DNA of 64,000 nucleotides. It comes from a virus (Duplodnaviria > Heunggongvirae > Uroviricota > Caudoviricetes). Shown piece after piece: positions 1-64,000 of the stretch. A program made the position numbers and the translations under genes. The stretch is taken from IMG/VR virus record IMGVR_UViG_3300013121_000002, positions 43,976 through 107,975 of that record, one strand, 5' to 3'. Below the pieces are notes generated by a model that saw only the letters and a list, made by a program, of their open reading frames with translations, did no database searches and was not told the DNA's origin. How positions within the stretch are numbered: the first letter of the stretch is position 1; every line of letters begins with the position of its first letter.

Positions 1-3000
1 ATCAGCGTGCCCCGAGGCGTTGAACACCTCGCCACCAAGCCGCACCTCATACGGATCGTAGGTGACGCGAATTGTGTTGGGAGGGAAGTTCAGGTTCTCG
101 GCAGTGTCGTAGGCCACTGCCCAGACGATTGCTGCCCACTCAGCATCCCGCTTGGACGGGAACGGTCCAGCGTAGTCGTTACGATAATGAAGAAAGACCG
201 ATTCAGTGCTGTACGCGTCGATAGTGCCGCCGTTCGCCCGGAAGAACTCCAAGGAGTGCCGGTTGTCGAACACCGGCTTGGTTTCGCCGCCCGCGGGGCC
301 GAACGTGAACCGGCCGTTGGACGGGTCGTGGTTCGGGTTGAACTTGAACGCGTTGGTACTGGTCGGATCGAACCCACCATCATTGCGATCCGCCGACTTA
401 ATGTTGCGCGGATCGAATACGACGTAGGTCGGATGCTGTCCTGACGAAAAATCGTTAGCGACCACGCCGTCATAGCCCGAGCGACGCGCAGCATCCATGA
501 GCCGATTCCAGCGATTGCGCTCGGGATGCCTGAAATCAACATCCAGATTGTAGAGCGCCCCCGCATCCAGAAACTCAAAAATCGTCATCGGCTCGCCCGA
601 CTGCGGGTCGATCCAATCATCGTAGTTGGAAGCGAAGTCGTTCAAGAACTCGCGGTTCTCCTGCGCGTAAGGATCAGTCAGGTCGAGGAGCTTTTCGCTC
701 TTGAGGTAGAATGCCCTCGGTTCGGTGCCTGCCGCCGCGTAATAGGCCGCGTCCTCGCGGCTCGGCGTAAACCAATTGGAGCCCTCAGCAAAATCAGTGA
801 AATCTCCACCCTGCGCTTCACCCCGGTAGACGACAAGCGGATTGCCATTTGCATCCACCACCTTGCTGTTGCCGAACCACGCCTTGAAAGCAGCGCTGCT
901 GGTCACACCACCATCGCCAGCGGCGCTGCGTCCGTCCGCTGTCGCGAAGCGCCCGCGCTCGTCGTGATAGGGGTTGAACTTCGTGACCTCCTCGCCGTCC
1001 ACGAACAAGATAATGAAAACGGTCTGGTAGTCGGCCTTGCGCGCCCCGGCAGCGATGAGGTTGGACATATCCGGGCGCTGGTCGAGCGGGAACACCTCGG
1101 TGATCCACTCCGGGCGGATCGTGCCCTTGAAGCGGAACGCGTGCTGGCCCCCGGAAAGCTCATCCGCGCGAGCGCTCACACGCCACGCGTCCAGCGGAAT
1201 GCGCGCCTCGACGATGACCGGCTCGCTGTTCGACATCTCAGCCACGGCGGTCGCAAAGCGCGCGGCGTTGTTCCACGAGGTCGAGAGGAACACCGACGCC
1301 CGGCGCTCCTCGATCAGCGCCTCGCCCTCCTCCTCGTTCCCGATAACCTGCTGCCTGATCCACTCCTCGGGATCGGGGAAGCCGTTCTTGATCGCCCACT
1401 CGTCAGCGCCGGGTCCGCCCTTCGGCTTGATGCCGTTCGCCTTGATGCTGGCGACCGCCTTGGCGGCAGTGCCGTGCCAGAGCGTGAATGCCTGCGCGGC
1501 GTCGCCCTCGTGGCGCTCACCGTCAGCAACACCCGACCGGCCGTCCGCCGTGGCGAAGCGTCCGCGCTCATCGTGGTACGGGTTGAATTTGGTTATGACC
1601 CAATCACCAGCGCTCTTGTCGAACGTCATTTCCATGCTGGCGGTCTGATCTCCCCTACGCGGGAAGGCGATGGTGTCCACCTCGTGCCCCGGCACAAAAT
1701 CAAAGCCGAACCGCTGGTACACCGGGTAGGAACCGCCAATCGCAAACAGCTTCACACGCTCGACCCCGCGCGCCCGCAATCTGCCGAGAGCCCTACGCAT
1801 CAGCGCCTGCCCGGCACCCGGCGACACAGACCCCAGATAATCAATTGATGCAGTGCGCCCATCAATCGATGCAGATAGGGCAGCAGTCACACTCGCCGGA
1901 TCATCACTGTCGTAGAACGCAAACAACTCCCCGTTGGAGTGAGACAGCGATCCACGATCTTGAGCGACGACGTTTTCCAGCATCGCCAAGCTGGCACGGT
2001 GGCGATCCAGCCGCTCCCACTCCGCGTTAACAATATCCTGCTTGCGGTCGGTCCCGACCCACTCAAACCGACGACGCTCCTTGAACGCCTCGAACTCCTT
2101 TTCCGCTTGACGGTATTCGTTACTGAAACGCTCGTAGAGATCGTCAAGCTGCTCCTCGGTGAAGGGCGATCTGAAAATGCCACCACCATCCGCAGCCGCA
2201 CTACGCCCGCCCGGAGCTTCGGAGAACCGTCCGCGCTCGTCATGGTAGGGATTGAACTTGGTGAGGTCGGGGTCATTCGGATCGAACGTGCCCCGGTTGC
2301 CGATAGCCGATTTGATTTGCGTCGGCTCCAGCGCGACCCACACCGTCTGGTTGGCAAGCTCACGCGACGAGTCACGCCCCTGCCGGAACACGATGCCGTC
2401 GTAGCCCTCCGAGGCCAGCCACGCCCGAAGCTCTCCGGTCGAGCCCCTGCCGATTGGGCGCAGCCAAGTACCGGCCGTACCCTCGGGATCACGGCCAGCC
2501 GTCGAGTGCATCATGCTAATAAATTCGTCGAAATCGGCAGGCTCCCACGGGTTCTGGATCGACAGGAAGGCCGGGTACATTGTCCCGGTGCTGGCGTACA
2601 TGCCCGCGCCTTCCTTATCCGGCCGGTCGCTGAACCACGAGCCCACCGTATCCATGCCCTCGGGCCGACCGACCTGCGTGACCGAAGCCATGCGGTCGAA
2701 CACGGTGAAGTCGCCGAGCGCGCGGTCGCCCTCCTGCCAAACGTGCGTGTTGTGGTAGACGACGAGCGGGTTGCCCTCGGCGTCCACGACCTTGCTGTCC
2801 TTGAACCACGCCTTGAACTCGGGCGTCTGCACCTGTTCCCCACCACCGGCCGGGCTCCAGCGCCCGCGCTCGTCACGCGGCTGGTTGGGATCGTATTTGG
2901 TTACGCTGTCGTCCCAACCCCACTCTTGGAAGCTGTCGCCGGACGTAAACAATTCACGGGCAGGCACCTTGCGCACCGCAATGGCAAAGTTGCCTCCGAG

Positions 3001-4083
3001 GGTAGCGTTGCCGTGCTCAATCGCGTACTGCCGGGTGATCGCAACCCAATCGCCCGAATTGATGTGCTTCGCACTCACGTCGTGGTAGCTGCGCTTCTCC
3101 CACGGGATCGCCCGGTACACCCACACGCCGCGATCCGGCTTGCCCTGCAAGCTCCTGATCTTGTCGTAGGCTTCCCAATCGGACGTATCGCCCGTGCCGT
3201 AGTAGCGCATTCCCTCCGGGCTGTAGAAATCGGCCGGGTAGGTGCCGTTGAGCGTCACATCGTAGATCGGCGAACCGCTCTCGTGATCCGGCGCGGTGTG
3301 TGCGCCACGATAATCATTCTCACCGTCCGCCGCAGCGCTGGCACCGTCTGCGGTAGCGAAACGACCGCGCTCGTCATGGTAGGGATTGAACTTCTCGACC
3401 GACCCGTCGCACAGGAGCACGACGTAGAACACGCCGTCCTCGGCCTTGCGCAGCGGCACCTCAGTGAAGTTGCGCACATCCTGCAACGTCGCGCCGTTCG
3501 GCAGTCGTTCCGGCGCAGGAAACACCAGACGGCTCTCGATCCACTCGGGTGGGATCGAACGATTGAGCGTGCGCAGCGCACCCCAGCCCAGCATCTCATC
3601 ACGAGTGAACGATTCACGTTCGGACAGCGGCACCCTGATCTTGAGGACTAGTGGCTCAACCGAATCGAAGTCGCCTTCCTCACGGAACCTGCGGCTCGTA
3701 GCCTCGCGCGCCGCCGTCTGTGCCCAATGAAGTGCGTCGGCGGGCTCTGATGCAACGAACACCGAGTTAACGCGCCCGTTGTCACGGAAGAAGCTGTCAT
3801 CCCAATTCCGCTGTGGCGGCGTAGTCAGCAGACCTTCCTTGGTGATCCGGTCGAGCACCGACGCCGCCGTCCCGTGGTACACGAGAAAGCTCTTTCCGGC
3901 GACGAGCACCGGCACATCGGAAATGAACTGTCGAGGAAGGAACTCGTTGTTGCTTGTCCAGCGCCCATTGAGGTCGCGTGGCTGGTTCGGATCGTACTTG
4001 GTGAGATCGACGTAAATGAAATGCCGCTGGCGACCATCCGCCAGCGGCGTCGAGCCGAGGAGCTTCGCGACCGGGCTATTCAT
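1..4083 (-). CDS. Giant modular polyvalent virion protein (MuF-position minor head/injected protein). C-terminus is truncated by the window start, so the protein is >1360 aa. Contains several ADP-ribosyltransferase-like modules (H-G-T motifs of PARP/diphtheria-toxin type) and a GNAT acetyltransferase module, separated by a repeated KFNPYHDERGRF linker.
   Basis: Minus-strand frame is open from an ATG at ~4083 to position 1. The ATG overlaps the portal stop (ATGAATAG). The ORF track lists no minus-strand ORF/stop in this frame. The long plus-strand ORFs 526..1848 and 1939..3651 are Arg/Leu-rich antisense artefacts. Hand translation of 1681-2265 gives a GNAT motif (SPGAGQALMRRALGRLRARGVERVKL...YQRFGF). 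1381-1530 gives FTLWHGTAAKAVASIKANGIKP, which is PARP-like (LLWHGS...GILSQGLRIAP). 3871-3960 gives FLVYHGTAASVLDRITKEGLL. Seven in-frame copies of (T/E)K(F/Y)(N/D)P(Y/N)(H/Q)(D/P)xxGR(F/W) sit at ~4000, 3390, 2900, 2255, 1590, 980 and 330. Confidence 0.7.
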   Translation of the reverse strand, partial: MNSPVAKLLGSTPLADGRQRHFIYVDLTKYDPNQPRDLNGRWTSNNEFLPRQFISDVPVLVAGKSFLVYHGTAASVLDRITKEGLLTTPPQRNWDDSFFRDNGRVNSVFVASEPADALHWAQTAAREATSRRFREEGDFDSVEPLVLKIRVPLSERESFTRDEMLGWGALRTLNRSIPPEWIESRLVFPAPERLPNGATLQDVRNFTEVPLRKAEDGVFYVVLLCDGSVEKFNPYHDERGRFATADGASAAADGENDYRGAHTAPDHESGSPIYDVTLNGTYPADFYSPEGMRYYGTGDTSDWEAYDKIRSLQGKPDRGVWVYRAIPWEKRSYHDVSAKHINSGDWVAITRQYAIEHGNATLGGNFAIAVRKVPARELFTSGDSFQEWGWDDSVTKYDPNQPRDERGRWSPAGGGEQVQTPEFKAWFKDSKVVDAEGNPLVVYHNTHVWQEGDRALGDFTVFDRMASVTQVGRPEGMDTVGSWFSDRPDKEGAGMYASTGTMYPAFLSIQNPWEPADFDEFISMMHSTAGRDPEGTAGTWLRPIGRGSTGELRAWLASEGYDGIVFRQGRDSSRELANQTVWVALEPTQIKSAIGNRGTFDPNDPDLTKFNPYHDERGRFSEAPGGRSAAADGGGIFRSPFTEEQLDDLYERFSNEYRQAEKEFEAFKERRRFEWVGTDRKQDIVNAEWERLDRHRASLAMLENVVAQDRGSLSHSNGELFAFYDSDDPASVTAALSASIDGRTASIDYLGSVSPGAGQALMRRALGRLRARGVERVKLFAIGGSYPVYQRFGFDFVPGHEVDTIAFPRRGDQTASMEMTFDKSAGDWVITKFNPYHDERGRFATADGRSGVADGERHEGDAAQAFTLWHGTAAKAVASIKANGIKPKGGPGADEWAIKNGFPDPEEWIRQQVIGNEEEGEALIEERRASVFLSTSWNNAARFATAVAEMSNSEPVIVEARIPLDAWRVSARADELSGGQHAFRFKGTIRPEWITEVFPLDQRPDMSNLIAAGARKADYQTVFIILFVDGEEVTKFNPYHDERGRFATADGRSAAGDGGVTSSAAFKAWFGNSKVVDANGNPLVVYRGEAQGGDFTDFAEGSNWFTPSREDAAYYAAAGTEPRAFYLKSEKLLDLTDPYAQENREFLNDFASNYDDWIDPQSGEPMTIFEFLDAGALYNLDVDFRHPERNRWNRLMDAARRSGYDGVVANDFSSGQHPTYVVFDPRNIKSADRNDGGFDPTSTNAFKFNPNHDPSNGRFTFGPAGGETKPVFDNRHSLEFFRANGGTIDAYSTESVFLHYRNDYAGPFPSKRDAEWAAIVWAVAYDTAENLNFPPNTIRVTYDPYEVRLGGEVFNASGHAD

Positions 4084-5704
4084 CAACGGCCACCACGAAC
4101 TGCGTGCGGCCACCTTCCTGCATCTGCTCCTGCGCCAGCCTGATCGCCTTGGCGAGGAGAGCCGCCTTCTCAGCAGCGGGCTCCTTCTCCGCCTTGCCGG
4201 GTGCCTTGTTGTCCCCGGTGCCGTTCATCATCGCCGTGATCTTCGCCTCGCGCTCGGCGACCGTAGCAGCATCGACCGAGCCGGGCGGCGGGATGCCCAT
4301 CGACTGGTTGCGCAGCAGAGCCAGTTCCTCCTCGCTGCGCTCGGGCTGGCGCGACACGCCGAGGAGATCGCGCACGTCGTCGATCACCGGATCGTCCGGG
4401 CTCAGCACCGCACCCGCCGTCGCCATGTCGCGTAGCGCCGCCGTCACCTCGGCCACGTCCTTGAACGTCACGTCCTCGGGAACGAACGTCGGCTTGAGCG
4501 CATCGTCGAAGCCATTGAGCTTCCACAGCGGGATGAGAATGTCCCGGTCGAACGCAGCGGCGATGTTGTCGAGCACGGCGTTCGCGATCAGGTACAGGTT
4601 CCGGCTCTTGTCCACCGCGAGCGCACGGTTGCCGCCCTGATCGCCCATCATCAACGATTCGGTGCCGAGGATGCGCGCCATTTCACGCTGAAGCCGGTCG
4701 ATGGCGACGTTCAGTTCGGCGAGGCCAGCGCCGTTGCCCTGCAACAGGTCGATGCCCCACTGCATCGCCCCGGCGATCTTGAGCCCGTCCGCCGCCTGCG
4801 ACTGGTAGGGCACGCTGTCGAGCACGAGCGACGTGTCGCTCTGCTTCATTTCGAGTTGGACAAAATTCTTGAGGTCGTCGATCAGGCCCTGCGCCTGATC
4901 CTTGGTCAGCTTGCCGTCCTTGACCATCTGCTGGAGCAGGCTGATCGGAGCCCGGCCAATCGGCGTGCCGCGCAGGTCGCGCTCGAACGCACGCGCCTCC
5001 AGTTCGAGGTAGGTCTTGAAACGCTCGTAGGGCTCGGCGAGGTGACGGAACATCCCCAGCCCCTCCGGGCTGTCAGTCAGCGTGTCCTCGACGAGGTAGA
5101 CGAGCTTGCCACGCGGCAGGCCGAGCACGACGCCGGTCATCGGGTGCCGCTGCCACACGCCGGTCACGACACCGTTCTCATCGACCTCCCAGCGATCCAC
5201 CGTGTGCTGCGGGCGACCCTCGATGTCGGCGAAACCAATCTGGCCGTCGTCCCGCTTCTTGGCGGTCCACTCCTGCAAACCAAATCCATGGAAACGATAC
5301 ATGCCCGCGCGGCGCACAATGCGCGGCCACGTCGTCGCCATGTCATGCATCACGTCCTCAACGAACTGCGCCGCCTTCTCCGCTTCAGGCGACACCTTGC
5401 CATCGACCTCGGCAGGCTTCACCGTCCACTGCGGGTGACCGAGCAGGTTGAGAAAATGATGAACCGAGGCGGCGACGATACTGACGTTCGTCGCGATCTC
5501 GGATGCCGTGCGGTACTTCTCGGTGCCGGTCCATTTGGACGACCGCTCGAATGTGCGAACCAGTCCGCCATAGATGGCGGTGCCGCCCGTACCCATTTCC
5601 TTGAACGGTGCGATCCGCGGCACCGTCTGGCCGGTAACGGCAGTCAGCACGCGCTTGAGCAAGCTCGGCGGACGAACGATGGAATCGCTCACCTTGGCGT
5701 CCAT
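4076..5704 (-). CDS. Portal protein (putative)
   Basis: 542-aa ORF sits between the terminase large subunit and the MuF-position polyvalent protein. Size and acidic C-terminus are typical of portals. The call rests on synteny and size only. Confidence 0.55.
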   Translation of the reverse strand: MDAKVSDSIVRPPSLLKRVLTAVTGQTVPRIAPFKEMGTGGTAIYGGLVRTFERSSKWTGTEKYRTASEIATNVSIVAASVHHFLNLLGHPQWTVKPAEVDGKVSPEAEKAAQFVEDVMHDMATTWPRIVRRAGMYRFHGFGLQEWTAKKRDDGQIGFADIEGRPQHTVDRWEVDENGVVTGVWQRHPMTGVVLGLPRGKLVYLVEDTLTDSPEGLGMFRHLAEPYERFKTYLELEARAFERDLRGTPIGRAPISLLQQMVKDGKLTKDQAQGLIDDLKNFVQLEMKQSDTSLVLDSVPYQSQAADGLKIAGAMQWGIDLLQGNGAGLAELNVAIDRLQREMARILGTESLMMGDQGGNRALAVDKSRNLYLIANAVLDNIAAAFDRDILIPLWKLNGFDDALKPTFVPEDVTFKDVAEVTAALRDMATAGAVLSPDDPVIDDVRDLLGVSRQPERSEEELALLRNQSMGIPPPGSVDAATVAEREAKITAMMNGTGDNKAPGKAEKEPAAEKAALLAKAIRLAQEQMQEGGRTQFVVAVDE

Positions 5705-5778
5705 AACGGCGTAGCTCCCAAAGACGATGGCGGTGCTGCGGTCTAGCCTGAAAGCACGCCAACACTCAAACCGGGGTG

Positions 5779-6243
5779 TCAGCCGTCGTCGAGGACTGCC
5801 CCCAGCAGATTGTCCTGCATCACGACGGCGATAATCTGCGCCGCCAGCCTGCCAATCGTCACGTCACGGTGGGCTGCCTCGTCGGCGAGGCTCGTCCAGA
5901 CGCTCTGCTGCACCTTCAGCACCACCTTGCGCTCGGTGTGCTTCGACACCTTGGCTCGCGGATCGCCGCGGTGCCGCGCCTCGAACACGATAGTCCGAAC
6001 GCCCGCACGCGTGATCCCTGAAACGAGGTTGGTGATCTCGCGACTGGTCAGTCCTTTCGCCCACAGATCGAGGATGCGTTCGTCACGCTCGCGCCGACTG
6101 AACGGTGCGCGTCGCCGAACCACCGCTCCATTGATTGCTTCCACCCCCGCCACTCCAATCATCGGTTCGGGCGCAGAACAATTGGGCCGTAAATGCCAAC
6201 CAGCGGTTCGTCGATGTCGTGCCACGGGAAGAACGACATGCAC
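5779..6243 (-). CDS. Small HTH-domain protein (start possibly internal, ~6160)
   Basis: Helix-turn-helix-like segment RILDLWAKGLTSREITNLVSGITRAGVRTIV. The ORF overlaps the 3' end of the terminase gene, so the true start is likely downstream. Confidence 0.3.
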   Translation of the reverse strand: MHVVLPVARHRRTAGWHLRPNCSAPEPMIGVAGVEAINGAVVRRRAPFSRRERDERILDLWAKGLTSREITNLVSGITRAGVRTIVFEARHRGDPRAKVSKHTERKVVLKVQQSVWTSLADEAAHRDVTIGRLAAQIIAVVMQDNLLGAVLDDG

Positions 6244-7940
6244 ACGGCATCGCCGAGGTTGGGCGACTTCGTTCCTTCAGGCGTCTTGTCCACCACCAGC
6301 TTCATCGTGCGCGTGTCACGCGTGATGATCGGCTGGCTGAGTTCAGTCTGGAGCTTGCGGATCAGCGGCAGAGTTGACGGTAACGAAATCAGATTGTCGG
6401 ACGGCGCGGTGAAACCGGGCTCGGTGATACAGCGATGCGTCAACTCGAAACGACGGCGCAACGACCACCACGCCTGCGCCTTGAGATTGTAATAAAAGTT
6501 CTTGTTGATCGGGCTCTGCGGATCACCGTCCACCACACGGTCGAACGGATCGAGCGGCTGGGCACTGGCGAACCACGGCGTCAGGATCAGTCCCTTCGGC
6601 AGCAGACCCTCATCGCGCAGCCGATTCGCTTCCGCCTTGACGCCAGCGCCGACACCAATGGCGTCGTACTGGAGGTTCAGCGGCAGCGTGTCCTCACACG
6701 CTGCTACAGCGCGACGCGTCGTCCGGCCGGTGTCCCGCTCACCCCACTCATCCACAAGCCGCAGGATCGAGCCCTGCCGCTTGGCAAGCGCATTCGTGTC
6801 CAGTCCCTGATCGGCCACGTCGAGGCCAGCGAACCATGCGCCAGTCTGGTCGAAGCCGGGAATGCGCAGGTGGGCATCGAGCGCCGACTGAACCCACGCT
6901 GCCGGGATGATGACACCCTCGGCAGCACCGGCATAGTCACGTTCCGTCTCGCGGGCGAACACATGCGCCATGCCAGCGTTCTCGAAAAACTCCTTGCGCT
7001 GCTGATGCCACGTCCCCGTCTTGAGCGGGTGATCGCTCCAGTCGAGAACAAACACGTTCGTCTTGAATTTGATTACTGGCTTGTCCGGCACCCAATCGAC
7101 GCCAGCCTGACGCTTGCGCCAGAACACCGTACCGAGGCCGGACACCGACGAAATGTCGATGCGCACACGCGTGTTCTCAGACAGCGCCGCTTCAACCGCC
7201 TCGGGCCGTTCGAGGTGAGCCGCCTCGTCAACGAAATAGACGAGCGTGCGACCGCCGCGGCCGATGTTGTCGCCAAGCTCGCCAGAGATCGTCGAGCCGT
7301 TCGGCAGGTTGAGGCAGCGCATGTAGAACAGGTGCTTCGACTCATCGAACCCATCGGGCTTGAGGAAGTCGGGCAGCCCGCGAATCAGCATCCGTATTTT
7401 CTCAAAGATGCTGTTGGGGTCGCCGAGCTTGTCCACCTGCTCCTGTTTGTTCGAGCCCCACCCGATAGCCGCGCCGGGCCAGAACAGCCACAGCCATACG
7501 GTAATCGCCGCGCAGACCCACGTCGCGCCCATGTCGCGCGACTTCTCGATCAGCCCACCCGCCTCGCCAAAGATGCACGCCAGCACGAAGCGAACCAGTT
7601 CCTCCTGACGAGGGAACAGGATCAGCGGAAAGCGCGCTGGCTTTCCTAACGAAATGTTGCGCGGGTCGTAGGTATCGCACCAGTGATTGATGAACCGGAT
7701 GCACCCATCGACACCGTTGGCGTAGTAGGCTCGGGCAGACGGGATCGACGCCGGATTGAGTTCGAGCCGGGCCAGCGTGCGCTCACGCCACGCGGCGACA
7801 CCGACATAGTCGGGCGGCCATTGATCCTTCGGGCAGGTAGCCGGGGCAGTGACGTTGACCTGACCGCGCTCCTCCAGCTTCTTGAGCCGTAGCTGCCCAA
7901 GCGCCGGGGTGAAATCGACCTGTGAGCGCGGGTCGTTCAT
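6159..7940 (-). CDS. terL: Terminase large subunit (TerL)
   Basis: 593 aa. P-loop-like GEAGGLIEKSRDMGATW. Walker B/coupling motif LVYFVDEAAH. The C-terminal half is acidic and nuclease-like. Position is upstream of the portal gene. Confidence 0.85.
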   Translation of the reverse strand: MNDPRSQVDFTPALGQLRLKKLEERGQVNVTAPATCPKDQWPPDYVGVAAWRERTLARLELNPASIPSARAYYANGVDGCIRFINHWCDTYDPRNISLGKPARFPLILFPRQEELVRFVLACIFGEAGGLIEKSRDMGATWVCAAITVWLWLFWPGAAIGWGSNKQEQVDKLGDPNSIFEKIRMLIRGLPDFLKPDGFDESKHLFYMRCLNLPNGSTISGELGDNIGRGGRTLVYFVDEAAHLERPEAVEAALSENTRVRIDISSVSGLGTVFWRKRQAGVDWVPDKPVIKFKTNVFVLDWSDHPLKTGTWHQQRKEFFENAGMAHVFARETERDYAGAAEGVIIPAAWVQSALDAHLRIPGFDQTGAWFAGLDVADQGLDTNALAKRQGSILRLVDEWGERDTGRTTRRAVAACEDTLPLNLQYDAIGVGAGVKAEANRLRDEGLLPKGLILTPWFASAQPLDPFDRVVDGDPQSPINKNFYYNLKAQAWWSLRRRFELTHRCITEPGFTAPSDNLISLPSTLPLIRKLQTELSQPIITRDTRTMKLVVDKTPEGTKSPNLGDAVCMSFFPWHDIDEPLVGIYGPIVLRPNR

Positions 7941-7941
7941 T

Positions 7942-8124
7942 TCACAGCAGGCCCTTCTCCTGCGCCAGCCATTTGGGCAGCGTCACGATAGTGCGCCGCC
8001 CCTCGTTGCTGATCTCGATCTGCGACTTCGGTAGCCAGACCTCACGCGTGCCGTCGCTCACCCGGACGGCGGCGTCCGTCTCGACCGTCACATGCACGTC
8101 AATGTCCGTGAGGTCACTGCGCAT
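7942..8124 (-). CDS. Hypothetical small protein
   Basis: 60-aa ORF immediately upstream of terL, packed with its neighbours. Confidence 0.3.
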   Translation of the reverse strand: MRSDLTDIDVHVTVETDAAVRVSDGTREVWLPKSQIEISNEGRRTIVTLPKWLAQEKGLL

Positions 8125-8389
8125 CCGGTAGCTCCGCTTCCATCATCGTCAGGGCAGCTTCAGGCAGCGCGGCGATCTCGGCGGCGTCCAGTGCTGCCAG
8201 TTCGTCGAGCGCGCGGCGCTGCGCTTCGGTACGCGTGCTCTGCTGCTCACGCTCAATCGCCCCGACGCGGAGCTTCATGTAGTCCGTGGCGAGACGAACA
8301 AGGTCGCCGTCAGGATCATGACCGGCGTAGCGACTGAGGATCAGGTGGCAGATTTGCGTTGCGATCCGCGTCTCGTCGTTGCTGCTCAT
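8114..8389 (-). CDS. Hypothetical protein
   Basis: 91-aa ORF with an acidic C-terminus, packed between small genes. Confidence 0.4.
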   Translation of the reverse strand: MSSNDETRIATQICHLILSRYAGHDPDGDLVRLATDYMKLRVGAIEREQQSTRTEAQRRALDELAALDAAEIAALPEAALTMMEAELPDAQ

Positions 8390-8401
8390 TTTGTTAGCCC
8401 C

Positions 8402-8560
8402 CTACATCAACAGGTCAACGAGCACGAGGCTGACGCCGACCGCAGAAACCAGCCCGGCGATGAACACGTCGGCAATCCCGTCATACGACCACGCGATGCG
8501 CCACCAGCCGATCAGGCTGAAAATTATCAAGACGATGCCAATACCACCGAGCACGCTCAT
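8402..8560 (-). CDS. Small hydrophobic membrane peptide (~52 aa, holin/spanin-like candidate)
   Basis: Hand translation: MSVLGGIGIVLIIFSLIGWWRIAWSYDGIADVFIAGLVSAVGVSLVLVDLLM. Shorter than the ORF-track cutoff. Coordinates are approximate. Confidence 0.35.
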   Translation of the reverse strand: MSVLGGIGIVLIIFSLIGWWRIAWSYDGIADVFIAGLVSAVGVSLVLVDLLM

Positions 8561-8934
8561 GCCTTCACCTCCTCCGGGCTCAGACGCTTGCGTTGCACCG
8601 GCCGCGCCTCAACCATCCTGCGGAACTTCACTGGAGCCGCGTCGAGGCCCCAGTATTTCACCGTCGCCCAGATCGCAAACTCCCTAGCGATCATCTGGCC
8701 GTAGCCGGTCGCCGCGTCGATCAGGCGCTCGATCCCGGTCGTGGGCGGTGCGAACTTCATCCCGGTGTCGGCGGTGAACTCGGCGAGCATGTTAGGCTCA
8801 CCTCCCGCCCAGCGCAGGAACGCCGCCCATGCCATCGACATCAGCGGATCGTCAGCATCTTCCAGATCGACCATAGGTCCATGTCTGCGTGTTGGTGTTG
8901 TAAACGTAACCGAGCGGCGGTCGGTCGAGGCCAA
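8557..8934 (-). CDS. Hypothetical protein
   Basis: 125-aa ORF. The N-terminus may start at the internal Met MVDLEDADDPLMSMAWAAF. Confidence 0.3.
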   Translation of the reverse strand: MASTDRRSVTFTTPTRRHGPMVDLEDADDPLMSMAWAAFLRWAGGEPNMLAEFTADTGMKFAPPTTGIERLIDAATGYGQMIAREFAIWATVKYWGLDAAPVKFRRMVEARPVQRKRLSPEEVKA

Positions 8935-9199
8935 TCAGCATCAGCAGCATGTTGGTGATCGGCAGATGCCCGCTGACCAGCCGCTCGTACTCGATCTGCG
9001 CGATTGCGCTGCTGTAGATGTTCATCCCCCAGACCCGAACGTCATCGACAGCAGCGAGCCGACCGTGATCCCGGCCAGCAGCATCGCAGCGCGCCGCGAG
9101 CGCGTGCCGGGCACCGTGACGAGCACCAGCAGGAACGCCATGAACAGGGCGACGATTGCGAGGCTGCCATTCGTGACCTGCATCAGTGGCTGACCCCAT
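8852..9199 (-). CDS. Hypothetical protein with a hydrophobic C-terminal segment
   Basis: Track ORF. The C-terminal half NIYSSAIAQIEYERLVSGHLPITNMLLMLIGL looks protein-like. The N-terminal Arg/Ala-rich part is doubtful. Confidence 0.25.
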   Translation of the reverse strand: MGSATDAGHEWQPRNRRPVHGVPAGARHGARHALAARCDAAGRDHGRLAAVDDVRVWGMNIYSSAIAQIEYERLVSGHLPITNMLLMLIGLDRPPLGYVYNTNTQTWTYGRSGRC

Positions 9200-9740
9200 T
9201 CCCGTTCATCGTCGGCGGCGTCACACCAATGATGCGCTCGAACTCGCTGGGATCGGCGTTGTACGTCATCGGCGACGGTGGCGCATTCCCCGACACGCCG
9301 CCCAGCAACCGCTCAAGCTGCTCGCGCTGCTCAGGCGTGAAGCGGGTCAGCATTTCGTCGGTGAACTGGAACACCTTCACGGGCGGTGGCTGAGCCTGCA
9401 CACGGACTTCCAGCGGCAGCAGCTTGCCCATCAGGCTAAGGAACTGCTTCGGATACCGCTTGCACATTTCCCGCAGCCATCCCTCCAGACCGTCCTTGCC
9501 CTTCCCATCGCTGCCGTTGAGTTCCGCCGCAGCCTTGATGAGTTCGGACAGTACCCGCACATCCTTGCCGCGGGCACCGACCGGGCGTCCGCTACCGAGC
9601 GGTCCCTTGCGTGGTAGCGGAGCCATTGCATTGGCAGCCCGATGCAGCGCCGAGGACAGTTTGGGTGATACGCGCTTGCCGCCTTTTCTTTTAGGGGCCG
9701 CATCGGTGGATTCGGGTGACAGACGCTTACGCTCGACCAT
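9183..9740 (-). CDS. Hypothetical basic protein (N-terminus MVERKRLSPE). Terminase small subunit is a candidate by position only.
   Basis: 185 aa. Lys/Arg-rich N-terminus. Shares the N-terminal heptapeptide MVERKRL with two other genes in the window. Confidence 0.35.
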   Translation of the reverse strand: MVERKRLSPESTDAAPKRKGGKRVSPKLSSALHRAANAMAPLPRKGPLGSGRPVGARGKDVRVLSELIKAAAELNGSDGKGKDGLEGWLREMCKRYPKQFLSLMGKLLPLEVRVQAQPPPVKVFQFTDEMLTRFTPEQREQLERLLGGVSGNAPPSPMTYNADPSEFERIIGVTPPTMNGNGVSH

Positions 9741-9761
9741 TTGCTTAGCATTCCGATTTCG

Positions 9762-10328
9762 TTAGTTCAGTTGCGTCGTCGCGGGCTCTGGCGGCGGCTC
9801 GATGTCGGCTCCGGGAATATCGTCATAATCCTCCAGCCAGACGACGCGATCAGCCTCGGCGATGAACGAGATCATGGTGTCAAGGGTCTGGCGGGCTGCA
9901 TGACCGCGAACCGGCTGGGTGGCCCTGTCCGCATCCTCGTCCTCCAGCCACTCGAACTGGGATTCGGGATCGACCGGCTTGATGTCCTCGGGCGCGCTGA
10001 CCTCCTCGTAGTCCGGGTCGCCATAGACCACGGCGAGGCTGACGAGCAGTTTGATGAGTTCGTCGGTGTTGTTGCGGACGTTCCACAGGCCGACCGCGGC
10101 TTCCTCGCTCAGCATGATCGGGCCGGTGACGCCACAGGCTTCACAGGCCACGGCGTAATTCTGGCTGACCAACTTCACCTTGGCGGCGCTGTGATCGCAA
10201 AACGGACAGGGACGCAGTTCGCTGTCAACCATCGTCATCCTCGCTCCGCACGCGCGTGAGGGTTCGGTTGCTGTGAATGAGGAGAAGCCCGCGGTCGTCC
10301 TCGACGACGTAGCGAGCCTGTCCGTCAC
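9762..10328 (-). CDS. Lar-family restriction alleviation-like protein (likely true start ~10238) fused to an acidic C-terminal tail
   Basis: MTMVDSELRPCPFCDHSAAKVKLVSQNYAVACEACGVTGPIMLSEEAAVGLWN matches the Lar zinc-ribbon pattern CPFCG...C..C..GP....EA...WN. Confidence 0.6.
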   Translation of the reverse strand: MTDRLATSSRTTAGFSSFTATEPSRACGARMTMVDSELRPCPFCDHSAAKVKLVSQNYAVACEACGVTGPIMLSEEAAVGLWNVRNNTDELIKLLVSLAVVYGDPDYEEVSAPEDIKPVDPESQFEWLEDEDADRATQPVRGHAARQTLDTMISFIAEADRVVWLEDYDDIPGADIEPPPEPATTQLN

Positions 10329-10653
10329 GCTTGTTGAAGGCGGCGACCACTACGCCCCGGAAGGTGTAGTCGCCCCCGGTCTTTTCAACAACGTCACCGG
10401 GAGAGAAAACCACCTCGGGGAGATCAGGCAGCTTCTTCTTCGGCCACGCCAGCATGTCGGCAGCGTGCTGGCGGGACAGGGCTACGATATTCGGATCGCC
10501 CCCGGCGCGCTCGACGAGGTCGGCATAGTTGAGCACCGCCGCAGCGGCGAACTGGTCCTGCCCGCGGAGCAGGAACACCGGCTCATCGTCCGGGATCAGG
10601 CGGGCATTATCCTCGATTCGGCCGTTGTAGTCAGCGCGGGCGTGACGCATCAC
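10225..10653 (-). CDS. Hypothetical protein
   Basis: 142-aa ORF with diverse composition. Confidence 0.4.
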   Translation of the reverse strand: MMRHARADYNGRIEDNARLIPDDEPVFLLRGQDQFAAAAVLNYADLVERAGGDPNIVALSRQHAADMLAWPKKKLPDLPEVVFSPGDVVEKTGGDYTFRGVVVAAFNKRDGQARYVVEDDRGLLLIHSNRTLTRVRSEDDDG

Positions 10654-10754
10654 CTTCCTCCGTAACCGTTGGATTTGCTCATTTTTCCACTGAGCCGATG
10701 GTTCGCTACCGGCAAAGAATTGGCCGCATTCGCCCTGAAAAACAAGGGCTTTGC

Positions 10755-11396
10755 TTAAACGAACAGGCCCTTGGGCGGTCGCCGGATCGGCGCGGACGGG
10801 ATGCGCCGGGTAATCGGATTGCCCTCGGCGTCGAACAGTTCCGCCTGATCGCCGAGGCTGATCCAGCCCGGAGCACCGCTGCGGGCGAACAGTTCGAGGT
10901 AGGGTCCGGGGACCAGTTCGACGATCCTGTCGCGCACCTCATCCGGCTTGCGGGAGTGCTCGCGCAGCGGCGAGACGATGAGGCGGCGGACGCTGGCGCT
11001 CTGACGCTCCGGGGAACCGCGCGTGGCGAGCAGGCAGAGTTCCGGGTTGGCTCTGGTCCAGTAGCCCATGCCGACGAAAAAGTCCGCGAGGTCGCGCGGC
11101 TTCTTGTTCAGCTTCACCCAATGGAACGCAATCGTCTTGTAAACGAAACCCCACGATGCGATCAGGTCGAACGCCTGCGGCAGGTGGGTATCCGGCACCC
11201 ACAGGAACAACACGCTGTCATCGAGCGCCATGTCGCCGACCGGGAGCGCCTTGATGTCGGCAAAGCTCATCGTGTCGTAGTGCGCCTGCGGGGCGCGGCC
11301 TTCACCGTCCTCGCTGTACGTCTCGAAATGCCACGGAGGATCGACCAACAGCGCCCCGGCTTTGACGCGGCGGCGTGCTAACGAAATGACGTTCAC
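10755..11396 (-). CDS. MT-A70-family N6-adenine DNA methyltransferase
   Basis: DPPW catalytic motif (LLVDPPWHF). LFLWV motif. REHSRKPDE motif, typical of phage Dam/MT-A70 methylases. Confidence 0.8.
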   Translation of the reverse strand: MNVISLARRRVKAGALLVDPPWHFETYSEDGEGRAPQAHYDTMSFADIKALPVGDMALDDSVLFLWVPDTHLPQAFDLIASWGFVYKTIAFHWVKLNKKPRDLADFFVGMGYWTRANPELCLLATRGSPERQSASVRRLIVSPLREHSRKPDEVRDRIVELVPGPYLELFARSGAPGWISLGDQAELFDAEGNPITRRIPSAPIRRPPKGLFV

Positions 11397-11608
11397 GGAA
11401 AGGCCGACACCAGCACCGGGACAACCCGATAGAACTGGGGATCGTCGCCGGTCGTGCCGACGAAGATGTCGATTGCGGCCTGCGCCATTTCGATGGTCGG
11501 GAACAGGCGGGGCACGCCTTCCATGCTCATCAGCAGACCGGGCTGAATACGCGGCTTGTCTGGTCGCGGGCGACTATCCCACACACCGAATAGCTTACCG
11601 CGACCCAT
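11393..11608 (-). CDS. Hypothetical small protein
   Basis: 71-aa ORF overlapping the start of the methylase gene by 4 nt. Confidence 0.3.
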   Translation of the reverse strand: MGRGKLFGVWDSRPRPDKPRIQPGLLMSMEGVPRLFPTIEMAQAAIDIFVGTTGDDPQFYRVVPVLVSAFP

Positions 11609-11670
11609 GCTGCTGTTACCTTATGTAAGTAAAACGCTGTACACACATGCAAAAGGTGACAAACCGGGTG

Positions 11671-11713
11671 CTAAATCAAATGAGGCCGGGGCATCTTCCC
11701 AAATGCCCCGGCC
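11671..11713 (-). terminator. Rho-independent terminator candidate (minus strand)
   Basis: Perfect 11-bp stem GGCCGGGGCAT/ATGCCCCGGCC with an 8-nt loop. On the minus strand it is followed by CUCAUUUGAUUUAG. Confidence 0.4.
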
Positions 11714-11788
11714 CCATTCTCCTCACCCTACCACCTAACTACCCCCCGCAGAAGAAAAGGGGCAGCACGCGAACCAAACCACAAACCC

Positions 11789-11816
11789 TTGACGAATGCA
11801 ACAGGCCGGGTAAGTT
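11789..11816 (+). promoter_or_regulatory. Sigma70-like promoter candidate
   Basis: TTGACG-N16-TAAGTT in an ORF-poor, lower-GC stretch. Confidence 0.25.
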
Positions 11817-11819
11817 GAC

Positions 11820-12031
11820 CTTCTTGTATCCACCCGACTGTCGAGCCGAGCGCGTTCGGTGACTGCACGCCCTTCGGGGCAGGCTTGAAGCGACAGCTAA
11901 GGATGACCGGACAACCTCGGGATAGGCCGGTTGCAGAGTTGATCCCTAAGACGCCGCCCATCAGCCCGTGGGACAGATCAGCAGGGCTAGGAAGGGGACC
12001 GCAGGACGCTGCGGTCCCCTTTCCGTTTTCA
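11820..12031 (+). ncRNA. Candidate small structured RNA (about 200 nt), promoter to terminator
   Basis: No credible ORF. Contains a GCCC-UUCG-GGGC tetraloop hairpin. Ends in the hairpin GGGGACCGCAGGACGCUGCGGUCCCC followed by UUUCCGUUUUC. Confidence 0.25.
11995..12031 (+). terminator. Rho-independent terminator (plus strand)
   Basis: 10-bp GC-rich stem, GACG loop, then TTTCCGTTTTC. Confidence 0.45.
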
Positions 12032-12232
12032 GGCCGCCGCCACGTTGTGGTGTTCGAGGCAGTCGATGGTGACACACCGCCCCTCGTGATCCACCTGAAT
12101 GAAACCACAGCCCTCGCAGATCACGGTCGCAAACAGCCCAGCCTTGGTGTCGGCCTCGGTGCTGATACCGGCCAGATCGTGGTAGTCCTCCCCGAAGGAA
12201 TCCACCGAGCACTGCTTGCAGAAGTCGGCCAC
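12029..12232 (-). CDS. Small Cys-rich zinc-ribbon protein
   Basis: 67 aa with CKQC...CEGCG...C..C. Confidence 0.45.
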   Translation of the reverse strand: MADFCKQCSVDSFGEDYHDLAGISTEADTKAGLFATVICEGCGFIQVDHEGRCVTIDCLEHHNVAAA

Positions 12233-12235
12233 GGC

Positions 12236-12514
12236 TCAGGCCCCCCGGTCGAACACATGCCAAACGAATGGCTGTGCAATCACCGAACCGACGTACACCC
12301 CATCCCCCGGCACTGGGTGTCCCGTACCCCTGATCGCGAAGCGATGAAGCACGCGGGGTGATTCGCTGTCCACCAACGCCCACAAAAGGATTTCAAGGTG
12401 GCCAGAAGGAGCCACAAAAAGCGGCGCAGCCCCTTCCGGCATTTCGATCTGCTGCTCATCAGTGACGATGAGCTTAAACTTCCAGATCGTTTTCATTTCG
12501 ACCCTCCTTCGCAA
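12236..12514 (-). CDS. Hypothetical protein
   Basis: 92-aa ORF. Plausible start at MKTIWKFKLIVTDEQQIEMPEG. Confidence 0.45.
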   Translation of the reverse strand: MRRRVEMKTIWKFKLIVTDEQQIEMPEGAAPLFVAPSGHLEILLWALVDSESPRVLHRFAIRGTGHPVPGDGVYVGSVIAQPFVWHVFDRGA

Positions 12515-12613
12515 ATGTAGTGGTTCCGGTGGAGTAGCGCCAATGTGTGAGTAGAACGATCAGTACGCGCTGCACAACGGGGTAGTGCTACCCCGTTGTG
12601 TCAGCCACGAGAC

Positions 12614-13333
12614 TCACTCCTGCGCGAGCCGGGCCTTGTCGTCGTCGCTGTATTCCATCGCCGACCCAACGAGCCCGTAGGCACCGCGCAGACCCGCCGT
12701 AACCTCCATCGTCGCCCTCATGTTGCGTACCGAGGAGCGCACCGTCTGCCTCGCGTCGTTGCCAAGCGAAGCTGCCTGCTCGGCGTTGTCGAAGCTCGCG
12801 CCGAGGAAGATCACCTGCCAGCCCTTGGCCCGGCACGCATCGAGCAGCGCCTTCGCACCATCGCGCGTGAGTTCGGTGCTGGCGTTCTCCTGACCGTCCG
12901 TGACGATGATGATCGCCACCTTGTCGTACTGGACGCCGCCGATGCCCTCATTGGCGAGGTTGACGATCCTGCCGACCGCATCGTTGAGCGGGGTCCAGCC
13001 GCGCGGGATCGCGTCCTCGTTCGACACCGGCCGCCACGTCGGCGGCGTGATCCGGTCGCGGATCACCTCGAACTTGAACTCGCCCGCTGGCTTGTCGAAC
13101 GTCGCGAGCGTCACCCCGGTGTCCACCTTGTCGGCCGCGAGCTTCGCGACGTAGGCGTTGATCGCCGCCAGCGATTCGGTCCACTTGCCCTGCTCGCTCA
13201 TCGACTGCGAGCGGTCGAGAAGAATGAAATCATGTTGCATCTGGTTTCTCCGTTGGTGCGGCCAGCCGAACCGGCCAGCCCAGCTTTTCCGATGTGGCAT
13301 TGAACTTGGCAGCCACCGCAGCGTCGAGATCAA
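12614..13333 (-). CDS. von Willebrand factor A (vWA) domain protein (likely start ~13240)
   Basis: MIDAS-like motif DRSQSMS, TPLNDAV, IIIVTDGQEN. Confidence 0.7.
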   Translation of the reverse strand: MISTLRWLPSSMPHRKSWAGRFGWPHQRRNQMQHDFILLDRSQSMSEQGKWTESLAAINAYVAKLAADKVDTGVTLATFDKPAGEFKFEVIRDRITPPTWRPVSNEDAIPRGWTPLNDAVGRIVNLANEGIGGVQYDKVAIIIVTDGQENASTELTRDGAKALLDACRAKGWQVIFLGASFDNAEQAASLGNDARQTVRSSVRNMRATMEVTAGLRGAYGLVGSAMEYSDDDKARLAQE

Positions 13334-13673
13334 TGCCCTCCGACAGTGCGATCAGGTCAGCGCATATCACCACGTCGGCCAGTTCCTCGGCAAGCTGCTC
13401 CTTGGTAGCGCGGGAGCCGCGCAGGCCAAGCCGTTCGCGGTCGAGCTTCTTGATGATGTTGCACGCCTCGCCGGTTTCGCCAGCGAGTTCGTTGCCACGA
13501 TAGGACAGCGAGATCACGTTGCCCGCGTCCCACAAGCGCTGCCGATGCTCATTCGCCGAACGCAGCGACGAATGATAGGTGACGCCGGGTTCCGGCCACA
13601 TATTCGCGGGCATCGTCCGCCCGCTGGGGTCTGACTTGTCCATCGTCACCCCCGCCTGCCGAGCAGGTTCCAC
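13230..13673 (-). CDS. MazG-like nucleoside triphosphate pyrophosphohydrolase
   Basis: LSYRGNELAGETGEACNIIKKLDR...LAEELADVVICADLIAL is characteristic of the MazG/NTP-PPase all-alpha fold. Confidence 0.65.
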   Translation of the reverse strand: MEPARQAGVTMDKSDPSGRTMPANMWPEPGVTYHSSLRSANEHRQRLWDAGNVISLSYRGNELAGETGEACNIIKKLDRERLGLRGSRATKEQLAEELADVVICADLIALSEGIDLDAAVAAKFNATSEKLGWPVRLAAPTEKPDAT

Positions 13674-14035
13674 TCCGCTGCCTGCGCGAGCCGGTTGAGG
13701 TCCACAAGCGCCTGTTCGAGGAGGCCGAAGATTGCATCGGCTGGGGGTATCGCATCCTTGTTGAACGCATCGCGAAGCGCATCAATATGCTTGGCGATTG
13801 TCACCTGCTCATCGGCGTGGCGCGCAGCCAGCACTTCTTCGGGGCTATTGCTCATTTCGTTTCCTTGGTTTCGAGATACACCGGCTGAATGCCAGCCGCC
13901 GCACAGGCTTCGGTATAGCCCTCTCGCGTATTCGGGTAGGTCTGCCCTGCCACAACGAAAACGGAACCAGTCCCATCGCACCGCGAGCAGGTGTCCATGC
14001 CGCGATAACCGGAACCGAAATCGCAATGCCAGCAC
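13646..14035 (-). CDS. Hypothetical protein (probable start ~13855, MSNSPEEVLAARH...)
   Basis: The N-terminal part of the track ORF is Arg/Trp-rich and looks spurious. The C-terminal 69 aa are protein-like, with a GAAACGAAATGA junction to the upstream gene. Confidence 0.4.
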   Translation of the reverse strand: MLALRFRFRLSRHGHLLAVRWDWFRFRCGRADLPEYARGLYRSLCGGWHSAGVSRNQGNEMSNSPEEVLAARHADEQVTIAKHIDALRDAFNKDAIPPADAIFGLLEQALVDLNRLAQAAEWNLLGRRG

Positions 14036-14067
14036 TTGACGGCAGTCAGGTCAGGCGCAGCACTCAT
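13852..14067 (-). CDS. Small zinc-finger protein (CxxCxGxG, DnaJ-type)
   Basis: CWHCDFGSGY...CSRCDGTGS. Ends KETK with a TGA/ATG overlap to the next gene. Confidence 0.5.
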   Translation of the reverse strand: MSAAPDLTAVKCWHCDFGSGYRGMDTCSRCDGTGSVFVVAGQTYPNTREGYTEACAAAGIQPVYLETKETK

Positions 14068-14230
14068 TTCGTTTCCTTCGGTGGGATCGGCTGCGACAGC
14101 AGGACTTTCAGATGATGCGGGACGTAAACGATAACACCCTCAGGCTTCTCCCACGCCACCCAATCATCCCAATCGAGGTCCGGGCGGCGCAGCCAGCCAA
14201 ATGACTCAGGCGAGCCGCTTCGGTACTCCA

Positions 14231-14470
14231 TCACATCTCGTAGATGGCGATCATCGTGTTGTGCGGATTGGCCTCCTTGAGCGCCTGCACCAGCATGAGA
14301 TGGAACTTCGCCATCGGGATCGACAGGTCCGCAAACGCATTCACCGGCAGCTTGCAGCCGGTGTGCCCGAGGAGTTGACCCGCGTATGGATATGCCAGCG
14401 CGAGCGGCACCCCAAAGTGCTTCGCAATCGACATCACCGGATAGCTCTTGCTCGGTACGAACCCATCCAT
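14231..14470 (-). CDS. Hypothetical protein
   Basis: 79-aa ORF with unbiased composition. The overlapping 168-aa ORF 14064..14570 in another frame is Arg/Gly-rich. Its C-terminal 55 aa (14064..~14228) may be a separate small gene. Confidence 0.35.
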   Translation of the reverse strand: MDGFVPSKSYPVMSIAKHFGVPLALAYPYAGQLLGHTGCKLPVNAFADLSIPMAKFHLMLVQALKEANPHNTMIAIYEM

Positions 14471-14475
14471 TTCGT

Positions 14476-14733
14476 TTACTTCCCCCTCGGTTCAGCAGAA
14501 ACCACCCACACCGGGATAAGCTCGAATGTGCCTGCCTCGTCAGGCTTACCCATGAAGCGTTCCCGATCACGAAGATAACGTGCCAGCGTTAGCTCGGCGA
14601 TGGTGCGATCAGAAAACAGCCGAGGGATCGCTTCCATCGTCTGGAGCAATCCCGGAACGGAAGCACCATTGGGACCAACCGGATGCTGGCGCGTATCGAG
14701 CACGCCGAGGAGCTTGATGGGTTTGATTATCAT
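14476..14733 (-). CDS. Hypothetical protein
   Basis: 85-aa ORF. Confidence 0.4.
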   Translation of the reverse strand: MIIKPIKLLGVLDTRQHPVGPNGASVPGLLQTMEAIPRLFSDRTIAELTLARYLRDRERFMGKPDEAGTFELIPVWVVSAEPRGK

Positions 14734-14969
14734 CCCTCGACTGGCGTCCCATCCGGGTTGAAGAACAGGCCCACTTCCTCGCCGGGCACCGGCTTCTCAA
14801 GCGGCAGCAGGCGCTCGGGCTCGTCGAGGTGTTTGCCTGCCTCGATCTCGTCGGCGATCTCGTGCGCCGTGGCGCTCTCGCGCGTGCGGCGGCGCATGTA
14901 GTTGGCCGCCTGCTTCCAGTCCGCCCGCAGGGACTTCGCGACCTCGCGGAACACCGGCTTGCTCATCAA
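14730..14969 (-). CDS. Hypothetical protein
   Basis: 79-aa ORF, acidic. Confidence 0.4.
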   Translation of the reverse strand: MMSKPVFREVAKSLRADWKQAANYMRRRTRESATAHEIADEIEAGKHLDEPERLLPLEKPVPGEEVGLFFNPDGTPVEG

Positions 14970-15535
14970 TCAGCATCCTCGATCAGCACGGGCAGCTTCG
15001 CCAGCAGCAGATCGTCGAACGTGACGAGGTTCATCCCCAACTGCGGCTGCGATAAGCATACCTTGGAGCGCAGATTGAGTAAGTTCGTGCCCGCTGCGTT
15101 CAGTACCACCAACGTCGGCAGCCGGTTCTGGCGCGCGATCAGCATGGGCAGCTTCTTGTAATCGTTAGCTTCGCTGCGCGCCACACCCCACACCCGCGCC
15201 AACATCCCGGTATCCCGAAACAACCCGGCGAGATCGAGCGTCTTGAGGTGCTTGCACTCGACATAGAAGCGATCCGTAAGGCGGTGGCCCTCGGGCGCGA
15301 CCGCCGAGATGTCACCCGCCTGCCGACTGAGGTTGACGCCCTTGCGCTTCGCCAGCGTAGCCCGGCCGCCGCTCATCGCCGACCGCCACAGACAATCCTC
15401 CTTCTCGCCTCCAGTGATCCACAGGGACAGGCGCTTGCACACCTCGCGCTCGAACGCGGAGCCCTTCTGCTTCCCACCACCGGACTTCACTAACCATCCT
15501 CGCGAATGAATGCTGCGAATATGATAATAGGCCAA
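14966..15535 (-). CDS. Holliday-junction resolvase, Hjc-like PD-(D/E)xK nuclease
   Basis: KGSAFEREVCKRLSLW resembles archaeal Hjc KGSAVERNIVSRL. A downstream ...ECKHLK segment is the counterpart of the Hjc E-x-K catalytic motif. Confidence 0.55.
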   Translation of the reverse strand: MAYYHIRSIHSRGWLVKSGGGKQKGSAFEREVCKRLSLWITGGEKEDCLWRSAMSGGRATLAKRKGVNLSRQAGDISAVAPEGHRLTDRFYVECKHLKTLDLAGLFRDTGMLARVWGVARSEANDYKKLPMLIARQNRLPTLVVLNAAGTNLLNLRSKVCLSQPQLGMNLVTFDDLLLAKLPVLIEDAD

Positions 15536-15762
15536 ATCAACGTCACGAGCACCAATCCAAACAGGAAGTCCCCAACTCCCAAAAATGGCGGACGCTTCAG
15601 ATCGCGCCTGCTAACAGGCAGGATGTTCTGCCCCCACGGGCGCAACATCGCGGCCCAAAAGCCTATGAAGGTGCCCAAGCCTGCCGCGACATACGCCTTG
15701 ATGAGGTCACCCACATCAGCCCCGTCTGTCGAACTTATGGTAGATGCGGTCGAGCGTCGCAA
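15490..15762 (-). CDS. Small membrane protein
   Basis: Two hydrophobic segments (FLFGLVLVTLIWPIIIFAAFI). Confidence 0.4.
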   Translation of the reverse strand: MRRSTASTISSTDGADVGDLIKAYVAAGLGTFIGFWAAMLRPWGQNILPVSRRDLKRPPFLGVGDFLFGLVLVTLIWPIIIFAAFIREDG

Positions 15763-15804
15763 GAAACGATTTGATCCAAGCGATTTCCTGCTTCTCTACG
15801 TCGG

Positions 15805-16395
15805 TCACGATGCCTTACTCCGCGCCATGAAGCTCTCCTGCATCTTGTTCAGCAATTGCTTCATAACACTACGCAACAGATTTTGAATATCCAAACTGCT
15901 CGGACCAACGGCGGCGAGCGCCTGATCGCTAATGAGGTAGGCCAACTCGGGCAGCTTATCCCGGCCGCCACCGGACGTGACCTCCCACATGCGAATCATC
16001 TTGGCGACATTGTCCGGGCGATCCTCGACTGCCGCCACCAACACGTTCAGTTCGACCGCAAGCGCATCGAAGCTGACCGTATGATCCACAACCGCGTCAG
16101 GCTCTGCCCAACGCAACGGGCGCTGGATCGGCCAGCGCAAGGGCTTGCCCCTCTGACCACTGATCGCCCTGACCGCCCGCTGTGCTGCCGTCACCGTCAG
16201 TGCCGTCTCGTTACCGAGCGCGCGGCGCAGTCGCTCCTCAAGCTCGAATAGCAGCCCCTCGGCCTCCTGAGCCCGCCGACTGGCATCATTCGCCAGCGCG
16301 GTCATCTCCGCCAACTGCCGCTCCTTCTCCGCCAACTGGCTCTCAGCCTGCCGCAGCTTGCGACGCGCGGTAAACAGCATCAGGCGGAGGTTCAT
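15805..16395 (-). CDS. Hypothetical coiled-coil protein
   Basis: 196 aa. The N-terminal QAESQLAEKERQLAEM segment is heptad-like. Confidence 0.45.
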   Translation of the reverse strand: MNLRLMLFTARRKLRQAESQLAEKERQLAEMTALANDASRRAQEAEGLLFELEERLRRALGNETALTVTAAQRAVRAISGQRGKPLRWPIQRPLRWAEPDAVVDHTVSFDALAVELNVLVAAVEDRPDNVAKMIRMWEVTSGGGRDKLPELAYLISDQALAAVGPSSLDIQNLLRSVMKQLLNKMQESFMARSKAS

Positions 16396-16401
16396 GGCTA
16401 G

Positions 16402-16911
16402 TTAGCTCCCGACCGGCCGCGCCCAATTCTGGCCTAGCTGTATTTTAGAGATCATAGCCTGCGTCACACCAAACCGCTCTGCCAACTCGCGCTGGAAAAC
16501 CTTACCACGCAGCAAACGAATTTGACAAACATCAGTCTCGGTTAGCTTAGCGTTACCGTTTAGCTCACCTCGCCCAAGAGTTCCATGCAGGCCCCGATCA
16601 GCATGGTTTTCTTTTGAGGTTGCCCAACGCAGATGCCACGGATTCACACAACCAGCAGCACCACGTCCACAGCTATGAGCCGCCTGATGCTTCGGCATCG
16701 GTGGTTCGCCATGAACCGAAATGCAAACGAGACGATGAACGTACTTCATCATCCCAGCGACCTTCAATACCCCGTAACCCTTCACACGCGCAAACGGCCA
16801 GATCAGGCAGTCATCCCCCTGATAAGGAAGCACCACCGTTTGGAAGTAATGATTACGCGCCGACTTCCTAGCCACCTTCAACCTATTCGTATTTAGGACG
16901 CGGTGGAGCAA
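16402..16911 (-). CDS. HNH homing-type endonuclease with a C-terminal HTH
   Basis: CLIW...GYG...HRLVC...AAHSCGRGAAGCVNPWHLRWATSKENHADR. HTH GNAKLTETDVCQIRLLRG...FGVTQAMISKI. Confidence 0.85.
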   Translation of the reverse strand: MLHRVLNTNRLKVARKSARNHYFQTVVLPYQGDDCLIWPFARVKGYGVLKVAGMMKYVHRLVCISVHGEPPMPKHQAAHSCGRGAAGCVNPWHLRWATSKENHADRGLHGTLGRGELNGNAKLTETDVCQIRLLRGKVFQRELAERFGVTQAMISKIQLGQNWARPVGS

Positions 16912-17944
16912 ACGCTAACGAAATGCTATCCCACACCGCTGTCGTCACAACGTGTACCCGCTCCAATTCCGCATTACGTTCAGGGCCGGATGGCATCTCG
17001 TCGAGCTTCTTGATGAACGCATCAACCTTGGCTTCGGTCAGCCCCAAATCCTTGAGCCTACCCACGTCAGTCAGCCAATCAAGGCTGGCAACGTAGTCGT
17101 CTATGCCGTAAGCAAAACGAATGTTGAAGTCGCATTCAAGGAACGGCGTGTTGACCTTGTTCTTCTTCGCCTTGGCCTTGACCTGAATGCCGGTGACCCG
17201 CTTCACCTTGTTGATCGTCCGCGTCAACTGCTTGAGATGAGCCAGCCAGACAATATGCGTGGCGTAGAAATCAAGCGCCTTGCCGCCCGTCCGGGTGTGC
17301 TTCTCGCCCATCGTGAAGCCGATCTTGTCACGGACCTGCGAGATCACCATGACGTGAATTTTGGTCGCACCCAACTCGCGTATCAGCTTGCGAAACAATT
17401 CGCCCATCATCTTCGGCTTCTCACCGCCGAAGGTCGCCTCGCCAACCTTGCGCGCCATTTCCGCATCCGACGAAATGGCATCCAGCGAATCAATGATGTA
17501 GAGGCCGGGCTGACCCGATTCCTTGGCCTGTTCAATACAAGCCATCATGTCGTTGAACACATCCTCGACGGTATCCCACCGCGAGCCCACGCCCTCCGGG
17601 CCGAAGTCCACTCGATCCACTGGCAGACCGAGCGTAACGGCGTAGCCCTCATCGAACGCCGCTTCAGCTTCGCGATACCAGATATGCCCATCAGGAAACT
17701 GCCGGGCGAAGTTTGCCGTCGCTTCGATGGCGAGGAGTGTCTTGCCGCTCGAACGGTCACCGACGATGTTCGAGACGCGACCAAGCGGCCAACCACCGCC
17801 GAGGACACAATCGAGCAGGGTGCATCCGGTGCGAATGAATTGCAGCGGCTCCTGCTTGAAATAGATCGGAACCAGCTTCTCCTCTGGCTCCTCGACCGCC
17901 ACCTTCTTGCGCGCCACCATCAATGTCCCCTGACTGCAAACCAA
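16883..17944 (-). CDS. RecA-superfamily recombination ATPase (Sak4/RadA/KaiC-like)
   Basis: Walker A VGDRSSGKTLLA. Walker B LYIIDSLDAI. RecA-fold L2-like region. Confidence 0.75.
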   Translation of the reverse strand: MVCSQGTLMVARKKVAVEEPEEKLVPIYFKQEPLQFIRTGCTLLDCVLGGGWPLGRVSNIVGDRSSGKTLLAIEATANFARQFPDGHIWYREAEAAFDEGYAVTLGLPVDRVDFGPEGVGSRWDTVEDVFNDMMACIEQAKESGQPGLYIIDSLDAISSDAEMARKVGEATFGGEKPKMMGELFRKLIRELGATKIHVMVISQVRDKIGFTMGEKHTRTGGKALDFYATHIVWLAHLKQLTRTINKVKRVTGIQVKAKAKKNKVNTPFLECDFNIRFAYGIDDYVASLDWLTDVGRLKDLGLTEAKVDAFIKKLDEMPSGPERNAELERVHVVTTAVWDSISLAFAPPRPKYE

Positions 17945-18306
17945 ACCAATTGCCCGCGCGCCGAAACACCGGGCCGCTTGATCGCCTCTACCTGCCGTAT
18001 GTCCGACTCCTCAATTCGGATCGGCACGCCGTGCTTATCGCGAAGTTCAATCAGCCGCTTATCCCATAGCGGCCGGAACCGCGGCGATACCGACGCCTTG
18101 GCGATCTTCGGATCGCGCTCATGCAAATCAGCAAATACATCATCCCACGTCCCGCCGCGCTGGCCCCGTGCCATCAGCACATCGAGCACCAGCTTTTCCA
18201 TGTGAGGCAACGCATCATCCACCGACTGAGCAGCGTTGTGACTGGTGCGCGGGTCGCTATTGCGTGCCAGCGCCCGAGAACGGGTCGGTCGGTCGAAGAG
18301 TCCCAT
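17920..18306 (-). CDS. Hypothetical protein
   Basis: 128-aa ORF. Confidence 0.4.
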   Translation of the reverse strand: MGLFDRPTRSRALARNSDPRTSHNAAQSVDDALPHMEKLVLDVLMARGQRGGTWDDVFADLHERDPKIAKASVSPRFRPLWDKRLIELRDKHGVPIRIEESDIRQVEAIKRPGVSARGQLVWFAVRGH

Positions 18307-18339
18307 CGCTCGTTCCCCTTCGACCGACCTCCCCGGTAG

Positions 18340-19692
18340 TCAGCCGCCGCGACGGCCCCTCAGACTATCAAGCTGATCCTTGGCCGACTGCGAAGCATCG
18401 CCGACAGCGTCATCAGCTACGCGACGCCGGGGCGGTGCATCATCATCGTCAGCAGCCCGACGACGAGGCGGGGCATCGTCAGCGTCATCAGCCGGACGGC
18501 GACGTGGGGCGTCGTCATCGTCAGCCGGACGCCGCCGCGGCGGGGCGTCATCGTCATCAGCCGGACGACGCCGCGGTGGAGCGTCATCATCGTCAACAGC
18601 CCGACGACGGGGCGGCGCGTCGTCATCGTCGTAGCCACGCGGGCGACGGCGGTCATCGTCGTCGTCAGCCGGACGACGCCGCGGCGGTGCGTCGTCATCA
18701 TCAGCCGGACGGCGGCGAGGCGGGGCATCATCCTCATCGGCCGGACGGCGGCGCGAAGAACGCTCATCGACCTCATCGTCAACCGGACGACGGCGAGGAG
18801 GTGCGTCATCCTCGTCAACCCGGCGACGCGAGCGTGCGGCGCGTTCGTCGATCTCATCGTCATCGCGGCGGCTACCGCGGCGGTCATCATCGTCGTCACG
18901 GCGGCGATTACCGCGGCGGTCATCATCGTCGTCATCCCGGCGCGAAGAAACGAGCGGACGACGGTCATCATAATCGTCATCGCCGCCACGGCGCTCGACC
19001 TTGCCGTACAGAACCGCCTCCAAATAGTCGGCGGGGTAGTAGTGCAGGATGCTCGGTAGCGGATGGGCCATGATGTATTCCATCCACTGATCGTACCGCT
19101 CAGGCTTCGTCGAGAGCGGCGACGGGTCACGGTCGAACTCGACTGCCGTGTATTTCGTTCGCAGCTTCGTGCCAGCGCGGTTCATGTTCAGGTCGTACCC
19201 CTTGTCAGGGTGATCGAACGGCAGCAATGCATTGCTGCGCTTATCGATGGCGCGGTCGTTGACCTCCTTGAACAGCGTGCGAGGCAGCGACCAGACCTGC
19301 GGACCATCGCGCTGCGCATCGCGGTCGATGATCCAAGCGAGCGCCCGATACTGGGGCTTCAGCTTCTTGCGCTCGTCGGCGTCGGTCGAGCGTAGGGAAG
19401 CATTGCAGATCGGGCACTCCTCGTTGCGCATCTGGAGACAGAGATACGTCGCCGCTTCCGGCCCGATGTCGTAGTGCAGGTTGACGCCGATCTCCCAGTT
19501 GTTGCCGTACTTTTCAACGTCATCCCACGTTCCCGGCAGCACACGCAGACGATTCTCACCTTCCTTCGGTTTCCAAATCAGGACGGCGGGATCGACGTAG
19601 CTGTCGAAATTCCCGCCGCGCGCTTCATTCACTCGACGACGAACGTCATCGACCGTGCGGTTTTCACCGCGATAGACAAAACCCTTCACCAT
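18340..19692 (-). CDS. Zn-binding N-domain protein (possible gp32-like ssDNA-binding protein) with a long C-terminal tail of DDDDAPPRRRPA tandem repeats
   Basis: The N-terminal ~250 aa are globular with CLQMRNEECPICNASL. The C-terminal ~200 aa are roughly 12 copies of a 12-aa acidic/basic repeat. Location within the replication module. Confidence 0.5.
   Translation of the reverse strand: MVKGFVYRGENRTVDDVRRRVNEARGGNFDSYVDPAVLIWKPKEGENRLRVLPGTWDDVEKYGNNWEIGVNLHYDIGPEAATYLCLQMRNEECPICNASLRSTDADERKKLKPQYRALAWIIDRDAQRDGPQVWSLPRTLFKEVNDRAIDKRSNALLPFDHPDKGYDLNMNRAGTKLRTKYTAVEFDRDPSPLSTKPERYDQWMEYIMAHPLPSILHYYPADYLEAVLYGKVERRGGDDDYDDRRPLVSSRRDDDDDDRRGNRRRDDDDDRRGSRRDDDEIDERAARSRRRVDEDDAPPRRRPVDDEVDERSSRRRPADEDDAPPRRRPADDDDAPPRRRPADDDDDRRRPRGYDDDDAPPRRRAVDDDDAPPRRRPADDDDAPPRRRPADDDDAPRRRPADDADDAPPRRRAADDDDAPPRRRVADDAVGDASQSAKDQLDSLRGRRGG
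18420..18900. repeat. Tandem 36-bp coding repeats (about 12 copies)
   Basis: Repeated gccggacgacgccgcggcggggcgtcatcgtcatca-like units. On the minus strand they encode ADDDDAPPRRRP. Confidence 0.7.
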
Positions 19693-19741
19693 AGGTTCCC
19701 AGTTCCCTGTTGGAATTATAACGAATACTATACGAACGGAT

Positions 19742-20257
19742 TTACGAGCGGGGTGCCGCTACACTTCCTGCATGGCGCGATCCCCGTTCGATGGTGAGGT
19801 TGCCGTATTCGGCCAACCGTATCGCCACCAACTCCCGCAGCATGAAGGAACGTTGATGATACGCCTCTTTCAGGGCTAACCACAAGTCCGCCGTGCGACG
19901 CCTATCTAACAGTTTTCGCTGTGCTTTTTGAATAGCAGGATCGTTCTGCATCAACTGCGCGATCCGCCCCTCGGTCGGGCGGCCACCCTCATCCTTGAGG
20001 CTGTCACGAATCTCCAGACTGACCGCCGCCTCCTTCTCGTCGAGGTACAGCTTGGCAGCATCCCGGTCGGCGAGCGCGGAGACGTGCGCCTCGGCGACTT
20101 TGCGGTAAAGCTCAGGCTGCTCGATCAGGGCTTGGTCCAGCCGGTTCTCATTGATCGCCAGCCGGTTCCGCAACCAGACCATGAGCGGGTCATCCTCCGG
20201 GTCCGCGGCAACTGGTGGCGTGACGGGCTCCTCAGTCAGGCGCTTGCGATCAACCAT
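19742..20257 (-). CDS. Hypothetical protein (N-terminus MVDRKRLTEEP)
   Basis: 171-aa ORF. Confidence 0.45.
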   Translation of the reverse strand: MVDRKRLTEEPVTPPVAADPEDDPLMVWLRNRLAINENRLDQALIEQPELYRKVAEAHVSALADRDAAKLYLDEKEAAVSLEIRDSLKDEGGRPTEGRIAQLMQNDPAIQKAQRKLLDRRRTADLWLALKEAYHQRSFMLRELVAIRLAEYGNLTIERGSRHAGSVAAPRS

Positions 20258-20260
20258 GAC

Positions 20261-21304
20261 CTACCTCCCCAACAGCAGCTTGCCGCACGCCAGCACCAGT
20301 GGCGACGCGCCGTCGAAATGATTGAACGGCTGCGAGAACGCATCGAGGATTTCGAGCGCCCGGCCGACCTGCGCTTCCGCCGTCGCGGTCAGCGCAATCT
20401 TGGTCATATACGCCCGCACGACGTGACGCACCGATTCCGGGTCCACCGCAGCCTCACTTAGCTCGGCGAGCATCCGCTGAACGTCCGACCAGCGCCCGCG
20501 GCTGTTGAGCAGGCGGGCAAGCTCGAATGCCTGCGGCGCGGTCGCTGCCGAATGCAGCAGTTCACCTGCCTCCTCCTTATTCGTTACGTCAGCGCAAAGC
20601 GTGAGGTTGGACAGCGCCTGCCGCGGCGAACCATGCGCCTCCCTGACACACAAGCCCACCACGTCGTCGGTCGCCGCCAGCTTCTCGGCGTCCACAATGC
20701 CGTACAACAGGTCCGCCAAATCCTGCTTGCCGACCGGCTTGAGATCGAGGCGCATACACCGCGTGCGGATCGTCTCGGGCACCTTGGTCGGCTCCGTGGT
20801 GCAGAGCATCCAGTAGACGTGCTCTGGGGGCTCCTCGGTAGCCTTCAGGATCGACTTCCATGCCTGCGCCGACAGAGCGTGGCATTCGTCAATCAACACC
20901 ACCTTGATGCGGCCCTCGCCGAGCGGGAGATAGCGCAGCCCATCCATCACATCGCGCATGTTCTCGATGCCGGTGTGCGTCGCCGCGTCGATCTCGATGA
21001 GACTGCCCGGCAGGCAACCCAACTCGGCTGCCGCGATCCGGGCCAACGTCGTCTTGCCGGTGCCGGACGGGCCGGTGAATAGAAGCGTCTTGGCTAACCC
21101 CTTCGCTATCGCGCGCTCCAGCGCCTTCACCACCGCATCCTGACCAACCACCTGCGAGAACTTCGTCGGCCGGTACTTCGTTATCAAACCATCAGACATT
21201 GCCGCGCTTCCATGTTGAGGTGAATGTTCCGGCTGCTTCCATCTTATCCCACGCCCGACCCCATGACGCCTCGACCGTAATGGGCACCACGCGCGCCCAC
21301 TCAA
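20261..21304 (-). CDS. AAA+ clamp-loader ATPase (DnaX/RFC-like)
   Basis: Walker A FTGPSGTGKTTLARIAA. Walker B VVLIDECHALS. Sensor and SRC-like regions. Confidence 0.8.
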   Translation of the reverse strand: MSGRAWCPLRSRRHGVGRGIRWKQPEHSPQHGSAAMSDGLITKYRPTKFSQVVGQDAVVKALERAIAKGLAKTLLFTGPSGTGKTTLARIAAAELGCLPGSLIEIDAATHTGIENMRDVMDGLRYLPLGEGRIKVVLIDECHALSAQAWKSILKATEEPPEHVYWMLCTTEPTKVPETIRTRCMRLDLKPVGKQDLADLLYGIVDAEKLAATDDVVGLCVREAHGSPRQALSNLTLCADVTNKEEAGELLHSAATAPQAFELARLLNSRGRWSDVQRMLAELSEAAVDPESVRHVVRAYMTKIALTATAEAQVGRALEILDAFSQPFNHFDGASPLVLACGKLLLGR

Positions 21305-23777
21305 ACGGAACGTCGAGCATGATGTCGATTACCTTCTCGGCGACGATGCCGACGCGATCCTCACGGACACGGAAGAATGTGAGGTCATCGTGAATCTGGA
21401 CCTCGGGCTGTAGCTCGGGGTCGCCGGTTTCGGAGAGCCGACACATTGCGTCCATGACGATCTCGGCCGCAAGAGACTGGACCGGAGAATTGCACACCTT
21501 GTTGACACTCATCGGCCCGCGGCGACGGCGACCAACCAGTGTCTCGACGTAACCATTAGCCCGGTAGAAGCGCATGAGACGATCCTGCCAATCCTTGACG
21601 CCGCTGAACTGTTCCCAAAACGCATCGAAGTGCGGAGCCAGCACCTTCTCGGGGATGCTAAGAAAACCAGCCGCCGATTTGAGCGACGCACCAAAAAACA
21701 GCGGGAACGTCCACTGGTTCTTGATGTCGGTGCGGAACGCCTTGAGCGCCGCCTTGTCGCCAAGGAACGCCTCGCCGCCGATCCGTTCAGGGTAAGCCTG
21801 CGCCAGTCGCTGCGCCCACTCACCATGCACATCGTAATTATTCCACAGCGCGTCGCAGAACCGCTTGTCATGCGTATACATCGCGATCACGCGCGCCTCG
21901 ATCTGCCCGTAGTCCACCGAGAAGATCAGGTGCTTCGGCGGCGACTTGAGCGGACGCCGGACCTCCTTGGCCTCGTCGTCACGCTTCGGGAAGTTCTGGA
22001 GGTTGGGCGACTCACACGATATGCGCCCAGTCTCGGCGAACGTGGTGTTGAAGATCGCGTGCAGGCAGCCATCGGGCCACAGGTCCGGGCTGCCCTCTGC
22101 CATGATGTCGATGTAGGTGGACTTGCGCTTGGTCGCCTTGCGCAGCGCCAGCAAATGATTAGCAAGTGGGTGCTTGTGCTTCTCCCAAATCTGCTTGAGC
22201 GCGCCTTCCTCGACGGTTAGCTTTTCCTCCTTGGTGAACTTGTCAATCGTGTTGACCTCGGCGTACCGCCGCATCTTCTGGAAGATGTAGATCACGTCGC
22301 CAGTCGAGAGGGGATTGAACCGGCGACCCTGCTCACGCTCGAACGTCTTAACGTCATCAAGCTCAGCAATCGCCGCGGCAGCCTCGTCGATCCGGGCTTG
22401 GTACTTCGCCTGCAAGGCACCGATCTCGGACTGATCCACCGGCACGCCAAGCAACTGCGCCAGCACCATCGTCGGCACGCGCCGCAGGGCGAGCTTGTAG
22501 GCGTAGCCCAGCCCCTCATCGTAAATGACCTGCCACTGCTCCTCGTAGAGCCCGGCGTGGTACTTGGCATCGAGGCCGTTGTAGCGAAGCACCACGTCAA
22601 GCGGTGTGAACTCCAGCCGCAGCCGGTCCACATTTGATATTTTCTTGAGGTTGAAGCCGAAGTAGTTCTGGACCAAGAACTCCAACGAGAACGCGCCGGG
22701 GCGCATCTTGCCGCGCCGCTCGTCAATGATCGCCGCCTGCGACTGGCTATCGCCCCATCGCCCGGCGCGGATCAAATCCTTACCGAAAAAGAACCCGGTC
22801 CACTCCAACTCGAACGCGAGGTTGTGGACCGCCTTGACCGCCGTAGCGGTGCGCAGGAAGTTGCGCCAGATGTCGGTCAGCCGGGCACGCTGCTCAGCCG
22901 TCCACATCGAGCCCGGATGGTCGAACGGAAACGCAATGGCGCTATTGCGATCACCTACCGACGCCGACAGCAGCTTCGCTTGGCTGTCATACGGACGAAG
23001 CCGGTTGGTTTCATAATCAATTCCGATCACATCCAAACCACCATAAGCCGCCAGCGAACGCTCGATCCGCTCCAAATCGGCTTCACCGTTCTCCCCGGTG
23101 ATGATGGTAATGTCCCTAAGCGCGCGGGCTCGGTTATGCGGCTCTGGCACTGGCAGCCCGCGATCCACAGCCTCGAACGCCCGCTTCATGTCGAAGCCGA
23201 GCATTCGTTCATCCTCGCTGCCGGTACGACGATAATCGGTGTCGTCGTCACGACGCCGCTGGATGAGGTAGTTCGCGTCGAACATTGGATAGAACCAGCA
23301 TTTGTGGCTGCCGATCTGGACCGGCATACGCCGACCGCGCCACAAATGAATGCCGCTGAAACCACTAACCCATTTCAGCGGCACCTCACCAAAGCCGAAG
23401 ATCGCCTCGGGCTTGGTCGCCTCGATGTCCCGGATGATCGACGGACGACATGCCTCCAACGCAGCCCAATCAGGCGACTTGCCGCGACCGGGCCATGAGC
23501 GCGCGACGTAGTTCCACCGCAGGTACTCGTCAGCCCACGACGGAATATGCTGACGAATTAACCAACTCGACGGCGAGGTGAAGTGCCCGTCTGCCTGCAC
23601 GTCCATCTTCTTGGGCGCTTCGCCCAGCATGTAGATGAGCGGCTTGCTGGTCCCGGTCGGCTCTAGTCGTCCGGGCTGCTGGTTCAGCGGGCATATCTTG
23701 CATTCGAGGCTGTGCAGCAGCGCAAGCTCGCCAGTCTCGTTGTCCGTGGGCTCACCCCGCGCAAACAATAAGCCCAT
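21192..23777 (-). CDS. polA: Family A DNA polymerase (PolI-like) with an N-terminal 3'-5' exonuclease region
   Basis: 861 aa. Motif A VDYGQIEARVIAMYTHD. Motif C QIHDDLTFF. O-helix-like region. Confidence 0.9.
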   Translation of the reverse strand: MGLLFARGEPTDNETGELALLHSLECKICPLNQQPGRLEPTGTSKPLIYMLGEAPKKMDVQADGHFTSPSSWLIRQHIPSWADEYLRWNYVARSWPGRGKSPDWAALEACRPSIIRDIEATKPEAIFGFGEVPLKWVSGFSGIHLWRGRRMPVQIGSHKCWFYPMFDANYLIQRRRDDDTDYRRTGSEDERMLGFDMKRAFEAVDRGLPVPEPHNRARALRDITIITGENGEADLERIERSLAAYGGLDVIGIDYETNRLRPYDSQAKLLSASVGDRNSAIAFPFDHPGSMWTAEQRARLTDIWRNFLRTATAVKAVHNLAFELEWTGFFFGKDLIRAGRWGDSQSQAAIIDERRGKMRPGAFSLEFLVQNYFGFNLKKISNVDRLRLEFTPLDVVLRYNGLDAKYHAGLYEEQWQVIYDEGLGYAYKLALRRVPTMVLAQLLGVPVDQSEIGALQAKYQARIDEAAAAIAELDDVKTFEREQGRRFNPLSTGDVIYIFQKMRRYAEVNTIDKFTKEEKLTVEEGALKQIWEKHKHPLANHLLALRKATKRKSTYIDIMAEGSPDLWPDGCLHAIFNTTFAETGRISCESPNLQNFPKRDDEAKEVRRPLKSPPKHLIFSVDYGQIEARVIAMYTHDKRFCDALWNNYDVHGEWAQRLAQAYPERIGGEAFLGDKAALKAFRTDIKNQWTFPLFFGASLKSAAGFLSIPEKVLAPHFDAFWEQFSGVKDWQDRLMRFYRANGYVETLVGRRRRGPMSVNKVCNSPVQSLAAEIVMDAMCRLSETGDPELQPEVQIHDDLTFFRVREDRVGIVAEKVIDIMLDVPFEWARVVPITVEASWGRAWDKMEAAGTFTSTWKRGNV

Positions 23778-23805
23778 GGCAGCGACCTCCTCGTAACCGA
23801 ACCCC

Positions 23806-24936
23806 CTACGACGACACCGCTACGAGGAACAACCAATCGTCACCGCCACGCATCACGGCGGCCGATGATCCAAACGCAAACGAATCAGCCTCGCTCAGTG
23901 CGCCCAGCACCTCGGCAGCATTCAGCTTGATCGTCAACGGCGGCCATTCACCAGCCAGCTTGAACTGCTCGGCAAGATCGCCGGTCGAGTAGTTACCGAC
24001 CATCCGCAAGAGTGTGGGATCATCCGCCGCCACCGCAAACGAAACAAAAGGATCAGCGCCGTTGGCAACGATCACCGCCCGCGACAGGGCTTCGTCCAGT
24101 CCATCAGGCAGCGCCAGAAACGACGATAATTTGTTTGCCTCGGCCACCTTGTTGCGGACCAGCTTGGGAAGCTCGTGCATGGTCGAGACATCAAGCCGAT
24201 TGTGGAAGAACTCAACGCCCGCCGTCGTCGCCACCAAGCACTTTGACGGAAAGTACAGCCGGTCGCCGGGCTCGCACTCCTCGGCGACGCTCTCAGCGAA
24301 CAGCCGTGACAGCACGGTTGGGGCAATCTCGGGCACCACATCCATCGCCACCCGGATTTCCATGAGCGTTTTGGAGTCCGTCGTATAGAGCGCGACGCCG
24401 CCCTTGATCGGGAACAGCGACACGCCACGGTGCTCGACCTGATCCGTCGTGCCACGCTGCCTGAGCTTGAGCACGCGCTTGAGCGCAGACAAGAACTCCT
24501 CGGTCAATTCGAGGCTGGTCGAGGTGTCGTACTGCTTGGGGAACTGCCAGTAGAAGCGCGATAGCGGTCGCGTCGCAAGCGAGGACCGTGAGCGGGCGAA
24601 GCGAACGATCAGATCATCATTCGCTTGGTTCAAACGAACGTCGCCAGCCTTGCTCGATTGCACCAACCCGGCGAACACCAAACCATCGACACCGCAGTTC
24701 AAGCCGGTGTCGAACACGACCCGGACGCCGAAATCGCCATTGTAGGCTGACAGGTGCGTCCCGGTAAACCAAAACTGACCCAATTCCCGAGCGAGTGGAC
24801 CTTTGGTGCCTAGTGCAGGCATAGCCAACTCGACGACGCGTGTGAGAATTTCACGAGGGAACTTACCGCCCGGCTCGACCGACGATTTCGTTTCCTCGAC
24901 GCGCCTGCGCACCGCAGCTTCGACCATCACAACCAC
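23806..24936 (-). CDS. DNA polymerase sliding clamp (beta-like), putative
   Basis: 376 aa, three-domain size class. Sits between the polA and clamp-loader neighbourhood. No strong motif, so this is a synteny/size call. Confidence 0.4.
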   Translation of the reverse strand: MVVMVEAAVRRRVEETKSSVEPGGKFPREILTRVVELAMPALGTKGPLARELGQFWFTGTHLSAYNGDFGVRVVFDTGLNCGVDGLVFAGLVQSSKAGDVRLNQANDDLIVRFARSRSSLATRPLSRFYWQFPKQYDTSTSLELTEEFLSALKRVLKLRQRGTTDQVEHRGVSLFPIKGGVALYTTDSKTLMEIRVAMDVVPEIAPTVLSRLFAESVAEECEPGDRLYFPSKCLVATTAGVEFFHNRLDVSTMHELPKLVRNKVAEANKLSSFLALPDGLDEALSRAVIVANGADPFVSFAVAADDPTLLRMVGNYSTGDLAEQFKLAGEWPPLTIKLNAAEVLGALSEADSFAFGSSAAVMRGGDDWLFLVAVSS

Positions 24937-25030
24937 TCCCCAATCAAAAACGAAAGGTCACCCTAGCAGACACAAAAACGGCGGGAAACAGTGTTCCCGC
25001 CGTTCTGTAACAGCCAGTTAGTTCAGTGAG

Positions 25031-26113
25031 TTAGCGACCGCTGGTAGCGACCTCGATGTGGCCGTTGTGACGGAACCACCAGAGAAACTGCCGCGAAACA
25101 CCACTCGCGAGCGCGTCGCTCACCTTCATGCCCTTGCGGAGCTTCGCGAACTCGTTGAAGCGATCCGAGCCGTCGCGATACGGATTTCCCTTCACGACGA
25201 TCTTGAGCTTCGCGTTGTCCGGGAAGTCGGTCGCCTTCCGTCCGCGCTTGCCGCCAGTCGGCAACGCCGTTGCAGCCTTGCGGGCCGGGGCCTTCGCAAC
25301 AGCAGCCGCCTTGCCGCGGGCCGGGGCCTTCGCAGCGGCCTTCGCAGGGGCCTTCGCCGCAGCCTTGCCGCGGGCCGGGGCCTTCGCAGCAGCAGCAGCC
25401 TTGCCGCGGGCCGGGGCCTTCGCGGCGGCCTTCGCAGGAACCTTCGCAGCAGCCTTCGCCGGGGCCTTCGCAGCGGCCTTCGCAGGAGCCTTCGCAGCGG
25501 CGGCCTTGCCACGGGCCGGGGCCTTCGCGGCGGCAGCAGCCTTGCCGCGGGCCGGGGCCTTCGCGGCGGCAGCAGCCTTGCCACGGGCCGGGGCCTTCGC
25601 AGCGGCCTTCGCGGCGGCCTTCGCAGGGGCCTTCGGTGCAGCAGGGGCCTTCGGTGCAGCAGCCTTCGCAGCCCGCGGAGCACGCTTCGGGGCCGTCGTC
25701 TCGACCTCCGTAGTCACAGTCGCATCCATAGTTCCAACTCCTTCTGCGGACGATCCAGCATCAGCATCGACCGCGGTTACATCATCAGCACCACCTCCCG
25801 TCTCCTCGACTTCAGCAGCACCAGTTTCCTGCCCGGCATCGCCGGGCTCGTCAGCAACGATCCGCCCGGAACCAACAGGCACCTCGTCGGGGAAAGCCGG
25901 AAGCGGCGTATTCCCGGACGACTTCTTGTTGTCCTCGACCACGTCTGTCGCCGCATTCAACCACTCCTGCGCCTCGCGGCTCAGTGTTTTCCATGCGTCG
26001 TCGTCGATGATCTGACCTGCGCTGAAAATGCGGAGCTTCAACGCCTGATCCGTCTCCCCGTCCTTGCGCTCAATCTTGAGCTTCGACAGGAACTCACCAA
26101 GCAAAGCACTCAT
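25031..26113 (-). CDS. Histone H1-like / AlgP-like Ala-Lys repeat DNA-binding protein with globular N- and C-terminal domains
   Basis: The central ~140 aa are made of KAAAKAPARGKAAAAA-type repeats. The C-terminal part KLKIVVKGNPYRDGSDRFNEFAKLRKGMKVSDALASG is globular. Confidence 0.6.
   Translation of the reverse strand: MSALLGEFLSKLKIERKDGETDQALKLRIFSAGQIIDDDAWKTLSREAQEWLNAATDVVEDNKKSSGNTPLPAFPDEVPVGSGRIVADEPGDAGQETGAAEVEETGGGADDVTAVDADAGSSAEGVGTMDATVTTEVETTAPKRAPRAAKAAAPKAPAAPKAPAKAAAKAAAKAPARGKAAAAAKAPARGKAAAAAKAPARGKAAAAKAPAKAAAKAPAKAAAKVPAKAAAKAPARGKAAAAAKAPARGKAAAKAPAKAAAKAPARGKAAAVAKAPARKAATALPTGGKRGRKATDFPDNAKLKIVVKGNPYRDGSDRFNEFAKLRKGMKVSDALASGVSRQFLWWFRHNGHIEVATSGR
25260..25690. repeat. 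Coding tandem repeats (Ala/Lys-rich, about 36-48-bp units)
   Basis: Repeated gccttcgcagcggccttcgcaggggccttcgc-like units. Confidence 0.65.
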
Positions 26114-26216
26114 TCTGATTCCCCTTACTCCCGGCGCGAGATTGAGACACGCGAACTGAACGCCGTTATATTTTCTTCCCGAGGCCCAACGTCAAGGCCC
26201 AACGCAAACAAATCGC

Positions 26217-27242
26217 CTACAAGCCGACCAAATTGCGAACGAACGCAGCACCGTCATCCGCCTGCAAATCACCGGGGTCTTTGACCCCATCAGGCAGCGT
26301 AACCAACCGAACACGCACCGGCAAAAAACGATCCGCCAGCCGCAACGCCCGCATCTGCGCATCGGCGTCGAGACACATGACCACCCGCGGAAAATGCTCA
26401 AGCCGCATCAGCGCCGCCGCCTGATCGTCCGACACGTTGAGGCCAAACAAACAGGTGCCGTACACACCGAGGTCGTGCCCCAGCGCCGACACCCGCAGCG
26501 CGTCGAACGGTCCTTCGCAAATCACCAACACCCGCGGCTTCTCGACAGCCGTCAGCACCTGCATCCCGAGCAGGGTCGAGCCCGGCGCAGCCAATGCCAC
26601 CGTCTCATCCTCGAACCGGGATTCCACCGGCAGCGTCTTGTAGCGCAACTCCTCATCGCGGAGGATCGTCCGCCCAGTCCATGACACCAGCCGACCCCAC
26701 GGATCGTACACCGGGATAATCACCCGGTAGCGATAGGGTCCGCGCAGGGCGTAACGCAGGTCATAGGCCCGCGCCATCCAGTTGATTTGCTTTACGGTAT
26801 AGCCACGCTGCCGCAGGTAATCCCAAAACGGATCGGCGAAACGCGAATCAGTATCGAGCGATTTGAACTCAGAGGGTAGCTCCAGCCGGGCCGGTCGCAG
26901 CCGCGACGCCGGGGCCGCGCCGAGCGCGACGCGCATCTGCATCGCGAAATCATCGTCGGTCGGCATACTGGCGGTGCCCTCGCCAGCCAACTCGGCCGCA
27001 CGCTCGAAAGAGCAGTGCAGCAAGGCTTGGATGAGCCGGGTCGCCTTGCGACCCCGGTGCGCCGCGTTGCGCCAGCAGTGCCACCCGGCACCACTCAGCG
27101 CGATGCTCATGTGCTCGGACTCGTCAGCGGGTCCGCAGAAGGGACAATGCACCGAGATATGCCCGCGGCCGGTGTTGGGGCCACGCGTAACGAATGGCAC
27201 ACCATGGCGCTCTAAGAACTTGGGCCAGTCGAGCGTAGCCAT
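26217..27242 (-). CDS. DnaG-like DNA primase (CHC2 zinc finger + Toprim)
   Basis: Zinc finger VHCPFCGPADESEHMSIALSGAGWHCWRNAAH. Toprim-like VLVICEGPFDALRV. Confidence 0.7.
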   Translation of the reverse strand: MATLDWPKFLERHGVPFVTRGPNTGRGHISVHCPFCGPADESEHMSIALSGAGWHCWRNAAHRGRKATRLIQALLHCSFERAAELAGEGTASMPTDDDFAMQMRVALGAAPASRLRPARLELPSEFKSLDTDSRFADPFWDYLRQRGYTVKQINWMARAYDLRYALRGPYRYRVIIPVYDPWGRLVSWTGRTILRDEELRYKTLPVESRFEDETVALAAPGSTLLGMQVLTAVEKPRVLVICEGPFDALRVSALGHDLGVYGTCLFGLNVSDDQAAALMRLEHFPRVVMCLDADAQMRALRLADRFLPVRVRLVTLPDGVKDPGDLQADDGAAFVRNLVGL

Positions 27243-27243
27243 T

Positions 27244-28818
27244 TCATTTCAGCATGGTCGAGGGGTCGTGCAGCAGCGCCTTAATGAGGTCGCGCCCCTC
27301 CTTGTGGTAATCGCGAATTTTCTGATCCACCGTGCCGAGGGTGATGAGATCGTACTGGAACACCCGACGCTCCTGACCCTGCCGCCACAGCCGACGTTCC
27401 GCCTGCTCGCGGTCGATGGCTGATACCGGGCTCTCATAGAACACCCCGTAGTTGGCGATCTGGAGCCCGTCGATGGAATAGGCACCAACCTTGTTGTTGA
27501 CCACGCACACCTGACACCGCGGATCGTCGGCGAACCGGGCCAACGATCCCCGCACATCCTTCGTGCCGGACCATAACCAAACCGAATCAAATCCCTCCTT
27601 GCGCAACCGCTCGACGATCAGACGACCACTGAACGTGAACTCATAAAAGATCACCATCTTGCGGTCGAACGGTAATTCGCTGACGAGATCGAGCAACAGT
27701 TCGAGCTTCGGATTATCCTTGAACGCGACCTCGACGCGCTCACCGGCCACCTCATCGGCATCGCGATCCGCCTCGGCAATACGAAAACTCAGGAAGCCCG
27801 ACGACAACTGCCGCATCCGCAGGAACGCGTTCTCCATCGCCTTCAGGTTCCCGCGCGCCGCCATGATCTCATCGACGACCTTGCGGTAGTAGCTCTGCGC
27901 TTCCTGCGGCAGACGCACCGTCTCGGCAATCTCCGACCGACGAGGCAGGTCGAGCAGTTCATCCATTTCGTAGGTGATCGAACGGTGCTGTAGAAGCCGG
28001 GCCAGTTTCTTTTTCTTGCGCTTGTCAAACGATTTGACCGCAAAGCCAAGGTCGTTTTTCGATTCGGTGAAGAACGCCTGCTGGAACAGCGACAACGAGC
28101 CGCCGAGCGATGCGCCCTCGTCGATCAGGTACTGCTGCGACCACAGCAGTGACGGGTCACGCCCGAACGGACGCCCAGCCAGCGCGTAACGAATGTCGAT
28201 GTCGTAGGTCAGCATCAACAGCATCTTGTTCGTTAGCGACTTAATGCCAACCCGCGTTGACTCATCAAACACCACCGCCCCGACGCCAGCACCAAGCTCC
28301 TCGACCAGCACCGGGTTGAGCCGCATCTTGACCTTACCCTTGCGCCGAACCCGCTCACTGACCATCGCCACCGCACCGGGATAGGTAACAAAAACGATGC
28401 CATCACCGAAGGCGCGCAGCTTGGCCCACTTCTGCTTCGACGAAGCACCATCGAGCGTGACGTAGGGAATGCCAATATTGTACTGGGCGTGCTGACGCTC
28501 CCACGTCGGGAACGCCTTGTCCGAGATAACGAATACAATGGCGCGCTTGATGCGCCCGATCTGGAACCAGTAGCGCAGCAACTCCAGCGACAGGAGGCTC
28601 TTGCCACCGCCCATGTCGATCCAGAACGAAAATTGGGGGTAGGCCACGCCGAGCAGAAAGCCCACCTTCTGGTGCAAGCGCAAGCCGGGCCACAGGTGCG
28701 GAGCCGGACGCATCCGGGCGAGCGCAGCGTCAATCTCGCGCCGCGGCAAATCCTTCATCCAGCGATGGTCGTCCCGCTCCTGCCGCAGGAACTGCTCAAT
28801 CGCAATAGCCGGGATCAC
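27244..28818 (-). CDS. SNF2/DEAD-like superfamily 2 helicase
   Basis: Motif I DMGGGKS. Motif II VVFDESTRV. C-terminal helicase domain with motif VI QAERRLWRQGQ. Confidence 0.75.
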   Translation of the reverse strand: MIPAIAIEQFLRQERDDHRWMKDLPRREIDAALARMRPAPHLWPGLRLHQKVGFLLGVAYPQFSFWIDMGGGKSLLSLELLRYWFQIGRIKRAIVFVISDKAFPTWERQHAQYNIGIPYVTLDGASSKQKWAKLRAFGDGIVFVTYPGAVAMVSERVRRKGKVKMRLNPVLVEELGAGVGAVVFDESTRVGIKSLTNKMLLMLTYDIDIRYALAGRPFGRDPSLLWSQQYLIDEGASLGGSLSLFQQAFFTESKNDLGFAVKSFDKRKKKKLARLLQHRSITYEMDELLDLPRRSEIAETVRLPQEAQSYYRKVVDEIMAARGNLKAMENAFLRMRQLSSGFLSFRIAEADRDADEVAGERVEVAFKDNPKLELLLDLVSELPFDRKMVIFYEFTFSGRLIVERLRKEGFDSVWLWSGTKDVRGSLARFADDPRCQVCVVNNKVGAYSIDGLQIANYGVFYESPVSAIDREQAERRLWRQGQERRVFQYDLITLGTVDQKIRDYHKEGRDLIKALLHDPSTMLK

Positions 28819-28825
28819 AGAGCTA

Positions 28826-30313
28826 TCATTCCTCGTCGGCAGCGCCGCCGCCCGGCTGTCCGGTGCGAGCCTGCATCAGCGACCAGTAGGTATCCGACAC
28901 CGGGGCCGACTGGACAACATACTGCCCTAGCCCATACGCCTGCGAAATCAAAATCGACTCATGGAACGGCGGCGCATTACGCGCGAACTCGACGTTGATG
29001 CGCGCCAGCCCCAGCATCTTCTCCTCGGCGGTCTGGCTGTAGGTGAGCACGTTGTCGGCGATATTCAGCTTGCGCACGTCCTCGGCCACCATGTCGCCAC
29101 GCGTCCGCTTGGCATTCAGGCTCGACCGATTTGATTGCGTCGGGAACACCCCGGCCATGTTGCGCTCGGCGCAAACGCCGCGCAGCCCTTCATAGATGGT
29201 GCCGAGGCTCATGCGATAGTTGGCGGCATCGACCTTCATCAGGTCGGGGTAATCGACGATCAGGATCGTCGGCACGAACCGCGCCGTGACCTCAAGGTGA
29301 TCGAGATAAGAGCGTAGCAGGTCGAGGGTGAGCGTGCCAGTCGGGAACTGCTTGATGAGGAGACGGCCAAGGTTGAACTCCTCGACGCGCTGGCGCAGCG
29401 CATCCTCGGCGGCCGGGTCGGCGAAATTGATTTCGGGATGACGTGTCTCGATCCGCCAATCGCGGAGCTTGAACTGCTCCTTGTCGTCAAAGAGGAGCAC
29501 CGTCTGGACCACATCCTCCTGCCAGCCGGATGCAAACAAACTCTGATAGTAGCGCCCGGCGATGCGCATTTCGTCGAACTCAAGGCTAATGTGCAGGATG
29601 CGCTCGCGCTGCATCAGGCCGCGGCGGCCGACGTGAACGCAGAACCACGACTTACCCGAGCCCTTCGGTGCGAGGTAGAGCAGCATTTCCTTCGGCGTCG
29701 GGCCGATGCCGAAGCGGTCGAGTTCCTTGATGCCGAGCGACAGCGACGCGTGCGCCGTGCTTTCGAGAAAGGTAAGCGTCCGCGCCGTATCGTTTAGCTG
29801 GACGCCTGTGCTGAACGTGTTGGTGCCCAGCCCCTCGAACCGCAACCCCTTGCTAACGATATTGATGATGTCGTCAGTGCGGTTTTCATCCCCTTGCGAC
29901 CAACGCTCCATCACGTCGGTCAGCATCGTCTTGACGTACTGGTCCTTGAGGAAATGCTGGGTCCGGTTGGCTATGTACTCGGCGTTCAGGCCGCGGGTCA
30001 GGCTGACGAGATCACCGAGAAACTTGCGCAGGCGCGGCCCCTGTTTGTCGTTTGGCGACAGCGACGAACCAAACAGGTCATCAACGTGAACGAGGCCCGG
30101 CGCACGCCGGTACATTTTTCGATAGTTGAGGAGCTTCGCCGCGACCTCGCGGTACAGGCCATCATCGAAGTCGCGTTCGCGAACCTGCCCGGCGATGATG
30201 CCTCCCCACTGCTCATCGACGAGCAGCGCCGCCAAGATCGACTCCTGTAGGGACGCCGCCAGATTGGTCGGCTCATCCGAATCGCCGCCAGAAAGCCGTC
30301 GCCGCTCGACCAC
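28826..30313 (-). CDS. DnaB-like replicative helicase (N-terminus MVERRRLSGG)
   Basis: Walker A LAPKGSGKSWF and a RecA-fold C-terminal domain. Size 495 aa. Lies next to the primase. Confidence 0.7.
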   Translation of the reverse strand: MVERRRLSGGDSDEPTNLAASLQESILAALLVDEQWGGIIAGQVRERDFDDGLYREVAAKLLNYRKMYRRAPGLVHVDDLFGSSLSPNDKQGPRLRKFLGDLVSLTRGLNAEYIANRTQHFLKDQYVKTMLTDVMERWSQGDENRTDDIINIVSKGLRFEGLGTNTFSTGVQLNDTARTLTFLESTAHASLSLGIKELDRFGIGPTPKEMLLYLAPKGSGKSWFCVHVGRRGLMQRERILHISLEFDEMRIAGRYYQSLFASGWQEDVVQTVLLFDDKEQFKLRDWRIETRHPEINFADPAAEDALRQRVEEFNLGRLLIKQFPTGTLTLDLLRSYLDHLEVTARFVPTILIVDYPDLMKVDAANYRMSLGTIYEGLRGVCAERNMAGVFPTQSNRSSLNAKRTRGDMVAEDVRKLNIADNVLTYSQTAEEKMLGLARINVEFARNAPPFHESILISQAYGLGQYVVQSAPVSDTYWSLMQARTGQPGGGAADEE

Positions 30314-30517
30314 CGCCTGCTCCCCTGATCCATGAAGGACGACAGTGGTAGCACAACGCCGAATGAAAAAAGAAGGCCCCCCGGATGCCCTCGCGGGGAG
30401 CCTTCACTTTTGCCCACCTATCACATACCCCAGCCGGTGGCCTCCGGGGCAGAGCGTGCCACACTAGTGAGTGGCACACCCTATGTGGTGATGACGCTAA
30501 CGAATGCAAGAGGGAGA

Positions 30518-30548
30518 CATAACGAAACGGGGAGGCTTTCGCCTCCCC
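30518..30548 (-). terminator. Terminator-like conserved hairpin module (type 1, copy 0)
   Basis: GGGGAGGC-GAAA-GCCUCCCC followed by GUUUCGUUAUGU on the minus strand. Lies in the leader of the DnaB gene. Confidence 0.45.
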
Positions 30549-30632
30549 GCTCGACCATGCCCCACCTTGGCTCACCGCACCGGACCCGGCCGCGCCACAC
30601 CTCGGCTTGCCTTGCCACACCTCGAAAATTGA

Positions 30633-31322
30633 TTAGGCTTTCGCGACCTTGAACGAGGTCACGCCGAACCGACCGTAAGTCGGACGGAAATCGGCGACGC
30701 CGACGAGACGACCGGCCTGTTCGATCACCTCGCGCAACGTAGAAGGCTCGATGTATTCCGGCAGAAGAACCATGATCTGGAACGTCGCCTTCCACCCGGA
30801 GCGCAGCGCCGGGCGAACACGAGTGACGCCGTTCCGCTGGATCATCACACGACGCCTGTCGAGGTAGTCCCAAGTCTTGAGCCCGGTCGGAGCGAGTTCA
30901 GTCAGCGAGACGACACCCGCCTTGAACAGGTCCATCGCCGACTTGCGCGGCGACCGCGGGTCTTGCCGGAACTTCGCGGCGGCGATAATCGCCTGCCGCA
31001 GATACTCGCCGGGAACGCTAATGAGCCCCCTGTCATTGCGGTACAGGTAGCTCTCCACATCGTCGGTTTTCTTCGCCTTGGAGTTCTTGGCGGCGACGCT
31101 CTTGGCCTCGACCGCCTCGTTGTTCCAGCGATGGAACAGGAGATCGCTGGTGCCGGTGATCTCGACCGTGGCGGTGTACGGAATCCCCGCCTCAATGGTA
31201 TTTGCCCCACCATTGGTGGGTTCGCTGACATGATCGACGCGCTTGCGCCGTGAACCACTTGCTTCCACGTTAAAACCTCCATTTGCCATCGCGATCACAC
31301 TCGGGATTGAGCACTGTCGCAT
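30633..31322 (-). CDS. Hypothetical protein
   Basis: 229-aa ORF. Possible start at MANGGFNVEASG. Confidence 0.45.
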   Translation of the reverse strand: MRQCSIPSVIAMANGGFNVEASGSRRKRVDHVSEPTNGGANTIEAGIPYTATVEITGTSDLLFHRWNNEAVEAKSVAAKNSKAKKTDDVESYLYRNDRGLISVPGEYLRQAIIAAAKFRQDPRSPRKSAMDLFKAGVVSLTELAPTGLKTWDYLDRRRVMIQRNGVTRVRPALRSGWKATFQIMVLLPEYIEPSTLREVIEQAGRLVGVADFRPTYGRFGVTSFKVAKA

Positions 31323-31332
31323 CTAGGCGAAT

Positions 31333-31364
31333 AATCAAATGGAGTGTTCGTTAGCGTTTGTCAA
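31333..31364 (-). promoter_or_regulatory. Promoter-like TTGACA-N17-CATTTG element directly downstream of the terminator
   Basis: Minus-strand reading: TTGACAaacgctaacgaacactcCATTTG. Confidence 0.3.
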
Positions 31365-31366
31365 CT

Positions 31367-31397
31367 ACAAACGAAACGGGGAGGCTTTCGCCTCCCC
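31367..31397 (-). terminator. Intrinsic terminator, type 1, copy 1
   Basis: GGGGAGGCGAAAGCCUCCCC + GUUUCGUUUGU on the minus strand. Confidence 0.5.
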
Positions 31398-31517
31398 GCT
31401 CGACCATACCCTGCCCGGCCGCGCCATACCTCACCGAACCGCGCCCCACCTTAGCCCTCCGCACCGTGCCCGACCGTGCCTTGCCATGCCAAACCTCACC
31501 CGACCTCACCATGCCTC

Positions 31518-31553
31518 TAATAAAAAGGGCGGCTGCCTTTCGACAACCGCCCA
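31518..31553 (-). terminator. Intrinsic terminator, type 2
   Basis: Minus strand: GGGCGGUUGUCGAAAGGCAGCCGCCC followed by UUUUUAUUA. Confidence 0.6.
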
Positions 31554-31646
31554 CCATGCCTTACCCGACCGAACCCTCACCTTCGCCCGGCCGTACCGGA
31601 CCCAACCTAGCCTCACCAGACGCAAATCGTCACAAGCCGGTGCCAA

Positions 31647-31678
31647 ACCAAATGGATGCTTCGTTAGCGTTTGTCAAC
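31647..31678 (-). promoter_or_regulatory. Promoter-like TTGACA-N17-CATTTG element
   Basis: Minus strand: TTGACAaacgctaacgaagcatcCATTTG. Confidence 0.3.
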
Positions 31679-31699
31679 CACAAACGAAACGACCTCACG

Positions 31700-31744
31700 T
31701 CCATTACAAAAAGAGCGAGGAGGCTTTCGCCAACTCGCTCTTTC
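31700..31744 (-). terminator. Intrinsic terminator, degenerate type 1 copy
   Basis: Minus strand: GAGCGAGUUGGCGAAAGCCUCCUCGCUC + UUUUU. Confidence 0.5.
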
Positions 31745-31784
31745 CGTTCAAAATGAGGTAACACTATGAGGTACCGCCTCACCG

Positions 31785-31817
31785 CTCAAATGGATGGTTC
31801 GTTAGCGGTTTGTCAAC
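31785..31817 (-). promoter_or_regulatory. Promoter-like TTGACA-N17-CATTTG element
   Basis: Minus strand: TTGACAaaccgctaacgaaccatcCATTTG. Confidence 0.3.
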
Positions 31818-31818
31818 C

Positions 31819-31849
31819 ACAAACGAAACGGGGAGGCTTTCGCCTCCCC
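31819..31849 (-). terminator. Intrinsic terminator, type 1, copy 3
   Basis: Same hairpin + GUUUCGUUUGU. Confidence 0.5.
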
Positions 31850-31995
31850 GCTCGACCATAGCTCACCGCGCCTGACCTAGCCTAGCCAGACCCCACCCGA
31901 CCACACCGTACCAAACCAAACCTGACCACACCCTACCGGACCCGACCGGACCATGCCGGACCTCACACTACCTAGCCCGACCTCACCCAGCCTAT

Positions 31996-32030
31996 AATAA
32001 AAAGGGCGGCTGCCTTTCGACAACCGCCCA
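31996..32030 (-). terminator. Intrinsic terminator, type 2, second copy
   Basis: GGGCGG...CCGCCC hairpin + UUUUUAUUAUAGG. Confidence 0.6.
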
Positions 32031-32103
32031 CCATGCCTTACCCGACCGAACCGGACCACACCACGCCTAAGCGTGCCGCTCCTGACCTTACCGGGGTGCA
32101 AAC

Positions 32104-32135
32104 CAAAATAAATACATCGTTAAGTGTTTGTCAAC
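32104..32135 (-). promoter_or_regulatory. Promoter-like TTGACA-N17-TTATTT element
   Basis: Minus strand: TTGACAaacacttaacgatgtatTTATTT. Confidence 0.3.
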
Positions 32136-32147
32136 AGCACAAACGAA

Positions 32148-32179
32148 ACGAGGAGGCTTTCGCCTCCCCGCTCGACCAT
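32148..32179 (-). terminator. Intrinsic terminator, type 1, copy 4 (variant)
   Basis: GGGGAGGCGAAAGCCUCCUC + GUUUCGUUUGUGCUG. Confidence 0.45.
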
Positions 32180-32273
32180 GCCCTGCCCGGCCGCGCCATA
32201 CCTCACCGAACCGCGCCCCACCTTGCCGTAGCCAACCTTACCGCAGCGTCCACTTAAACCAAAATCAAACTAC

Positions 32274-32831
32274 CTAGTCAACTCGGTCGCCAATCGTTTG
32301 GTCCCGAACTTGCGCTAACCAACCGAGAAGGAACGAACCAACATAGCCGGGAAAGGCACGATCCAGAGCCTCGGGAACAAAAGGCACGGCACGCAGCATT
32401 GATTTCAAACCAACCGGCTCATTTCTTATATCCTGCCAATTCGCCAGCGCCCCGGCGACCGCGCGACCAAGCAGGAGCCGCTGACCCTGATTGAGCGGAC
32501 GCCCGGCATGTTCAAGGAGGTGCTTCCTGACACTACGCGAGTGCTCCGGGTATTCCGGCGAGATCGACTTCACCGGAACGAACCGGCCGCTATCGGTGAG
32601 CAGGCCGCGCCGTTTCAGTTCATGGTAGATGCCCTCCAGCAGCCAGTCGATGGTGTTGCTGGTGCCGTCAGCCGCGTCGGTCGGCAGCGCCGTCCCGGCG
32701 TCGGCGATCACAGTGCCGCCAAGGCTCGCCCCGGAGATCAGCGCCCGGACCCGGTTCCTGACCTCGCGCAGTTGGGTCTGGCTCATGGTCGGCAGCGCCA
32801 CAAGCAGGGTCTGAAACTCGGCGTCTTTCAC
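32274..32831 (-). CDS. Hypothetical protein
   Basis: 185-aa ORF divergent from the 32983 gene. Confidence 0.45.
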   Translation of the reverse strand: MKDAEFQTLLVALPTMSQTQLREVRNRVRALISGASLGGTVIADAGTALPTDAADGTSNTIDWLLEGIYHELKRRGLLTDSGRFVPVKSISPEYPEHSRSVRKHLLEHAGRPLNQGQRLLLGRAVAGALANWQDIRNEPVGLKSMLRAVPFVPEALDRAFPGYVGSFLLGWLAQVRDQTIGDRVD

Positions 32832-32877
32832 CTATTGATTTCCCTATACAGGTTACGCCATATGACGAACTGCTAAC

Positions 32878-32962
32878 CAAACGCCATAGGCATAGTGCCG
32901 TAGGTAGGTTAGCAACTTGCTAACCAAACGCCATAGGCATGGTGCCGTAGGCAGGTTAGCAA
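32878..32962. promoter_or_regulatory. Two tandem ~44-bp palindromic operator-like repeats in a divergent promoter region
   Basis: ttgctaaccaaacgccataggcat(a/g)gtgccgtagg(t/c)aggttagcaa twice. Each has a 9-bp inverted repeat TTGCTAACC/GGTTAGCAA. Confidence 0.55.
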
Positions 32963-32982
32963 AACAAGAAAGGAGCCACTAG

Positions 32983-33453
32983 GTGGCTACTGCAAGAAAG
33001 CCGAAGGCTGCGCCTCAAAACGCAACGCCGGAACCGAAGCCCACCGCCAAGCCGCATCGGCAGCAGGTGGACAAATCGCGGATCATTCCGCTCCCGACCA
33101 TCCTCGAACGCAAGATCAAGTTCGGGCCAACGCTCAACGATCATGTCGAGCGTGTTCACGTCGCTCTGTACGCCAAGAGCGACGAATACCGCAAGTTCCT
33201 GTCGGCCGTCTATGACGACGACGCGGTGGAAGGCTCCCTGCGCGCCGACAACCTCGAACTCGCCCGGCTCATCCGCGACTACGCTGCGGAGAACGGCATG
33301 ACCGAAGTCGTCAAAAAGCCGGACGGCGGACAGCGCACCAAGGAATCCATCGTGAAGGCGCTCAACGTGGTGCTTCGGCGCTACGGCATCGCGCGGGAAA
33401 TCCGGCGCAACACCCTCGGCGGCGAGTACGTCGGCACCGGCAACGGCGACTAA
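32983..33453 (+). CDS. Hypothetical basic protein
   Basis: 156-aa ORF with a Lys/Pro-rich N-terminus. A GGAG RBS sits at 32970. Confidence 0.5.
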   Translation: MATARKPKAAPQNATPEPKPTAKPHRQQVDKSRIIPLPTILERKIKFGPTLNDHVERVHVALYAKSDEYRKFLSAVYDDDAVEGSLRADNLELARLIRDYAAENGMTEVVKKPDGGQRTKESIVKALNVVLRRYGIAREIRRNTLGGEYVGTGNGD

Positions 33454-33462
33454 CGGAAACTG

Positions 33463-34740
33463 GTGAGGGGTGCTAGGCTCCCCTCACCTTTCCCCCAAGC
33501 GGATTTGAACGAAATGACGCAGCAAGTCGCGCGAATCGAGAACCTTCCGAAGCTCATCGAACAGGCCGCCAACACGCTGGCGCAAGCCACGAACTACGCG
33601 CAGGTACTCGATGCCCACAAGAAGGCGACTGTGGCCTACGACGCCGCCAAGCTGGCTGCCCGGCTGGCCGACAAGAAAGACGCTTACGACAAGATCATCG
33701 CTGCCTGCCGCAAGGTGCAGGCTGATGCGCTGGTGATCGCGGCGCAGGCTGAAATCCGCCTCGCTGACGAATACGACGCCGCCAAGGCGCGAGGTGAAGT
33801 TGCCGGTCATGGTGGTGGTCGAAATTTCAAGAGGGATAACGCCCCGCTTGAAAAAACAAAGCTCGCAGACATTGGCCTGACCCCGAAGCAGATGAGCGAT
33901 GCCCGCGCCGTCCGTGACGCCGAGAAGGCCGATCCGGGTGTTGTCGAGCGCACCGTGCGCAAGCGCATATCCGAAGGACATGAGCCCACCAAGGCTGCCG
34001 TCAAGCAGGCGGTGAAGGCCACCAACACCCACAAGCCGGTGGAACGCAAGCGCGCCTCCGTAGAGCGCAAGCGCAGCACCCCCGAGCCCGACAAAAAGCA
34101 GGAGCCAAACGTGGCGACCACCTCCGTCAACAACAGAATGAATATCGACCTCACGGTGTGGGCGCGCTTCGTTGAACTTGCAAAGAAACTGAACACGAAC
34201 GCAGCCGATCTGAGCGGTAGGATCGTTACAGAGTTCACCGACAAGGGTGAGCCCGAGATCGACGCGACCACGTTGTCCATGTCGGCACAACAGAAGCTCG
34301 AAACTGCCATCCGCCAGCACAAGCGCAAGCTCGACGAGAGCTTCGCCGAGGCTGTCCGGCTTGCCCTCGTGGCCGAGCGCGACCAATTCCTCGGCGACAC
34401 CATCAAGCGTTTGCAGGAGCGCGAGCGCCACGCCAACGCCGTCCTCCACAACAACGCCGGGATCATGCCGCGTTCCGAGTTCCGGCTGATCCTCGCTGCG
34501 CTGAGCCCGGATTCGCGCCGCAATTTCTCTGACGAAAGGATCGCTGCGGCGTTCAACGCGTTCAAGCAGTACGAACCAATTCTGGTAGCCCGAGCCAAGG
34601 ACGATCCGCTGCCGACAATCACGCCTGCTGATCTGACAGCCATGCGCGCTGCCGCCGAAGCTGCCCGCAAGGCCAAGCGGAAGTCGTCGGCGGAAGCGAA
34701 GGCCAACAAAGCTAACGGCAGCAGCGTTAGTGTGTCCTGA
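33463..34740 (+). CDS. Hypothetical Ala/Lys-rich coiled-coil protein (start possibly at Met 33514)
   Basis: 425-aa ORF. The antisense ORFs in this region are Arg-rich artefacts. Confidence 0.5.
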   Translation: MRGARLPSPFPQADLNEMTQQVARIENLPKLIEQAANTLAQATNYAQVLDAHKKATVAYDAAKLAARLADKKDAYDKIIAACRKVQADALVIAAQAEIRLADEYDAAKARGEVAGHGGGRNFKRDNAPLEKTKLADIGLTPKQMSDARAVRDAEKADPGVVERTVRKRISEGHEPTKAAVKQAVKATNTHKPVERKRASVERKRSTPEPDKKQEPNVATTSVNNRMNIDLTVWARFVELAKKLNTNAADLSGRIVTEFTDKGEPEIDATTLSMSAQQKLETAIRQHKRKLDESFAEAVRLALVAERDQFLGDTIKRLQERERHANAVLHNNAGIMPRSEFRLILAALSPDSRRNFSDERIAAAFNAFKQYEPILVARAKDDPLPTITPADLTAMRAAAEAARKAKRKSSAEAKANKANGSSVSVS

Positions 34741-35051
34741 TGATCTCTATGCGAAACAAAATCCTGACAGTCAAGGTTCGTTACTATTTCTATGAGCTAC
34801 TCAGTGACGCAGCCTTCCTGCGCTTGATGGCCTCAAATTACAACGAAGATTCCGTCACCGGCAATCGCATGTTCGACCGGGCTCGCGCCGTCGATATGAT
34901 AAAAGCACGAGCCAGTGTTGTGGACGACCATTTCACGATGGACACCCGCGAGTGGGACATCTATCGCTGTTTGATTAGGATCGCGCGGTATGAAGGTTTC
35001 ATTACAAAAGTCAAGCACACCGCAGGCCCCAATCCCGGAGTATTTGTTTGA
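34740..35051 (+). CDS. Hypothetical protein in a lower-GC moron-like segment
   Basis: 103 aa. Local GC is clearly lower than its surroundings and it has unusual Tyr/Phe-rich composition. Confidence 0.45.
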   Translation: MISMRNKILTVKVRYYFYELLSDAAFLRLMASNYNEDSVTGNRMFDRARAVDMIKARASVVDDHFTMDTREWDIYRCLIRIARYEGFITKVKHTAGPNPGVFV

Positions 35052-35084
35052 ACCCGAAGTCGGAGTTATCCCGGATAACTCCAT

Positions 35085-35275
35085 CTAGCCACACATCCCG
35101 TTCGAGCCGCGCTGGCCCCATGCGATGTCGGTGAGGTCGCCGACCGGCACCAACGGCACGAGGTCGGCGCACTCGACGGCAATCATTTCCGGCACGCCTA
35201 GCTCAAGATCGGGCTCCGGGGCAAAGTACCAATCGTCGTCAGCACCCCAATGGTTCCAGTGATCCAGATCGGTCA
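35085..35275 (-). CDS. Small acidic Trp-rich protein (start MTDLDHWNHW)
   Basis: RBS GGAGCTAACGAAATG. The track ORF 35085..35387 extends upstream, but the N-terminal part is unlikely. Confidence 0.4.
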
Positions 35276-35280
35276 TTTCG

Positions 35281-35520
35281 TTAGCTCCTTGAGTGCTGCC
35301 TGATCCATTCCTTGGCGGCCACCGGGTCAGCAACCACCGCGACAACTCGTTGGGGCGGAATCTTGGCACGGATGGCGATCCTACCATCAGGCTGCTTCTC
35401 CGTCAGGAACCAGCGGTGCTCCTTCGCCATCCGCTGCATTTCGTTATCTTCCCGCTGCCGGTGTTTCTGTTCCAGCGGCTGCATCTTCCGTGCTCGACGC
35501 TTGCTAATGATCTGCGACAA
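35281..35520 (-). CDS. Hypothetical basic protein
   Basis: 79-aa ORF, Arg/Gln-rich. Confidence 0.4.
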   Translation of the reverse strand: MSQIISKRRARKMQPLEQKHRQREDNEMQRMAKEHRWFLTEKQPDGRIAIRAKIPPQRVVAVVADPVAAKEWIRQHSRS

Positions 35521-36267
35521 CTCCCCACCTCAACTGCTGGTAGCAACCCTAGCGTGTGATAGCTAGGAACCTTTGGTTTTGCACGCCCTCGCGCCCCTCC
35601 GGGTCGCTCGTTCTCTGGCAGCATCACTCACTCGACGCCCTGCGGGCGCTCGTTCGCTGGATCAAGGGGTAGGATGAAGTAGAGCACACTGACGGCCCGT
35701 TAGGGGCCGTCAGGTGTTGCGTAGGGTATAGGAAGTTAGCGTCCCACGATTGGATTGTCGGACTGTTCCCGGTGCGAAATGAATGCTCTGTGGGAACACG
35801 AGGGCGGTTAGGCTGAATACCCCCTACCGATGCTGATCTTCTAGCGCCACCCCAAGCCTGCGAATCCAACCACAGGATCAGGGCTCTCGGGCTCATTTAA
35901 GCCGAGGTCATTTGGTGTGCTGCCATGCTCTTGGCGGTATTCCGGGAGTTCCCCACCCGCCTTGAAGCGGTGACGACCGGAGCGCAACAGGGCGCGAGCT
36001 ATGTTGCCGCGCCGGACTTGCAAGGTGGGGGTGCTTTGCCCTATTTTCAGGGCTCTACACCGCGCTCCTCGGCAAAGGACTTCGCGGTCTTTCGGCCCAC
36101 GGTTTCGCGACCGTGGGCCGAGTCATTTCTGGCACAGCCCGATCCCGGTTGGCAAGAAGGCTCCGCGCAGGCCGCCAGAAGGCCCGTAGGACGCCAGAGC
36201 GCGGATTGAGCCCTACAGCCCAGTGCTGCTACTCTCCCGGCCCTGTAGGAGGCCGTAGGGACCAACG
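35521..36267. promoter_or_regulatory. About 740-bp ORF-free, hairpin-rich divergent intergenic region (leader of the NusG-like operon, possible ncRNA)
   Basis: No credible ORF on either strand. Hairpins include GACGGCCC-GUUA-GGGCCGUC and CACGGU-UUCGCG-ACCGUG. Confidence 0.35.
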
Positions 36268-36795
36268 ATGATCGAGCGGCGGCGACCCAGCCGATGGATC
36301 GTGTGCAGCACGCAGCCGCAGCGTGAGCGTTGGGCTGCCGACAACGCCCAGCGCCAAGGCTACGACACCTACCTGCCCATGATCCGCACCGAGGTCGTCG
36401 AGCGCGGCGTCGCCTCGCTCCGGGTCCGGCCGCTGTTCCCGCGCTACCTGTTCGTCCACATCACCAATGAGCAATGGCGCTCGCTGACCGGCACGTTCGG
36501 CGTGGCGTCGATCATCATGGGCGACAACGGTCGCCCTGCCACGCTGCCCGAGATCGCCATCGACCAGCTAAGGGCGCGCGAGCGCGACGGATACGTCGTG
36601 CTGCCCCGCGCCGAGGAGATCGCCCTGACGCCCGGACAGGCCGTCCGGGTGCTCGCCGGGCCGTTCGAGGGTACGGTCGGCGTGTACGTCGGCATGGGGC
36701 CTGCGGAGCGCGAGCGCGTGCTGCTGGACCTGCTCGGCCGCAAAACGACCGTGCTCGTCAGCCCGGACAACATCGCAGGGGAGAATGACACATGA
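36268..36795 (+). CDS. NusG/RfaH-family transcription antiterminator-like protein (NGN + KOW)
   Basis: NGN-like N-domain: WIVCSTQPQRERWAADNAQRQGYDTYLPMI...PLFPRYLFV. KOW-like C-domain: LTPGQAVRVLAGPFEGTVGVYVGM. Confidence 0.55.
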   Translation: MIERRRPSRWIVCSTQPQRERWAADNAQRQGYDTYLPMIRTEVVERGVASLRVRPLFPRYLFVHITNEQWRSLTGTFGVASIIMGDNGRPATLPEIAIDQLRARERDGYVVLPRAEEIALTPGQAVRVLAGPFEGTVGVYVGMGPAERERVLLDLLGRKTTVLVSPDNIAGENDT

Positions 36796-37160
36796 CGCTG
36801 TTCGTCGCCGGGGATTTCAAATCCCACTCGGGATTGATCCTGCACGAGAAGATCGAATGCGACGCGCTGACCCCGGCCGACCTCGATTGCCTTGCGCAAA
36901 TCATTCACCGCCATGCGTGGCCGTGGTCCCGTGCAATCGGCATTCCGTTTGGTGGGGTGCCGCTGGCGACGGTCCTGAACCTACGCTACAAGCGGTCGGA
37001 CGATGCTCCGGTGCTCGTCGTCGATGACGTACTGACCACCGGGAAATCGCTGATCGAGGCCATGGGGCAATATGCAAATGCCACCGGGTTTGTTATCTTC
37101 GACCGCTCGGGCAAACCATTGCCGCCCGGCGTGAAGGCGATCTTCACCATGATCGCCTAA
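36792..37160 (+). CDS. Small type-I phosphoribosyltransferase (PRTase) domain protein
   Basis: PRPP-binding motif VLVVDDVLTTGKSL. Confidence 0.6.
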   Translation: MTLFVAGDFKSHSGLILHEKIECDALTPADLDCLAQIIHRHAWPWSRAIGIPFGGVPLATVLNLRYKRSDDAPVLVVDDVLTTGKSLIEAMGQYANATGFVIFDRSGKPLPPGVKAIFTMIA

Positions 37161-37181
37161 ACCAAATGAGATCGTTTCGCC

Positions 37182-38000
37182 TTGAAGTTCGACAACTCCC
37201 TGTTCCTGACCCGCGAGGTCGAACGTGACCTCCTCGTGCGCGCCAAGGCAGGAGATCGGGCGGCGCGCGACCGGCTGGTTCTCGCCCATCGGCCGCAGGT
37301 GATTGGCGCGGCGCGCAAGTTTGCCCGCGTCTACCCCACCATCGACATCGACGATCTCATATCCGAGGGGAACATCGGGTTGATGGCGGCGATCCGGTCA
37401 TTCGACATGGAACAGACCGTGCGCTTCGCGACCTACGCCGTGTACCACATCGGCAACCGGGTCCGGGATTTCATCCTCCGCAACGCAGCGCACGGCGTCA
37501 GCTTCGCGGGCACCACGGCGACGCGGGCGCTGTTTTTCAAATCGCGGATGCTGCTGATGAATGAGTCGGCATCGGGTCGGCCGCTCGCTGAGCAATATCA
37601 GCGGGTCGCTAACAAGCTCGGCGTCACGGTGCGACAGCTAACCGACTTCCTGAACTTCGGCACGTCGTCGCTCGACGCCCCACCACCGGGTGGCACCGGG
37701 GAAGCTGCTCTTTCCTCGGTCGGTGAACTGCTCGTCGATGCAACGGCACCCGACCCGGAGGAGCACACTGACGAGAGCCAGCGGGCGAAGCTGTTGCACG
37801 ACGCTCTGAACCGGCTGGAGCCGCGCGACCGGCTGGTGCTGATCTCGCGCTTCATGAACAACGAGACGCTGGAAGGTGCCGCCGCCACCCTGAAGGTGAC
37901 GCGCGAACGCGTGCGCCAGATCGAGAGTCGGGCACTGCGGCGACTGAAGGATTTGCTGATTGATTTGCAGCCGGAACCGGAACGCACCGCGGCCGAATAA
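37182..38000 (+). CDS. Sigma-70 family RNA polymerase sigma factor
   Basis: Region 2: DDLISEGNIGLMAAIRSFD. Region 4 HTH: TLEGAAATLKVTRERVRQIESRALRRLK. Confidence 0.8.
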   Translation: MKFDNSLFLTREVERDLLVRAKAGDRAARDRLVLAHRPQVIGAARKFARVYPTIDIDDLISEGNIGLMAAIRSFDMEQTVRFATYAVYHIGNRVRDFILRNAAHGVSFAGTTATRALFFKSRMLLMNESASGRPLAEQYQRVANKLGVTVRQLTDFLNFGTSSLDAPPPGGTGEAALSSVGELLVDATAPDPEEHTDESQRAKLLHDALNRLEPRDRLVLISRFMNNETLEGAAATLKVTRERVRQIESRALRRLKDLLIDLQPEPERTAAE

Positions 38001-38239
38001 AGGTTGTGCCGGGTTACTCGGGACGGGACACCGGCGCTCCGTGTAGGAGAAGTTCCCATAGCTAACAAAGGGAAGCCGGTCTGGCTGTAGCAGAAGCGCA
38101 CCGGCCCCGTATGCGCCGGAAATTGCTTCTCCAATTCAAAAAGTCAATAGGTTAGGTGTTGACGATCAGCAACACCCGGTACTAGATGTGGCTGTCGGAT
38201 CATACGCAGGGTCCGACTGGGCACGGCGACCACAGGGGA

Positions 38240-38272
38240 GGGGCGGGAACCAGTTTCCCGCCCCTTTCGTTT
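38240..38272 (+). terminator. Rho-independent terminator
   Basis: GGGGCGGGAA-CCAG-UUUCCCGCCCC followed by UUUCGUUU. Confidence 0.55.
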
Positions 38273-40208
38273 AGAGGTCGATGATCGACCCGGACGGCGT
38301 CTTGCGGATGGTCGTGACCGACTTGAACCGTTGCGTTTCCGGCGTCTGGTGGTCGATGAGGAAAACCTGCCGAGCCAGCCGCTCGGCTCGATCCGCCAGC
38401 AGTTCAATAAGATCGGCAATCCCCTCCTCGGACAGCCCGCGCGTCGGCTCGTCGAAGATTTCGAGGTTGACCGTCACCCCGGCGTAATTGAGCAGCACTT
38501 CGCTCAACGCCATCGCGCCGACGAGACGCAGCCGCTGACCCTCGCCGCCGCTGAATGCGTCAAGGGGCACAGAGCGTCGGCCCTGTGCCCCTACCACACC
38601 ACGCCGTGCCATGCCGTACCCCGCCGTACCTTGGCGTGTCTCGCCCGGCCTCACCACGTCGATCTCATATGGGGTAATGCTTACGTTAATACCACGTTGG
38701 ATCGAACCAGAGGCCGTCTCGCGCTCGACCGCATACTCGATCTGCCAACCAAGCAGGCCGACACTCTCCAGCACCGAGTTCGTCGTCATCGTCAACTGAG
38801 CCAACACATCCTCCATGATGAACAGGCGCACGTCCTTGAAGCCTTTGACCCAAAACCGGGTCCGGGCGATCCGCTGCTCCAGTTTCGCCAGTTCGTCGTT
38901 CGCCGCATCGATCTTGTCGTCGAGCCCGGCGAGCTTCTGCTTGAGCGTGACGATCTGCGTCTGGTGAGGATTGGTTTCCTTCTCGGCCGCTTCGATCTGC
39001 CGGGTCAAAGCCGCGACTTCGCCTTGCAGATTGACATGGTGCGGCCGGGCGACGTTGAGTTGCGTCAGCGCCGCCGCCTCGGCGTCGAGGTACTGGCGAT
39101 TGGCCTCCTCGATCCGGTCGAGCACCTTATGCGCCGCACGGTGGTCGGCGTCGAGCGAATCGAGCGACGCCGTCAGCTTAACGATCTCCTCCTCCACCTC
39201 CGCGCGCTGCCGATGCAGTTCGTCCCGGTGCTTGGACAAGTCCGCCTTCTTGGTCGGCTGGCCGCAGGTTGGACACGTCCCGCCCGCCTTGAGCCCGGCG
39301 ATCTCGCGGTCGAGGCGTTTCATGTCGGACTTCATTCCGGCGAGCTTCACGTCGGCGCGGTCGTGCTCCGAACGCGCATCGCTGAGCAAGCCGCGGTATT
39401 TGGTGATGTCATCCCGCGTCGTCTTGAGTTGCAGCCCGGCGCTTTCCAGCGCGAGTTCGGCGTCGGCGACGCGGCGGTCGAGCTTGGCCAGTTCCTCCCG
39501 TGCCGCCACGAGCCGCGTGTTGAAGCCGTCGAGCCGGGCGGCGTGTTTCTCCTGCCACGCGGTGCTGTCCTCGCGCGCCGTGTCCAGCAGCGATTGTAGC
39601 TGACGCTGCGTGCCCTTCAGTCCGGTAAGCTCACCCTCAACCGTTGCCCGGTCATGGTCGAGGTTGGTGGCGACCCGGCTGGCCGTTGCCGACAGCGCAT
39701 CCCAGCGGTCGAGTTGCAGCACCTCGCTGAACAGTTCCATCTTCTCGCGCGGCTGGAGATCGAAGAACAGCGGGCGACCCTGACCAAACAGGATTGCGTG
39801 CGAGAACAGGTCGAAGCTCAGGCCGATGGTGGCTGCCGCATCGACCGCCGAATCCTTACCGTTGATAGTGAATGAATTGGGGTTCGAGCACCGTTCGAAC
39901 GTGACGTGCTCGCCGTCGATCTCGACCAGCACCATGACACGCGAGGATTTGCCCTGCGCGCTGTCCCGCGGCTTCACGTCAGGGTTCTTGAGCCCGGAGA
40001 TCGTCTTGCCGTACAGGCACCACGTCAGCGCGTTCCAGATGGTTGATTTGCCGGAACCGTTCGCGCCGAGTCGCGGCTCGACCTCGTTGATGCCGCGGAT
40101 GAAGTGAAGGCCGCCGCGCTCGTCGTCCGGCTCGATCTGAAAGGTATGCGGCCCGACACCAAACGATCCGAAGCTGGCAAGCTCGATCTTAATGAAATGA
40201 ATCTCCAC
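38271..40208 (-). CDS. SbcC/Rad50-like ATPase
   Basis: Walker A GANGSGKST. Long coiled coils with a CPTCGQP zinc hook. ABC signature/D-loop FSGGEGQRLRLVGAMAL...IFDEP. Confidence 0.75.
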   Translation of the reverse strand: MEIHFIKIELASFGSFGVGPHTFQIEPDDERGGLHFIRGINEVEPRLGANGSGKSTIWNALTWCLYGKTISGLKNPDVKPRDSAQGKSSRVMVLVEIDGEHVTFERCSNPNSFTINGKDSAVDAAATIGLSFDLFSHAILFGQGRPLFFDLQPREKMELFSEVLQLDRWDALSATASRVATNLDHDRATVEGELTGLKGTQRQLQSLLDTAREDSTAWQEKHAARLDGFNTRLVAAREELAKLDRRVADAELALESAGLQLKTTRDDITKYRGLLSDARSEHDRADVKLAGMKSDMKRLDREIAGLKAGGTCPTCGQPTKKADLSKHRDELHRQRAEVEEEIVKLTASLDSLDADHRAAHKVLDRIEEANRQYLDAEAAALTQLNVARPHHVNLQGEVAALTRQIEAAEKETNPHQTQIVTLKQKLAGLDDKIDAANDELAKLEQRIARTRFWVKGFKDVRLFIMEDVLAQLTMTTNSVLESVGLLGWQIEYAVERETASGSIQRGINVSITPYEIDVVRPGETRQGTAGYGMARRGVVGAQGRRSVPLDAFSGGEGQRLRLVGAMALSEVLLNYAGVTVNLEIFDEPTRGLSEEGIADLIELLADRAERLARQVFLIDHQTPETQRFKSVTTIRKTPSGSIIDL

Positions 40209-40209
40209 C

Positions 40210-41208
40210 TTACCGCTCCTCAGACATCAGCCAGCGACCAGTCTTGACCGTGCGCTCATCAACGCCGCGCGCCGTCGCGTAAGCCGCCATGAGTTCGTCG
40301 TCGGTCTGGCGTTCTTTCAGCTTGGGAGCGATGGCAGCCGCGGGCTGCTGGATGACCGGCTTGACGATGTTGAGGTTGACCCCGACCCCGACGCCCCACT
40401 CGCGCACGGCGGTCGAGAGCTTGACCCAGTCGTCGTACTGGTGAGCTTCAAGCTCGACCTCGACCTTGACGATGTCGCCCTTGGCAACCTCGACACGCGA
40501 CAGGTCTTTGAGGCTGGTGATCCTGACGAGGCGCTTCTGCGGCCCGGCGACCCGGATCGAGTGCGCCTGATTGCCGACGAGCTTGAGCACGCGCGGTCGA
40601 TAACGATCTCCAAAATCGACGAGGTAGGGTGCGCCGACATAGGTGACGTGCCCGATGGTGTGCGGGACGTGAATGTCGCCGCTGATGATCTCGACACTCG
40701 GCGGAAACCATTCCTCCGGGTCGATGCCGCCGAGCCGGATGCCGGGCGCGGCCTGCGCCGCCTTGAACGTGTTGTGGGTCAGCACCCAATCGAACGGTTT
40801 GAAGTTGATGCCCTGCCAGTCCCGCTCCGGGTCAGTGGTGTTGGGCAGGAGCATGGTCGGGCCGATGACCGAGCGCAGGGTAGTCGCGTCGGTCGGCTCA
40901 TTGATCCATGACACATAGGGCATGTAGCGCAGGAAGCGAAAGAAAGGCTCGTCCGGGTCGGTGTAGTCGTGATTGCCGCGAATAATGATTACGGGGCACA
41001 GTTTGGTCAGCGTGTGGATGTGCTCGGCAATCTGATTGACCAGCCGAGCTTCGTGGTTGTTCTTGACTTCGGTCAGGTCACCGAGGATGACAACCGCATC
41101 GGCACGCTCATTGCGAACGATCTCGCGGAACTGATTCTGGAAATCATGGCGGTACTGGTCGCGCGAATTGTCCGAGAAATGCCAGTCAGCCGAAATGATA
41201 ACACTCAC
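40210..41208 (-). CDS. SbcD/Mre11-like calcineurin-type phosphoesterase nuclease
   Basis: Motifs ADWHF, ILGDLTE and GNHDY. Confidence 0.8.
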   Translation of the reverse strand: MSVIISADWHFSDNSRDQYRHDFQNQFREIVRNERADAVVILGDLTEVKNNHEARLVNQIAEHIHTLTKLCPVIIIRGNHDYTDPDEPFFRFLRYMPYVSWINEPTDATTLRSVIGPTMLLPNTTDPERDWQGINFKPFDWVLTHNTFKAAQAAPGIRLGGIDPEEWFPPSVEIISGDIHVPHTIGHVTYVGAPYLVDFGDRYRPRVLKLVGNQAHSIRVAGPQKRLVRITSLKDLSRVEVAKGDIVKVEVELEAHQYDDWVKLSTAVREWGVGVGVNLNIVKPVIQQPAAAIAPKLKERQTDDELMAAYATARGVDERTVKTGRWLMSEER

Positions 41209-41498
41209 CTCGATCTCCTCCTCTTGGTGGTTGGCTCCGGGACGAGCCGCTTGCGCACGATTGGTTTAGCCAAGTCCTTGATGCGCTGCCAGTCAGCATC
41301 ACGCATCCGCCGCCCGCGCTGTTCCCACGCCTTTTTCAGCGCCTCCTCTGGGCTCGCCCCCTCGCCGTAGGTCGTTGAGAAATCATCGAAAGGCCGCAGC
41401 GCAGCGTGCCAGCGCGTCGTAGTGGATTGAAACAATGAGGAAACCAGCCACTTCCCAGCGTTGATTTCGCGAATGAGTTCAATCATGGTGCTCGCCAC
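41205..41498 (-). CDS. Hypothetical protein
   Basis: 97-aa ORF overlapping the start of the SbcD-like gene. Confidence 0.4.
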
Positions 41499-41525
41499 CG
41501 CTCAAAACCGTCCAAGAGGGATCGA

Positions 41526-42131
41526 ATGCTCGCCGACCACCAGATCGCCGCCCGCTGCCAGCCGGACCACCCGAATGGGCCAATGATCCAGCCTTTCAAC
41601 CCTGAACAGGTTCGCGAGGTTAGGGATCACAACGCGATCCTAGCCAGTCCGCCGAGTAAGGTCATCAGCTATGGCCTCAGTTCCTACGGCTACGACATCC
41701 GGGTCGGCCACAAGTTCCGAATCTTCACCGACCTGTTCTCTGCCATCGTCGATCCGAAGGCTTTCGACACGAAAGCCTACATCGAAACCGAGGTGGATAA
41801 AGCAATCCTGATCCCGCCAAATTCGTTTGCTCTGGCAGAGAGCATCGAAACATTCAACATCCACCGTGACTTGATAACGATTTGCCTCGGCAAATCCACC
41901 TACGCCCGTTGCGGGGTGATCGTCAACGTCACGCCATTTGAACCCGAATGGCGCGGCACTGCCACCATCGAGATCAGCAACATGACCCCGGTGCCAGTGA
42001 TGATCTATGCGGGCGAAGGGATAGCGCAGGTGCTGTTCGACCGGGGCGACGCGGTTTGCGCCACGTCTTACGCCGACCGGAACGGGCGCTATCAGGATCA
42101 GCGCGGCATCACCAACCCAACCGTGGGATAA
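41526..42131 (+). CDS. dcd: dCTP deaminase / dUTPase-superfamily protein
   Basis: SYGYDIRVG motif, and [42 protein letters not shown]. Confidence 0.7.
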
Positions 42132-42138
42132 CACCATC

Positions 42139-42645
42139 ATGTGGTTCATTATTGGCTTCGTCCTGAGCTTCGCCGTCAGCTACTACGTTCTGACCGTTAT
42201 GGCGAAACGTCGTAAGCAGGCATGGCCGACCGCGCCGAGGCCGCGGACCCGACCCACACCTGTCCCGGACAACACGGCGCGAATGCCCCGCCCCAATCGG
42301 CCGCGCGCCGAATCAGTGCGGCGGCGCGACGACGACGATACGACCGCCGTAACCATCGCTGACGAATTTGATGCTGGTCCAGTTTCCGCCCGTCGCTCAC
42401 CCGATCCGTTCCATACGGGAAGGATGCGTGACGACAGTGAAAACCCGGCTCGGGGTTTTGCCACAGGCGGTCGGATGACCGACGACGAACCACGCGGTTT
42501 CGTTACAGGCGGTCGAATGCGCGACGCCGATCCCACACCCTCGCATCATCATAGTCACCACCACAGCCATGACAGCGGCGGTGACAGCGGTGGCAGTAGC
42601 GGTAGCGACAGTGGTAGTGGTGGCGGCGGGGGTGGTGGCGATTGA
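42139..42645 (+). CDS. Membrane-anchored low-complexity protein with His-rich and Gly/Ser-rich tail
   Basis: N-terminal TM segment MWFIIGFVLSFAVSYYVLTV. Repeats GFATGGRMTDDEPRGFVTGGRMRD. HHHSHHHSH. Confidence 0.45.
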   Translation: MWFIIGFVLSFAVSYYVLTVMAKRRKQAWPTAPRPRTRPTPVPDNTARMPRPNRPRAESVRRRDDDDTTAVTIADEFDAGPVSARRSPDPFHTGRMRDDSENPARGFATGGRMTDDEPRGFVTGGRMRDADPTPSHHHSHHHSHDSGGDSGGSSGSDSGSGGGGGGGD

Positions 42646-42851
42646 CGTATGACGTTGAACACCGCGTATGGGCGCTCAACGAGATCGCTCTTGGTCAGGT
42701 GCAACTGCTCGCGTCGGCGCTGATCGCTGAACTGCTCACCGAGGGGTTGATTATTCGGCGACCCGGTATCAACTACAACGTCGCCTCGGCATTCACCCTC
42801 ACACCACACGGAACTGAGTGGCTTGCCAAGCACCAGACCAATCCGATATAG
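42642..42851 (+). CDS. Hypothetical protein
   Basis: 69-aa ORF. Confidence 0.35.
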   Translation: MTYDVEHRVWALNEIALGQVQLLASALIAELLTEGLIIRRPGINYNVASAFTLTPHGTEWLAKHQTNPI

Positions 42852-42888
42852 GGTCTGAAACTTAAATCAAAGCCGCAGGGGAGCTACC

Positions 42889-43626
42889 GTGGCGAAACTG
42901 AACCAAATCATTGCCATCGAGAAGGGGATCAAATCCCGGACGTATGGCGAGTTGACCGAAGTCAACAAGGCGATCCAGAAGCCTGACCTGTTCAACGGCT
43001 TCTACAAATCATACCAGTCGCGTGACGACGAAGGCGACGTACTGCCTGCCGAGCGCAAACGCGTCCAGTACAACACCCGCGAGGTGTTACAGCACGTCGA
43101 GCGCCTGTCCACTGAACTCATCGACGTGACGGCGCGCAAGGATTTCACCAACTGCATCGCCAAGGCCGACGTGGTCGTCGATGGGGTTACCATCGTCACC
43201 GGAGCGCCGGTCAGCTTCCTCCTGTTTCTGGAGAAGCAGTTGACCGATCTGCATACGCTCGTCGGCAACCTGCCCGTCCTCGACGAGGCCGAGGCTTGGG
43301 CGCTCGATCCCAATTCCGGGCTCTACAAGACCGAGGGTACGCAGACCCATCGGACCAAGAAGGTCCAGAAGCCCATCGTTCTCTATCCGGCGACGCCGGA
43401 ACACCCGGCGCAGACGCAGATGGTCACGGAGGACGTGATCGCCGGTTTCTGGTCGCAGGTGAAGCACTCCGGGGCGCTGCCGAAACCGAACAAGCTGGAG
43501 CTACTGGAGCGGGTCGAGGAGCTACTGCGCGCCGTCAAGCAGGCGCGCGAGGAGGCCAACATTCAGGAGGAGGTGCCGACGCCTTCGGTCGGCGGTGCCG
43601 TTTTCCAGTACCTGCTCGGGAGCTAA
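42889..43626 (+). CDS. Hypothetical protein
   Basis: 245-aa ORF with an RBS AGGGGAGCTACCGTG upstream and unbiased composition. Confidence 0.5.
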   Translation: MAKLNQIIAIEKGIKSRTYGELTEVNKAIQKPDLFNGFYKSYQSRDDEGDVLPAERKRVQYNTREVLQHVERLSTELIDVTARKDFTNCIAKADVVVDGVTIVTGAPVSFLLFLEKQLTDLHTLVGNLPVLDEAEAWALDPNSGLYKTEGTQTHRTKKVQKPIVLYPATPEHPAQTQMVTEDVIAGFWSQVKHSGALPKPNKLELLERVEELLRAVKQAREEANIQEEVPTPSVGGAVFQYLLGS

Positions 43627-43739
43627 ACGATTACGGTGGTCCTCGATTAGGCAGAGGGGCAACGTCCACTTCACGTCCAGCGGGTAGCTCCAGCGATGGG
43701 GCGGACCCGGTAGCCAATGCGAAAGGACGCCACTAACGA

Positions 43740-44330
43740 AATAAGCTCAGCCTTGTCGTGAATTTGAGTTGCGAACGTGGGGGTTCAAATCCTCCCTCCC
43801 CGACCATGACGGGGAGTGCCGGAACGGTAGACGGGAGTCCCTTCGGGACTTGTTCGCTTCAAACTAAATCTATTCACGCAAGTTGAGCATTGCCGCGCCG
43901 ATCCTATCGAGGTGCGTCGGGTTCCAATTGAGAGGCGCTGGTTCAAATCCAGCCGCGCCCGCCATGTGGGGCGCGTGGTCCAGCGGAAGGGCGCTCAACA
44001 TGAAACTGATCCGACGTATTAAACGCCGAGGGTTGGGAGAAGTCGCGGTACAAGCCCCGGCAGTCTAGGCTAGTGCTGCCGGGGCACCTATCCCAGAGGT
44101 TCCAGCTTGGGGAACGGATCAGCGGCCAAGAGGTTCAAAGGCCACGGACCTGCGGGTAGCTCGACGGAGCAAAACCTGCCAACGCTGATCCAGCAATTCG
44201 TGCTCGGAGAATAGATCACCGGGGACCGAGAGGGGGTCCGCCACCTCCTGTAGAACAGCCCGGTGCAGCTTACGCCTGTCTGCACCGAGCCAAAGCCTAC
44301 CTCCCGGTGATCCCTATCAAGGGATAATCA
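43740..44330 (+). ncRNA. ORF-free region with tRNA-like fragments: two T-arm + 3' acceptor + CCA elements, each immediately followed by its complementary 5' acceptor strand (permuted tRNA-like/Y-RNA-like modules), plus a strong 10-bp hairpin
   Basis: GGGGGUUCAAAUCCUCC-CUCCCCG-A-CCA-uga-CGGGGAG at ~43768-43806. GCUGGUUCAAAUCCAGC-CGCGCCC-G-CCA-ugu-GGGCGCG at ~43925-43967. D-loop-like AACGGUAGA/AGCGG follows each. Hairpin GCCCCGGCAG/CUGCCGGGGC at ~44043-44073. Confidence 0.35.
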
Positions 44331-44331
44331 A

Positions 44332-44556
44332 ATGGACGAGATCATTGCGGCCTTGAAGCCGCTGGCCGCCATCGCTGACGCCTACGATGACGACGGGCTC
44401 GACGAGGAGCGGCCAGACTGGATCAGGCGTGGCGTGTCCAAGCCGCTAGAAGGGCGCGAGGTCGAGCTTCTATCCGGGCGCGGCGGTCGCCGCCTGCTGA
44501 CCCTGAACGACGCGTTCGAGGCGCGGCGCGTCCTGCGCAAGCTCCAGCAGGGCTAA
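44332..44556 (+). CDS. Hypothetical protein
   Basis: 74-aa ORF. Confidence 0.4.
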   Translation: MDEIIAALKPLAAIADAYDDDGLDEERPDWIRRGVSKPLEGREVELLSGRGGRRLLTLNDAFEARRVLRKLQQG

Positions 44557-44834
44557 CCGTTCGGCTCGGGATCGAACGTCTCGATGGTGAAGGCGGTGAG
44601 CGGCCGGTTCGGTTTCCCATCAGGGCGGCGCGGCCGAACGGTACTGGTCTGCTGCCAGCACGCCATCGCCGACGCCACATCCGGGAAGCGCATCGCCTCG
44701 GACAGATTGTCGGTGGCGTGAACGTCGCCGAGCCCGCCGTGGCCGTCCGGGTCGTAGCTCTTGAGGTAGAGCCCGTCGAACTCCGGCATCCGGTGGCCGC
44801 TGGCAAGCTCGATCAGTTTGATTACGCGGGTCAT
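44553..44834 (-). CDS. Hypothetical protein (start MTRVIKLIELASGH)
   Basis: RBS GGAAACGAAAACAAAATG. ATGA overlap with the upstream gene. The track ORF 44553..44942 has a doubtful Arg-rich N-terminal extension. Confidence 0.4.
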   Translation of the reverse strand: MTRVIKLIELASGHRMPEFDGLYLKSYDPDGHGGLGDVHATDNLSEAMRFPDVASAMACWQQTSTVRPRRPDGKPNRPLTAFTIETFDPEPNG

Positions 44835-45202
44835 TTTGTTTTCGTTTCCTTTCCCATGAGGATCGCCTGCGCCCGCTCGATGTCGGCGGCCGTCAGGCCG
44901 GGCGGCGGGGTGCCGGTGAGGTGGAACCGCAGGTCGCGCCACATCTTGGCGACGGCGGTTTCCTCGGCAAGGGCTTCACGCGAGAGGTAGTAGCGGATTG
45001 GCGGCGTGAAGTCGTTCACCGGCCGGGGCCGTAAAGTTTCGATGTCCACACCGCCGTAGACGCGCCTATTCTCGACCAGCGCAACCTCTGCCCAACGCCG
45101 ACCGATCTTGGTGACGACCACATCCACAGGAAGCCGGGCAGCGCCGTAATGATTGTTGATGGCGACGAGGGTCTGCCCGATGTGTGTGATTACCTTGGTC
45201 AT
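44831..45202 (-). CDS. Hypothetical protein
   Basis: 123-aa ORF. RBS GGAGTAAACGAAAATG. Confidence 0.45.
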   Translation of the reverse strand: MTKVITHIGQTLVAINNHYGAARLPVDVVVTKIGRRWAEVALVENRRVYGGVDIETLRPRPVNDFTPPIRYYLSREALAEETAVAKMWRDLRFHLTGTPPPGLTAADIERAQAILMGKETKTK

Positions 45203-45208
45203 TTTCGT

Positions 45209-45475
45209 TTACTCCAGACAGAAGATGTCGTCGCCTTCGGCGAAGGTGCCACAGGCGAGCCAGAGAACCTTCTGCGCCAGTTCGTCGTCCGACAGCGCAT
45301 TCAGTTCGTCAAGTTCCCACGCACCGTAGCCGTAGAGGCACTTGATCGCTTCGGCGCGCGGCACCTTGAAGTCGAGGTAGCTCTGCCAGTAGTCCACCTC
45401 GGCATCGACCCGGCCGGGCGCGCTGCACTCAGCGATGCAGTCAGGCGGGAAGTCCTCGATTCCGTAGATCGTCAT
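45209..45475 (-). CDS. Hypothetical acidic protein (start MTIYGIEDF)
   Basis: The in-frame upstream part of the track ORF 45209..45736 is Arg/His-rich and looks spurious. Confidence 0.35.
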   Translation of the reverse strand: MTIYGIEDFPPDCIAECSAPGRVDAEVDYWQSYLDFKVPRAEAIKCLYGYGAWELDELNALSDDELAQKVLWLACGTFAEGDDIFCLE

Positions 45476-45477
45476 AG

Positions 45478-45699
45478 CTAGACCCTCTTGATGAGCGGTA
45501 CGTCGCTCGGCTCGACCGTGAAGCCCTGATTGTCGGTGAGGTCGGCGATGATGTCGTCGGCGTAGCGGTGCTCGACGACGTAGGCCGTTCCGAAGGTCAT
45601 GGCGTTGGCGAACGCCTCGGTGGCGAACTCCTGCGCCGCCTCGGACACCGGGGTGAACAGGACGATGGAGCCCTGATCGTTGATGCGGAAATCGGTCAT
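45478..45699 (-). CDS. Hypothetical protein
   Basis: 73-aa ORF with protein-like composition. RBS GGAGGGAAACCAAATG. Confidence 0.4.
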   Translation of the reverse strand: MTDFRINDQGSIVLFTPVSEAAQEFATEAFANAMTFGTAYVVEHRYADDIIADLTDNQGFTVEPSDVPLIKRV

Positions 45700-45784
45700 T
45701 TGGTTTCCCTCCTACAGGAACCGCGTTGCGATGCAAATGAAATGGGGAGCCCGGCTCCCCATTTCAAGTCCTAATCGTTACGTT

Positions 45785-46291
45785 TTAGGCTCCGGCTCGG
45801 TGTGTGCCGACCGTCATCCCAAACACCTTGATTGGCGCATTGACGGCGACCTTGCCGGTCAAAGCTACGTCGAGAGGGATCATGGTTTGTGTCCCCTCGC
45901 TGGCACTGACAACAAACCAACCCACCCGATTAGGAACGGCTCCCTCGGGTAGGAATATGTAAACGAACTCCACCCACGACTCTGGTGCTGGGAGAGCCGC
46001 AGCCAGCGTATCGAACACTTTAGCCTCGGCCTTCGTTTCGCCTCGGTCGCGACCGTAGGCCACAGTGTAGCCCTTCTTCGGTGTACTGAAGCTGTGTCCC
46101 TTCGGCTTGGTTATTTTTGGCGCGAGGGATGATAGGTCACCGAGCGCAACCAGCTTCTCGACCTTGGCAGGATTCTGGAAGTGTTCGCGCAGAATCCTGC
46201 CAACGCCTTGGAGGTAGCCGTCAAAGTGGACGTAAATGCGCGCAAATTTGCCATCCTTGCGTTGGACGATACTGTTGGAACGAGTGCTCAT
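45785..46291 (-). CDS. Hypothetical protein (start MSTRSNSIVQRKDGKF)
   Basis: RBS GGAGATCACGATG. The track ORF extends further upstream, but that part is unlikely. Confidence 0.45.
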   Translation of the reverse strand: MSTRSNSIVQRKDGKFARIYVHFDGYLQGVGRILREHFQNPAKVEKLVALGDLSSLAPKITKPKGHSFSTPKKGYTVAYGRDRGETKAEAKVFDTLAAALPAPESWVEFVYIFLPEGAVPNRVGWFVVSASEGTQTMIPLDVALTGKVAVNAPIKVFGMTVGTHRAGA

Positions 46292-46325
46292 CGTGATCTC
46301 CTTATTAGGCGGTGGTTTAGGATCG

Positions 46326-46601
46326 TTATATTTCGTTACGCGTTTTGTCGAGGTCGTACAGCGCCTGCCGGATAACCAAATCCTTGGCGTCAAAACCGTA
46401 GTGCTTTTCCAACAGCAGCGCCATCGTCGGCGATACGGCCGAGTGCTTGTTGAGAACCCGTGACAGTGCCGGGCGCGTGACGCCCAGCTTGTCGGCGACT
46501 GCTGCAATCGACGCTGTGCGGTTGCGGTTCGGGCCGACGACGAAAATTATACCGCTTGCCACGAGGATACCGCGCACATAGTTGCCGGGGTGCTGCGTCA
46601 T
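46326..46601 (-). CDS. higA: HigA-like antitoxin (XRE-family HTH)
   Basis: MTQHPGNYVRGILV...IAAVADKLGVTRPALSRVLNKHSAVSPTMALLLEKHYGFDAKDLVIRQALYDL matches the HigA pattern HPGE.L....L...GLS...LA..LGV....IS.I.NG.R. Confidence 0.55.
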   Translation of the reverse strand: MTQHPGNYVRGILVASGIIFVVGPNRNRTASIAAVADKLGVTRPALSRVLNKHSAVSPTMALLLEKHYGFDAKDLVIRQALYDLDKTRNEI

Positions 46602-46840
46602 GACTGCTCCTGTAGGTTCGCCAGCGACTTCCCATCGCGGCGGACGTGAAAGCATTCGGCGTACCCTGAGCCGACCCGGTGGATGATGCCGCGCTCGTCC
46701 TGATAGCGCCGGGGCGACAACTTGGTGCAGCGCAGGAAGAACGAATTGTGCCCCGGCTTGTCGTCGTCGATCCAATCGAACGTGTCGCCCGGCTGGAGGT
46801 TGCGGAACGCGGTGCGGAAGTCCGTCTTGTCGCTGACCAT
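46598..46840 (-). CDS. higB: HigB/RelE-superfamily toxin-like protein
   Basis: 80 aa, located immediately upstream of and overlapping the HigA-like gene (toxin-first HigBA order). Similarity is only pattern-level. Confidence 0.4.
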   Translation of the reverse strand: MVSDKTDFRTAFRNLQPGDTFDWIDDDKPGHNSFFLRCTKLSPRRYQDERGIIHRVGSGYAECFHVRRDGKSLANLQEQS

Positions 46841-47017
46841 TTAAGTCCCCTGCCCTTCGATGCCGCAGAGCGAGCATCCGTAACGGTTGGCGATGTGCTG
46901 CCCGTAGGGCTCGCCGCACTGACCACAGGTCTGCCCATCCGCGTCGGACTGCTCCTGCAAGGTCAGCGGGCGCGGTGGCTGCGGCGCGGGCACCGGCTTG
47001 ATCGTTGAGTTGGTCAT
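46841..47017 (-). CDS. Small zinc-ribbon protein (58 aa)
   Basis: Hand translation: ...CGQCGEPYGQHIANRYGCSLCG. Shorter than the ORF-track cutoff. Confidence 0.35.
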   Translation of the reverse strand: MTNSTIKPVPAPQPPRPLTLQEQSDADGQTCGQCGEPYGQHIANRYGCSLCGIEGQGT

Positions 47018-47028
47018 AGTCGTCCTCC

Positions 47029-47253
47029 CTAGCTGGCGTCGCGCCGCTCGACCGCAATCGGCTGGCCGGGAAAGCGGGCGACGAGTTGGTCGTAGGTCTG
47101 CCTGACCTTCGGGTGCGTCAGCAGGACGGCATCGGACTCCTGTAGCTCGATGCCGAACTCGCTGGTGTACTGGATGAAGCCAAGGCGGTGGAACACCTTG
47201 ATGACAACGCGGGTGTGCGGTTCCATTTCGTTAGTCCCCCCTGTAGTCGTCAA
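47029..47253 (-). CDS. Hypothetical protein
   Basis: 74-aa ORF. Confidence 0.35.
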   Translation of the reverse strand: MTTTGGTNEMEPHTRVVIKVFHRLGFIQYTSEFGIELQESDAVLLTHPKVRQTYDQLVARFPGQPIAVERRDAS

Positions 47254-47635
47254 CGATCTCGACGCTCAGCGCGTGCGCGTAGGTGTCGGCGAGGTAGTCC
47301 TTGATGTCGTTCCGGTTCCGGCCAGTGATCCGAAGGTCGAAGCCGTTCGCGAGCGATGGTGTGGCGATCACCGCGTGGTCGGTCCAGCCATCATAGCCGC
47401 CGTGCTGATCCATGTGGTGGAACGACAGGTCGAACCGTAGCCGGTCGGCATCGAGCCGGTCGTCATTGAACTTGGTGCCGGTGTCGATCCCGGACCCGCT
47501 CGGCAGGTACTCCCTGACGTAGTGCTCGACCGCTGCGAGGTGGCGATCCTCCCACGCCTTGTTGCCGTTGGTCTGGCAGTTGATGGCTGCCTGCACCCGG
47601 CTGGCGATGATCTGGTAAAGCGGCTTGCGCTGCAT
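47231..47635 (-). CDS. Hypothetical protein
   Basis: 134-aa ORF with diverse composition. Confidence 0.45.
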   Translation of the reverse strand: MQRKPLYQIIASRVQAAINCQTNGNKAWEDRHLAAVEHYVREYLPSGSGIDTGTKFNDDRLDADRLRFDLSFHHMDQHGGYDGWTDHAVIATPSLANGFDLRITGRNRNDIKDYLADTYAHALSVEIVDDYRGD

Positions 47636-47644
47636 GTTAGCCTC

Positions 47645-47833
47645 CTAGACCCTAACCCATGTGAAATCGGTACGGTTGCGGAAGCGCCGCTTAGCCGCCC
47701 CTTTGGCTATTCCTTCGGTGCGGTACGGTCCCCACCAACCGCCCGCTTGCGCGGCGGGCCGGGCAGGGTCTGACCCGACCCGATGCATCCACTGACCATC
47801 CTCGCGCTGCTTCAATTCGATCTTCAACGGCAT
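47645..47833 (-). CDS. Hypothetical small protein
   Basis: 62 aa. Confidence 0.3.
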   Translation of the reverse strand: MPLKIELKQREDGQWMHRVGSDPARPAAQAGGWWGPYRTEGIAKGAAKRRFRNRTDFTWVRV

Positions 47834-47836
47834 GGG

Positions 47837-48181
47837 TTAATCTCCATAACGATTAGCAAGCAGGGCGCTCTGGGCCATGCTGCGATCCTGTCCGGTGACA
47901 CCCTCGTCACGCATGACCGACAGGTAATTCTGTGCGTCGTCGAGCGCCGCCTTGGCAGCCTCGACCGCCTCCTCGGCGAGCGCGATGACCTGCTCGTCGG
48001 TTAGCGATATGCCGTGGTGCTGGTAGCAGTAGGGATCGCCCTGCGTTCCGCAGACCGGGCACTCCGGGCAGATGCAGGATGCGGCATCCCGACCGCAGAT
48101 TTCACAGGCGCGCTCCTCCTCCTCCTCGGGGATCGAGGTGACGCCGGGAGGGAGCGACCATCCGAAGATGTTGCGGGTCAT
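47837..48181 (-). CDS. Cys-rich acidic protein (multiple CxxC)
   Basis: CEICGRDAASCICPECPVCGTQGDPYCYQHH. Confidence 0.45.
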   Translation of the reverse strand: MTRNIFGWSLPPGVTSIPEEEEERACEICGRDAASCICPECPVCGTQGDPYCYQHHGISLTDEQVIALAEEAVEAAKAALDDAQNYLSVMRDEGVTGQDRSMAQSALLANRYGD

Positions 48182-48184
48182 TGG

Positions 48185-48370
48185 TTAGCCTCCCACCTTG
48201 CGATGAAGCGCCGTCACGGTCCCGCACGCAGCGAGGAACCGCTTGGCGTCGAACCGGACATTGGCCTGCTCGAACTCGCGGACGAAGGCCCATGCCGTCA
48301 GGGCGCGCTGTTCGGTGTCAGCGATCTGGCTCACGACGCGAGCCACCATTTCAAAATGCTGCTTGGTCAT
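48185..48370 (-). CDS. Hypothetical small protein
   Basis: 61 aa. RBS GGAGGGAAACGAAATG. Confidence 0.4.
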   Translation of the reverse strand: MTKQHFEMVARVVSQIADTEQRALTAWAFVREFEQANVRFDAKRFLAACGTVTALHRKVGG

Positions 48371-48643
48371 TTCGTTTCCCTCCTACAGGAACCGTATTGT
48401 GATGCGTTACAGATAACGACCCTTCAGCAGCGGTGCAAGGGGTGCCAAACGAAAATATTCAAGAAGGGTGGCCGGTCGCCAAAAATCGACACCTGTTCCA
48501 GCGTCCCGTTCTACCGCGATTTCGTTAGCTGCACAAGCCGAAACGTAACGATTACGAAAAAATTGGTGCAGCCCCTTGCGCGCGAGCGTTAGCGGGACCA
48601 TCTTTCAATTGTTAGCAACACACCCTGTAGGAGGGGTACGCAG

Positions 48644-49027
48644 ATGAGACTTTTCGGCAACCTGATGAACCGGATCGACGAGAGCGCCCGGCAGCCCGCC
48701 CCCGAGGTTGGGCAGGGCGCGACGATCCTCCACTACTCCGACCGCTCGGCTGGCACCGTCATCAAGGTCGAGCACAAGGCTCGCCAGACCATCGTCACGG
48801 TGCAGGAGGACAAGGCAACCCGCACCGACAAGAACGGGATGAGCGAGACGCAGGACTACAGCTACGAGCCCAACCCGAACGGGCCGATCTCTACCTTCCG
48901 CCTTAACGACCGGGGCACCTACGATCAGGTGCGGTTCAACACCAAGACGAGCCGGTTCAACAAGGTCGAGGAAGGGCACGGCCTCCTCCTCGGCGCTCGT
49001 GACGCCTACTACGACTACAGCTTCTAG
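48644..49027 (+). CDS. Hypothetical protein
   Basis: 127 aa. Conserved initiation motif CCTGTAGGAGGGGTACGCAGATG. Confidence 0.5.
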   Translation: MRLFGNLMNRIDESARQPAPEVGQGATILHYSDRSAGTVIKVEHKARQTIVTVQEDKATRTDKNGMSETQDYSYEPNPNGPISTFRLNDRGTYDQVRFNTKTSRFNKVEEGHGLLLGARDAYYDYSF

Positions 49028-49169
49028 GAGCCTCCGGGGCGGTCCTCACGGGCCGCCCCAAATTCGTTAGCAACACCACTTGCGCTCGCTAACGAATTGC
49101 GCTACCTAGACGGACAATGGAACAGGCGTGAATTTTTTAGCGATTTGTCCCTGTAGGAGGGGAACGACC

Positions 49170-49607
49170 ATGAAGCTCGACGTGTCCGAAGCTGGTCCGC
49201 TCAGGGACAAGCTCAAGGCGGCTTTCCAACCGCTCGTCTCGATGCTCCGCATCCCGCGCAACGACAAGCTGGTCAAGGTCAGCTACCGCAAGGGGCGCTT
49301 CCCGCTCGATCACCCAGCCATCGGCGGCACGACCTGCGCGCCGAACCCCCGGCTGGTCAAGGTCGAACTGATCGACTGGAACCGCGAGGAGACGAACCCG
49401 ATCCTCAAGGTGTTCTGCCACGAGTTCGTTCATGTCGCTCAGGTCTGCCGCGGCGCGCTCGGGCATGGGCCGAACGGCACCTCGATCTGGTATGGCTCGA
49501 CCGTGCAAATGGTCGAGGGCGGCAGCCGGGGTTACCGCGAACTGCCGTGGGAGCAGGAGGCGTTCGCGCTTCAGGACATGCTCTACGACACCATCAAGCA
49601 CCTGTAG
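49170..49607 (+). CDS. Putative zinc metallopeptidase-like protein (HExxH)
   Basis: VFCHEFVHVAQ motif. Initiation motif GTAGGAGGGGAACGACCATG. The track ORF 49128..49607 starts earlier. Confidence 0.45.
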   Translation: MKLDVSEAGPLRDKLKAAFQPLVSMLRIPRNDKLVKVSYRKGRFPLDHPAIGGTTCAPNPRLVKVELIDWNREETNPILKVFCHEFVHVAQVCRGALGHGPNGTSIWYGSTVQMVEGGSRGYRELPWEQEAFALQDMLYDTIKHL

Positions 49608-49616
49608 GAGGACGCA

Positions 49617-49835
49617 ATGAGCCGACCGATCACTAACAAACTCGACATCCGCACCTACGTTCACTGCGCGAAGTGTATCGCAGAGAAACCGAACACCATT
49701 TCGCCCCGCGACTTCGCGCAGCTAGAAGTTGGCTTCACCGCAATTGGTTTGCAGGTCTGGTGCAAGCGCCACGAGGTCAATGTCTGTCACATCGACTTTG
49801 AAGGCCAGCAGCACCCGGCCAACATGAGAGCGTAG
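49617..49835 (+). CDS. Small zinc-finger protein
   Basis: C..C....C..H..C.H pattern. Confidence 0.45.
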   Translation: MSRPITNKLDIRTYVHCAKCIAEKPNTISPRDFAQLEVGFTAIGLQVWCKRHEVNVCHIDFEGQQHPANMRA

Positions 49836-49846
49836 GAGATAACGAA

Positions 49847-50230
49847 ATGCGTATCATCAACGATCAGCAGTACGCCATCAGGCGTCTGCGCTCGATCCTC
49901 AAGCCCGGCGACAAGCTGTTCACCATCCTGCGGCACGTTTCGGCCAGCGGCATGTTGCGACGAATCAGCGTCGTCAAGGCGACGACCGATCACCTCGGCC
50001 AGCCGACCATCATCACGCTCGACCACCTTGTTGGCGACGCCGCTGGCTACAAGCAGCATAGGAACAAGCCCGGCCTCATCGCCCACGGTGCCGGAATGGA
50101 TATGGGCTACGACATCGTCTACAACCTCGGCAAGGCGCTGTGGCCGGACGGCACACCGGAGCCGCACGGCACCCGCAACGGTTCGCCGGACAGCGACGGC
50201 GGCTACGCGCTCAAGCACGAATGGCTCTAG
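49847..50230 (+). CDS. Hypothetical protein
   Basis: 127 aa. Initiation motif GTAGGAGATAACGAAATG. Confidence 0.5.
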   Translation: MRIINDQQYAIRRLRSILKPGDKLFTILRHVSASGMLRRISVVKATTDHLGQPTIITLDHLVGDAAGYKQHRNKPGLIAHGAGMDMGYDIVYNLGKALWPDGTPEPHGTRNGSPDSDGGYALKHEWL

Positions 50231-50315
50231 CGACGCTGAAAATCGAAATCAAACCACTTGAAACGGATCGTGGCTGACCCCATTTCATTATCGTTCCTGT
50301 AGGAGGGAAACGAAA

Positions 50316-50525
50316 ATGGCAGTTAGCAAGGCACAGGTCATCCCCGGCTCGATCTTCGCCAAGGGTGGCAACTTCGCGGTCACGTCGCGCTGCGGCAGCA
50401 TCCTCGACACTACGGTGTTCGACACGCGCGACGAGGCTTGGGCTGAGTTCCAGCGGCGCGGTAGCGACCCAGCGCACAACGGGGTTAGCTTCACGGTCCA
50501 CCCCGGTTTGGTCGAGGAGGAGTAG
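50316..50525 (+). CDS. Hypothetical protein
   Basis: 69 aa. Initiation motif CCTGTAGGAGGGAAACGAAAATG. Confidence 0.45.
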   Translation: MAVSKAQVIPGSIFAKGGNFAVTSRCGSILDTTVFDTRDEAWAEFQRRGSDPAHNGVSFTVHPGLVEEE

Positions 50526-50528
50526 ACC

Positions 50529-51077
50529 ATGCGCGTTGAGAAGAAGGTTGCTCGCAAGGCGTTCCCGAACTTCGGGATTGCGCCCGGCGACACCTACTAC
50601 GAATGGACCTTCTTCCGGGGTCCGACCATGAAGTCGAAAACGATGCCTACGCGGGCACAGCTAACGCAGGTCGGCTGGAAGCAGTCACTGTTCACGGCGC
50701 TCGACGGAGCACTCGCTAACGCAAGCACGCGCGAAGAACTCGATAACGCCAAGTCGGACATCGAGAACGCACGCGACGAGGCGCAGGAAGCGTTCGATGC
50801 CATCCCGGAGAATTTCCAGCAGAGCGAACGGGCGCAGGCCATCGAGAACGTAATCAGCGAGATCGAGTCTCTGATTGACGCCATCGACAGCGCCCTGAGC
50901 GATCTCCCGGAGACGGCTAACGAGATCGACGATGATGACATCAATGTTGATGACGCTATCCCGCTCGACGGCGAAACGGCCGAGGAGTTTGTGCTTCGCC
51001 TCAAGACCGAGCTTTATGAGGAGCGCGTGCAGGCGGCGATCACCGCGGCGCAGGAAAACGAACCAAGCATCGACTAG
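50529..51077 (+). CDS. Hypothetical acidic protein
   Basis: 182 aa. Confidence 0.5.
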   Translation: MRVEKKVARKAFPNFGIAPGDTYYEWTFFRGPTMKSKTMPTRAQLTQVGWKQSLFTALDGALANASTREELDNAKSDIENARDEAQEAFDAIPENFQQSERAQAIENVISEIESLIDAIDSALSDLPETANEIDDDDINVDDAIPLDGETAEEFVLRLKTELYEERVQAAITAAQENEPSID

Positions 51078-51088
51078 GAGGAAACGAA

Positions 51089-51421
51089 ATGACCGAGATC
51101 ACACTGGAGCAGGCGGTCGCATACGTCCTGCGCTTCACAAGCACGAAGGAAATTGAAACCGAACCACTGGTCAGGTTCGAGAAGGGCGCGATCTTGCGCT
51201 ACCGCCTCATCTTCCCGACCAATGAACTCGTCCGCGCTCACCGTCAGTCGCGCATAGCATACCTCACGGACGCGCTGGAGTGCCGGTTCGACATGATCGT
51301 CGGCAACGAATGGCTGGGAGAGGCAGTCGAAGCGGCCGAACCCGCCCCGGCCAAGCCGCGCGGACCATCGGCAGTCGAGCGGGCGCAGAAGCGGATCGAC
51401 AGCCTCAAGACGAATGGCTAA
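51089..51421 (+). CDS. Hypothetical protein
   Basis: 110 aa. Initiation motif CTAGGAGGAAACGAAATG. Confidence 0.5.
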   Translation: MTEITLEQAVAYVLRFTSTKEIETEPLVRFEKGAILRYRLIFPTNELVRAHRQSRIAYLTDALECRFDMIVGNEWLGEAVEAAEPAPAKPRGPSAVERAQKRIDSLKTNG

Positions 51422-51486
51422 ACGCACCCCTTGACGAACGATAACGAAATACCCATTTATTAGTCGTCCGGTAGGAGGGACACAAA

Positions 51487-51660
51487 ATGGACCAGCTAGA
51501 CCAGATCATCGCATACGAGCAGGGCGACCTCGACGAGGAGGACACCATCGCCCTCTTTCAGGAACTCCTCAACAGCGGCCTCGTGTGGCAGCTACAGGGT
51601 CACTACGGTCGCACCGCACAGGCCCTGCTGAACGCCGGGCTGATCGAGCAGCAGGAGTAA
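51487..51660 (+). CDS. Small acidic protein (57 aa)
   Basis: MDQLDQIIAYEQGDLDEEDTIALFQELLNSGLVWQLQGHYGRTAQALLNAGLIEQQE. Initiation motif GGTAGGAGGGACACAAAATG. Confidence 0.4.
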   Translation: MDQLDQIIAYEQGDLDEEDTIALFQELLNSGLVWQLQGHYGRTAQALLNAGLIEQQE

Positions 51661-51666
51661 CGAAAC

Positions 51667-52014
51667 ATGACCTACTCCAAGCCACGCTACTACGACAACT
51701 ACACCATCGTGTTCCTGCCGTACCGGCTCGACGCCAACCACGTCGGCCAGCCGGACGCCAGCCGGGACGCCATCGTGTGGCGGGCCAACACCCCCAAGGG
51801 TGCCCTGCGCCGCCTCGGCAACGTCTTGGCGAATGTACGGACTGTCGGTCCCGGCTGGTTCGGGGTGATCCGCCCGGACGGCCTGTTCGTTAGCTACACT
51901 CAGCTACGGGACCAGATCGTCCATGACGCGGAGATCGCCCGGCGCATGGAGGCACGGGTCGTCGCCGAGTACGACGAGGACAACGACGACGCTCACCGGG
52001 GAGTTTCACTGTGA
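51667..52014 (+). CDS. Hypothetical protein
   Basis: 115 aa. Confidence 0.5.
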   Translation: MTYSKPRYYDNYTIVFLPYRLDANHVGQPDASRDAIVWRANTPKGALRRLGNVLANVRTVGPGWFGVIRPDGLFVSYTQLRDQIVHDAEIARRMEARVVAEYDEDNDDAHRGVSL

Positions 52015-52292
52015 CCACCACCGCCGACATCCAACTGCCGCTCATCAATCTGAACGGCACCAGCGCCGAGGAGCTAAAGCGCCTCAACGCCAATGCCTAC
52101 TACGCCCTCAAAACTGCCATTGAAGCGGTACACGCGGCGGCTCCGCATGGACGCGATTACCAGACGGTGCCCGGTGCCTATCAGGCGGCGCGAGCCGAGC
52201 ACATTGCGCGCGTCAACCGTCTGAGCGATATTCAAGACGAGTACATTGCGATCCTCACCGAGATCGGCAAGTCAATCCGGTCTGATCCTTAG
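52011..52292 (+). CDS. Hypothetical protein
   Basis: 93 aa. Confidence 0.45.
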   Translation: MTTTADIQLPLINLNGTSAEELKRLNANAYYALKTAIEAVHAAAPHGRDYQTVPGAYQAARAEHIARVNRLSDIQDEYIAILTEIGKSIRSDP

Positions 52293-52452
52293 CCCCCCTC
52301 CTACACTAGGGGTCAGATCGGTAAGCGCCGGGGTAGTAGGGGCAACCCTCCCCCGGCGCACTCATTTTCGTTAGCGTTCCACCTTGCAAACGAAATCAAA
52401 CGACATTATCTCATGGTCATCGAAACACGGTTCCTGTAGGAGGGAAACGACC

Positions 52453-52653
52453 ATGGGAAAGAACGGACCTAACAAGACGGTCGCGGAGTTCCGGCGCAAG
52501 GCTGGCCCGTCGCCACAGGCGGTCGAGGCGCGCAACCGCCGCCTCGGGGTCGGCCCGGCAGCCGAGGTGATGGAGCGCGTCTCCAAGGGCGAACTGACGC
52601 CCGCCGAGGGTGCCATGCTGGTCGCCGCGCTGGTTGCGAACAGGGAGGTCTAA
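52453..52653 (+). CDS. Hypothetical protein
   Basis: Initiation motif CCTGTAGGAGGGAAACGACCATG. The track ORF starts earlier, at 52384. Confidence 0.45.
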   Translation: MGKNGPNKTVAEFRRKAGPSPQAVEARNRRLGVGPAAEVMERVSKGELTPAEGAMLVAALVANREV

Positions 52654-52657
52654 GCCA

Positions 52658-53164
52658 ATGACGACCGCCCACGATCCGCACCAGTTCCAGAGCGCCACGG
52701 ACGCGCTCGACTTCATTCTCGCCGGGAATGCGTATTTCACGCTGCGGTCGCTCAAGACCGGCAAGCGGTACACCTACCGTGTCGCGGTCGCCAAGGACTC
52801 GCGCGATACCCCAACCCCGCTCCATTTCGTTAGCGTCCTGACCGGCCCTGACAACAGCAGCGACTACACCTACATCGGCACCATCCGGGACAGGACGTTC
52901 CGGTGGGGCAAGCGGGGTGGCCTCGATGCCAAGGCTCCCTCGGTGCAGGCCATCGAGTGGGCGCTGGCGCAGCTTGTCGCCGGGCGGCTGCCGACCTCCC
53001 TTGAAGTCTGGCATCAGGGCCGCTGCGGGCGCTGCGGGCGGCTCCTGACGGTGCCAGAGAGCATCGACCGGGGCCTCGGGCCGGAGTGCGCCGGAAAGAG
53101 CACCTTCGCCGCTACAGCGGTGTTTGCCCCGGCCAGCAGCGACGCCGAGGCTGGCACACCATGA
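52658..53164 (+). CDS. DUF6011-like zinc-binding protein
   Basis: C-terminal HQGRCGRCGRLLTVPESIDRGLGPECAGK matches the CxxCGRxLTxPxSxxxGxGPxC motif. Confidence 0.5.
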   Translation: MTTAHDPHQFQSATDALDFILAGNAYFTLRSLKTGKRYTYRVAVAKDSRDTPTPLHFVSVLTGPDNSSDYTYIGTIRDRTFRWGKRGGLDAKAPSVQAIEWALAQLVAGRLPTSLEVWHQGRCGRCGRLLTVPESIDRGLGPECAGKSTFAATAVFAPASSDAEAGTP

Positions 53165-53409
53165 CCGTGTTCGCGCCAGTCCTGCGCTACCTCGTCGAGA
53201 TCGAGCCGAAGTCAGGCATGTACGTCTCGCCAAAGCGCATCGGTATCACGTCCGGGCACGAGGCTTGGGCGGACGACGACTTGCAATTCCAGAACCTCCA
53301 TGACGCTCGCGAGTTCATTCGTATGGTCAAGACGAAGTACCCGCGCGCATCGGCTGTGAAGCTGCGGCTCCGGGCGACCCGTGAGTCAATCATCCAGAGC
53401 ATCAAATGA
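53161..53409 (+). CDS. Hypothetical protein
   Basis: 82 aa starting MTVFAPVLRYLVEIE. Confidence 0.45.
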   Translation: MTVFAPVLRYLVEIEPKSGMYVSPKRIGITSGHEAWADDDLQFQNLHDAREFIRMVKTKYPRASAVKLRLRATRESIIQSIK

Positions 53410-53606
53410 CCGCCGCCCGCACCGACCGCAAGGCAGTCCTCGTGGCGCTGCGGATCGCCATCGACGCCGAGGAGAGCCTGATCGACGCCTATCGCAACCA
53501 CTTCACTGGCGCAGTAGACGAGACGGAGCCGGGCGTGAAAATCGCCCGGCGCAACATCGCCGACTTCAAGCGCGTCCTGCGCAATCGTTACAAACTGGAG
53601 GAATGA
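53406..53606 (+). CDS. Hypothetical protein
   Basis: 66 aa. Confidence 0.4.
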   Translation: MTAARTDRKAVLVALRIAIDAEESLIDAYRNHFTGAVDETEPGVKIARRNIADFKRVLRNRYKLEE

Positions 53607-53607
53607 A

Positions 53608-53886
53608 ATGGGTGTCGTCGCTAACGTAAGTGCCACACAGTATCCGAAGCAGAGCGACCGGATCGGCACAACAGCCTCGATCTGCTTCAACTACGACACG
53701 TCGGTGCAGTTCGACGGCATCATCATCCGCGACGACATGGAGTCGCCGGGCGAGCTTCTGTTCCTGCTCAGCGACGGGCGCGTCATCCGGTCGGTCGAGT
53801 GCATGTATCAGTTACCGGCCACCAACGCCGTGACCAACCCGGTCACATTCGTTCCGTTTGGGCTTGACGCCAAGCCAAATCATTAG
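53608..53886 (+). CDS. Hypothetical protein
   Basis: 92 aa. RBS GGAGGAATGAAATG. Confidence 0.45.
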   Translation: MGVVANVSATQYPKQSDRIGTTASICFNYDTSVQFDGIIIRDDMESPGELLFLLSDGRVIRSVECMYQLPATNAVTNPVTFVPFGLDAKPNH

Positions 53887-53930
53887 CATATTCCGGTCAT
53901 CGGCAATTCATTAGCGTAGGAGCTAAAGCC

Positions 53931-54185
53931 ATGCACGACCTTAGGCACATCATCTACCTCAACGACCGCCGCGCCGACACCATGCGGCCCCGGCCGGACA
54001 TCCGGGCGCAGCGCGCCGCCGCCCGCCCCCTCGACGAAATCCTCGGGCCGACCGAGATCGTCGGCGGCTTGGTCAACCAGTCCCGACTCGCCCGCCCCCT
54101 CAACGAAATCCTCGGGCCGACCGAGGTGGTGGGCTCGATCCCACCCGAGGGTGTCCCCGGCAAGGGCTACCGCCAGCTTCGCTAA
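53931..54185 (+). CDS. Hypothetical protein with an internal duplication
   Basis: PLDEILGPTEIVGGLVNQSRLARPLNEILGPTEVVG. Confidence 0.4.
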   Translation: MHDLRHIIYLNDRRADTMRPRPDIRAQRAAARPLDEILGPTEIVGGLVNQSRLARPLNEILGPTEVVGSIPPEGVPGKGYRQLR

Positions 54186-54240
54186 CCAAATGGTGGCCGT
54201 CCCTTCGGGGACGGCCCCGGCCTTGTAGGAGGGGCCGACC

Positions 54241-54966
54241 ATGGAAACCAATCGCATCATCGACAAGATCAGAAAGCTCCTCGCACTGGCGACCTCGCCG
54301 AACGAGGAGGAGGCCGCGGCAGCCGCCATGAAGGCGCAGGAACTGCTCGCCCGGCACAACATCCTGCGCGAGCAGGTCGAGACTGTTGTCACAGCGACCG
54401 AACCCCTTATCGAGGTGGTGGTCAGTACGCCCCGCGACGCGTGGCGACAGGCCCTCGGTCAGGCGACCGGACGCCTGTACTTCTCGGTCCACTACGTTGA
54501 CATGCTCGGGGAGGTCACCATCGACGACCACACGTTCGTCGGCGAGGTTCACAACGCTTCGGTCGCCGCGCTCATGTTTGGTTATCTCAGCGATACGGTC
54601 GAGCGTTTAGCGCAGGTGGCGGCTGAAACCAATCCTGATCCGAAGTACGCCGCCGCGTTCCGCAACGGCTGTGCAGCCCGCCTGTTCGTCCGTCTCAACG
54701 AACGGTTCATCGCCTCCACCAAGGGCAAGCTCGACGCCACCGGCACCACCCTACCGGCGCTCACGAACCTCTACCAGCGGGCGCTCACGAAGATCATGCC
54801 CATGCTGGCGAACAAGGGGCTGGTCAGCGACAGCGTCGCTCTGCGTGGCGAACACAAGCAAGGCTGGGATGATGGCAGGGCCGCCGCCGACAGGGTCGGC
54901 CTCGACACACAGATCGCCGAGGAAGGGGTCGAGCGGATTGGCGCTCCGCTCCAGCAGATAACGTAA
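54241..54966 (+). CDS. DUF2786-like protein
   Basis: N-terminus IDKIRKLLALATSPNEEEAAAAAMKAQELLARHNI matches the DUF2786 pattern. Confidence 0.55.
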   Translation: METNRIIDKIRKLLALATSPNEEEAAAAAMKAQELLARHNILREQVETVVTATEPLIEVVVSTPRDAWRQALGQATGRLYFSVHYVDMLGEVTIDDHTFVGEVHNASVAALMFGYLSDTVERLAQVAAETNPDPKYAAAFRNGCAARLFVRLNERFIASTKGKLDATGTTLPALTNLYQRALTKIMPMLANKGLVSDSVALRGEHKQGWDDGRAAADRVGLDTQIAEEGVERIGAPLQQIT

Positions 54967-55018
54967 TGTCAGACGCCGGGTTGACACCATCAGCCCGGCA
55001 TCATAGCGTCCGTAACGA

Positions 55019-55094
55019 TCCCCGGTAGCTCAACTGGTAGAGCACCCGCCTGTTAAGCGGACGGTTGCTGGTTCGAGCCCGGCTCGGGGAGCCA
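55019..55094 (+). tRNA. tRNA-Asn (GTT) with encoded CCA
   Basis: D-arm GCTCAACTGGTAGAGC. Anticodon loop CTGTTAA. T-arm GCTGG-TTCGAGC-CCGGC. 3' end TCGGGGA-G-CCA. There is one acceptor mismatch, so tRNAscan confirmation is needed. Confidence 0.55.
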
Positions 55095-55110
55095 ACGATT
55101 TGAGGCCGTC

Positions 55111-55542
55111 ATGCCTGTGATCTTCCAGCAGCGAATCTATCGCGCTGACCTTCAAGCCAACCGCAAGACACTCTACCTGTTCGGCGACAACACAGCCCGC
55201 TCGGGCTACGGCGGTCAGGCCGAAGCCTGCCGCGGTGAGCCTAACGCAGTCGGCATCGTAACCAAACACAACCCATCGACCCGCCCCGGTGCGTTCTTCG
55301 ACGACCGGGATTTCGAGCGCAACACCGCGCAAATCGACCGCGATCTCACGCGCGCTTTCGATCACCTTCACGCTAATCCTCTAAACATCGTGGTGATCCC
55401 GCTCGACGGTATCGGCACCGGCCTGTCCGATCTGGCGCAGCGCGCTCCGCGGACATTTGCCCACCTCCAGTTCCGGCTCCAACAACTGGTCGCCCTCGGC
55501 GATCCCACCGCGCCTCTGCCGCGCAAGAGAGTGAAACCATGA
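55111..55542 (+). CDS. Hypothetical protein
   Basis: 143 aa. Conserved-looking LYLFGDNTARSGYGGQAEACRGEPNAVGIVTK segment. Confidence 0.5.
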   Translation: MPVIFQQRIYRADLQANRKTLYLFGDNTARSGYGGQAEACRGEPNAVGIVTKHNPSTRPGAFFDDRDFERNTAQIDRDLTRAFDHLHANPLNIVVIPLDGIGTGLSDLAQRAPRTFAHLQFRLQQLVALGDPTAPLPRKRVKP

Positions 55543-56003
55543 CGTATCCAGCCAGTGTCCTGCTCATCGCCAAGGCAATCTGCAAGAGCGGAAAATTCGA
55601 GACTGGTGAGGGAACCTGCTCGATGCTCTGCATGGATCAACTCGGCGATGCCCGGAGCAACTGCGCCCATGTGATCGCCGTTCACGGCGACTTGGCGACA
55701 CAAATCAATAGCGCCATCGACCCGATGACGATGCTGCGCTCCTCCTACTTCGGGCCGACCGGGCCGACTGGTTCGTTAAGTAGGCGCTATCCGCCCGACT
55801 ACGAGGATGCGGCAACCGGGTCCACCTATGAACCGCCAGAACTCGTCGGCATGGATGAGTACGCCCGGCGCGCAGAGGTCGAAGCCAGCATTCGCTACGA
55901 CCTAGATTCTCGGCCAATCATTCCTTTTTGGGCAATAGCACTTCTGGTATTTATTGCCCTGACTGCTATCTACATCATCGGCCGCACAATAACGGGAGGC
56001 TAA
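55539..56003 (+). CDS. Hypothetical protein with a C-terminal TM anchor
   Basis: IPFWAIALLVFIALTAIYIIG. Confidence 0.45.
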   Translation: MTYPASVLLIAKAICKSGKFETGEGTCSMLCMDQLGDARSNCAHVIAVHGDLATQINSAIDPMTMLRSSYFGPTGPTGSLSRRYPPDYEDAATGSTYEPPELVGMDEYARRAEVEASIRYDLDSRPIIPFWAIALLVFIALTAIYIIGRTITGG

Positions 56004-56007
56004 TAAA

Positions 56008-56466
56008 TTGGCGCAAGACGCAATCATTTGCGACATCGACGGCGTGCTCGCTGACGTGCGGCACCGGCTGCCACTGATTCACACTCAGCCTGCCCAGTGG
56101 AACAGTTTCTTCGACCTGATCCCGCGCGATCCGCTGATCGAGCCTATGCAGCGGCTCCTCATCGCCCTGAGCACGTCACTGACCATCATCCTCGTCACCG
56201 GGCGACCGAAGAAAACCGAACAGGCCACGCTCGACTGGCTGCGCGATAAGCGCGTACCGTTCGACCTCCTCTACATGCGCAACGATGGCGATAGCCGCCA
56301 TGAGCGGATCATCAAGGAGGAGGCGGTCGCTGCCATCCGCTCGCGCAACATCACCCCAATCATTGCGTTCGAGGATTCGCCTGCCGTGGTCAAGGCGTAT
56401 CAGGAACTGGGCATCCTCTCATTCGAGACGTGGCGCACCAAGCCGCCACGGCGCGTCCCGGTGTAG
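56008..56466 (+). CDS. HAD-superfamily phosphatase (nucleotidase/PNK-phosphatase-like)
   Basis: DxDGV motif CDIDGVLAD. TGRP motif. Confidence 0.6.
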   Translation: MAQDAIICDIDGVLADVRHRLPLIHTQPAQWNSFFDLIPRDPLIEPMQRLLIALSTSLTIILVTGRPKKTEQATLDWLRDKRVPFDLLYMRNDGDSRHERIIKEEAVAAIRSRNITPIIAFEDSPAVVKAYQELGILSFETWRTKPPRRVPV

Positions 56467-56472
56467 GTCAGA

Positions 56473-56669
56473 TGTGGCAGCCTATCGAAACCGCCCCGTT
56501 CGACGTGCGCATCCTCGTCGGCGCTTGGATCAACGGTCACTGGTACTGTCAAATCACCATCGGCCGCCTTGGGCGACCCGGCCCACTCTGGCCGTACCTC
56601 GGCAAGAAACTGCCCCACATCAGCAAACCAACCCACTGGCATAATCTCCCGGAGCCGCCCAATGGTTGA
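56473..56669 (+). CDS. DUF551-like protein
   Basis: MWQPIETAPFDVRILVGAWINGHWY pattern. Confidence 0.45.
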
Positions 56670-56898
56670 TATGACCATCACTGGCTACGCCGTCGTTGAC
56701 GGTGAAGGTTCGATCCTCATCAACACGATTGCGCAGACCCGCAAAACGGCAATGATTAGCTGGCTGCGGGTCTATGGTCGGATGCGCGTCATGGACGACG
56801 ATCCCGAGGAGACGGTCGAGCACTGGTTCGATCATCGCCGCCACGGCTGCACCGTTCAACACGTCCGGGTCGAAATCACACATCCTAAAGCGAATTAA
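56662..56898 (+). CDS. Hypothetical protein
   Basis: Start MVDMTITGYAVVDGEG. The track ORF starts earlier, at 56569. Confidence 0.4.
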   Translation: MVDMTITGYAVVDGEGSILINTIAQTRKTAMISWLRVYGRMRVMDDDPEETVEHWFDHRRHGCTVQHVRVEITHPKAN

Positions 56899-57189
56899 AT
56901 GGCTAGAGAGTTCACCATCCCAGCGAGCCTGCTCAAGCAGGTTTTCGCCGACAAGAGTTCAACCGATCTCCACAACGAGCAGGTTGAAAAAATCCTACAC
57001 GCCCTGTTTGAGCCGATGATTGCTGGCGGCACATTCGGCGACGTGCTGGTCACGCTCGAAAGCCTCGTCGTCGGCACAATGCTCGTCGGCGAGGCTCGCG
57101 GTTTCGTTACACCGACCCTACGAAAGGGGTTGCTCGACCTGTTACGGGAACGGGTCGATGAGCGGCTTGCCACGCTATCCGAAGGGTGA
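56899..57189 (+). CDS. Hypothetical protein
   Basis: 96 aa. Confidence 0.45.
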   Translation: MAREFTIPASLLKQVFADKSSTDLHNEQVEKILHALFEPMIAGGTFGDVLVTLESLVVGTMLVGEARGFVTPTLRKGLLDLLRERVDERLATLSEG

Positions 57190-57192
57190 TCC

Positions 57193-57525
57193 ATGGGAAA
57201 CGCTAACAATATTGTCGCCAAGCTCAACAAGGCGACCGGCCCGAACGACGAGCTAGACCTTGAGGTGTTCGAGACGCTGTTCCCGAACGTCGATCCCTAC
57301 AGCTACAACAGCGATCCGCGTTATCCCAATTACACCGGCAACATGCGCGCCACACTTGACCTGATCCAGCGCCATGACGCAGCCGCTACCGTGTCGCTCA
57401 GCATCCGCCTCAACGCCACCACCGCTGTCGTGACCGTCAATCAGCGTCCCGGCTCGACGGTTCACCCCTACCCTGAAATTGCCCTGCTGATCGCTGCCGT
57501 GATCGCCCTGTCGGCGCGGGTATGA
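57193..57525 (+). CDS. Hypothetical protein
   Basis: 110 aa. Confidence 0.45.
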   Translation: MGNANNIVAKLNKATGPNDELDLEVFETLFPNVDPYSYNSDPRYPNYTGNMRATLDLIQRHDAAATVSLSIRLNATTAVVTVNQRPGSTVHPYPEIALLIAAVIALSARV

Positions 57526-57630
57526 ATTTTTCCGTTATCGTTGTCAGATTTCGTTTGCAAACGATAATGAACCGACCTATGTAGGTGTTACCGGGATGAC
57601 CCGGCAACGATTTGTAGGAGAATCAATCCC

Positions 57631-58611
57631 ATGGCTCACAAGATCGACACGATGGCTTGGACCGGCGAAAAGCCGTGGCACAAGCTCGGCGTGGAAGTTC
57701 CCGCCAACCTCACCCCCGCCGAGATTGGCGTGGCTGCTGGCTTAAACTGGACGGTCAGCAAGACCCCGATTTATTACGACCAGAACGGCGTGATGGTTCC
57801 GGTCCCGGATCGCGTTGCTCTGATCCGCGACGACCGCAAGACGGTCCTCTCCGTCACCTCGCCCCGCTACAACGAGGTGCAGAACGAAATCGCCCTCGGC
57901 TTCTTTGACCAGTTCGTCAAGGCCGGGCAGATCACCATGGAGACGGCAGGATCGCTCGCTGGCGGTCGCTACATCTGGGCGCTCGCTCGCCTCAACAAGG
58001 ATTTCAAGCTGGCCGGTCACGATCAGGTCAACGGCTACGTCCTGCTGATGCAGCCCCATGCGGTCGGCCGGTCGATGATCGGGCAGTTTACGCCGGTTCG
58101 GGTCGTCTGCTGGAACACCTTGACCTACGCTATCGGCAACAACCTCAAGGGCTCGGCGTCGGCCTTCCGTATGCCGCACTCGCAGAAGTTCGACGAGAAG
58201 ATGAAGGAACGGGCGGCACTCACCATCGGCCTCGCGACGGCGCAGATGACCACATTCGAGGAAGCGGCCAGCTTCCTCGCCAGCAAGACCGTCCCGGCCG
58301 CCGAGGTCGAGGAGTTCTTCACCACGATCCTTAAGTTCGATCCGACCAAGGCCGAGAAGAATGCGGATGGTTTGATCCGCGAGCCTCGCGCCCTCCCGAA
58401 GCTCCGGGCGGCACTGATCTCCTCCCCCGGCGCTAACCTCGCTTCGGCCGAGGGGACGATCTGGGGAGCCTTCAACGCGGTGTCCGCTTACACCGACCAC
58501 ATCGCCGGTCGGTCGGACGACACCCGGCTCCAGTCGGCGTGGCTGGGCCAGTCGGCAGCCCTCAAGCGCCGGGCTTTCGACCTCGCGGTTGATTGGGCCA
58601 AGCGGTCGTAA
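57631..58611 (+). CDS. DUF932 / phage-plasmid-like protein (TIGR03299-like)
   Basis: N-terminus MAHKIDTMAWTGEKPWHKLGVEV...LNWTV matches the family pattern. 326 aa. Confidence 0.6.
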   Translation: MAHKIDTMAWTGEKPWHKLGVEVPANLTPAEIGVAAGLNWTVSKTPIYYDQNGVMVPVPDRVALIRDDRKTVLSVTSPRYNEVQNEIALGFFDQFVKAGQITMETAGSLAGGRYIWALARLNKDFKLAGHDQVNGYVLLMQPHAVGRSMIGQFTPVRVVCWNTLTYAIGNNLKGSASAFRMPHSQKFDEKMKERAALTIGLATAQMTTFEEAASFLASKTVPAAEVEEFFTTILKFDPTKAEKNADGLIREPRALPKLRAALISSPGANLASAEGTIWGAFNAVSAYTDHIAGRSDDTRLQSAWLGQSAALKRRAFDLAVDWAKRS

Positions 58612-58665
58612 CACAATCGAGGAGCCGGGGCAGTCCCGGCTCCTCACCACCCCGGAGTAACGACC

Positions 58666-58890
58666 ATGGCCGCCACCCTCTGCACCTACTGCAACCACCT
58701 CTACCTCTACCCGTGCAACGGCGGCGACCGGACGTGCCCGAATTTCGTTTACCTGAACCGGCATAACCCCGGCGCACCGGCTGTTGTGCAGCCGAAGCCG
58801 GTGCCTGCTCCAGCCCCGGCTCCGGTCGCGCGCAAACGATTGACTGAAGCTCCTGAACCCCCGCCCGTTGTACGGCGGCGCATAACGTGA
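58666..58890 (+). CDS. Small Cys/Pro-rich protein
   Basis: 74 aa with CTYCNHLYLYPCNGGDRTCPNF. Confidence 0.4.
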   Translation: MAATLCTYCNHLYLYPCNGGDRTCPNFVYLNRHNPGAPAVVQPKPVPAPAPAPVARKRLTEAPEPPPVVRRRIT

Positions 58891-58914
58891 TCCCCATAAA
58901 AGGAACCAAATCGA

Positions 58915-59235
58915 ATGTCGGCCTCCATCACCAAATTGACCACCGTGCCCTCGGCGACGGAAACCTACGTCCCCCTCGACCGGCCACAGCGTCCAGTGAT
59001 CGTCGATCTCGCCCGGCTCGACGGTATCGAGGGAGTGCGGATCGTCAGCGACCAGATCGGGCACTGGATCAAGAAAGACCCGAAGCACAATCGTCTCGGC
59101 ACGCTCGCGCGCCGCGCCAACCTCGGCAATTCGACCGTGTCGAAAATCTACAGCCGCGAGACGTTCTCGCCGCGGATGACGACCCTCATGTATATCCTCC
59201 GGGCGCTCGGCTTCTCGGCCGTCCGGTTCGAGTAG
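58915..59235 (+). CDS. XRE-like HTH protein
   Basis: LGTLARRANLGNSTVSKIYSRE...TLMYILRALG. Confidence 0.5.
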   Translation: MSASITKLTTVPSATETYVPLDRPQRPVIVDLARLDGIEGVRIVSDQIGHWIKKDPKHNRLGTLARRANLGNSTVSKIYSRETFSPRMTTLMYILRALGFSAVRFE

Positions 59236-59236
59236 G

Positions 59237-59581
59237 ATGGTGAGCAGCAAGAGCCCGCACGGCTGGGGCCGCCGCGCATTTCGCAGGGGCGAACCTCGGG
59301 AATCCGGGGATCGCCTCTCCGACTATAATCGTGACGAGTTTCGTCGCGGTTGGGATAACGAAGCTGAGCACGCGGCGGCTAATCCAAAGCCGATGGTCAC
59401 GTTCGTTGACGAGGCTAATCAGATCGACCAGTCGGTCGTGCAGAACATTGCTGATCTACGCGAAGCACTGGAATGGGCGCTTCCTCAACTCCTGTTCATG
59501 GGCGTGGCTGTACCAGCGAAGTATGCTCGCCTCATCGACATGCCCGCACTCGACGACGCGGACGAGGATGAAAAGGACTAA
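59237..59581 (+). CDS. Hypothetical protein
   Basis: 114 aa. Confidence 0.45.
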   Translation: MVSSKSPHGWGRRAFRRGEPRESGDRLSDYNRDEFRRGWDNEAEHAAANPKPMVTFVDEANQIDQSVVQNIADLREALEWALPQLLFMGVAVPAKYARLIDMPALDDADEDEKD

Positions 59582-59584
59582 CGA

Positions 59585-59869
59585 TTGCGTAGGCCAGTCC
59601 CGCCGTTCCGCATCGAGACACGCTCGCTGTCGCCTGCCGTCTGGTACGTCATCCTCGACGCCGAAGGCTACCCGTTGGCGCGACTGGCAGACCTCGACCA
59701 TCTCAAGCGCGAACTTGTCGAGTGCGAGCGCCGATGGGGACAGGGCGAGGCACCGTCTCCAGTGCCCCGCAGGCGGCTTGTAGTCGAGGAACCACCATCA
59801 CCACCTATCGAGCGGCGGCGCACGCCGCCTGACCCCGCCCCTGCGCGCAAGAGGAGCTTGTTTGACTAA
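59585..59869 (+). CDS. Hypothetical protein
   Basis: 94 aa. Confidence 0.4.
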   Translation: MRRPVPPFRIETRSLSPAVWYVILDAEGYPLARLADLDHLKRELVECERRWGQGEAPSPVPRRRLVVEEPPSPPIERRRTPPDPAPARKRSLFD

Positions 59870-60108
59870 TGCAAATGTATCGCTTCAAGAAAGGCGCGCG
59901 GCGGCCCGGTAAGGAACAGCGGATCGAGATCGACCCGAACCTCGACGCCAACCCGCTGCCGCGCATCTACCTCAAGGACGCCACCGGGTGGACCGTGCTG
60001 GTGTTCGAGAAGGAAGCCGACCTCAAATCATTGATGAGCGAGGTCCACCGCCTGTATAATCGCATCGAACGCTGGCCCGAGGAGGAAACGAATGCGTCTG
60101 GTAATTGA
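59869..60108 (+). CDS. Hypothetical protein
   Basis: 79 aa. Confidence 0.4.
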   Translation: MQMYRFKKGARRPGKEQRIEIDPNLDANPLPRIYLKDATGWTVLVFEKEADLKSLMSEVHRLYNRIERWPEEETNASGN

Positions 60109-60226
60109 AATCGTTGGCAGCTTAGTTGTCATCGGCCTACTTGTTCTCGGCGTTGATTATCTTCGCCGGATCATCCAGCGGCTCCTCGATAAGCGAGAGC
60201 CGCCCAACACAGGGGAAAACACATGA
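60092..60226 (+). CDS. Small membrane peptide (44 aa) preceding the SPFH gene
   Basis: MRLVIEIVGSLVVIGLLVLGVDYLRRIIQRLLDKREPPNTGENT. RBS GGAGGAAACGAATG. Overlaps the next start (ATGA). Confidence 0.35.
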   Translation: MRLVIEIVGSLVVIGLLVLGVDYLRRIIQRLLDKREPPNTGENT

Positions 60227-61206
60227 GCCGTCGAGAGTTCAACAGCCGCGAAGAAATGCTCGCAGCACAACAGGCAGCCGCCGACAAGCTCAGGCGACAA
60301 ATCATTCGCTGGGGCATCATGGCTGCCACTGCCGTGGTTGGCCTCGTCCTGTTCACATCGGCGACCTACGTCGTCAACGCTGGCTACCGCGGCGTGGTTC
60401 TGACGCAGGGTGCTATCACTGGCGTCAGCGAGCGAGGATTCCACTGGCAGGTGCCATGGTTCCAGAACGTCGTATTCATCGATGTGCGCGAGCAGACGAC
60501 CCTGTTCGAAAATATCGAGGTCTATTCGCGCGACCAGCAGACCGCCACCGTTCGATTATCGGTGTCGTGGCGCGTGAATGAAGCTACGGTGGACCGGCTC
60601 TATGAGAGCTACACGACCGTCGCCAATGCGCGCTACCAACTGATCGACCGCGTGATCGAGGACGCCTTCAAGCCGGTGTTCAGTCAGTACACGGCGCAGA
60701 CCTCGATCCAAGAGCGCGCTCGCCTCAACTCCGAAGTCAGCGCCGCCATCATCAGCCGCATCCGAGCGACGGACCTGCTGATCCCGGTCAGCGTACAGGT
60801 CGAGGATGTCGCGTTCGATGACGTGTACGAAGCTGCGATCAACCGGCAGGTTCAGGCCGAGGTCGCCGTGCGCGAGACGGAGCAGACCACGGCCCGCCAG
60901 ATCGTGCAGGCCGAGGCTGATGCCCGCATCCGGGTTATCGACGCCCAAGCAACGGCCGACGCACAGGTGGCCGCTGCTACCGCCAACGCCGAGGCTACCC
61001 GGCTCAATGCCGTCGCCAACGCCGAAGCGATCCGCCTGCGGGGTGAAGCCGAGGCTACGGCGATCACCGCCAAGGGCGAAGCTCTGGCTGCCACGCCGGG
61101 CCTAACCGCCTACATCATCGCCGAGCAATGGAACGGCGTGCTTCCGACCACCATGATCCCCGGCGCGGCGGTGCCAATGCTCCAGTTGCCGGTGACGACG
61201 CCGTGA
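60223..61206 (+). CDS. SPFH/band-7 (prohibitin/HflK-like) domain protein
   Basis: N-terminal TM, then an SPFH core: VVNAGYRGVVLTQGAITGV...VQVEDVAFDDVYEAAINRQV. Ala-rich coiled-coil C-terminus. Confidence 0.8.
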   Translation: MSRREFNSREEMLAAQQAAADKLRRQIIRWGIMAATAVVGLVLFTSATYVVNAGYRGVVLTQGAITGVSERGFHWQVPWFQNVVFIDVREQTTLFENIEVYSRDQQTATVRLSVSWRVNEATVDRLYESYTTVANARYQLIDRVIEDAFKPVFSQYTAQTSIQERARLNSEVSAAIISRIRATDLLIPVSVQVEDVAFDDVYEAAINRQVQAEVAVRETEQTTARQIVQAEADARIRVIDAQATADAQVAAATANAEATRLNAVANAEAIRLRGEAEATAITAKGEALAATPGLTAYIIAEQWNGVLPTTMIPGAAVPMLQLPVTTP

Positions 61207-61409
61207 TCGCCGAGTACCCCACCGACGAGATCGCCAAGACGGTGTGCAAAATGGGGCAGGGCCACAAGTGCTGCCGCTACCTGACCATCGGTGGCGACGG
61301 CTGGAGTTGCGAGAAATGGGGTGACCTACGAGCCACCCTCGATGCTCGGGCCGCGGCCGGGACAATGGTGGCGCGCGGGGACAACTGCGAAGGTCGCATG
61401 TCGCGATAA
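61203..61409 (+). CDS. Small Cys-rich protein (start uncertain)
   Basis: ...CKMGQGHKCCRYLTIGGDGWSCEKWGDL. Confidence 0.3.
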   Translation: MIAEYPTDEIAKTVCKMGQGHKCCRYLTIGGDGWSCEKWGDLRATLDARAAAGTMVARGDNCEGRMSR

Positions 61410-61504
61410 CAAAAAGGGGAGGGTTTCGACCCTCCCCACTTGCTAATGAATTGACCCCGCCTATATGGTGGTGATGACAACCCGGTAGGAGGGGTTTCAT
61501 TACC

Positions 61505-62545
61505 ATGACTGTCCGTACCAAGTGGCACCGCCTGCGCGAACTGCTCGCCTCGGGTGAGGTTTACACCCCGGCCCCGATTGGCGGAAAGGCTGAGCATTTC
61601 AGCGAAAACGAAATCGCTGTCGATCAGGTGCGCGCGTTCTATGAGAACTGTTCGTCTCTGCCGAAGTTCGTCATTGACAACGACGCGCTCGACCTTGTCC
61701 TGAGCAGCGAGGGTCAACTGTCCATCCTCGACATGCAGCGCGCTGGCGTGCTGCGGCTGCCCTTTCCAGCCATGATCGTCGAGATACCAGTACCGCAGGC
61801 CAAGCAACATTTGATTTGCGTGCTTCGCGACGTGCGCGCCACCTCGGCCGACATTCCTTGGATTGAGGAAGGCGATCCGCCCGAGTTCGAGTTCTATGGC
61901 ATCCCGGCGCTCATCCACAACGATGACGATGGTGACTACGTCGTCATATCGCCATCAGTGCTGTACGCGTCGATCAGCAAGGTGACGGTTGAGGAGGCAA
62001 TAAATGAAATGCGAAAGCCCGACGCCAACATCGCTGGTGTGCGCTACCTGAACGACAGCGAACGCGCTGAAGCTCTGCACGAGATCACTGGTCCGCAGGC
62101 GTGGCTACGCTTTCTCGCGTCACCGCTAGTCTGGCTACCGCATAACGCGGCTGGTGATCGCCTGATCGGACAGACCTACGAGAAGTCGGCGCATAGCGTC
62201 GGCAGGGCACTGTTCGCCGCGCTGCTGCTGATGATGACCCGCGGCATGGAACGCGAGGTGATCGAGGTCGAGCGCCTGAACAAGCAACGGATCAAGCACA
62301 ACAAAATGCCGATCCCGAGCCACACCTACATTCGGATCGGGCACGTCTACCAGTCGGACGGATCGTCCCGGCAGTACGACGAGCGCAAGAGCCCTCGGCC
62401 GCACTGGCGGCGCGGTCACATCCGCAACTACCGCACCAAGGGCGGCGGCACGCGCCCGCGCTACATCCCGCCGATGCTGGTCGCCTACCATGGCGACGAC
62501 ATCGCTAACGAATTGATCGTCCCGGACTACGTTGTCAAAAAGTAG
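61505..62545 (+). CDS. Hypothetical protein
   Basis: 346 aa. Initiation motif CCGGTAGGAGGGGTTTCATTACCATG. Confidence 0.5.
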   Translation: MTVRTKWHRLRELLASGEVYTPAPIGGKAEHFSENEIAVDQVRAFYENCSSLPKFVIDNDALDLVLSSEGQLSILDMQRAGVLRLPFPAMIVEIPVPQAKQHLICVLRDVRATSADIPWIEEGDPPEFEFYGIPALIHNDDDGDYVVISPSVLYASISKVTVEEAINEMRKPDANIAGVRYLNDSERAEALHEITGPQAWLRFLASPLVWLPHNAAGDRLIGQTYEKSAHSVGRALFAALLLMMTRGMEREVIEVERLNKQRIKHNKMPIPSHTYIRIGHVYQSDGSSRQYDERKSPRPHWRRGHIRNYRTKGGGTRPRYIPPMLVAYHGDDIANELIVPDYVVKK

Positions 62546-62554
62546 GAGGCTACC

Positions 62555-63049
62555 ATGACGGATAACAGGCTGGTTTCACTGGAGGATTGGACTGAAGCGG
62601 AATGCCGGATCGCTCAGAAGATGTTCGAGAAGTTTGGTTACGTCCATCCGACATTCTTCACGGAGAACGCAGATGGTCGCCGCGCTGGCGTGGTTCTTCC
62701 CAACTGGGGAGGAAACAAGGAACTGGCTATCGCAGTGCTCCGCGCGAAGTTCAAGGCTGAAGGCATCCTGCGCTACGTCTCGTTCAGCGAGGCTTGGATG
62801 GTCACGCGCAAGCCGGACGAGCCGCTACCATCTGACCTCAGTAACCAACCAGATCGGATGGAAATCATTATGGTACACAGCGAGGAGCTTGGAGCGCCGC
62901 CACTACTCGGCTACGCCGAGGTCAAGCGCCCCACTGACGGCAAGCCGACCTTCGACCTGCCGACGTTTAGGCGCGATCCCCATTCGACAGGGCGCATGAC
63001 GCGGCTACTGGGCGAGGAAGCGCCAATTCCACAAGCGCAGCAAAACTGA
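62555..63049 (+). CDS. Hypothetical protein
   Basis: 164 aa. Initiation motif GTAGGAGGCTACCATG. Confidence 0.5.
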   Translation: MTDNRLVSLEDWTEAECRIAQKMFEKFGYVHPTFFTENADGRRAGVVLPNWGGNKELAIAVLRAKFKAEGILRYVSFSEAWMVTRKPDEPLPSDLSNQPDRMEIIMVHSEELGAPPLLGYAEVKRPTDGKPTFDLPTFRRDPHSTGRMTRLLGEEAPIPQAQQN

Positions 63050-63074
63050 TACCTGACCCTCTTGACCGCACTAA

Positions 63075-63680
63075 CGAACGCGTCTATCTAGCCGCCAGCC
63101 TCTGGTGTAGAGCACGGTTACTTCACACTTCCAATGTGACCAACGACCGGGTTCGTTATTTCCGAGGCGACCATCATTCCCGCAGGTCGCGGGGAGCGTC
63201 TGGTGTTCGAGCACGGCTACTTCGATTGATAATCGAGAGGTTGTTGGTTCGATCCCAATCAGGCCCCGCAAGGGACTTGTAGCTCAACTGGTAGAGCACT
63301 AAGCCGGGTTCAGCTTTCTTCCGGCGCTCCACCCCGACCTGCGGGAGTGTGTGGTGTGAGGGAGTTGGTGTTAGGTTACGGTTACTTCGGATGAAAGCTA
63401 CGGGCTCTTAACCCGTTCGCTCCATGGTGGTTCAAATCCACCAAACCGGAACCGCCTTTTCCACTCCCTCGCTCCACACACGCAGATCAATTCGAGTGGC
63501 GCGTACCCTCTGGTGCAGATCACGGGTACTTCGCCTCTGGAGCGGGAGGTCGTTGGTTCGAATCCAACCGGGTCCACCATTCTACGGGCCTGTAGCTCAG
63601 CGGTTAGAGCGCCTAACGTAACCGGGATCGTCCTTTCCGAGGATACGCCCCACTCGAATTGATTTGCATTGGCCGCCCCT
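63075..63680 (+). ncRNA. Cluster of tRNA-like / Y-RNA-like (YrlA-type) structured RNAs upstream of a Ro60-like gene
   Basis: Canonical D-arms: GTAGCTCAACTGGTAGAGC at ~63280, GTAGCTCAGCGGTTAGAGC at ~63598. T-arms with encoded CCA: GTTGGTTCGAATCCAACCGGGTCCACCA at ~63560; GGTGGTTCAAATCCACC at ~63427; GTTGGTTCGATCCCAAT at ~63244. None assembles into a colinear canonical tRNA. A tCTGGTGyAGAgCACGGyTACTTCG module repeats four times. Confidence 0.45.
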
Positions 63681-63683
63681 GCT

Positions 63684-63709
63684 CCTACATCCAGAGGTGT
63701 AGGTTTTTT
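63684..63709 (+). terminator. Rho-independent terminator
   Basis: CCUACA-UCCAGAGG-UGUAGG followed by UUUUUU. Confidence 0.55.
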
Positions 63710-63726
63710 CTAACAGGGGAATGACC

Positions 63727-64000
63727 ATGCGTACCAACCGCTCAAGCACTGCTCCTGCGCCGCGCACCCACGAGGGTGCGGTCGCTTCGCGAATCAACGC
63801 CGAGGCTCAGCTTCGACGCTCCGTGATGTCGTGCCTCCTGTGGGAGGACGAGTTCTATGAGTCTGGCGAGGAGATCGCCAAGCGCATTGCCCGCCTCGTC
63901 GGCGAGGTGAAGCCCGAGATCGTTAGCGCCATCGCTATCGAGGCGCGGTCGGACGGCAACCTCCGTCACGTCCCGCTCCTGCTCGCGCGCACGCTGGCGC
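63727..64000 (+). CDS. rsr: Ro60/TROVE-domain (Rsr-like) protein, N-terminal part; continues beyond the window
   Basis: MRTNRSSTAPAPRTHEGAVASRINAEAQLRRSVMSCLLWEDEFYESGEEIAKRIARLVGEVKPEIVSAIAIEARSDGNLRHVPLLLARTLA matches the TROVE N-terminal pattern (LRRFL.LGSEGGTYY...E..A...ALFALA). Confidence 0.55.
   Translation, partial: MRTNRSSTAPAPRTHEGAVASRINAEAQLRRSVMSCLLWEDEFYESGEEIAKRIARLVGEVKPEIVSAIAIEARSDGNLRHVPLLLARTLA

Follow-up and report, generated by a model that had tools for sequence, protein, structure and literature searches.

Within a stretch of 64,000 nucleotides from a Caudoviricetes virus (IMG/VR record IMGVR_UViG_3300013121_000002, positions 43,976 to 107,975; hereafter the window), one gene encodes a protein with a 235-aa N-terminal part followed by a 215-aa tail of alternating charged blocks, referred to here as the window SSB. 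The gene is flanked on each side by replication and recombination genes (Table 1); its neighbours are a clamp homologue, PolA, the clamp loader, the RecA/UvsX-like recombinase, a primase, a DnaB-like helicase and a SNF2 helicase, and the cassette runs in the order sliding clamp, PolA, clamp loader, 171-aa ORF, SSB and RecA/UvsX-like gene. One metagenomic relative and two groups of cultured phages share this order; the RecA/UvsX-like gene occupies the same position in relative L001, ZHS and SSP002, and the PolA architecture is identical in L001. The initial annotation had placed the repeat protein between the clamp loader and the RecA-like ATPase; both do flank it, but one small ORF intervenes on each side (171 aa and 128 aa). 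For the 171-aa ORF, both the metagenomic relative (43% identity, E 3e-32) and Edwardsiella phage ZHS (E 8e-8) have a homologue at this position; the ORF gives a weak signal against PHROG 231 “UvsY-like” (E 0.013) and is a candidate recombination mediator. The listed TTG start of the clamp loader overlaps PolA, thus the true start is probably internal. A basic protein with AKAP repeats is encoded at 25031..26113.

Table 1. Positions of genes and protein features at the SSB locus (window numbering; residues are those of the window SSB).
Feature	Position	Strand	Residues	Evidence or remark
RecA/UvsX-like recombinase, downstream partner	16883..17944	-		Pfam RecA E 1.2e-35; PHROG 97 “UvsX-like recombinase” E 1.5e-53
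128-aa ORF between SSB and RecA-like gene	17920..18306
gp32-type SSB CDS, complete, 450 aa + stop	18340..19692	-		ATG-initiated ORF; identical protein P0001 on a 107,975-bp JGI contig
Tip motif AKDQLDSLRGRR, family-conserved	18349-18384	-	437-448	alignment A2
C-terminal amphipathic basic helix	18349..18396	-	433-448	AF2 helix, pLDDT ~60
Main repeat array; nine near-perfect DDDDAPPRRRPA units and two degenerate	18415..18816	-	293-426	TRF, unit table
Proximal degenerate tail; acidic/arginine blocks without the APP spacer, e.g. DDDDDDRRGNRRR, DDDDDRRGSRR	18817..18984	-	237-292	translation, TRF
ssDNA-binding core, gp32 fold (OB fold and zinc subdomain)	18988..19587	-	36-235
Predicted zinc-binding motif H73-x11-C85-x7-C93-x2-C96, HYDIGPEAATYLCLQMRNEECPIC	19405..19476	-		regex match, translation, hhalign
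N-terminal arm, MVKGFVYRGENRTVDDVRRRVNEARGGNFDSYVDP	19588..19692	-	1-35	basic, family-conserved; helix predicted at 14-24
171-aa ORF, conserved upstream partner	19742..20257	-		PHROG 1069 E 2e-16, 2058 E 1e-11
Clamp-loader ATPase	20261..21304	-		Pfam DNA_pol3_delta2 E 8e-21; PHROG 5846 “clamp loader” E 6e-75
Family A DNA polymerase (PolA), 3'-5' exonuclease, N-terminal UDG-superfamily domain	21192..23777	-		Pfam DNA_pol_A E 4e-55, DNA_pol_A_exo1, UDG

Two ORFs overlapping the SSB gene (18168..19073 on the plus strand and 18417..19130 on the minus strand) were without a PHROG match and were rejected as genes; they are by-products of the repeat within 62% G+C sequence. Scanning for promoters and terminators round the SSB gene gave nothing exceeding shuffle expectation, and megablast of the 9 kb round the gene against 50,697 phage records gave no match.

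The gp32-type core and its predicted zinc site

The assignment of the core was assessed from its predicted fold, from profile alignment and through its relatives. The AF2 model of the core has a pLDDT of 91; Foldseek of the core against PDB returned gp32 only (best E 8e-9), and structural neighbours in BFVD carry SSB annotation. The window SSB has the fold particular to gp32, in which subdomains are inserted into a single OB fold, and hhalign placed the core collinear with T4 gp32 residues 40-234, with the predicted zinc ligands H73, C85, C93 and C96 aligned with T4 gp32 H64, C77, C87 and C90. With T4 gp32 supplied as a single sequence, hhalign gave a low probability (14%), and the alignment was therefore used only for residue correspondence. 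A Zn-binding N-terminal domain, for which the string CLQMRNEECPICNASL was quoted, had been proposed in the initial annotation, and this agrees with the present data: the string comprises residues 85-100, inside the His-Cys3 motif, where a zinc site is predicted from the ligand alignment. Of 220 family proteins, 197 have the H..C..CxxC pattern.

The window SSB scored 21.6 bits (E 2.4e-4) against Pfam gp32 (PF08804), under the gathering threshold of 26.8, whereas each of seven tested relatives exceeded that threshold (28.5-38.5 bits). E values between the window SSB and its relatives reached 1e-79, and relative P0005, which passes the Pfam gp32 threshold, matched with 47% identity over 52% of length (E 3e-72). 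Residues 3-365 matched PHROG 34306 (E 3e-23), and the protein matched PHROG 1192 “single strand DNA binding protein” (E 6e-13). The bacterial SSB domain PF00436 had no match in the window SSB, and searches of PDB sequences with the N-terminal domain (phmmer) and with a family profile found no gp32, but chance or low-complexity matches only; since the protein's own Pfam score was also below threshold, the assignment rests on fold, profile alignment and transitive homology. The suggestion that the N-domain is of the gp32 type of SSB was thus borne out by the fold searches, by the ligand-for-ligand alignment with T4 gp32 and by the PHROG and Pfam matches; the core has OB/gp32 similarity, and relatives carry equivalent tails.

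Columns Y7 and R20 of the N-terminal arm are conserved in alignments A1 and A2, and the helix predicted within the arm has an AF2 pLDDT of ~60-70. The arm may be the counterpart of the gp32 N-terminal cooperativity domain, an equivalence taken from the domain layout of T4 gp32 (PMC11811875); the hhalign alignment begins only at residue 45.

The repeat tail and its C-terminal helix

TRF detected two arrays with a 36-bp period, at 18422-18832 (11.3 copies, 71% matches) and at 18857-18942, as well as higher-order periods, of 108 bp and 144 bp, with 77-81% matches (2.3 copies and 81% for 144 bp). These agree with the initial description of a 36-bp repeat encoding an alternating acidic/basic 12-mer after the N-domain. 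Translation of the tail gave nine near-perfect 12-mers (DDDDAPPRRRPA and close variants) and about six degenerate acidic/arginine units from residue 237; each unit runs from an acidic block through Ala-Pro-Pro to an arginine block and has a net charge close to -1 over its 12 residues. The 15 acidic/arginine block pairs alternate strictly. With neutral residues skipped, the tail forms 34 charge blocks alternating without exception, against ~64 blocks in composition-preserving shuffles (z = -5.8), so that the charge pattern is far from chance. The tail contains 73 acidic and 57 basic residues (net -16), 19 runs of two or three arginines, and 12% proline; ~91% of the acidic residues are Asp. Among the 190 analysed tails of at least 80 residues, that of the window SSB has the shortest and most regular unit.

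AF2 gave residues 236-430 a pLDDT of 41-50 (41-46 in the proximal tail) with no secondary structure, and this region is predicted to be an intrinsically disordered, net-acidic block polyampholyte. A single alpha-helix of the ER/K type was considered for the tail and rejected, there being no helix at 236-432 by AF2 and DSSP and the pLDDT being below 50; proline and Asp, both frequent in the tail, are helix breakers.

Comparison of the units at the DNA level showed 78% nucleotide identity, with 185 of 226 nucleotide differences at third codon positions, a pS of 0.64 (chance expectation 0.5-0.64 per codon family) and a pN of 0.07. Two 48-aa blocks compared with each other gave similar values (pS 0.56, pN 0.08), and the last expansion of the array was a duplication of such a 48-aa (144-bp) block. 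Exact direct repeats in the tail reach at most 26 nt. As nearly all differences between units fall at synonymous sites, it is the peptide, not the DNA, on which selection acts to maintain the repeat, and recent slippage is improbable. The suggestion in the initial annotation that the array may be prone to repeat-number variation finds no support in these DNA-level values. Arg and Ala codon usage in the tail differs from that in the rest of the window; as the units share ancestry, this is not independent evidence of selected codon scrambling.

The tail ends in a conserved basic helix, predicted with only moderate confidence, which the initial annotation had missed. AF2 docked this helix nowhere on the model. 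The terminal consensus in alignment A2 is A-[RK]-x-x-L-x-x-L-[RK]-x-R-R; 47% of the 220 family proteins match at least 5 of 7 positions, as compared with 4% of shuffles, and the enrichment over shuffles rises from ~12-fold at this level to ~60-fold for at least 6 of 7 positions. A median of 2 residues separates the end of the motif from the C-terminus; the motif is hardly ever internal, and is retained even by clade members without charged tails. The window SSB itself terminates in ...AKDQLDSLRGRRGG, and its tail lacks both Phe and a DDxPF motif. The tip was considered as a motif for binding the beta clamp (QL[SD]LF) and as a helix for membrane targeting; both were rejected, as the family consensus is without the aromatic and hydrophobic positions that such motifs require.

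Related tails and known SSBs

The clade of the window SSB comprises 1897 representatives at 50% identity. Highly charged tails were present in 131 of the 146 best cluster representatives among these 1897; 115 of these 131 tails are net acidic and 89 strongly blocky, and in most members the blockiness goes beyond composition (z -3 to -10). Tails range from 59 to 299 aa, with great variation in unit length and in the identity of residues; the charge pattern persists despite a wide spread of R/K and D/E ratios and with DNA and peptide units that are wholly unlike. Within this clade a charge-block tail is the usual state. Motifs of the form DD(x)[IPLV]P[FYW], resembling the bacterial tip, occurred in 37 of 205 clade tails. 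Some relatives have a small helical insert in the tail, absent from the window SSB and without a Pfam match, and some bear the same charge blocks at the N-terminus too. Scanning of IMG/VR and two metagenome scans found no close relatives suited to a comparison of repeat copy number, and our literature search found no description of such a tail type in phage SSBs.

Two members of the clade come from cultured phages, ZHS_54 of Edwardsiella phage vB_EpM_ZHS and SSP002_072 of Vibrio phage SSP002 (Mardecavirus), with core identities of 29-37%, matches to PHROG 34306 / 1192, scores above the Pfam gp32 threshold and gene order as in the window. Both tails are D/R-rich, alternating and end in a basic ...MRRRR-type motif; they differ from the window tail in being less regular and in having a helical insert of ~45 aa. 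ZHS_54 has D/R blocks at its N-terminus as well, and SSP002_072 lacks the zinc cysteines. Genes of this type are mostly annotated as hypothetical protein, a few as SSB-domain or DNA-binding protein. The remark in the initial annotation that a long zwitterionic tail is unusual therefore holds beside the textbook SSBs, but such tails are the norm within the protein's own clade and occur also in cultured phages of Vibrio (SSP002 group) and Edwardsiella (ZHS).

The acidic C-terminal region of T7 gp2.5 mediates protein contacts and competes with DNA; gp2.5 belongs to another fold family than the window SSB, and its tail is short and purely acidic with neither repeats nor basic blocks. The gp32 protein is a monomer, whereas bacterial SSB is homotetrameric. 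T4/RB69 gp32 (PF08804, helix-destabilising SSB) has only ~15% sequence identity with the window SSB, and the charged residues of the 48-aa T4 tail are nearly all acidic (15 acidic, 3 basic); that tail ends in acidic DLDDLLNDL, in contrast to the basic Leu-x-x-Leu helix here. With its 57 basic residues in blocks, and at four times the T4 length, the window tail is not a simple acidic tail. In T4 gp32 the basic N-terminal domain mediates cooperativity, and the acidic C-terminal domain makes contact with proteins of the replisome and is a competitor of DNA (PMC11811875). As in E. coli SSB, the DNA-binding core of the window SSB is followed by a disordered linker of low conservation and then by a short C-terminal peptide that is conserved and could dock partners (PMC11811875); the window SSB differs in OB architecture, in a highly charged instead of a Gly/Gln/Pro-rich linker, and in a basic instead of an acidic (DDDIPF) tip. 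For E. coli SSB, non-nearest-neighbour cooperativity and phase separation are reported to depend on the disordered linker, and the docking of partners on the tip (10.1101/2022.01.17.476650; PMC10164576). Nopp140- and nucleolin-like nucleolar proteins likewise have long series of alternately acidic and basic blocks within a disordered region joined to a nucleic-acid-binding domain, and their acidic D/E tracts and K-blocks are reported to drive condensate partitioning (PMC11938373); there is no homology, and here the host is bacterial, the basic blocks are Arg- and Pro-rich, and serine phosphorylation logic is absent.

Possible roles of the tail

Our preferred reading, at a probability of roughly 0.55, is that the window protein is a divergent SSB of the T4 gp32 family, replicative and recombinational, and that its tail is an enlarged gp32 C-terminal domain. 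By analogy with the systems above, we infer three roles for the tail: electrostatic regulator, multivalent linker and carrier of a docking tip. The acidic blocks would rival ssDNA for the basic binding cleft, and so gate binding and speed exchange, like the acidic C-terminal domain of T4 gp32; their strength as a DNA competitor is uncertain, as the net charge is weakly negative (about -1 per unit, compared to -12 over 48 residues in the T4 domain). The alternation of opposite-charge blocks could give many weak, salt-sensitive tail-tail and tail-core contacts between neighbouring SSBs on ssDNA, which would add cooperativity and may concentrate the SSB with its partners; the multivalent protein-recruitment scaffold suggested in the initial annotation is kept as a putative but plausible role. 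Finally, the flexible tail might hold out the basic helix at its end for one or more replisome or recombination partners to dock on, following the linker-plus-tip logic of bacterial SSB with the opposite tip charge.

A further step, which we consider speculative and rather unlikely, is that the clade tail, as a block polyampholyte with a basic tip replacing a simple acidic tail, may drive salt-sensitive self-association or condensates of SSB-coated ssDNA in bacteria. This would be a prokaryotic-virus counterpart of the nucleolar charge grammar, organising a membrane-less replication/recombination compartment; the idea is extrapolated from polymer physics and eukaryotic examples.

The tail could instead be a passive, soluble entropic spacer or “bristle”, selected for disorder and charge, with no specific role for the block pattern or the exact 12-mer and with specific function confined to core and tip. 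The tail has no predicted structure, its length and units vary greatly across the clade, and the ~10% of representatives whose tails are not highly charged keep the terminal motif, all as would be expected of a spacer; yet the order acid-Pro-basic is three times commoner in clade tails than the reverse (473 vs 156), most members are blocky beyond their composition, and the window SSB has kept its exact 12-mer despite saturated synonymous sites. Several relatives, moreover, have the same blocks at the N-terminus, where these are unable to space the tip and argue for a property of the disordered chain itself. We consider a mere spacer unlikely.

It is also doubtful that the arginine blocks form a second nucleic-acid-binding module (for ssDNA, dsDNA or RNA), with the acidic blocks as built-in competitors, so that the SSB would be tethered at forks to duplex DNA or RNA. 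Next to each basic block stands a longer acidic one, and the tail is net negative, both here and in 115 of 131 relatives, so that net binding to a polyanion is disfavoured. The many short arginine runs would suit such a module, and one BFVD neighbour is annotated “Rho termination factor, N-terminal”, a nucleic-acid-binding module of the helix-extension-helix type; the small helical tail insert of some relatives might point the same way, but it is missing from the window SSB and has no Pfam domain match.

The comparison of unit DNA bears on the remaining explanations. A slippage-prone contingency locus, in which frequent copy-number change tunes or switches SSB function, would keep the frame, as the 36-bp unit is a multiple of three, and both the past block duplication and the differing tail lengths of distant relatives could be cited for it; we hold it to be very improbable, because the low identity between units, their short exact repeats and their essentially randomised synonymous sites indicate no recent homogenisation or expansion. 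That the repeat acts as DNA, for example as origin iterons embedded in a replication gene (for which lambda O is a precedent) with the peptide repeat as a by-product, would fit about eleven direct repeats inside a replication-module gene, but can be set aside as scarcely credible, given the protein-constraint signature of third-position differences with a conserved peptide, the relatives that keep the charge pattern with entirely different DNA, and a better regulatory or origin candidate in the divergent intergenic region near 32.9 kb, with its 47-bp tandem repeat.

SSB tails govern the exchange rate on DNA and the enzymes recruited. To our knowledge the models T4 gp32, T7 gp2.5 and E. coli SSB all have acidic tips and linkers that are short and acidic or uncharged. 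If the tail is merely a spacer, the finding is that of an ordinary divergent SSB. The present clade, a large one, has a different and strongly selected solution, an alternation of opposite-charge blocks ending in a basic helix. Annotation would gain as well; most genes of the clade are filed as hypothetical, including those in cultured Vibrio and Edwardsiella phages. Should the inferred roles be true, the clade would offer a natural series of tails differing in length, period and charge for testing charge patterning against cooperativity, exchange and possibly condensation on ssDNA; with the shortest and most regular unit of the tails analysed, the window SSB would be a natural model for such experiments.

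A gp32-type core in a replication and recombination cassette

Residues 1-235 of the 450-aa protein have an ordinary composition (37 acidic, 37 basic residues) and include HYDIGPEAATYLCLQMRNEECPIC, which reads H73-x11-C85-x7-C93-x2-C96. The sequence evidence from the protein by itself was modest: Pfam gp32 (PF08804) matched at E 2.4e-4 and 21.6 bits, below its gathering score of 26.8 bits; PHROG 1192 ("single strand DNA binding protein") matched at E 6e-13; and PDB sequences searched with the protein or its family profile did not reach gp32. The predicted structure settles the N-terminal part as a gp32-type SSB. The AlphaFold2 (AF2) model of residues 1-236, built from 62 homologues, had a mean pLDDT of 91.1, and Foldseek against the PDB returned six significant matches, all RB69 or T4 gp32 (E 8e-9 to 2e-6, probability 1.00), with the seventh match at E 0.18. 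Named predicted viral structures matching the core model were mostly "single-stranded DNA-binding protein" or uncharacterised proteins. The family alignment, compared by hhalign with T4 gp32 (sequence from NC_000866), was collinear over T4 residues 40-234, and paired H73, C85, C93 and C96 with H64, C77, C87 and C90, the zinc ligands of T4. The Pfam threshold was exceeded by 7/7 relatives tested, two cultured-phage proteins among them, and the protein matches such relatives with E down to 1e-79. Membership of the gp32 family is established through fold, zinc site and homology; we infer ssDNA binding, and the protein is very probably an SSB. Fold, zinc site and gene context are those of the gp32 family, and the Pfam score of the protein itself is marginal. 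Bacterial-type SSBs share its linker-plus-tip logic, but the protein is not one of them, as it has neither a PF00436 match nor an acidic DDDIPF tip.

The listed neighbours, from the RecA/UvsX-like gene to the helicases, are all on the same strand as the SSB gene, with primase, SNF2 helicase and DnaB-like helicase genes farther along. The initial annotation placed the gene between the clamp loader and a RecA-like gene; these do flank it, but one small ORF intervenes on each side. The 171-aa ORF matches PHROGs of unknown function, its sole functional hint being a weak match to a "UvsY-like recombination mediator" PHROG (E 0.013); its homologues lie directly upstream of the SSB gene in the 83.7-kb metagenomic contig encoding the homologue P0005 (43% identity, E 3e-32) and in Edwardsiella phage vB_EpM_ZHS (E 8e-8). 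The 376-aa ORF, with no match in Pfam or PHROG, is 26% identical (E 7e-11) to a ZHS gene product annotated "putative DNA polymerase III beta subunit", alike in its position upstream of PolA, and probably represents a divergent sliding clamp. The gene order PolA, clamp loader, small ORF(s), gp32-like, RecA is also found in the P0005 contig, in vB_EpM_ZHS and in Vibrio phage SSP002; from this recurring order and the replication and recombination neighbours, the protein is the SSB of a conserved cassette.

Features of the window in the SSB gene cassette and elsewhere
Feature	Coordinates	Strand	Remarks
Phage PDDEXK endonuclease ORF	14966..15535	-	close to RecA-like gene
HNH endonuclease ORF	16402..16911	-	Pfam HNH_3; directly downstream of RecA-like gene
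RecA/UvsX-like recombinase	16883..17944	-	Pfam RecA 1e-35; PHROG "UvsX-like" 1.5e-53
128-aa ORF	17920..18306	-	between SSB and RecA-like genes
SSB ORF	18340..19692	-	ATG start, 450 aa
36-bp tandem array	18422-18832		11.3 copies, 71% matches (Tandem Repeats Finder)
Second short 36-bp array	18857-18942		Tandem Repeats Finder
171-aa ORF	19742..20257	-	between SSB gene and clamp loader
Clamp loader	20261..21304	-	TTG start as listed; overlaps PolA end by ~110 nt
Family A polymerase (PolA)	21192..23777	-	exonuclease and N-terminal UDG-like domain (Pfam UDG E 8.5e-6)
376-aa ORF	23806..24936	-	divergent clamp candidate, upstream of PolA
360-aa ORF	25031..26113	-	inside replication module; repeat DNA 25280-25662
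25-bp repeat	31881-31953		2.9 copies; ~1 kb from 47-bp repeat
47-bp tandem repeat	32871-32962		2.0 copies, 95% matches
tRNA-Asn (GTT)	55019-55094	+	amid + strand genes
tRNA-Gln (CTG)	63503-63579	+	amid + strand genes

For the clamp loader, the internal Met in ...MSDGLITKY... is the probable true start. The UDG-PolA fusion recurs in the P0005 contig (L001, 2877-5426); just upstream there are genes for an HMUDK_hel-domain protein and a thymidylate-synthase homologue, which hints at a phage with modified thymidine.

Charge-block tails and a basic tip across the clade

From residue 236 the protein is 60% charged and 12% proline (73 D/E, 57 K/R). With neutral residues removed, the tail forms 34 perfectly alternating charge blocks (acidic, 4-6 residues; arginine, 3-5 residues), against ~64 in composition-preserving shuffles (z = -5.8). 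Within residues 293-426 there are nine near-perfect DDDDAPPRRRPA units, and about six degenerate units, e.g. DDDDDDRRGNRRR, are more proximal. ORF, 36-bp period and translation agree, so that the ~12 tandem zwitterionic repeats of the initial annotation were accurately described; Tandem Repeats Finder also gave higher-order periods of 108 and 144 bp (77-81% matches). Other ORFs that cross the repeat, on the + strand or in a different frame, had no PHROG match and were treated as spurious, a by-product of repetition in 62% G+C DNA. In the full-length AF2 model, residues 236-430 had pLDDT 41-50 and no secondary structure; a charged single helix, which the prolines and aspartates prevent, was not predicted, and the one helix of the tail was at 433-448 (pLDDT ~60).

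A word-indexed search returned 74 proteins, including the identical P0001, the nearest of the others being ~51% identical over the core only. Nearly all had C-terminal regions of 59-299 aa, 40-80% charged, with net charge of 0 to -53 (by eye and measured), and charge blocks far fewer and longer than in shuffles (z typically -3 to -10). With the core alone as query, phmmer was run exhaustively over 1.84 billion cluster representatives and gave 1897 proteins at E <= 1e-3, of which 573 had E <= 1e-30; the tail was highly charged in 131/146 of the best new representatives, net acidic in 115/131 of these, with block z below -3 in 89/131. Residue identities drift (R, 22-100% of basic; D, 15-96% of acidic residues) and the pattern stays, with a directional micro-syntax in which acid block-Pro(Pro)-basic block (n=473) outnumbers the reverse order (n=156). 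Most charge periods in the clade span 14-20 residues. In a set of 190 tails that were 80 residues or longer, the 12-residue period here was the shortest of the strongly periodic ones, and its 53% self-identity at the repeat offset was tied for most regular. Cultured phages share the design, and most of their records call the homologue a hypothetical protein; ZHS_54 (456 aa, ZHS locus 5692-7062) has D/R blocks at its N- and C-terminal ends, and SSP002_072 (SSP002 locus 4968-6107) has a D/R/G-rich tail.

The family alignment ends in a common motif, A-[RK]-x-x-L-x-x-L-[RK]-x-R-R, which the initial annotation missed; here it is AKDQLDSLRGRR (residues 437-448), within the predicted helix. Seven motif positions were scored within the C-terminal 40 residues of 220 clade proteins and of shuffled termini: at least 5 of 7 were present in 47% against 4%, and at least 6 of 7 in 30% against 0.5%. 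The motif ended a median of 2 residues before the C-terminus, was internal in 2 of the 220 proteins only, and also closes the tails of members that lack high tail charge. Outside the core, no other element is conserved as well.

Other variations were seen among relatives. A subclade (P0021, P0034, P0039, P0040, P0043, P0053, P0056, P0057, P0061, P0063, P0065 and SSP002_072) has lost the three zinc cysteines (e.g. ...SLSKMKNEKDPLAEARR...) and kept the remaining core, its tails ending in the basic motif and then an acidic DDD/EDED tip. Many members have a ~45-aa helical insert within their charged tails (consensus resembling WDEVHELSFRKLANLVEEHRLDIDP...ELADQICE; no Pfam match); relatives with the insert or N-terminal blocks are ZHS_54, SSP002_072, P0019, P0026, P0031, P0038, P0042, P0046, P0047, P0051, P0060 and P0062, several having D/R block repeats at the N-terminus too. 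In BFVD, one structural neighbour carries the annotation "Rho termination factor, N-terminal". In 37/205 clade tails, a motif resembling the bacterial SSB tip, DD(x)[IPLV]P[FYW], is present internally or terminally (P0028 ends DDDDDIPF; P0054 and P0066 have DDEIPF); such motifs may imitate the tip of the host's own SSB and so draw in host enzymes. The protein studied here has its zinc cysteines, and neither the insert nor a bacterial-tip-like motif.

Selection on the tail and its possible roles

We examined what the tail might do. That it is a passive soluble spacer is unlikely, given its block pattern, directionality and conserved exact 12-mer; some relatives carry blocks of the same type at the N-terminus, which speaks for a role of the blocks themselves. 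A second nucleic-acid-binding module formed by the arginine blocks is decidedly unlikely, as the tail is net negative and a longer acidic block flanks every basic block.

Eight in-register units share 86% amino-acid and 78% nucleotide identity, and 185/226 of their differences fall at third codon positions (Nei-Gojobori pS 0.64, pN 0.07). Two random synonymous codons would differ with probability 0.5-0.64 under tail codon usage, so that synonymous positions are virtually random. For the pair of 48-aa blocks behind the 144-bp period, pS was 0.56 and pN 0.08, and exact direct repeats in the tail DNA reached 26 nt at most. The array is therefore old, is kept by purifying selection on the peptide itself, is a poor slippage substrate and is not a plausible DNA-level element of the iteron kind. 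With synonymous divergence saturated and long exact repeats absent, the proneness to repeat-number change raised in the initial annotation was not borne out at the DNA level, and a slippage-prone contingency locus is very improbable. Iterons or an origin within the array are hardly credible, since this divergence is saturated and relatives hold the pattern with other DNA units, and the divergent intergenic region near 32.9 kb, with its 47-bp repeat, is a better candidate. This region separates - strand replication genes from + strand genes starting at 32983; with the nearby 25-bp repeat, it is a candidate regulatory or origin region.

The proposal for the tail draws upon precedents from T4 gp32 and E. 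coli SSB, together with the gp32 core, peptide-selected tail, basic tip and replisome context. Cooperativity of T4 gp32 comes from its basic N-terminal domain binding to the adjacent core, and its acidic C-terminal domain rivals ssDNA for the cleft and touches other replisome proteins (PMC11811875). For E. coli SSB, two reports describe a disordered linker aiding long-range cooperativity and phase separation, and a terminal tip that docks partner proteins (10.1101/2022.01.17.476650, PMC10164576). The tail studied here would be an enlarged gp32 C-terminal domain: its acidic blocks may act as an electrostatic gate on the DNA cleft; its blocks could make many weak opposite-charge contacts among SSB molecules packed on ssDNA, adding cooperativity and possibly condensation; and it would be a flexible leash offering the basic tip to a partner. 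These roles are tentative, with weak points in the net charge of about -1 per unit and in the moderate tip-helix prediction; for SSB identity and tail roles combined we estimate a probability of about 0.55.

The 360-aa ORF (no match in Pfam or PHROG) encodes an acidic N-terminal half followed by basic Ala-Lys-Pro repeats of the kind seen in histone H1 or AlgP (~150 aa of AKAPARGKAAAA / AKAAAKAPAK, in nested tandem arrays of 12, 24, 36, 90 and 141 bp). Its product could be a putative electrostatic partner of the net-acidic SSB tail.

A literature search of incomplete coverage, giving absence of evidence only, found this type of charge-block tail undescribed in phage SSBs. Nucleolar proteins have acidic tracts and K-blocks that resemble this charge grammar, with homology absent (PMC11938373). 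The SSB identity is ordinary, and the protein is among the most regular examples of its tail type. The charge-block tail and its basic tip, spread through the clade and under strong selection, would be of interest for research on SSBs and on disordered regions, and are directly testable.

Follow-up and report, generated by a model that had tools for sequence, protein, structure and literature searches.

The gene carried on the minus strand at positions 25031-26113 of the window, i.e., the whole stretch of 64,000 nucleotides of phage DNA analysed here, encodes a protein with a four-part build, namely an acidic four-helix N-domain, an acidic block, a basic block, and a G-x-RGR lead running into a small basic C-domain. 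By sequence, this protein is a member of two families bearing neither name nor function, that of the C-domain and that of the N-domain, the latter overlapping phrog_38529. Taken alone, binding of the protein to DNA is probable; the fuller reading, where it would act as a non-specific DNA-binding scaffold of the phage replication module drawn from a widespread unnamed family, is evenly balanced, and a direct role in replication is held with lower confidence than either. The original prediction, which viewed the protein as a histone H1/AlgP-like Ala-Lys repeat protein, is partly supported when considered as a whole.

Genomic Context and Putative Expression Signals

The window belongs to a tailed phage, as it encodes a large terminase (6159-7940) and a Mu-type portal (4076-5704), together with a sigma factor, a NusG-like protein and SbcCD-like proteins. 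The replication block lies on the minus strand and comprises, from upstream to downstream, the genes for a DnaB-like helicase, an SNF2-type helicase, a Toprim primase, the protein considered here and a clamp-like protein, followed 3' of the clamp-like gene by a UDG-exonuclease-PolA fusion, a clamp loader, a gp32-like SSB and RecA. The upstream neighbour (26217-27242, minus strand) is a Toprim/DnaG-type primase exhibiting both Toprim and DnaG_N domains; it is 49% identical to the primase of the IMG/VR contig L004, which likewise precedes a member of the family. The downstream neighbour (23806-24936, minus strand) is described as beta-clamp-like from its similarity to a protein of Vibrio phage MAR10 and from synteny, i.e., it shares 25% identity over 200 aa (pairwise E 6e-7) with the annotated putative beta clamp of MAR10, which occupies the same position ahead of PolA, and has no match of its own by sequence in Pfam, PHROG or PDB. 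The placement of the gene between primase and beta-clamp-like genes within a replication module, as initially proposed, is borne out by the Toprim/DnaG_N domains of the one neighbour and the MAR10 clamp similarity of the other. Neither megablast of the region nor tblastn of the region or of the C-domain retrieved any close deposited phage, the best PolA match among deposited phages was 36% identical, and no primase above 49% identity was encountered among relatives in the metagenome and IMG/VR scans; an exact copy of the protein was likewise absent from the contig index.

The gap between the primase gene and the gene of interest is 103 nt, whereas the primase, SNF2 and DnaB-like genes are spaced by only 1-7 nt. 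Within this gap, a promoter-like element (26165-26195, minus strand) can be read from the sequence, namely TTGACG (26195-26190), 17 nt and AATATA, and GTTGGGCCT is present twice (26182-26190 and 26195-26203), overlapping the -35 box, and at no other place in the 64 kb window. As a promoter, this element is a weak candidate since the consensus scan omitted the site, position 6 of its second hexamer not being a T. A Shine-Dalgarno-like AAGGGG, likewise read from the sequence (26121-26126, minus strand), sits 7 nt 5' of the ATG at 26113. Directly 3' of the stop codon, a GC hairpin resembling an intrinsic terminator (24974-25003, minus strand), formed by GGCGGGAA and TTCCCGCC and followed by a T run, has a folding energy of -26.4 kcal/mol (z -4.5), and none of 200 shuffled sequences folds as well. 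With a promoter-like element and a terminator of its own, as opposed to its tightly packed neighbours, the gene looks like a separate transcription unit. The combination of promoter-like element, strong ribosome-binding site and terminator, as predicted from sequence, fits a protein that is independently, and probably highly, expressed.

Reading Frame and Repeat Array

The gene is a single intact ATG-to-stop ORF of 360 aa plus stop. Codon-position GC is 0.56/0.40/0.77 in the N-terminal part and 0.59/0.44/0.83 in the C-terminal part, to be compared with about 0.62/0.43/0.78 in the adjoining genes; both ends of the protein are homologous to other proteins in the same single frame, and third codon positions make up 7 of the 8 nucleotide columns that vary between repeat units. 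Taken together, the neighbour-like codon-position GC, the homology of both ends and the third-position variation within the repeat make the frame secure, and the expectation of one translated ORF free of frameshifts holds. Long ORFs in other frames or on the plus strand (e.g., 25058-26284, 408 aa) were rejected as by-products of the GC-rich repeat.

The repeat block (aa ~142-285) contains 76 Ala, 27 Lys, 16 Pro, 8 Arg and 8 Gly for a net charge of +35, and can be parsed into 13 units, i.e., six of the type KAPARGKAA(A)(A)(A) and five of the type K[AV]PAKAAA, plus degenerate ends. Tandem Repeats Finder reports periods of 12, 24, 36, 90 and 141 nt, with scores of up to 437 that are far above chance, and the DNA copies at periods 36, 90 and 141 nt are 81-91% identical. 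From such identities and scores, the array is real and the product of recent tandem duplication; the basic block has been enlarged in this phage through recent in-frame tandem duplication. A replication origin lying inside the gene, with iterons within the repeat as in lambda O, was also considered and rejected, since the peptide repeat explains the periodicity of the DNA, the variation is synonymous, and GC skew in the window shows no change of sign near the gene.

Domain Anatomy

An AlphaFold2 model was built with a 31-sequence alignment. The N-domain (aa 1-75; 25889-26113, minus strand) is modelled as a folded, acidic domain of four helices (pLDDT 90-97) with E20, L44, Q49, W51 and N53 as near-invariant residues, and it ends on a conserved proline-rich/hydrophobic motif, LPAFP in this protein. 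As a clamp-binding motif, LPAFP misfits the QL[SD]LF consensus and is at most a lead. At the other end, the G-x-RGR lead and C-domain (aa 286-360; 25034-25258, minus strand) form a folded and strongly basic domain of about 65 aa, the C-domain proper (aa 295-358) being modelled with pLDDT 95-97 in the order strand, helix, helix, helix, strand. N310, P311, R313 and G338 are invariant and several further Lys/Arg positions are conserved, the mean net charge of the C-domain with its G-x-RGR lead reaching +8.3 across the family. In the model, helix 2, the conserved Gly and helix 3 look like a helix-turn-helix, within a core that may be winged-helix-like. The two globular domains anticipated on either side of the repeat are present in the model with high confidence. 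An AT-hook protein was considered as well and rejected: in neither the KRGRK motif nor the PARGK of the repeat units is there an RGR followed by Pro, and Pfam AT_hook gives no match.

Between the two domains, pLDDT is below 52 throughout aa 80-290, and this middle part is composed of two blocks of opposite charge rather than a single one. The basic Ala-Lys repeat block (aa 142-285; 25259-25690, minus strand) is disordered (pLDDT <52) with a net charge of about +35, in agreement with the disordered polycationic tract of some 140 aa that had been described beforehand. It is preceded by an acidic disordered block (aa 76-141; 25691-25888, minus strand), conserved in the family, with a net charge of about -16 and again pLDDT <52. 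Of note, this acidic block of ~65 aa between N-domain and repeat had been overlooked in the earlier description.

The C-Domain Family

A search with the full-length protein was swamped by the Lys/Ala-rich tails of unrelated actinobacterial enzymes, such as endonuclease III and sigma factors, and the only true relative retrieved was a phage protein (P0002) with a Lys-rich tract and a C-domain 37% identical to the present one. While a word-index search with the C-domain alone gave no matches, an exhaustive profile search with this domain recovered 1,908 cluster representatives (50% identity) at E<=1e-3, of which 175 at E<=1e-10. A second C-domain search yielded 238 proteins, each of which lacks a name or is labelled "hypothetical", and no Pfam domain is present in any of them. 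The HMM of the family matches the ORF of the window with E 2.7e-28, and the NP-x-R-x-G ... G signature is found in it, as is the basic low-complexity tract with a G-x-RGR lead directly ahead of the C-domain that is a feature of the family. Among the matches listed, the C-domain lies no more than 5 residues from the C-terminus in 123 of 134 single-domain proteins, and at least 20% Lys+Arg is found over the 50 residues upstream of it in 104 of the 124 proteins that extend far enough in that direction. A Pfam scan of 124 members revealed no consistent family; more broadly, Pfam, PHROGs and NCBIfam searches with the protein and up to 124 relatives gave no named family, with nothing above the curated Pfam or NCBIfam cutoffs for the protein itself, and profile searches of the PDB by sequence with the N-domain and with the C-domain returned nothing.

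The C-domain is attached to several unrelated N-domains, and up to three paralogues occur in one phage (L011 and L013). Tandem copies are encountered near the N-terminus of proteins of 790-1,023 aa, one of which (P0016) ends in a Pfam-confirmed ADP-ribosyltransferase domain, and the C-domain is also found after a MuF-like domain, i.e., in polyvalent proteins. Polyvalent proteins of this MuF/ADP-ribosyltransferase kind are known to carry dsDNA-binding domains (PMC5512222). Judged from sequence, the tandem and multi-paralogue occurrence fits a C-domain that would be a generic nucleic-acid-anchoring module. Short members of the family, wherever examined, always reside in DNA replication or nucleotide-metabolism modules, and thymidine-hypermodification genes are present in four of the six independent C-domain contexts examined. 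Among 185,579 bacterial species genomes, one each, a scan with one peptide pattern gave a single match, located on a MAG contig; from this near absence in bacterial genomes, the family seems, tentatively, to belong to rarely integrated phages.

The N-Domain, Full-Length Relatives and Synteny

About 30 of the best 150 C-domain proteins also share the N-domain, with E down to 7.6e-11. The order N-domain, acidic block, basic block, G-x-RGR and C-domain is found in every member of the 31-sequence alignment, and 21 of these 31 full-length relatives also pass strict thresholds for the two blocks (acidic net <=-5, then basic net >=+8). Respective to the family, both blocks are long in the present protein: the acidic block has a median of 30 aa and net -12 against about 63 aa and net -16 here, and the basic block a median of 43 aa and net +13 against about 148 aa and net about +37, i.e., ~3.4 times the median length. 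By a strict measure, its uninterrupted basic tract of 140 aa is the longest among 134 representatives, the next being 105 aa. The basic tracts of the relatives are non-repetitive and the Ala-Lys repeat itself is not conserved. A non-conserved repeat had been named in advance as counting against the original prediction, and the outcome is divided, since the repeat is not kept in relatives (median tract 43 aa) but the acidic-basic charge pattern is. With the acidic-then-basic charge order conserved and the repeat not, it is improbable that function depends on the repeat sequence in itself.

The N-domain matches phrog_38529, the family of MAR10 gp067, with E 1.4e-5, over profile positions 19-71 of 387 only; the whole protein has no match in PHROGs. 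The signature W..LS...Q.W.N of primase-linked N-domain proteins is present. On contig L004, DnaB, SNF2 and primase proteins 41-56% identical to those of the window are followed by a full-length family member, and in about 10 of 12 distinct related loci recovered via the primase, a gene encoding the N-domain is located 0.3-1.7 kb downstream of the primase gene. The C-terminal end of the product is the C-domain in the window and in L004, L005, L016 and L020; in MAR10, L023, L024 and L062, it is replaced by another small helical domain placed after a basic or RRGR-type tract. In L024, it is the acidic block rather than the basic block that is expanded. These varied ends at syntenic loci indicate that the charge pattern and the presence of end domains are conserved and that the repeats are lineage-specific. 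Conservation of the N-domain, and its constant position behind the primase, suggest a role linked to the replication machinery of the phage itself, in place of the conjectural DNA compaction, shielding from host nucleases or silencing of host DNA evoked previously. Synteny sets the gene among replication genes, short of proving a replication role.

Proposed Function and Alternative Explanations

DNA binding stands as the most plausible activity, as had been put forward, being predicted from the strongly basic C-domain, its helix-turn-helix-like core and the basic tract ahead of it. In the proposed mechanism, which draws on sequence and structural model, the C-domain, the RGR lead and the polycationic tail would bind double-stranded DNA with little sequence specificity, the tail contributing many weak contacts, so that affinity and bridging would both increase with tail length. 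Through its acidic N-domain, which ends in the proline-rich/hydrophobic motif, the protein would dock onto a phage replication protein or onto itself, and the acidic block would fold back onto the basic block or onto neighbouring molecules, thereby tuning DNA binding or driving protein-DNA clustering. The net outcome would be replicating phage DNA that is coated, organised or concentrated. Two considerations temper this scheme, i.e., polycationic Ala-Lys tracts also bind RNA and polyphosphate, which counts against a DNA scaffold, and the extreme length of the repeat here could be nearly neutral slippage, since the repeat is not conserved.

Other explanations can be weighed against a non-specific scaffold. 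A sequence-specific DNA-binding protein, where the C-domain reads a site and the N-domain recruits the helicase/primase or RNA polymerase, i.e., a replication initiator/origin-binding protein or a transcription regulator, would be in line with the helix-turn-helix-like core seen in the model, with a gene lying among those for DnaB, SNF2, primase, clamp and PolA in a module where no initiator was recognised, with the GTTGGGCCT pair, a potential autoregulatory site, over the -35-like box of the gene, and with a non-coding, highly repetitive stretch at 30.5-32.3 kb, which lies 4-6 kb from the gene and precedes that of the DnaB-like protein. It is nonetheless unlikely: a domain joined to many unrelated N-domains, present in as many as three paralogues of one phage, arrayed in tandem within polyvalent virion proteins and exchangeable for a different small domain at the syntenic locus would be unusual for a site-specific initiator; moreover, the confinement of GTTGGGCCT to that one place in the window and the constant sign of the GC skew near the gene speak against it, and binding through a polycationic tail of net +35 is expected to be largely non-specific. 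The occurrence of the C-domain in MuF-type and ADP-ribosyltransferase polyvalent proteins, typically packaged and injected (PMC5512222), raises another explanation, namely a protein located inside the virion and packaged with the genome or injected alongside it, which would neutralise and condense capsid DNA or protect it on entry, much as histone-H1-like compaction of the phage genome has been proposed in other metagenomic phages (PMC12619734). This appears very unlikely given that the gene belongs to the replication block and to its strand, ~17 kb from the terminase and portal genes, that the single-domain relatives examined all sit in replication or nucleotide-metabolism modules, and that the N-domain is syntenic with primase and clamp genes instead of head genes.

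The middle of the protein could also be read in quite another way, i.e., the repeat as a neutral slippage product and the whole middle as a mere spacer, all function residing in the two end domains. The lack of conservation of the repeat in both sequence and length, the 81-91% identity of its DNA copies, which implies recent duplication, and the expansion of the acidic block instead in the relative L024 all go in this direction; against it stand the acidic-then-basic order, kept in 31 of 31 full-length relatives and in 21 at strict thresholds, the basic tract ahead of the C-domain across the wider family, and the almost wholly synonymous variation between repeat units, which argues that the peptide is under constraint. 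Such a spacer is therefore judged quite improbable. Highly improbable is a binder of another polyanion, RNA or polyphosphate, acting on host polyphosphate granules, ribosomes or transcripts: the tract does have a compositional likeness to the KPAA tracts of AlgP type, and AlgP is reported to act on polyphosphate granules (PMC9239181), but Pfam searches reveal no AlgP homology, the basic tract goes together with a helix-turn-helix-like domain and a setting among replication genes, and the family is nearly absent from bacterial genomes (1 match in 185,579 species genomes in the pattern-limited scan).

Beyond the non-specific scaffold itself, a bolder extension can be formulated, albeit an unlikely one, in which the protein would represent a new class of phage "diblock" scaffolds, shared by a large clade of phages that appear to be virulent, where acidic and basic disordered blocks between a partner-binding N-domain and a DNA-binding C-domain would form a replication compartment by condensing the replicating phage DNA, as a replication counterpart of Gp27 of Bacillus phage SPO1. 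In a variant of this extension, the C-domain may read hypermodified phage DNA derived from 5-hmdU, in keeping with the thymidine-hypermodification genes found in four of six contexts.

Significance

Conserved genes of unknown function are present in most phage replication modules, and this one has a clear and testable architecture; a family of at least 1,900 sequence clusters, for which sequence searches yield neither a Pfam-A, PHROGs or NCBIfam model nor a solved structure, hereby gains a definition. Should the protein bind and organise phage DNA, it would constitute a phage-specific nucleoid or replisome organiser, and the extreme Ala-Lys expansion would offer a natural experiment on the dependence of DNA binding on tail length. 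Should it be an ordinary non-specific DNA binder, the value would be smaller, namely the naming of a large "hypothetical" family and the correction of "histone H1-like" labels based on composition.

Comparison with Known Systems

Among phage proteins, MAR10 gp067 of Vibrio phage vB_VpaS_MAR10 (YP_007111913, phrog_38529; Mardecavirus) has an N-domain 31% identical over 70 aa and a gene placed after those for helicase, SNF2 and primase and before those for beta clamp and PolA; its linkers are likewise charged and contain RRGR-type motifs, and a small helical domain forms its C-terminal end. It differs in carrying two inserted beta-rich repeat domains, in lacking an Ala-Lys repeat and in having another C-terminal domain. 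No virion proteomics data were found in a Mardecavirus paper. With PhiJL001 gp18 (AAT69494) of an Alphaproteobacteria phage, it is the C-domain that is in common (Foldseek BFVD E 1.1e-4; HMM E 4e-18), and the gene is also located among DNA-metabolism genes, but gp18 is a protein of 151 aa whose N-domain is another one and whose basic lead is short.

The proteins of H1-like composition, namely histone H1, Hc1/Hc2, AlgP and the tails of actinobacterial HU, endonuclease III and sigma factors, share with the present protein a Lys/Ala/Pro-rich, polycationic and disordered tract of tandem units, and tandem short Lys/Ala-rich repeats forming such a tract are indeed found in it. The best database matches to the repeat are Lys/Ala-rich tails of this sort, and the likeness is compositional only. 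As in linker histone H1, the polycationic tract is paired with a small domain, here one that may be winged-helix-like; however, it is N-terminal to the folded domain here, the reverse of the C-terminal tail of H1, and the present protein further differs from H1-like proteins in possessing an acidic block and an N-domain and in being phage-encoded within a replication module. Pfam Linker_histone, Hc1 and HC2 do not match it, the whole protein having no Pfam family at E<=1, and neither does the C-domain alone when searched against Pfam including Linker_histone (no family at E<=1). One relative (P0007) has a sub-threshold HC2 match (23 bits against a cutoff of 40), and AlgP was set apart through the Pfam search and composition rather than by alignment with AlgP. 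The kinship with histone H1, Hc1/Hc2 or AlgP that was originally proposed is consequently not upheld, the lack of a Pfam match at E<=1, the purely compositional likeness and the tail order reversed with respect to H1 all speaking against it. A TolA assignment (NCBIfam TIGR02794) was rejected too, the match being confined to the Ala/Lys tract and scoring 20 bits against a cutoff of 59. Elsewhere, in other metagenomic phages, a "histone H1-like" label was given to proteins from a Pfam Hc1 match and compaction of the phage genome was proposed (PMC12619734); from its sequence, such a label would not be justified for the present protein.

Respective to design, a published parallel is Gp27 of Bacillus phage SPO1, in which the N-domain self-associates, a disordered Lys-rich region binds DNA and the C-domain binds a machine; the protein forms condensates, the phase separation concentrating the transcription machinery on phage DNA (PMC13401047). 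Both proteins possess a small helical N-domain, a Lys-rich disordered region and a small folded C-domain; Gp27 differs by its length of 155 aa, by a role in transcription via RNA polymerase binding, and in that no acidic block is described for it. This comparison is an analogy in working mode and would not amount to a family assignment.

Acidic disordered tails that modulate DNA binding and recruit partners, in the same chain as the DNA-binding part, occur in HMGB1, T4 gp32 and T7 gp2.5. These proteins have other folds, and their acidic segment is terminal whereas it is internal here, so that the likeness is again an analogy only. All in all, a DNA-binding architectural protein with a basic tail is of a known kind; what sets the present case apart is the two undescribed domains, the conserved two-block linker with its acidic and basic parts, and the fixed place in the replication module.

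Sequence features upstream of and across the repeat gene

Ahead of the gene for the Ala-Lys repeat protein, two copies of the 9-mer GTTGGGCCT lie on the minus strand at window 26182-26203, with a start-to-start spacing of 13 nt, and overlap the -35-like TTGACG. The 9-mer has no further copy anywhere in the window, and the pair could serve as an operator. Across the Ala-Lys repeat itself, ORFs of 147-408 aa are open in other frames or on the opposite strand, namely at window 25058-26284 (plus), 25128-26015 (plus), 25192-25683 (minus) and 25270-25713 (plus); none shows the distribution of GC over codon positions typical of genes, so they were rejected as genes and are artefacts of the GC-rich repeat. 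In the minus-strand replication block, the family A DNA polymerase (window 21192-23777, minus strand) is a single polypeptide of 861 aa, where an N-terminal domain of the uracil-DNA-glycosylase superfamily is joined to a 3'-5' exonuclease domain and the polymerase domain.

Repeated cassettes upstream of the DnaB-like gene

The replication block begins with the DnaB-like gene, and window 30500-32300, upstream of it, holds four to five repeated cassettes whose units read on the minus strand. Each comprises (i) a conserved box that includes a promoter-like site, e.g., TTGACA-N18-TATTTT at window 32134-32105 (minus strand), (ii) a long tract with a strict period of 5 nt (minus-strand unit GGTnn), present in 17 copies in family D1, and (iii) at its end, a strong GC hairpin whose loop is GAAA, together with a T run. 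This hairpin occurs in identical copies at window 31853, 31401 and 30552 and in a near-identical copy at 32173, and a second hairpin type is found at 32029 and 31552. The cassettes match no entry in Rfam; possible readings are a repeated set of small transcription units that are non-coding, or a region resembling an origin.

Domain context of relatives and look-alikes

In a syntenic relative sharing the acidic four-helix N-domain (contig L024, 1579-2382), it is the acidic block, and not the basic one, that is expanded, i.e., to about 90 aa of EEAESDEDEA-type repeats, followed by a Lys-rich tract and then a different small C-terminal domain. The repeat unit KAPARGKA also appears, at 79% identity over 25 aa, in an unrelated protein of 198 aa (P0001) from a 4.6 kb Logan contig, where it is preceded by a different helical N-domain and followed by a terminal acidic-aromatic DEFDFES tail.

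Proteins of 790-1,023 aa carry two or three tandem copies of the small basic C-domain at their N-terminus, and the domain is also placed after a MuF-like head-protein domain; these tandem or MuF-linked proteins (P0016, P0056, P0132, P0151, P0071 and P0113) look like injected polyvalent proteins, and P0016, the one scanned among the large tandem proteins, has an ADP-ribosyltransferase toxin domain at its C-terminal end. Up to three different proteins ending in the C-domain are encoded by a single phage, as in contigs L011 (2699-3286, 5753-6382 and 6977-7264) and L013 (5827-6858, 6857-7297 and 7734-8681), with a DUF3846 domain adjoining or fused to one of these paralogues. Among cellular genomes, a scan of 185,579 species of bacteria and archaea (one genome each), of low sensitivity because a single peptide pattern was used, gave only one match, in an Alloacidobacterium MAG contig (L084, DASZUU010000007.1).

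Co-occurrence with thymidine-hypermodification genes

In the window itself, no thymidine-hypermodification gene was recognised. Such genes accompany the C-domain gene in four of six independent phage contexts, namely contigs L001, L004 (syntenic with the window), L008 (phage PhiJL001) and L011/L012, and they encode TAGT, HMUDK, ADDT together with radical SAM, or an SPO1-like dUMP hydroxymethylase together with a glucosyltransferase.

What the first reader, a model, noticed from the sequence alone, without database searches (positions are those of the whole stretch)
30490..32270. Tandem array of double-hairpin modules that read as terminator-plus-promoter units on the minus strand: candidate small-RNA gene array or antitermination cascade upstream of the replication operon
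A ~60-bp unit (cgttagcgtttgtcaaccacaaacgaaacggggaggctttcgcctccccgctcgaccat) occurs five times, one of them solitary at 30497. A second hairpin type (gggcggctgcctttcgacaaccgccc, preceded by taataaaaa) occurs twice. On the minus strand every hairpin is followed by a U-rich tract (GUUUCGUUUGU or UUUUUAUUA). The type-1 unit is then immediately followed by TTGACA-N17-CATTTG/TTATTT. So the region reads as repeated terminator-then-promoter modules bracketing 100-250-nt segments. One copy carries a 1-nt insertion that preserves the hairpins but breaks the overlapping ORFs. Conservation is therefore at the RNA/DNA level, not the protein level. The array lies directly upstream of the DnaB-helicase/replication genes on the same strand. 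The phage encodes its own NusG/RfaH-like factor and a sigma factor. Possibilities: (a) a family of 4-5 phage sRNAs; (b) a multi-terminator leader requiring processive antitermination for timed replication-gene expression; (c) RNA decoys.
Basis: partly seen in the sequence, partly recalled or inferred. Interest (0 to 1): 0.85.

Follow-up and report, generated by a model that had tools for sequence, protein, structure and literature searches.

The report
Phage VIPR guide-RNA array with vipr gene
The "terminator-plus-promoter hairpin array" is a phage VIPR locus, a CRISPR-like RNA-guided DNA-silencing system first described in 2026 preprints, so it is a new example of a very recently described kind rather than a new kind.

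Summary
The repeats and hairpins are real. The 65-140 nt segments between the hairpins are strict 5-nt repeats, (GGYNN)n on the minus strand. A 218-aa gene (30633-31289, minus) also lies inside the interval.

Relatives of that protein occur in at least 153 viral contigs. In 73 of 80 fetched loci, GG-period-5 tracts lie on the gene's strand next to it, at 38-70% GC. None of the window's replication genes travels with it.

A profile of the family hits the solved "SUSP1 Vipr protein" (E = 1e-10). Most of the residues reported to hold GGY are conserved. The predicted fold matches Cas7-type RAMPs.

This matches the VIPR systems of bioRxiv 10.64898/2026.04.26.720920 and .720927. In those, Vipr protomers polymerise on a vrRNA, one per GGY/NN repeat. 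The NN bases read double-stranded DNA with one base skipped per repeat, silencing rival phages.

The window has six good vrRNA candidates (12-28 repeats), each ending in a GAAA-loop terminator hairpin. One unit is decayed.

No targets were found for this phage's guides, and no accessory vap gene.

One oddity remains: an 81-nt GGYNN tract inserted in frame in the SbcC-like gene.

The antitermination and decoy readings are not supported. The small-RNA-array reading is right in kind.

The parts
30633..31289 (-). vipr gene: a minimal RAMP (Cas7-like) protein of 218 aa. An alternative upstream ATG lies at 31322. An identical 218-aa product is on record as P0001.
   Evidence: ORF list. P0001 is 100% identical. 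The A1 profile hits PDB 36pp_D 'SUSP1 Vipr protein' at E = 1.2e-10. BLASTP against the SUSP1 protein gives 30% identity over 188 columns, E = 7e-13. All 50 listed Foldseek PDB hits are CRISPR effector entries: Csm3, type VII Cas7, Cas7-11, Cmr. phrog_4652, unknown function. No Pfam, NCBIfam or PADLOC hit.
32136..32242 (-). vrRNA candidate 1: 14 GGYNN repeats (32242-32173), then the type-1 tail (hairpin 32173-32146 with GAAA loop, then GUUUCGUUUGU). Its last 10 repeats are near-identical to those of vr6.
   Evidence: (family D2, 98%).
32105..32134 (-). Promoter-like element TTGACA-N18-TATTTT inside and after the second hairpin of tail 1, placed to start vr2.
   Evidence: 10 of 12 matches. Inference only, with no transcript data.
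31994..32092 (-). vrRNA candidate 2: 12-13 repeats (32092-32028), then the type-2 tail (hairpin 32029-32004 with GAAA loop, then UUUUUAUUAU). A TTGTCG-N18-TATTAT element is embedded in the tail.
   Evidence: -22.8 kcal/mol, z = -4.6.
31816..31992 (-). vrRNA candidate 3: 28 repeats (31992-31853), then the type-1 tail (hairpin 31853-31826). This tail copy carries the 1-nt insertion in its second hairpin.
   Evidence: z = -6.3. The structural paper reports natural vrRNAs of up to 30 repeats.
31700..31780 (-). Decayed unit: only two GGYNN repeats, then a diverged hairpin (31743-31710, GAGCGAGUUGGCGAAAGCCUCCUCGCUC) and a U tract. The second-hairpin and promoter-like half unit (31691-31650) follows it.
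   Evidence: families D3, I17; -30.6 kcal/mol, z = -5.6.
31517..31617 (-). vrRNA candidate 5: 7 + 1 + 5 repeats with two 1-nt phase shifts (31617-31551), then the type-2 tail (hairpin 31552-31527).
31364..31515 (-). vrRNA candidate 6: 23 repeats (31515-31401), then the type-1 tail (hairpin 31401-31374).
   Evidence: z = -5.5.
31336..31365 (-). Promoter-like element GTTGACAAACGCTAACGAA-N5-CCATTTG directly upstream of vipr. The same motif precedes vr5 (31678) and an unrelated gene at 51430 (+).
   Evidence: Inference only.
30515..30621 (-). vrRNA candidate 7: 14 repeats (30621-30552) starting 12 nt after the vipr stop codon, then the type-1 hairpin (30552-30525). No separate promoter is seen, so it is probably the 3' end of the vipr transcript.
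   Evidence: In relatives, tracts commonly begin at the vipr stop codon.
38563..38650 (-). Orphan GGYNN tract of 13 repeats plus hairpin (38592-38563), lying in frame inside the SbcC/Rad50-like gene 38271-40208. It corresponds to a 27-aa insertion absent from homologues. Whether it belongs to the system is uncertain.
   Evidence: z = -4.8. RET-to-SGGE spacing is 54 aa here and 27 aa in 10 relatives.

Best explanation
The interval is a VIPR (Viral Interference Programmable Repeat) locus. It holds a vipr gene for a small Cas7-like RAMP protein. On the same strand it is flanked by six vrRNA genes, five upstream and one downstream, plus one decayed copy.

Each vrRNA is a run of 12-28 pentamers GGYNN, followed by an invariant tail. 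The tail is a GAAA-loop hairpin with a U tract that also serves as an intrinsic terminator. Some tails also carry a promoter-like element for the next unit.

The rest is inferred by homology with the characterised SUSP1 and P. fulva systems. One Vipr protomer binds each repeat and sequesters GGY. The two variable bases of each repeat are presented for pairing. The filament reads double-stranded DNA as NNxNNx, with one base skipped per repeat (usually a codon wobble position), and it blocks transcription of the target. The expected targets are competing phages, prophages, satellites or rival VIPR systems.

Shown here: the homology, the fold, conservation of most contact residues, the repeat anatomy and strand, the linkage across many phages, and the folding of the tails. 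Inferred here: expression, filament formation, the pairing rule for this phage's guides, and their targets.
For: Periodicity. In-phase CC on the + strand (9 or more of 12 in a 60-nt window) occurs only at the locus and at one other site in 64 kb. In-phase GG on the + strand is never seen. Ten consecutive CC-N3 units give 17 matches against 0.00 in shuffles.

Repeat composition. Position 3 is a pyrimidine in 86% of units in the window and 89% of 4,773 units in relatives. Positions 4 and 5 have 1.9-2.0 bits of entropy.

Linkage. 73 of 80 loci encoding a relative of the protein have such tracts on the gene's strand beside the gene. There are 303 chains on that strand against 14 on the other.

Protein. 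The family profile hits SUSP1 Vipr at E = 1.2e-10 and BLASTP gives E = 7e-13. SUSP1 H17, K33, E71, K82, R138, D177 and R179 align to identical residues: H53, K63, E95, K106, R159, D200 and R202. All are invariant in alignment A1 except K63, which is nearly invariant. W178 aligns to F201 and K88 to R112, both conservative. The AF2 model (pLDDT 74.6) matches only CRISPR RAMP-containing effector entries in the PDB.

Positive control. The same detector recovers one tract upstream and three downstream in SUSP1, as the paper reports from sRNA-seq.

Code in this clade. In relative L041, ten consecutive repeats match 20/20 to the antisense of the invariant G-loop codons of rival vipr genes, with every skipped base on a wobble position. 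L041's own gene scores only 18/24.

Self-targeting. No guide of 12 or more repeats reaches 80% NN match in the window, as the paper reports for its systems.
Against: No target was found for any of this phage's guides. Exact cores of 10-12 repeats gave nothing in IMG/VR or in the metagenome collection. Two chance-level hits came from the genome collection. Only near-perfect targets could have been detected.

No vap accessory gene was found. There is no SUSP1 vap1 homologue in the window, and no neighbour family is shared by more than 17 of 81 loci.

SUSP1 R39 aligns to an alanine here. The thumb region of the model has low confidence.

There are no expression data. The promoters are consensus matches only. 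vr5 has phase shifts and several guides contain degenerate repeats.
Confidence: 0.9

Rival explanations
1. The locus is a VIPR locus, but it regulates the phage's own genes (for example the timing of replication or late genes) rather than attacking competitors.
For: The cassette sits in the early/replication region beside divergent regulatory-looking intergenic DNA. No external target was found. The window covers only 64 kb, while the identical protein P0001 is recorded on a 107,975-bp contig.
Against: No guide of 12 or more repeats reaches 80% NN match anywhere in the 64-kb window, and the best values equal those of shuffled guides. The paper found no self-targeting in its systems. The cassette's neighbours differ in every related phage.
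Confidence: 0.06
2. The array is a multi-terminator leader or antitermination cascade controlling the downstream DnaB/SNF2/primase operon. Read-through would be provided by the phage NusG-like factor.
For: Strong minus-strand terminator-like hairpins lie upstream of the replication genes. NusG-like and sigma-70-family genes are present.
Against: The hairpins always follow GGY/NN tracts and flank vipr. In 80 related loci the tracts follow vipr, and none contains a homologue of these replication genes. Tails differ widely among relatives, and only 12 of 256 have a hairpin followed by a U tract. The hairpin is therefore a lineage-specific tail, not the conserved feature.
Confidence: 0.02
3. The G-rich periodic tracts act at the DNA level as an origin of replication, an R-loop or G-quadruplex element, or binding iterons. 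Alternatively the RNAs act as protein sponges or decoys.
For: Strong GC skew of -0.3 to -0.56 on the + strand. The locus sits in the replication module. GG-N3 repeats could in principle form two-tier quadruplexes (inference).
Against: The tracts are tied to a RAMP protein gene rather than to replication genes. Position 3 is constrained to pyrimidine and positions 4-5 are unconstrained, as expected for the published Vipr contacts and not required by G4 or R-loop formation. A homologous protein has been solved bound to such RNA.
Confidence: 0.02

Closest known systems
VIPR system of Escherichia phage SUSP1 (type II VIPR; bioRxiv 10.64898/2026.04.26.720920 and 10.64898/2026.04.26.720927)
   Same: Both have a homologous Vipr protein of about 200 aa with conserved GGY-contacting residues. 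Both have vrRNAs made of GGY/NN pentamers on the vipr strand, upstream and downstream of the gene. Both have an invariant structured 3' tail, are phage-encoded, and have no CRISPR array or cas genes.
   Different: The proteins are only 30% identical. No vap1 homologue is present. Here five to six guides lie upstream and one downstream, whereas SUSP1 has one upstream and three downstream. The tails here are GAAA-loop terminator hairpins of two kinds with embedded promoter-like elements, and no pseudoknot was identified or tested for. Two guides have 23 and 28 repeats, against 9-16 in SUSP1/P. fulva, though up to 30 are reported elsewhere. The type (I-VII) could not be assigned without the authors' tree.
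Class 1 CRISPR-Cas backbone (Cas7/Csm3/Cmr4 filaments on crRNA)
   Same: Both use a RAMP fold with a G-loop. Both place one protomer per fixed RNA step and use periodic base flipping.
   Different: The step is 5 nt with three bases sequestered, rather than 6 nt with one flipped. The guide is noncontiguous. There is no repeat-spacer array, no cas1/cas2, and no other cas genes.
TRAP binding to the Bacillus trp leader: (G/U)AG triplets with 2-3 nt spacers, upstream of a terminator (from my own knowledge)
   Same: Both have a degenerate 5-nt periodic RNA motif read by a protein oligomer, located just 5' of a terminator hairpin.
   Different: The protein here is a RAMP and no TRAP homologue was seen. 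TRAP is an 11-mer ring acting in attenuation. Here the periodic part carries variable guide information.
Phage DSL-LC04 (OR003939.1) gene WJZ48083.1, annotated 'helix-turn-helix transcriptional regulator'
   Same: It is the closest isolated-phage homologue, at 65% identity. Three GGYNN tracts lie directly upstream on the same strand.
   Different: Its annotation is probably wrong. It also has a 147-aa gene overlapping the vipr stop codon, which is shared by 8 of the 80 loci but absent from this window.

Membership tests
VIPR system | Vipr protein homologous to an experimentally characterised Vipr | tested here: met
   The profile of 30 family members against PDB chain 36pp_D 'SUSP1 Vipr protein' gives E = 1.2e-10. 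BLASTP against the SUSP1 protein gives 30% identity, E = 7e-13. tblastn finds SUSP1 and related phages directly.
VIPR system | RAMP fold (RRM core, glycine-rich loop, thumb) | tested here: met
   AF2 model with pLDDT 74.6. All 50 listed Foldseek PDB hits are CRISPR effector entries (Csm3, type VII Cas7, Cas7-11, Cmr), the best at about E = 1e-5. The G-loop motif GVxDFRPTYGRF is invariant. The thumb tip is modelled with low confidence (residues 149-152).
VIPR system | Residues that recognise G1, G2 and Y3 of each repeat and clamp the DNA | tested here: met
   SUSP1 H17, K33, E71, K82, R138, D177 and R179 align to identical residues H53, K63, E95, K106, R159, D200 and R202. W178 aligns to F201, K88 to R112 and M72 to Y96. 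R39 aligns to A72 and is not conserved.
VIPR system | Tandem YNNGG/GGYNN repeats (4 or more, typically 9-16, up to 30) on the vipr strand in the flanking intergenic DNA | tested here: met
   Six tracts of 12-28 repeats, all on the minus strand like vipr. A Markov simulation expects 0.00 chains of 9 or more units, and 6 are observed.
VIPR system | GGY conserved while NN is hypervariable | tested here: met
   Position 3 is Y in 86-89% of units, although the detector did not impose this. Positions 4 and 5 have 1.91-1.99 bits of entropy. Paralogous guides share a tail but differ in NN.
VIPR system | Invariant structured 3' tail after the repeat tract | tested here: met
   There are two tail types. 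Copies are near-identical within each type and all fold well, z = -3.5 to -6.3. The pseudoknot described for the SUSP1 clade was not looked for. Tails are not conserved across the wider family.
VIPR system | Accessory vap gene next to vipr (described as typical, not universal) | tested here: not met
   No SUSP1 vap1 homologue in the window. The adjacent 185-aa ORF has no hit in any library and no homologue in 80 related loci. No conserved neighbour family exists. The paper notes that stand-alone vipr genes occur.
VIPR system | Guides match natural targets under the 1-nt skip (NNx) rule at 80% NN or more; no self-targeting | tested here: inconclusive
   No target was found for the window's guides, using exact-core scans only. 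No self-target in the window. A clear NNx match of a relative's guide to rival vipr genes shows that the clade uses the code.
VIPR system | vrRNAs are expressed and co-purify with Vipr; the complex represses transcription of its target | not testable with these tools
   This needs sRNA-seq, pull-down and reporter assays.
VIPR system | Assignment to one of types I-VII (Vipr phylogeny, array architecture, vap) | not testable with these tools
   The authors' tree and data S4 are not held. The only reference available here is type II SUSP1.
CRISPR-Cas | Array of identical direct repeats separated by unique spacers, with cas1/cas2 or other cas genes nearby | tested here: not met
   The repeat analysis shows pentamer tracts plus tails, not repeat-spacer units. 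The neighbours are replication genes. PADLOC finds nothing.
Known Rfam RNA families (including hammerhead-interspersed vrRNA arrays) | Match at the gathering threshold to a curated covariance model | tested here: not met
   Only one tRNA in the 64-kb window reaches threshold.

The most novel reading that the evidence does not exclude
The 81-nt GGYNN tract inserted in frame into the SbcC/Rad50-like gene is absent from 12 homologues where the site could be checked. It lies on the same strand as the array and ends in its own hairpin. It could be a footprint of how VIPR guide tracts are created or moved. The published work does not say how new vrRNAs arise. Alternatively it could be a working guide expressed from inside a coding gene, an architecture not listed in those papers.
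Probability: 0.15. Interest if true: 0.75.

Novelty: new member of a known kind. Interest (0 to 1): 0.45.

Why it matters
VIPR was described only in 2026, as an RNA-guided DNA-recognition system proposed to predate CRISPR. This locus shows that the system can be recognised from raw sequence by its 5-nt GG periodicity next to a small RAMP gene, and that Pfam, NCBIfam and PADLOC do not yet recognise it.

The clade found here is large: over 7,000 protein clusters at 90% identity and 1,443 representatives at 50%. It appears to lack an accessory gene and shows very long tracts.

This particular phage adds three features. The tails double as terminators and carry promoter-like elements. Guides reach 28 repeats. 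A guide-like tract is inserted in frame in a recombination gene.

A relative supplies a clear case of a guide aimed at the invariant G-loop codons of rival vipr genes. Its own gene falls below the 80% cutoff because its two arginine codons use the swapped codon families.

Tried and rejected
Rfam at gathering threshold returned only a tRNA.

DNA similarity to known phages gave only a weak hit over the vipr gene.

I first considered TRAP-like attenuation, Rho-utilisation sites on the C-rich strand, G-quadruplex or R-loop origins, Chi-like arrays and MITEs. I dropped them once the tracts proved to be linked to one protein family and that family matched a solved Vipr structure.

Target searches:
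- Window plus 80 loci with 0-3 nt skips: no better than shuffled guides. The perfect 3-nt-skip scores are only each tract matching itself.
- Eight public scans with exact NNx cores: nothing, apart from two chance-level genome hits. One overlaps the start of a PurC-like gene, and its unforced extension is 5/8.
- All-against-all test of 255 guide blocks under 0/1/2-nt skips on 0.9 Mb: no overall excess for the 1-nt skip.

The type-1 tail sequence is absent from IMG/VR. The source-contig look-up for P0001 failed. The AFDB fold library was unavailable, so the paper's seed accessions could not be checked. The paper's supplementary tables are not held.

Five further weak GG chains in the window (2402-2451, 10774-10813, 21226-21270, 38210-38249, 56554-56598) have only 6 good units and no tail. 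I judged them to be noise.
Full report
**Observation**

Repeat analysis of 29500-33500 finds the hairpin core CGGGGAGGCTTTCGCCTCCCCG at 30528, 31377 and 31829. A one-mismatch copy lies at 32149 and a diverged copy at 31710-31743. The second hairpin occurs twice (31527-31552 and 32004-32029).

The terminator scan finds 12 terminator-like sites against 3.5 +/- 1.7 in shuffles. Its six strongest are these hairpins, all on the minus strand. As RNA they fold at -22 to -38 kcal/mol with z-scores of -3.5 to -6.3. The copy with the 1-nt insertion keeps both hairpins.

Two promoter-like sites lie in or after the tails.

Two things change the reading. First, the 65-140 nt segments between the hairpins are not anonymous. 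Family D1 showed a 5-nt period, NNRCC on the + strand, which is GGYNN on the minus strand. Windows of 60 nt with at least 9 of 12 in-phase CC dinucleotides occur only at 30536-30634, 31380-31533, 31837-32005, 32017-32105, 32152-32255 and one extra site at 38570-38663. In-phase GG on the + strand never reaches that level. Ten consecutive CC-N3 units match 17 times against 0.00 in shuffles.

Second, the interval contains a gene, 30633-31322 on the minus strand. It lies between the solitary unit and the array.

**Anatomy on the minus strand**

After the stop codon of a 185-aa ORF (32274) the order is:
- vr1: 14 repeats, type-1 tail
- vr2: 12-13 repeats, type-2 tail
- vr3: 28 repeats, type-1 tail
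- a decayed unit with two repeats and a diverged hairpin
- vr5: 7 + 1 + 5 repeats with two 1-nt phase shifts, type-2 tail
- vr6: 23 repeats, type-1 tail
- the gene
- vr7: 14 repeats starting 12 nt after the stop codon, type-1 tail

Every tract runs straight into its hairpin. Type-1 tracts end GGYAU GGUCG AGC and then the hairpin; type-2 tracts end GGCAU GGU and then the hairpin. Both hairpins have GAAA loops.

**Linkage to the protein**

The 229-aa ORF has no Pfam, NCBIfam or PADLOC match. It falls in phrog_4652, of unknown function. An identical 218-aa product starting MANGG is on record, from a 107,975-bp JGI contig.

The protein has at least 153 relatives in IMG/VR. It also matches 7,108 protein clusters in the large collection and 1,443 representatives at 50% identity.

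I scanned the 80 fetched loci, each oriented with the gene on the + strand, using the same periodicity test. 73 have in-phase GG tracts on the + strand, almost all directly upstream or downstream of the gene. Only two loci show a tract on the other strand. GC content ranges from 38% to 70%.

With a chain detector there are 303 chains on the gene strand and 14 on the other. Position 3, which the detector does not constrain, is a pyrimidine in 89% of 4,773 units. Positions 4 and 5 carry 1.99 bits of entropy.

None of the window's neighbours (185-aa ORF, DnaB-like helicase, SNF2 helicase, primase and others) has a homologue in those 80 loci. The only exception is a 23%-identical polymerase match in eight loci. 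No other gene family is a neighbour in more than 17 of 81 loci. The conserved unit is therefore the gene plus the tracts. Its position in front of the replication genes here is incidental.

**Identification**

A profile of 30 family members (A1) hits one solved structure: chain 36pp_D, "SUSP1 Vipr protein", E = 1.2e-10. A literature search on that name found two preprints. They are bioRxiv 10.64898/2026.04.26.720920 (discovery) and 10.64898/2026.04.26.720927 (cryo-EM).

They describe VIPR systems as follows:
- Vipr is a small RAMP protein.
- vrRNAs consist of 9-16 GGY/NN pentamers (up to 30 in some natural systems) followed by an invariant structured tail.
- One protomer binds each repeat.
- GGY is sequestered, and the NN bases pair with double-stranded DNA with one target base skipped per repeat, usually a codon wobble position.
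- The result is transcriptional repression of competing phages, satellites or other VIPR systems.
- There are seven types with various accessory vap genes.

**Membership tests**

Sequence. BLASTP against the SUSP1 protein gives 30% identity over 188 columns, E = 7e-13.

Functional residues. SUSP1 H17, K33, E71, K82, R138, D177 and R179 align to identical residues H53, K63, E95, K106, R159, D200 and R202. All are invariant in A1 except K63, which is nearly invariant. W178 aligns to F201, K88 to R112 and M72 to Y96. R39 aligns to A72 and is not conserved.

Fold. The AF2 model has mean pLDDT 74.6, with low confidence at the thumb tip. Its Foldseek matches in the PDB are all CRISPR effector entries: Csm3, type VII Cas7, Cas7-11 and Cmr. 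That library predates the Vipr entries. In the viral structure library the third hit is named "Cas system-associated RAMP superfamily protein".

RNA. Repeat number, strand, GGY conservation, NN variability and tail are all as described.

Positive control. My detector finds one 12-repeat tract upstream of SUSP1 vipr and three downstream of the second gene. This is the arrangement the paper reports from sRNA-seq.

Accessory gene. None was found. The paper says vipr can be stand-alone.

Type. This cannot be assigned without the authors' tree.

**Targets**

Under the NNx rule no guide of 12 or more repeats reaches 80% NN match in the window or in the 80 loci. The best scores equal those of shuffled guides. 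This agrees with the reported absence of self-targeting.

Public collections could only be scanned for exact patterns, so only near-perfect targets were detectable. Cores of 10-12 repeats from vr1, vr2, vr3, vr6, vr7 and the vr1/vr6 shared core gave no hit in IMG/VR. Two vr3 cores gave none in the metagenome collection.

The shared core gave two hits in the genome collection, about what chance predicts. The better one overlaps the start of a PurC-like gene in a Verrucomicrobiota MAG, and its unforced extension is only 5/8. The targets of this phage's guides remain unknown.

**Evidence that the clade uses the published code**

An all-against-all test of 255 guide blocks showed no overall excess for the 1-nt skip on 0.9 Mb. 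One case is clear, however.

The guide that follows vipr in locus L041 has ten consecutive repeats whose NN bases read AAxCTxCCxTAxGTxGGxCGxAAxTCxCC. This is the exact antisense of codons G-D-F-R(CGN)-P-T-Y-G-R(AGR)-F, the invariant G-loop of this Vipr family.

Eight loci score 21/24, with the central 20/20 matching and different wobble bases. 53 of 81 score at least 19/24 at the same site. L041's own gene scores 18/24, because its two arginines use AGA and CGA, the swapped codon families. The window's vipr scores 19/24.

**Terminator and promoter reading**

The tails are good intrinsic terminators by sequence. Across the family, however, tails vary widely. Only 12 of 256 tracts are followed by a hairpin with a U tract. 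Many tracts abut the vipr ribosome-binding site or stop codon. The terminator-type tail is therefore a feature of this lineage.

The motif GTTGACAAACGCTAACGAA-N5-CCATTTG follows the type-1 tails before vipr and before vr5. A near-copy at 51430 lies upstream of a Shine-Dalgarno-like GGAGG and an ATG. This supports, but does not prove, a promoter, possibly one read by the phage's own sigma factor. vr7 has no such element and is probably the 3' end of the vipr transcript. All of this is inference without transcript data.

**The extra site**

The tract at 38650-38586 (13 repeats, minus strand) plus a hairpin (z = -4.8) lies inside the SbcC/Rad50-like gene 38271-40208 (phrog_77, 6e-75).

Alignment with homologues from Edwardsiella phage ZHS and Vibrio phage SSP002 shows a 27-aa in-frame insertion exactly there, just before the ABC signature motif. 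In 10 of 18 further relatives where both flanking motifs could be located, the spacing is 27 aa against 54 aa here. None of the 18 has a GG chain.

The tract is thus a lineage-specific 81-nt insertion of guide-like sequence into a coding gene. I cannot tell whether it is expressed as a guide or is a fossil. The parts of the papers I read do not describe such a case, nor how new guides arise.

**Verdict**

This is a VIPR locus: a new member of a kind described in 2026. The idea of a small-RNA gene array is right in kind, and the antitermination and decoy ideas are not supported.

The identity is well supported (about 0.9). Expression, the pairing rule for these particular guides, and their targets are inferred by homology.

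Noticed in passing
window 38563-38673 (minus strand), inside ORF 38271-40208: An 81-nt GGYNN tract of 13 repeats, followed by a hairpin, is inserted in frame (27 aa) in the SbcC/Rad50-like gene just before the ABC signature motif. It is absent from all homologues where the site could be checked.
   Followed up: yes
L041:6597-6671 (IMGVR_UViG_3300043621_000102), and vipr genes of L020, L021, L049, L057, L058, L061, L070, L071: A relative's guide decodes, under the 1-nt skip rule, to the antisense of the invariant G-loop codons GDFRPTYGRF of rival vipr genes. Its own vipr falls below the 80% cutoff because its two arginine codons use the swapped codon families.
   Followed up: yes
window 32871-32962: Two tandem copies of a 47-nt unit, each bounded by the inverted repeat TGCTAACC...GGTTAGCA. 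They lie in the divergent intergenic region between the 185-aa ORF (minus) and the 156-aa ORF (plus) and look like operators.
   Followed up: no
window 51430-51460 (+) and 57553-57570 (+): The motif found in the vrRNA tails (TTGACRAACGNTAACGAA-N5-CCATTTR) recurs at 51430, upstream of a Shine-Dalgarno-like GGAGG and an ATG. A weaker copy lies upstream of the DUF932 gene. It may be a phage promoter class.
   Followed up: partly
L086 (Phage DSL-LC04, OR003939.1 22429-23046): The closest isolated-phage homologue of Vipr (65% identity) is annotated 'helix-turn-helix transcriptional regulator' and has three GGYNN tracts directly upstream. The annotation is probably wrong.
   Followed up: partly
window 18408-18942 and 25280-25668: Long imperfect tandem repeats with periods of 36/108/144 nt and 12/24/36 nt. 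The first lies within the range of the gp32-like ORF 18340-19692 and the second within that of the unannotated ORF 25031-26113. They presumably encode low-complexity protein segments.
   Followed up: no
window 55019-55094 and 63503-63579 (+): Two phage-borne tRNA genes, Asn(GTT) and Gln(CTG).
   Followed up: no
L002, L003, L007, L011, L014, L027, L041, L046, L047 and others: Many relatives carry much longer tracts: the 95th percentile is 38 units and the maximum is 98. Frequent phase shifts occur and there are no hairpin tails. This may correspond to the 'staggered arrays' mentioned in the paper.
   Followed up: partly
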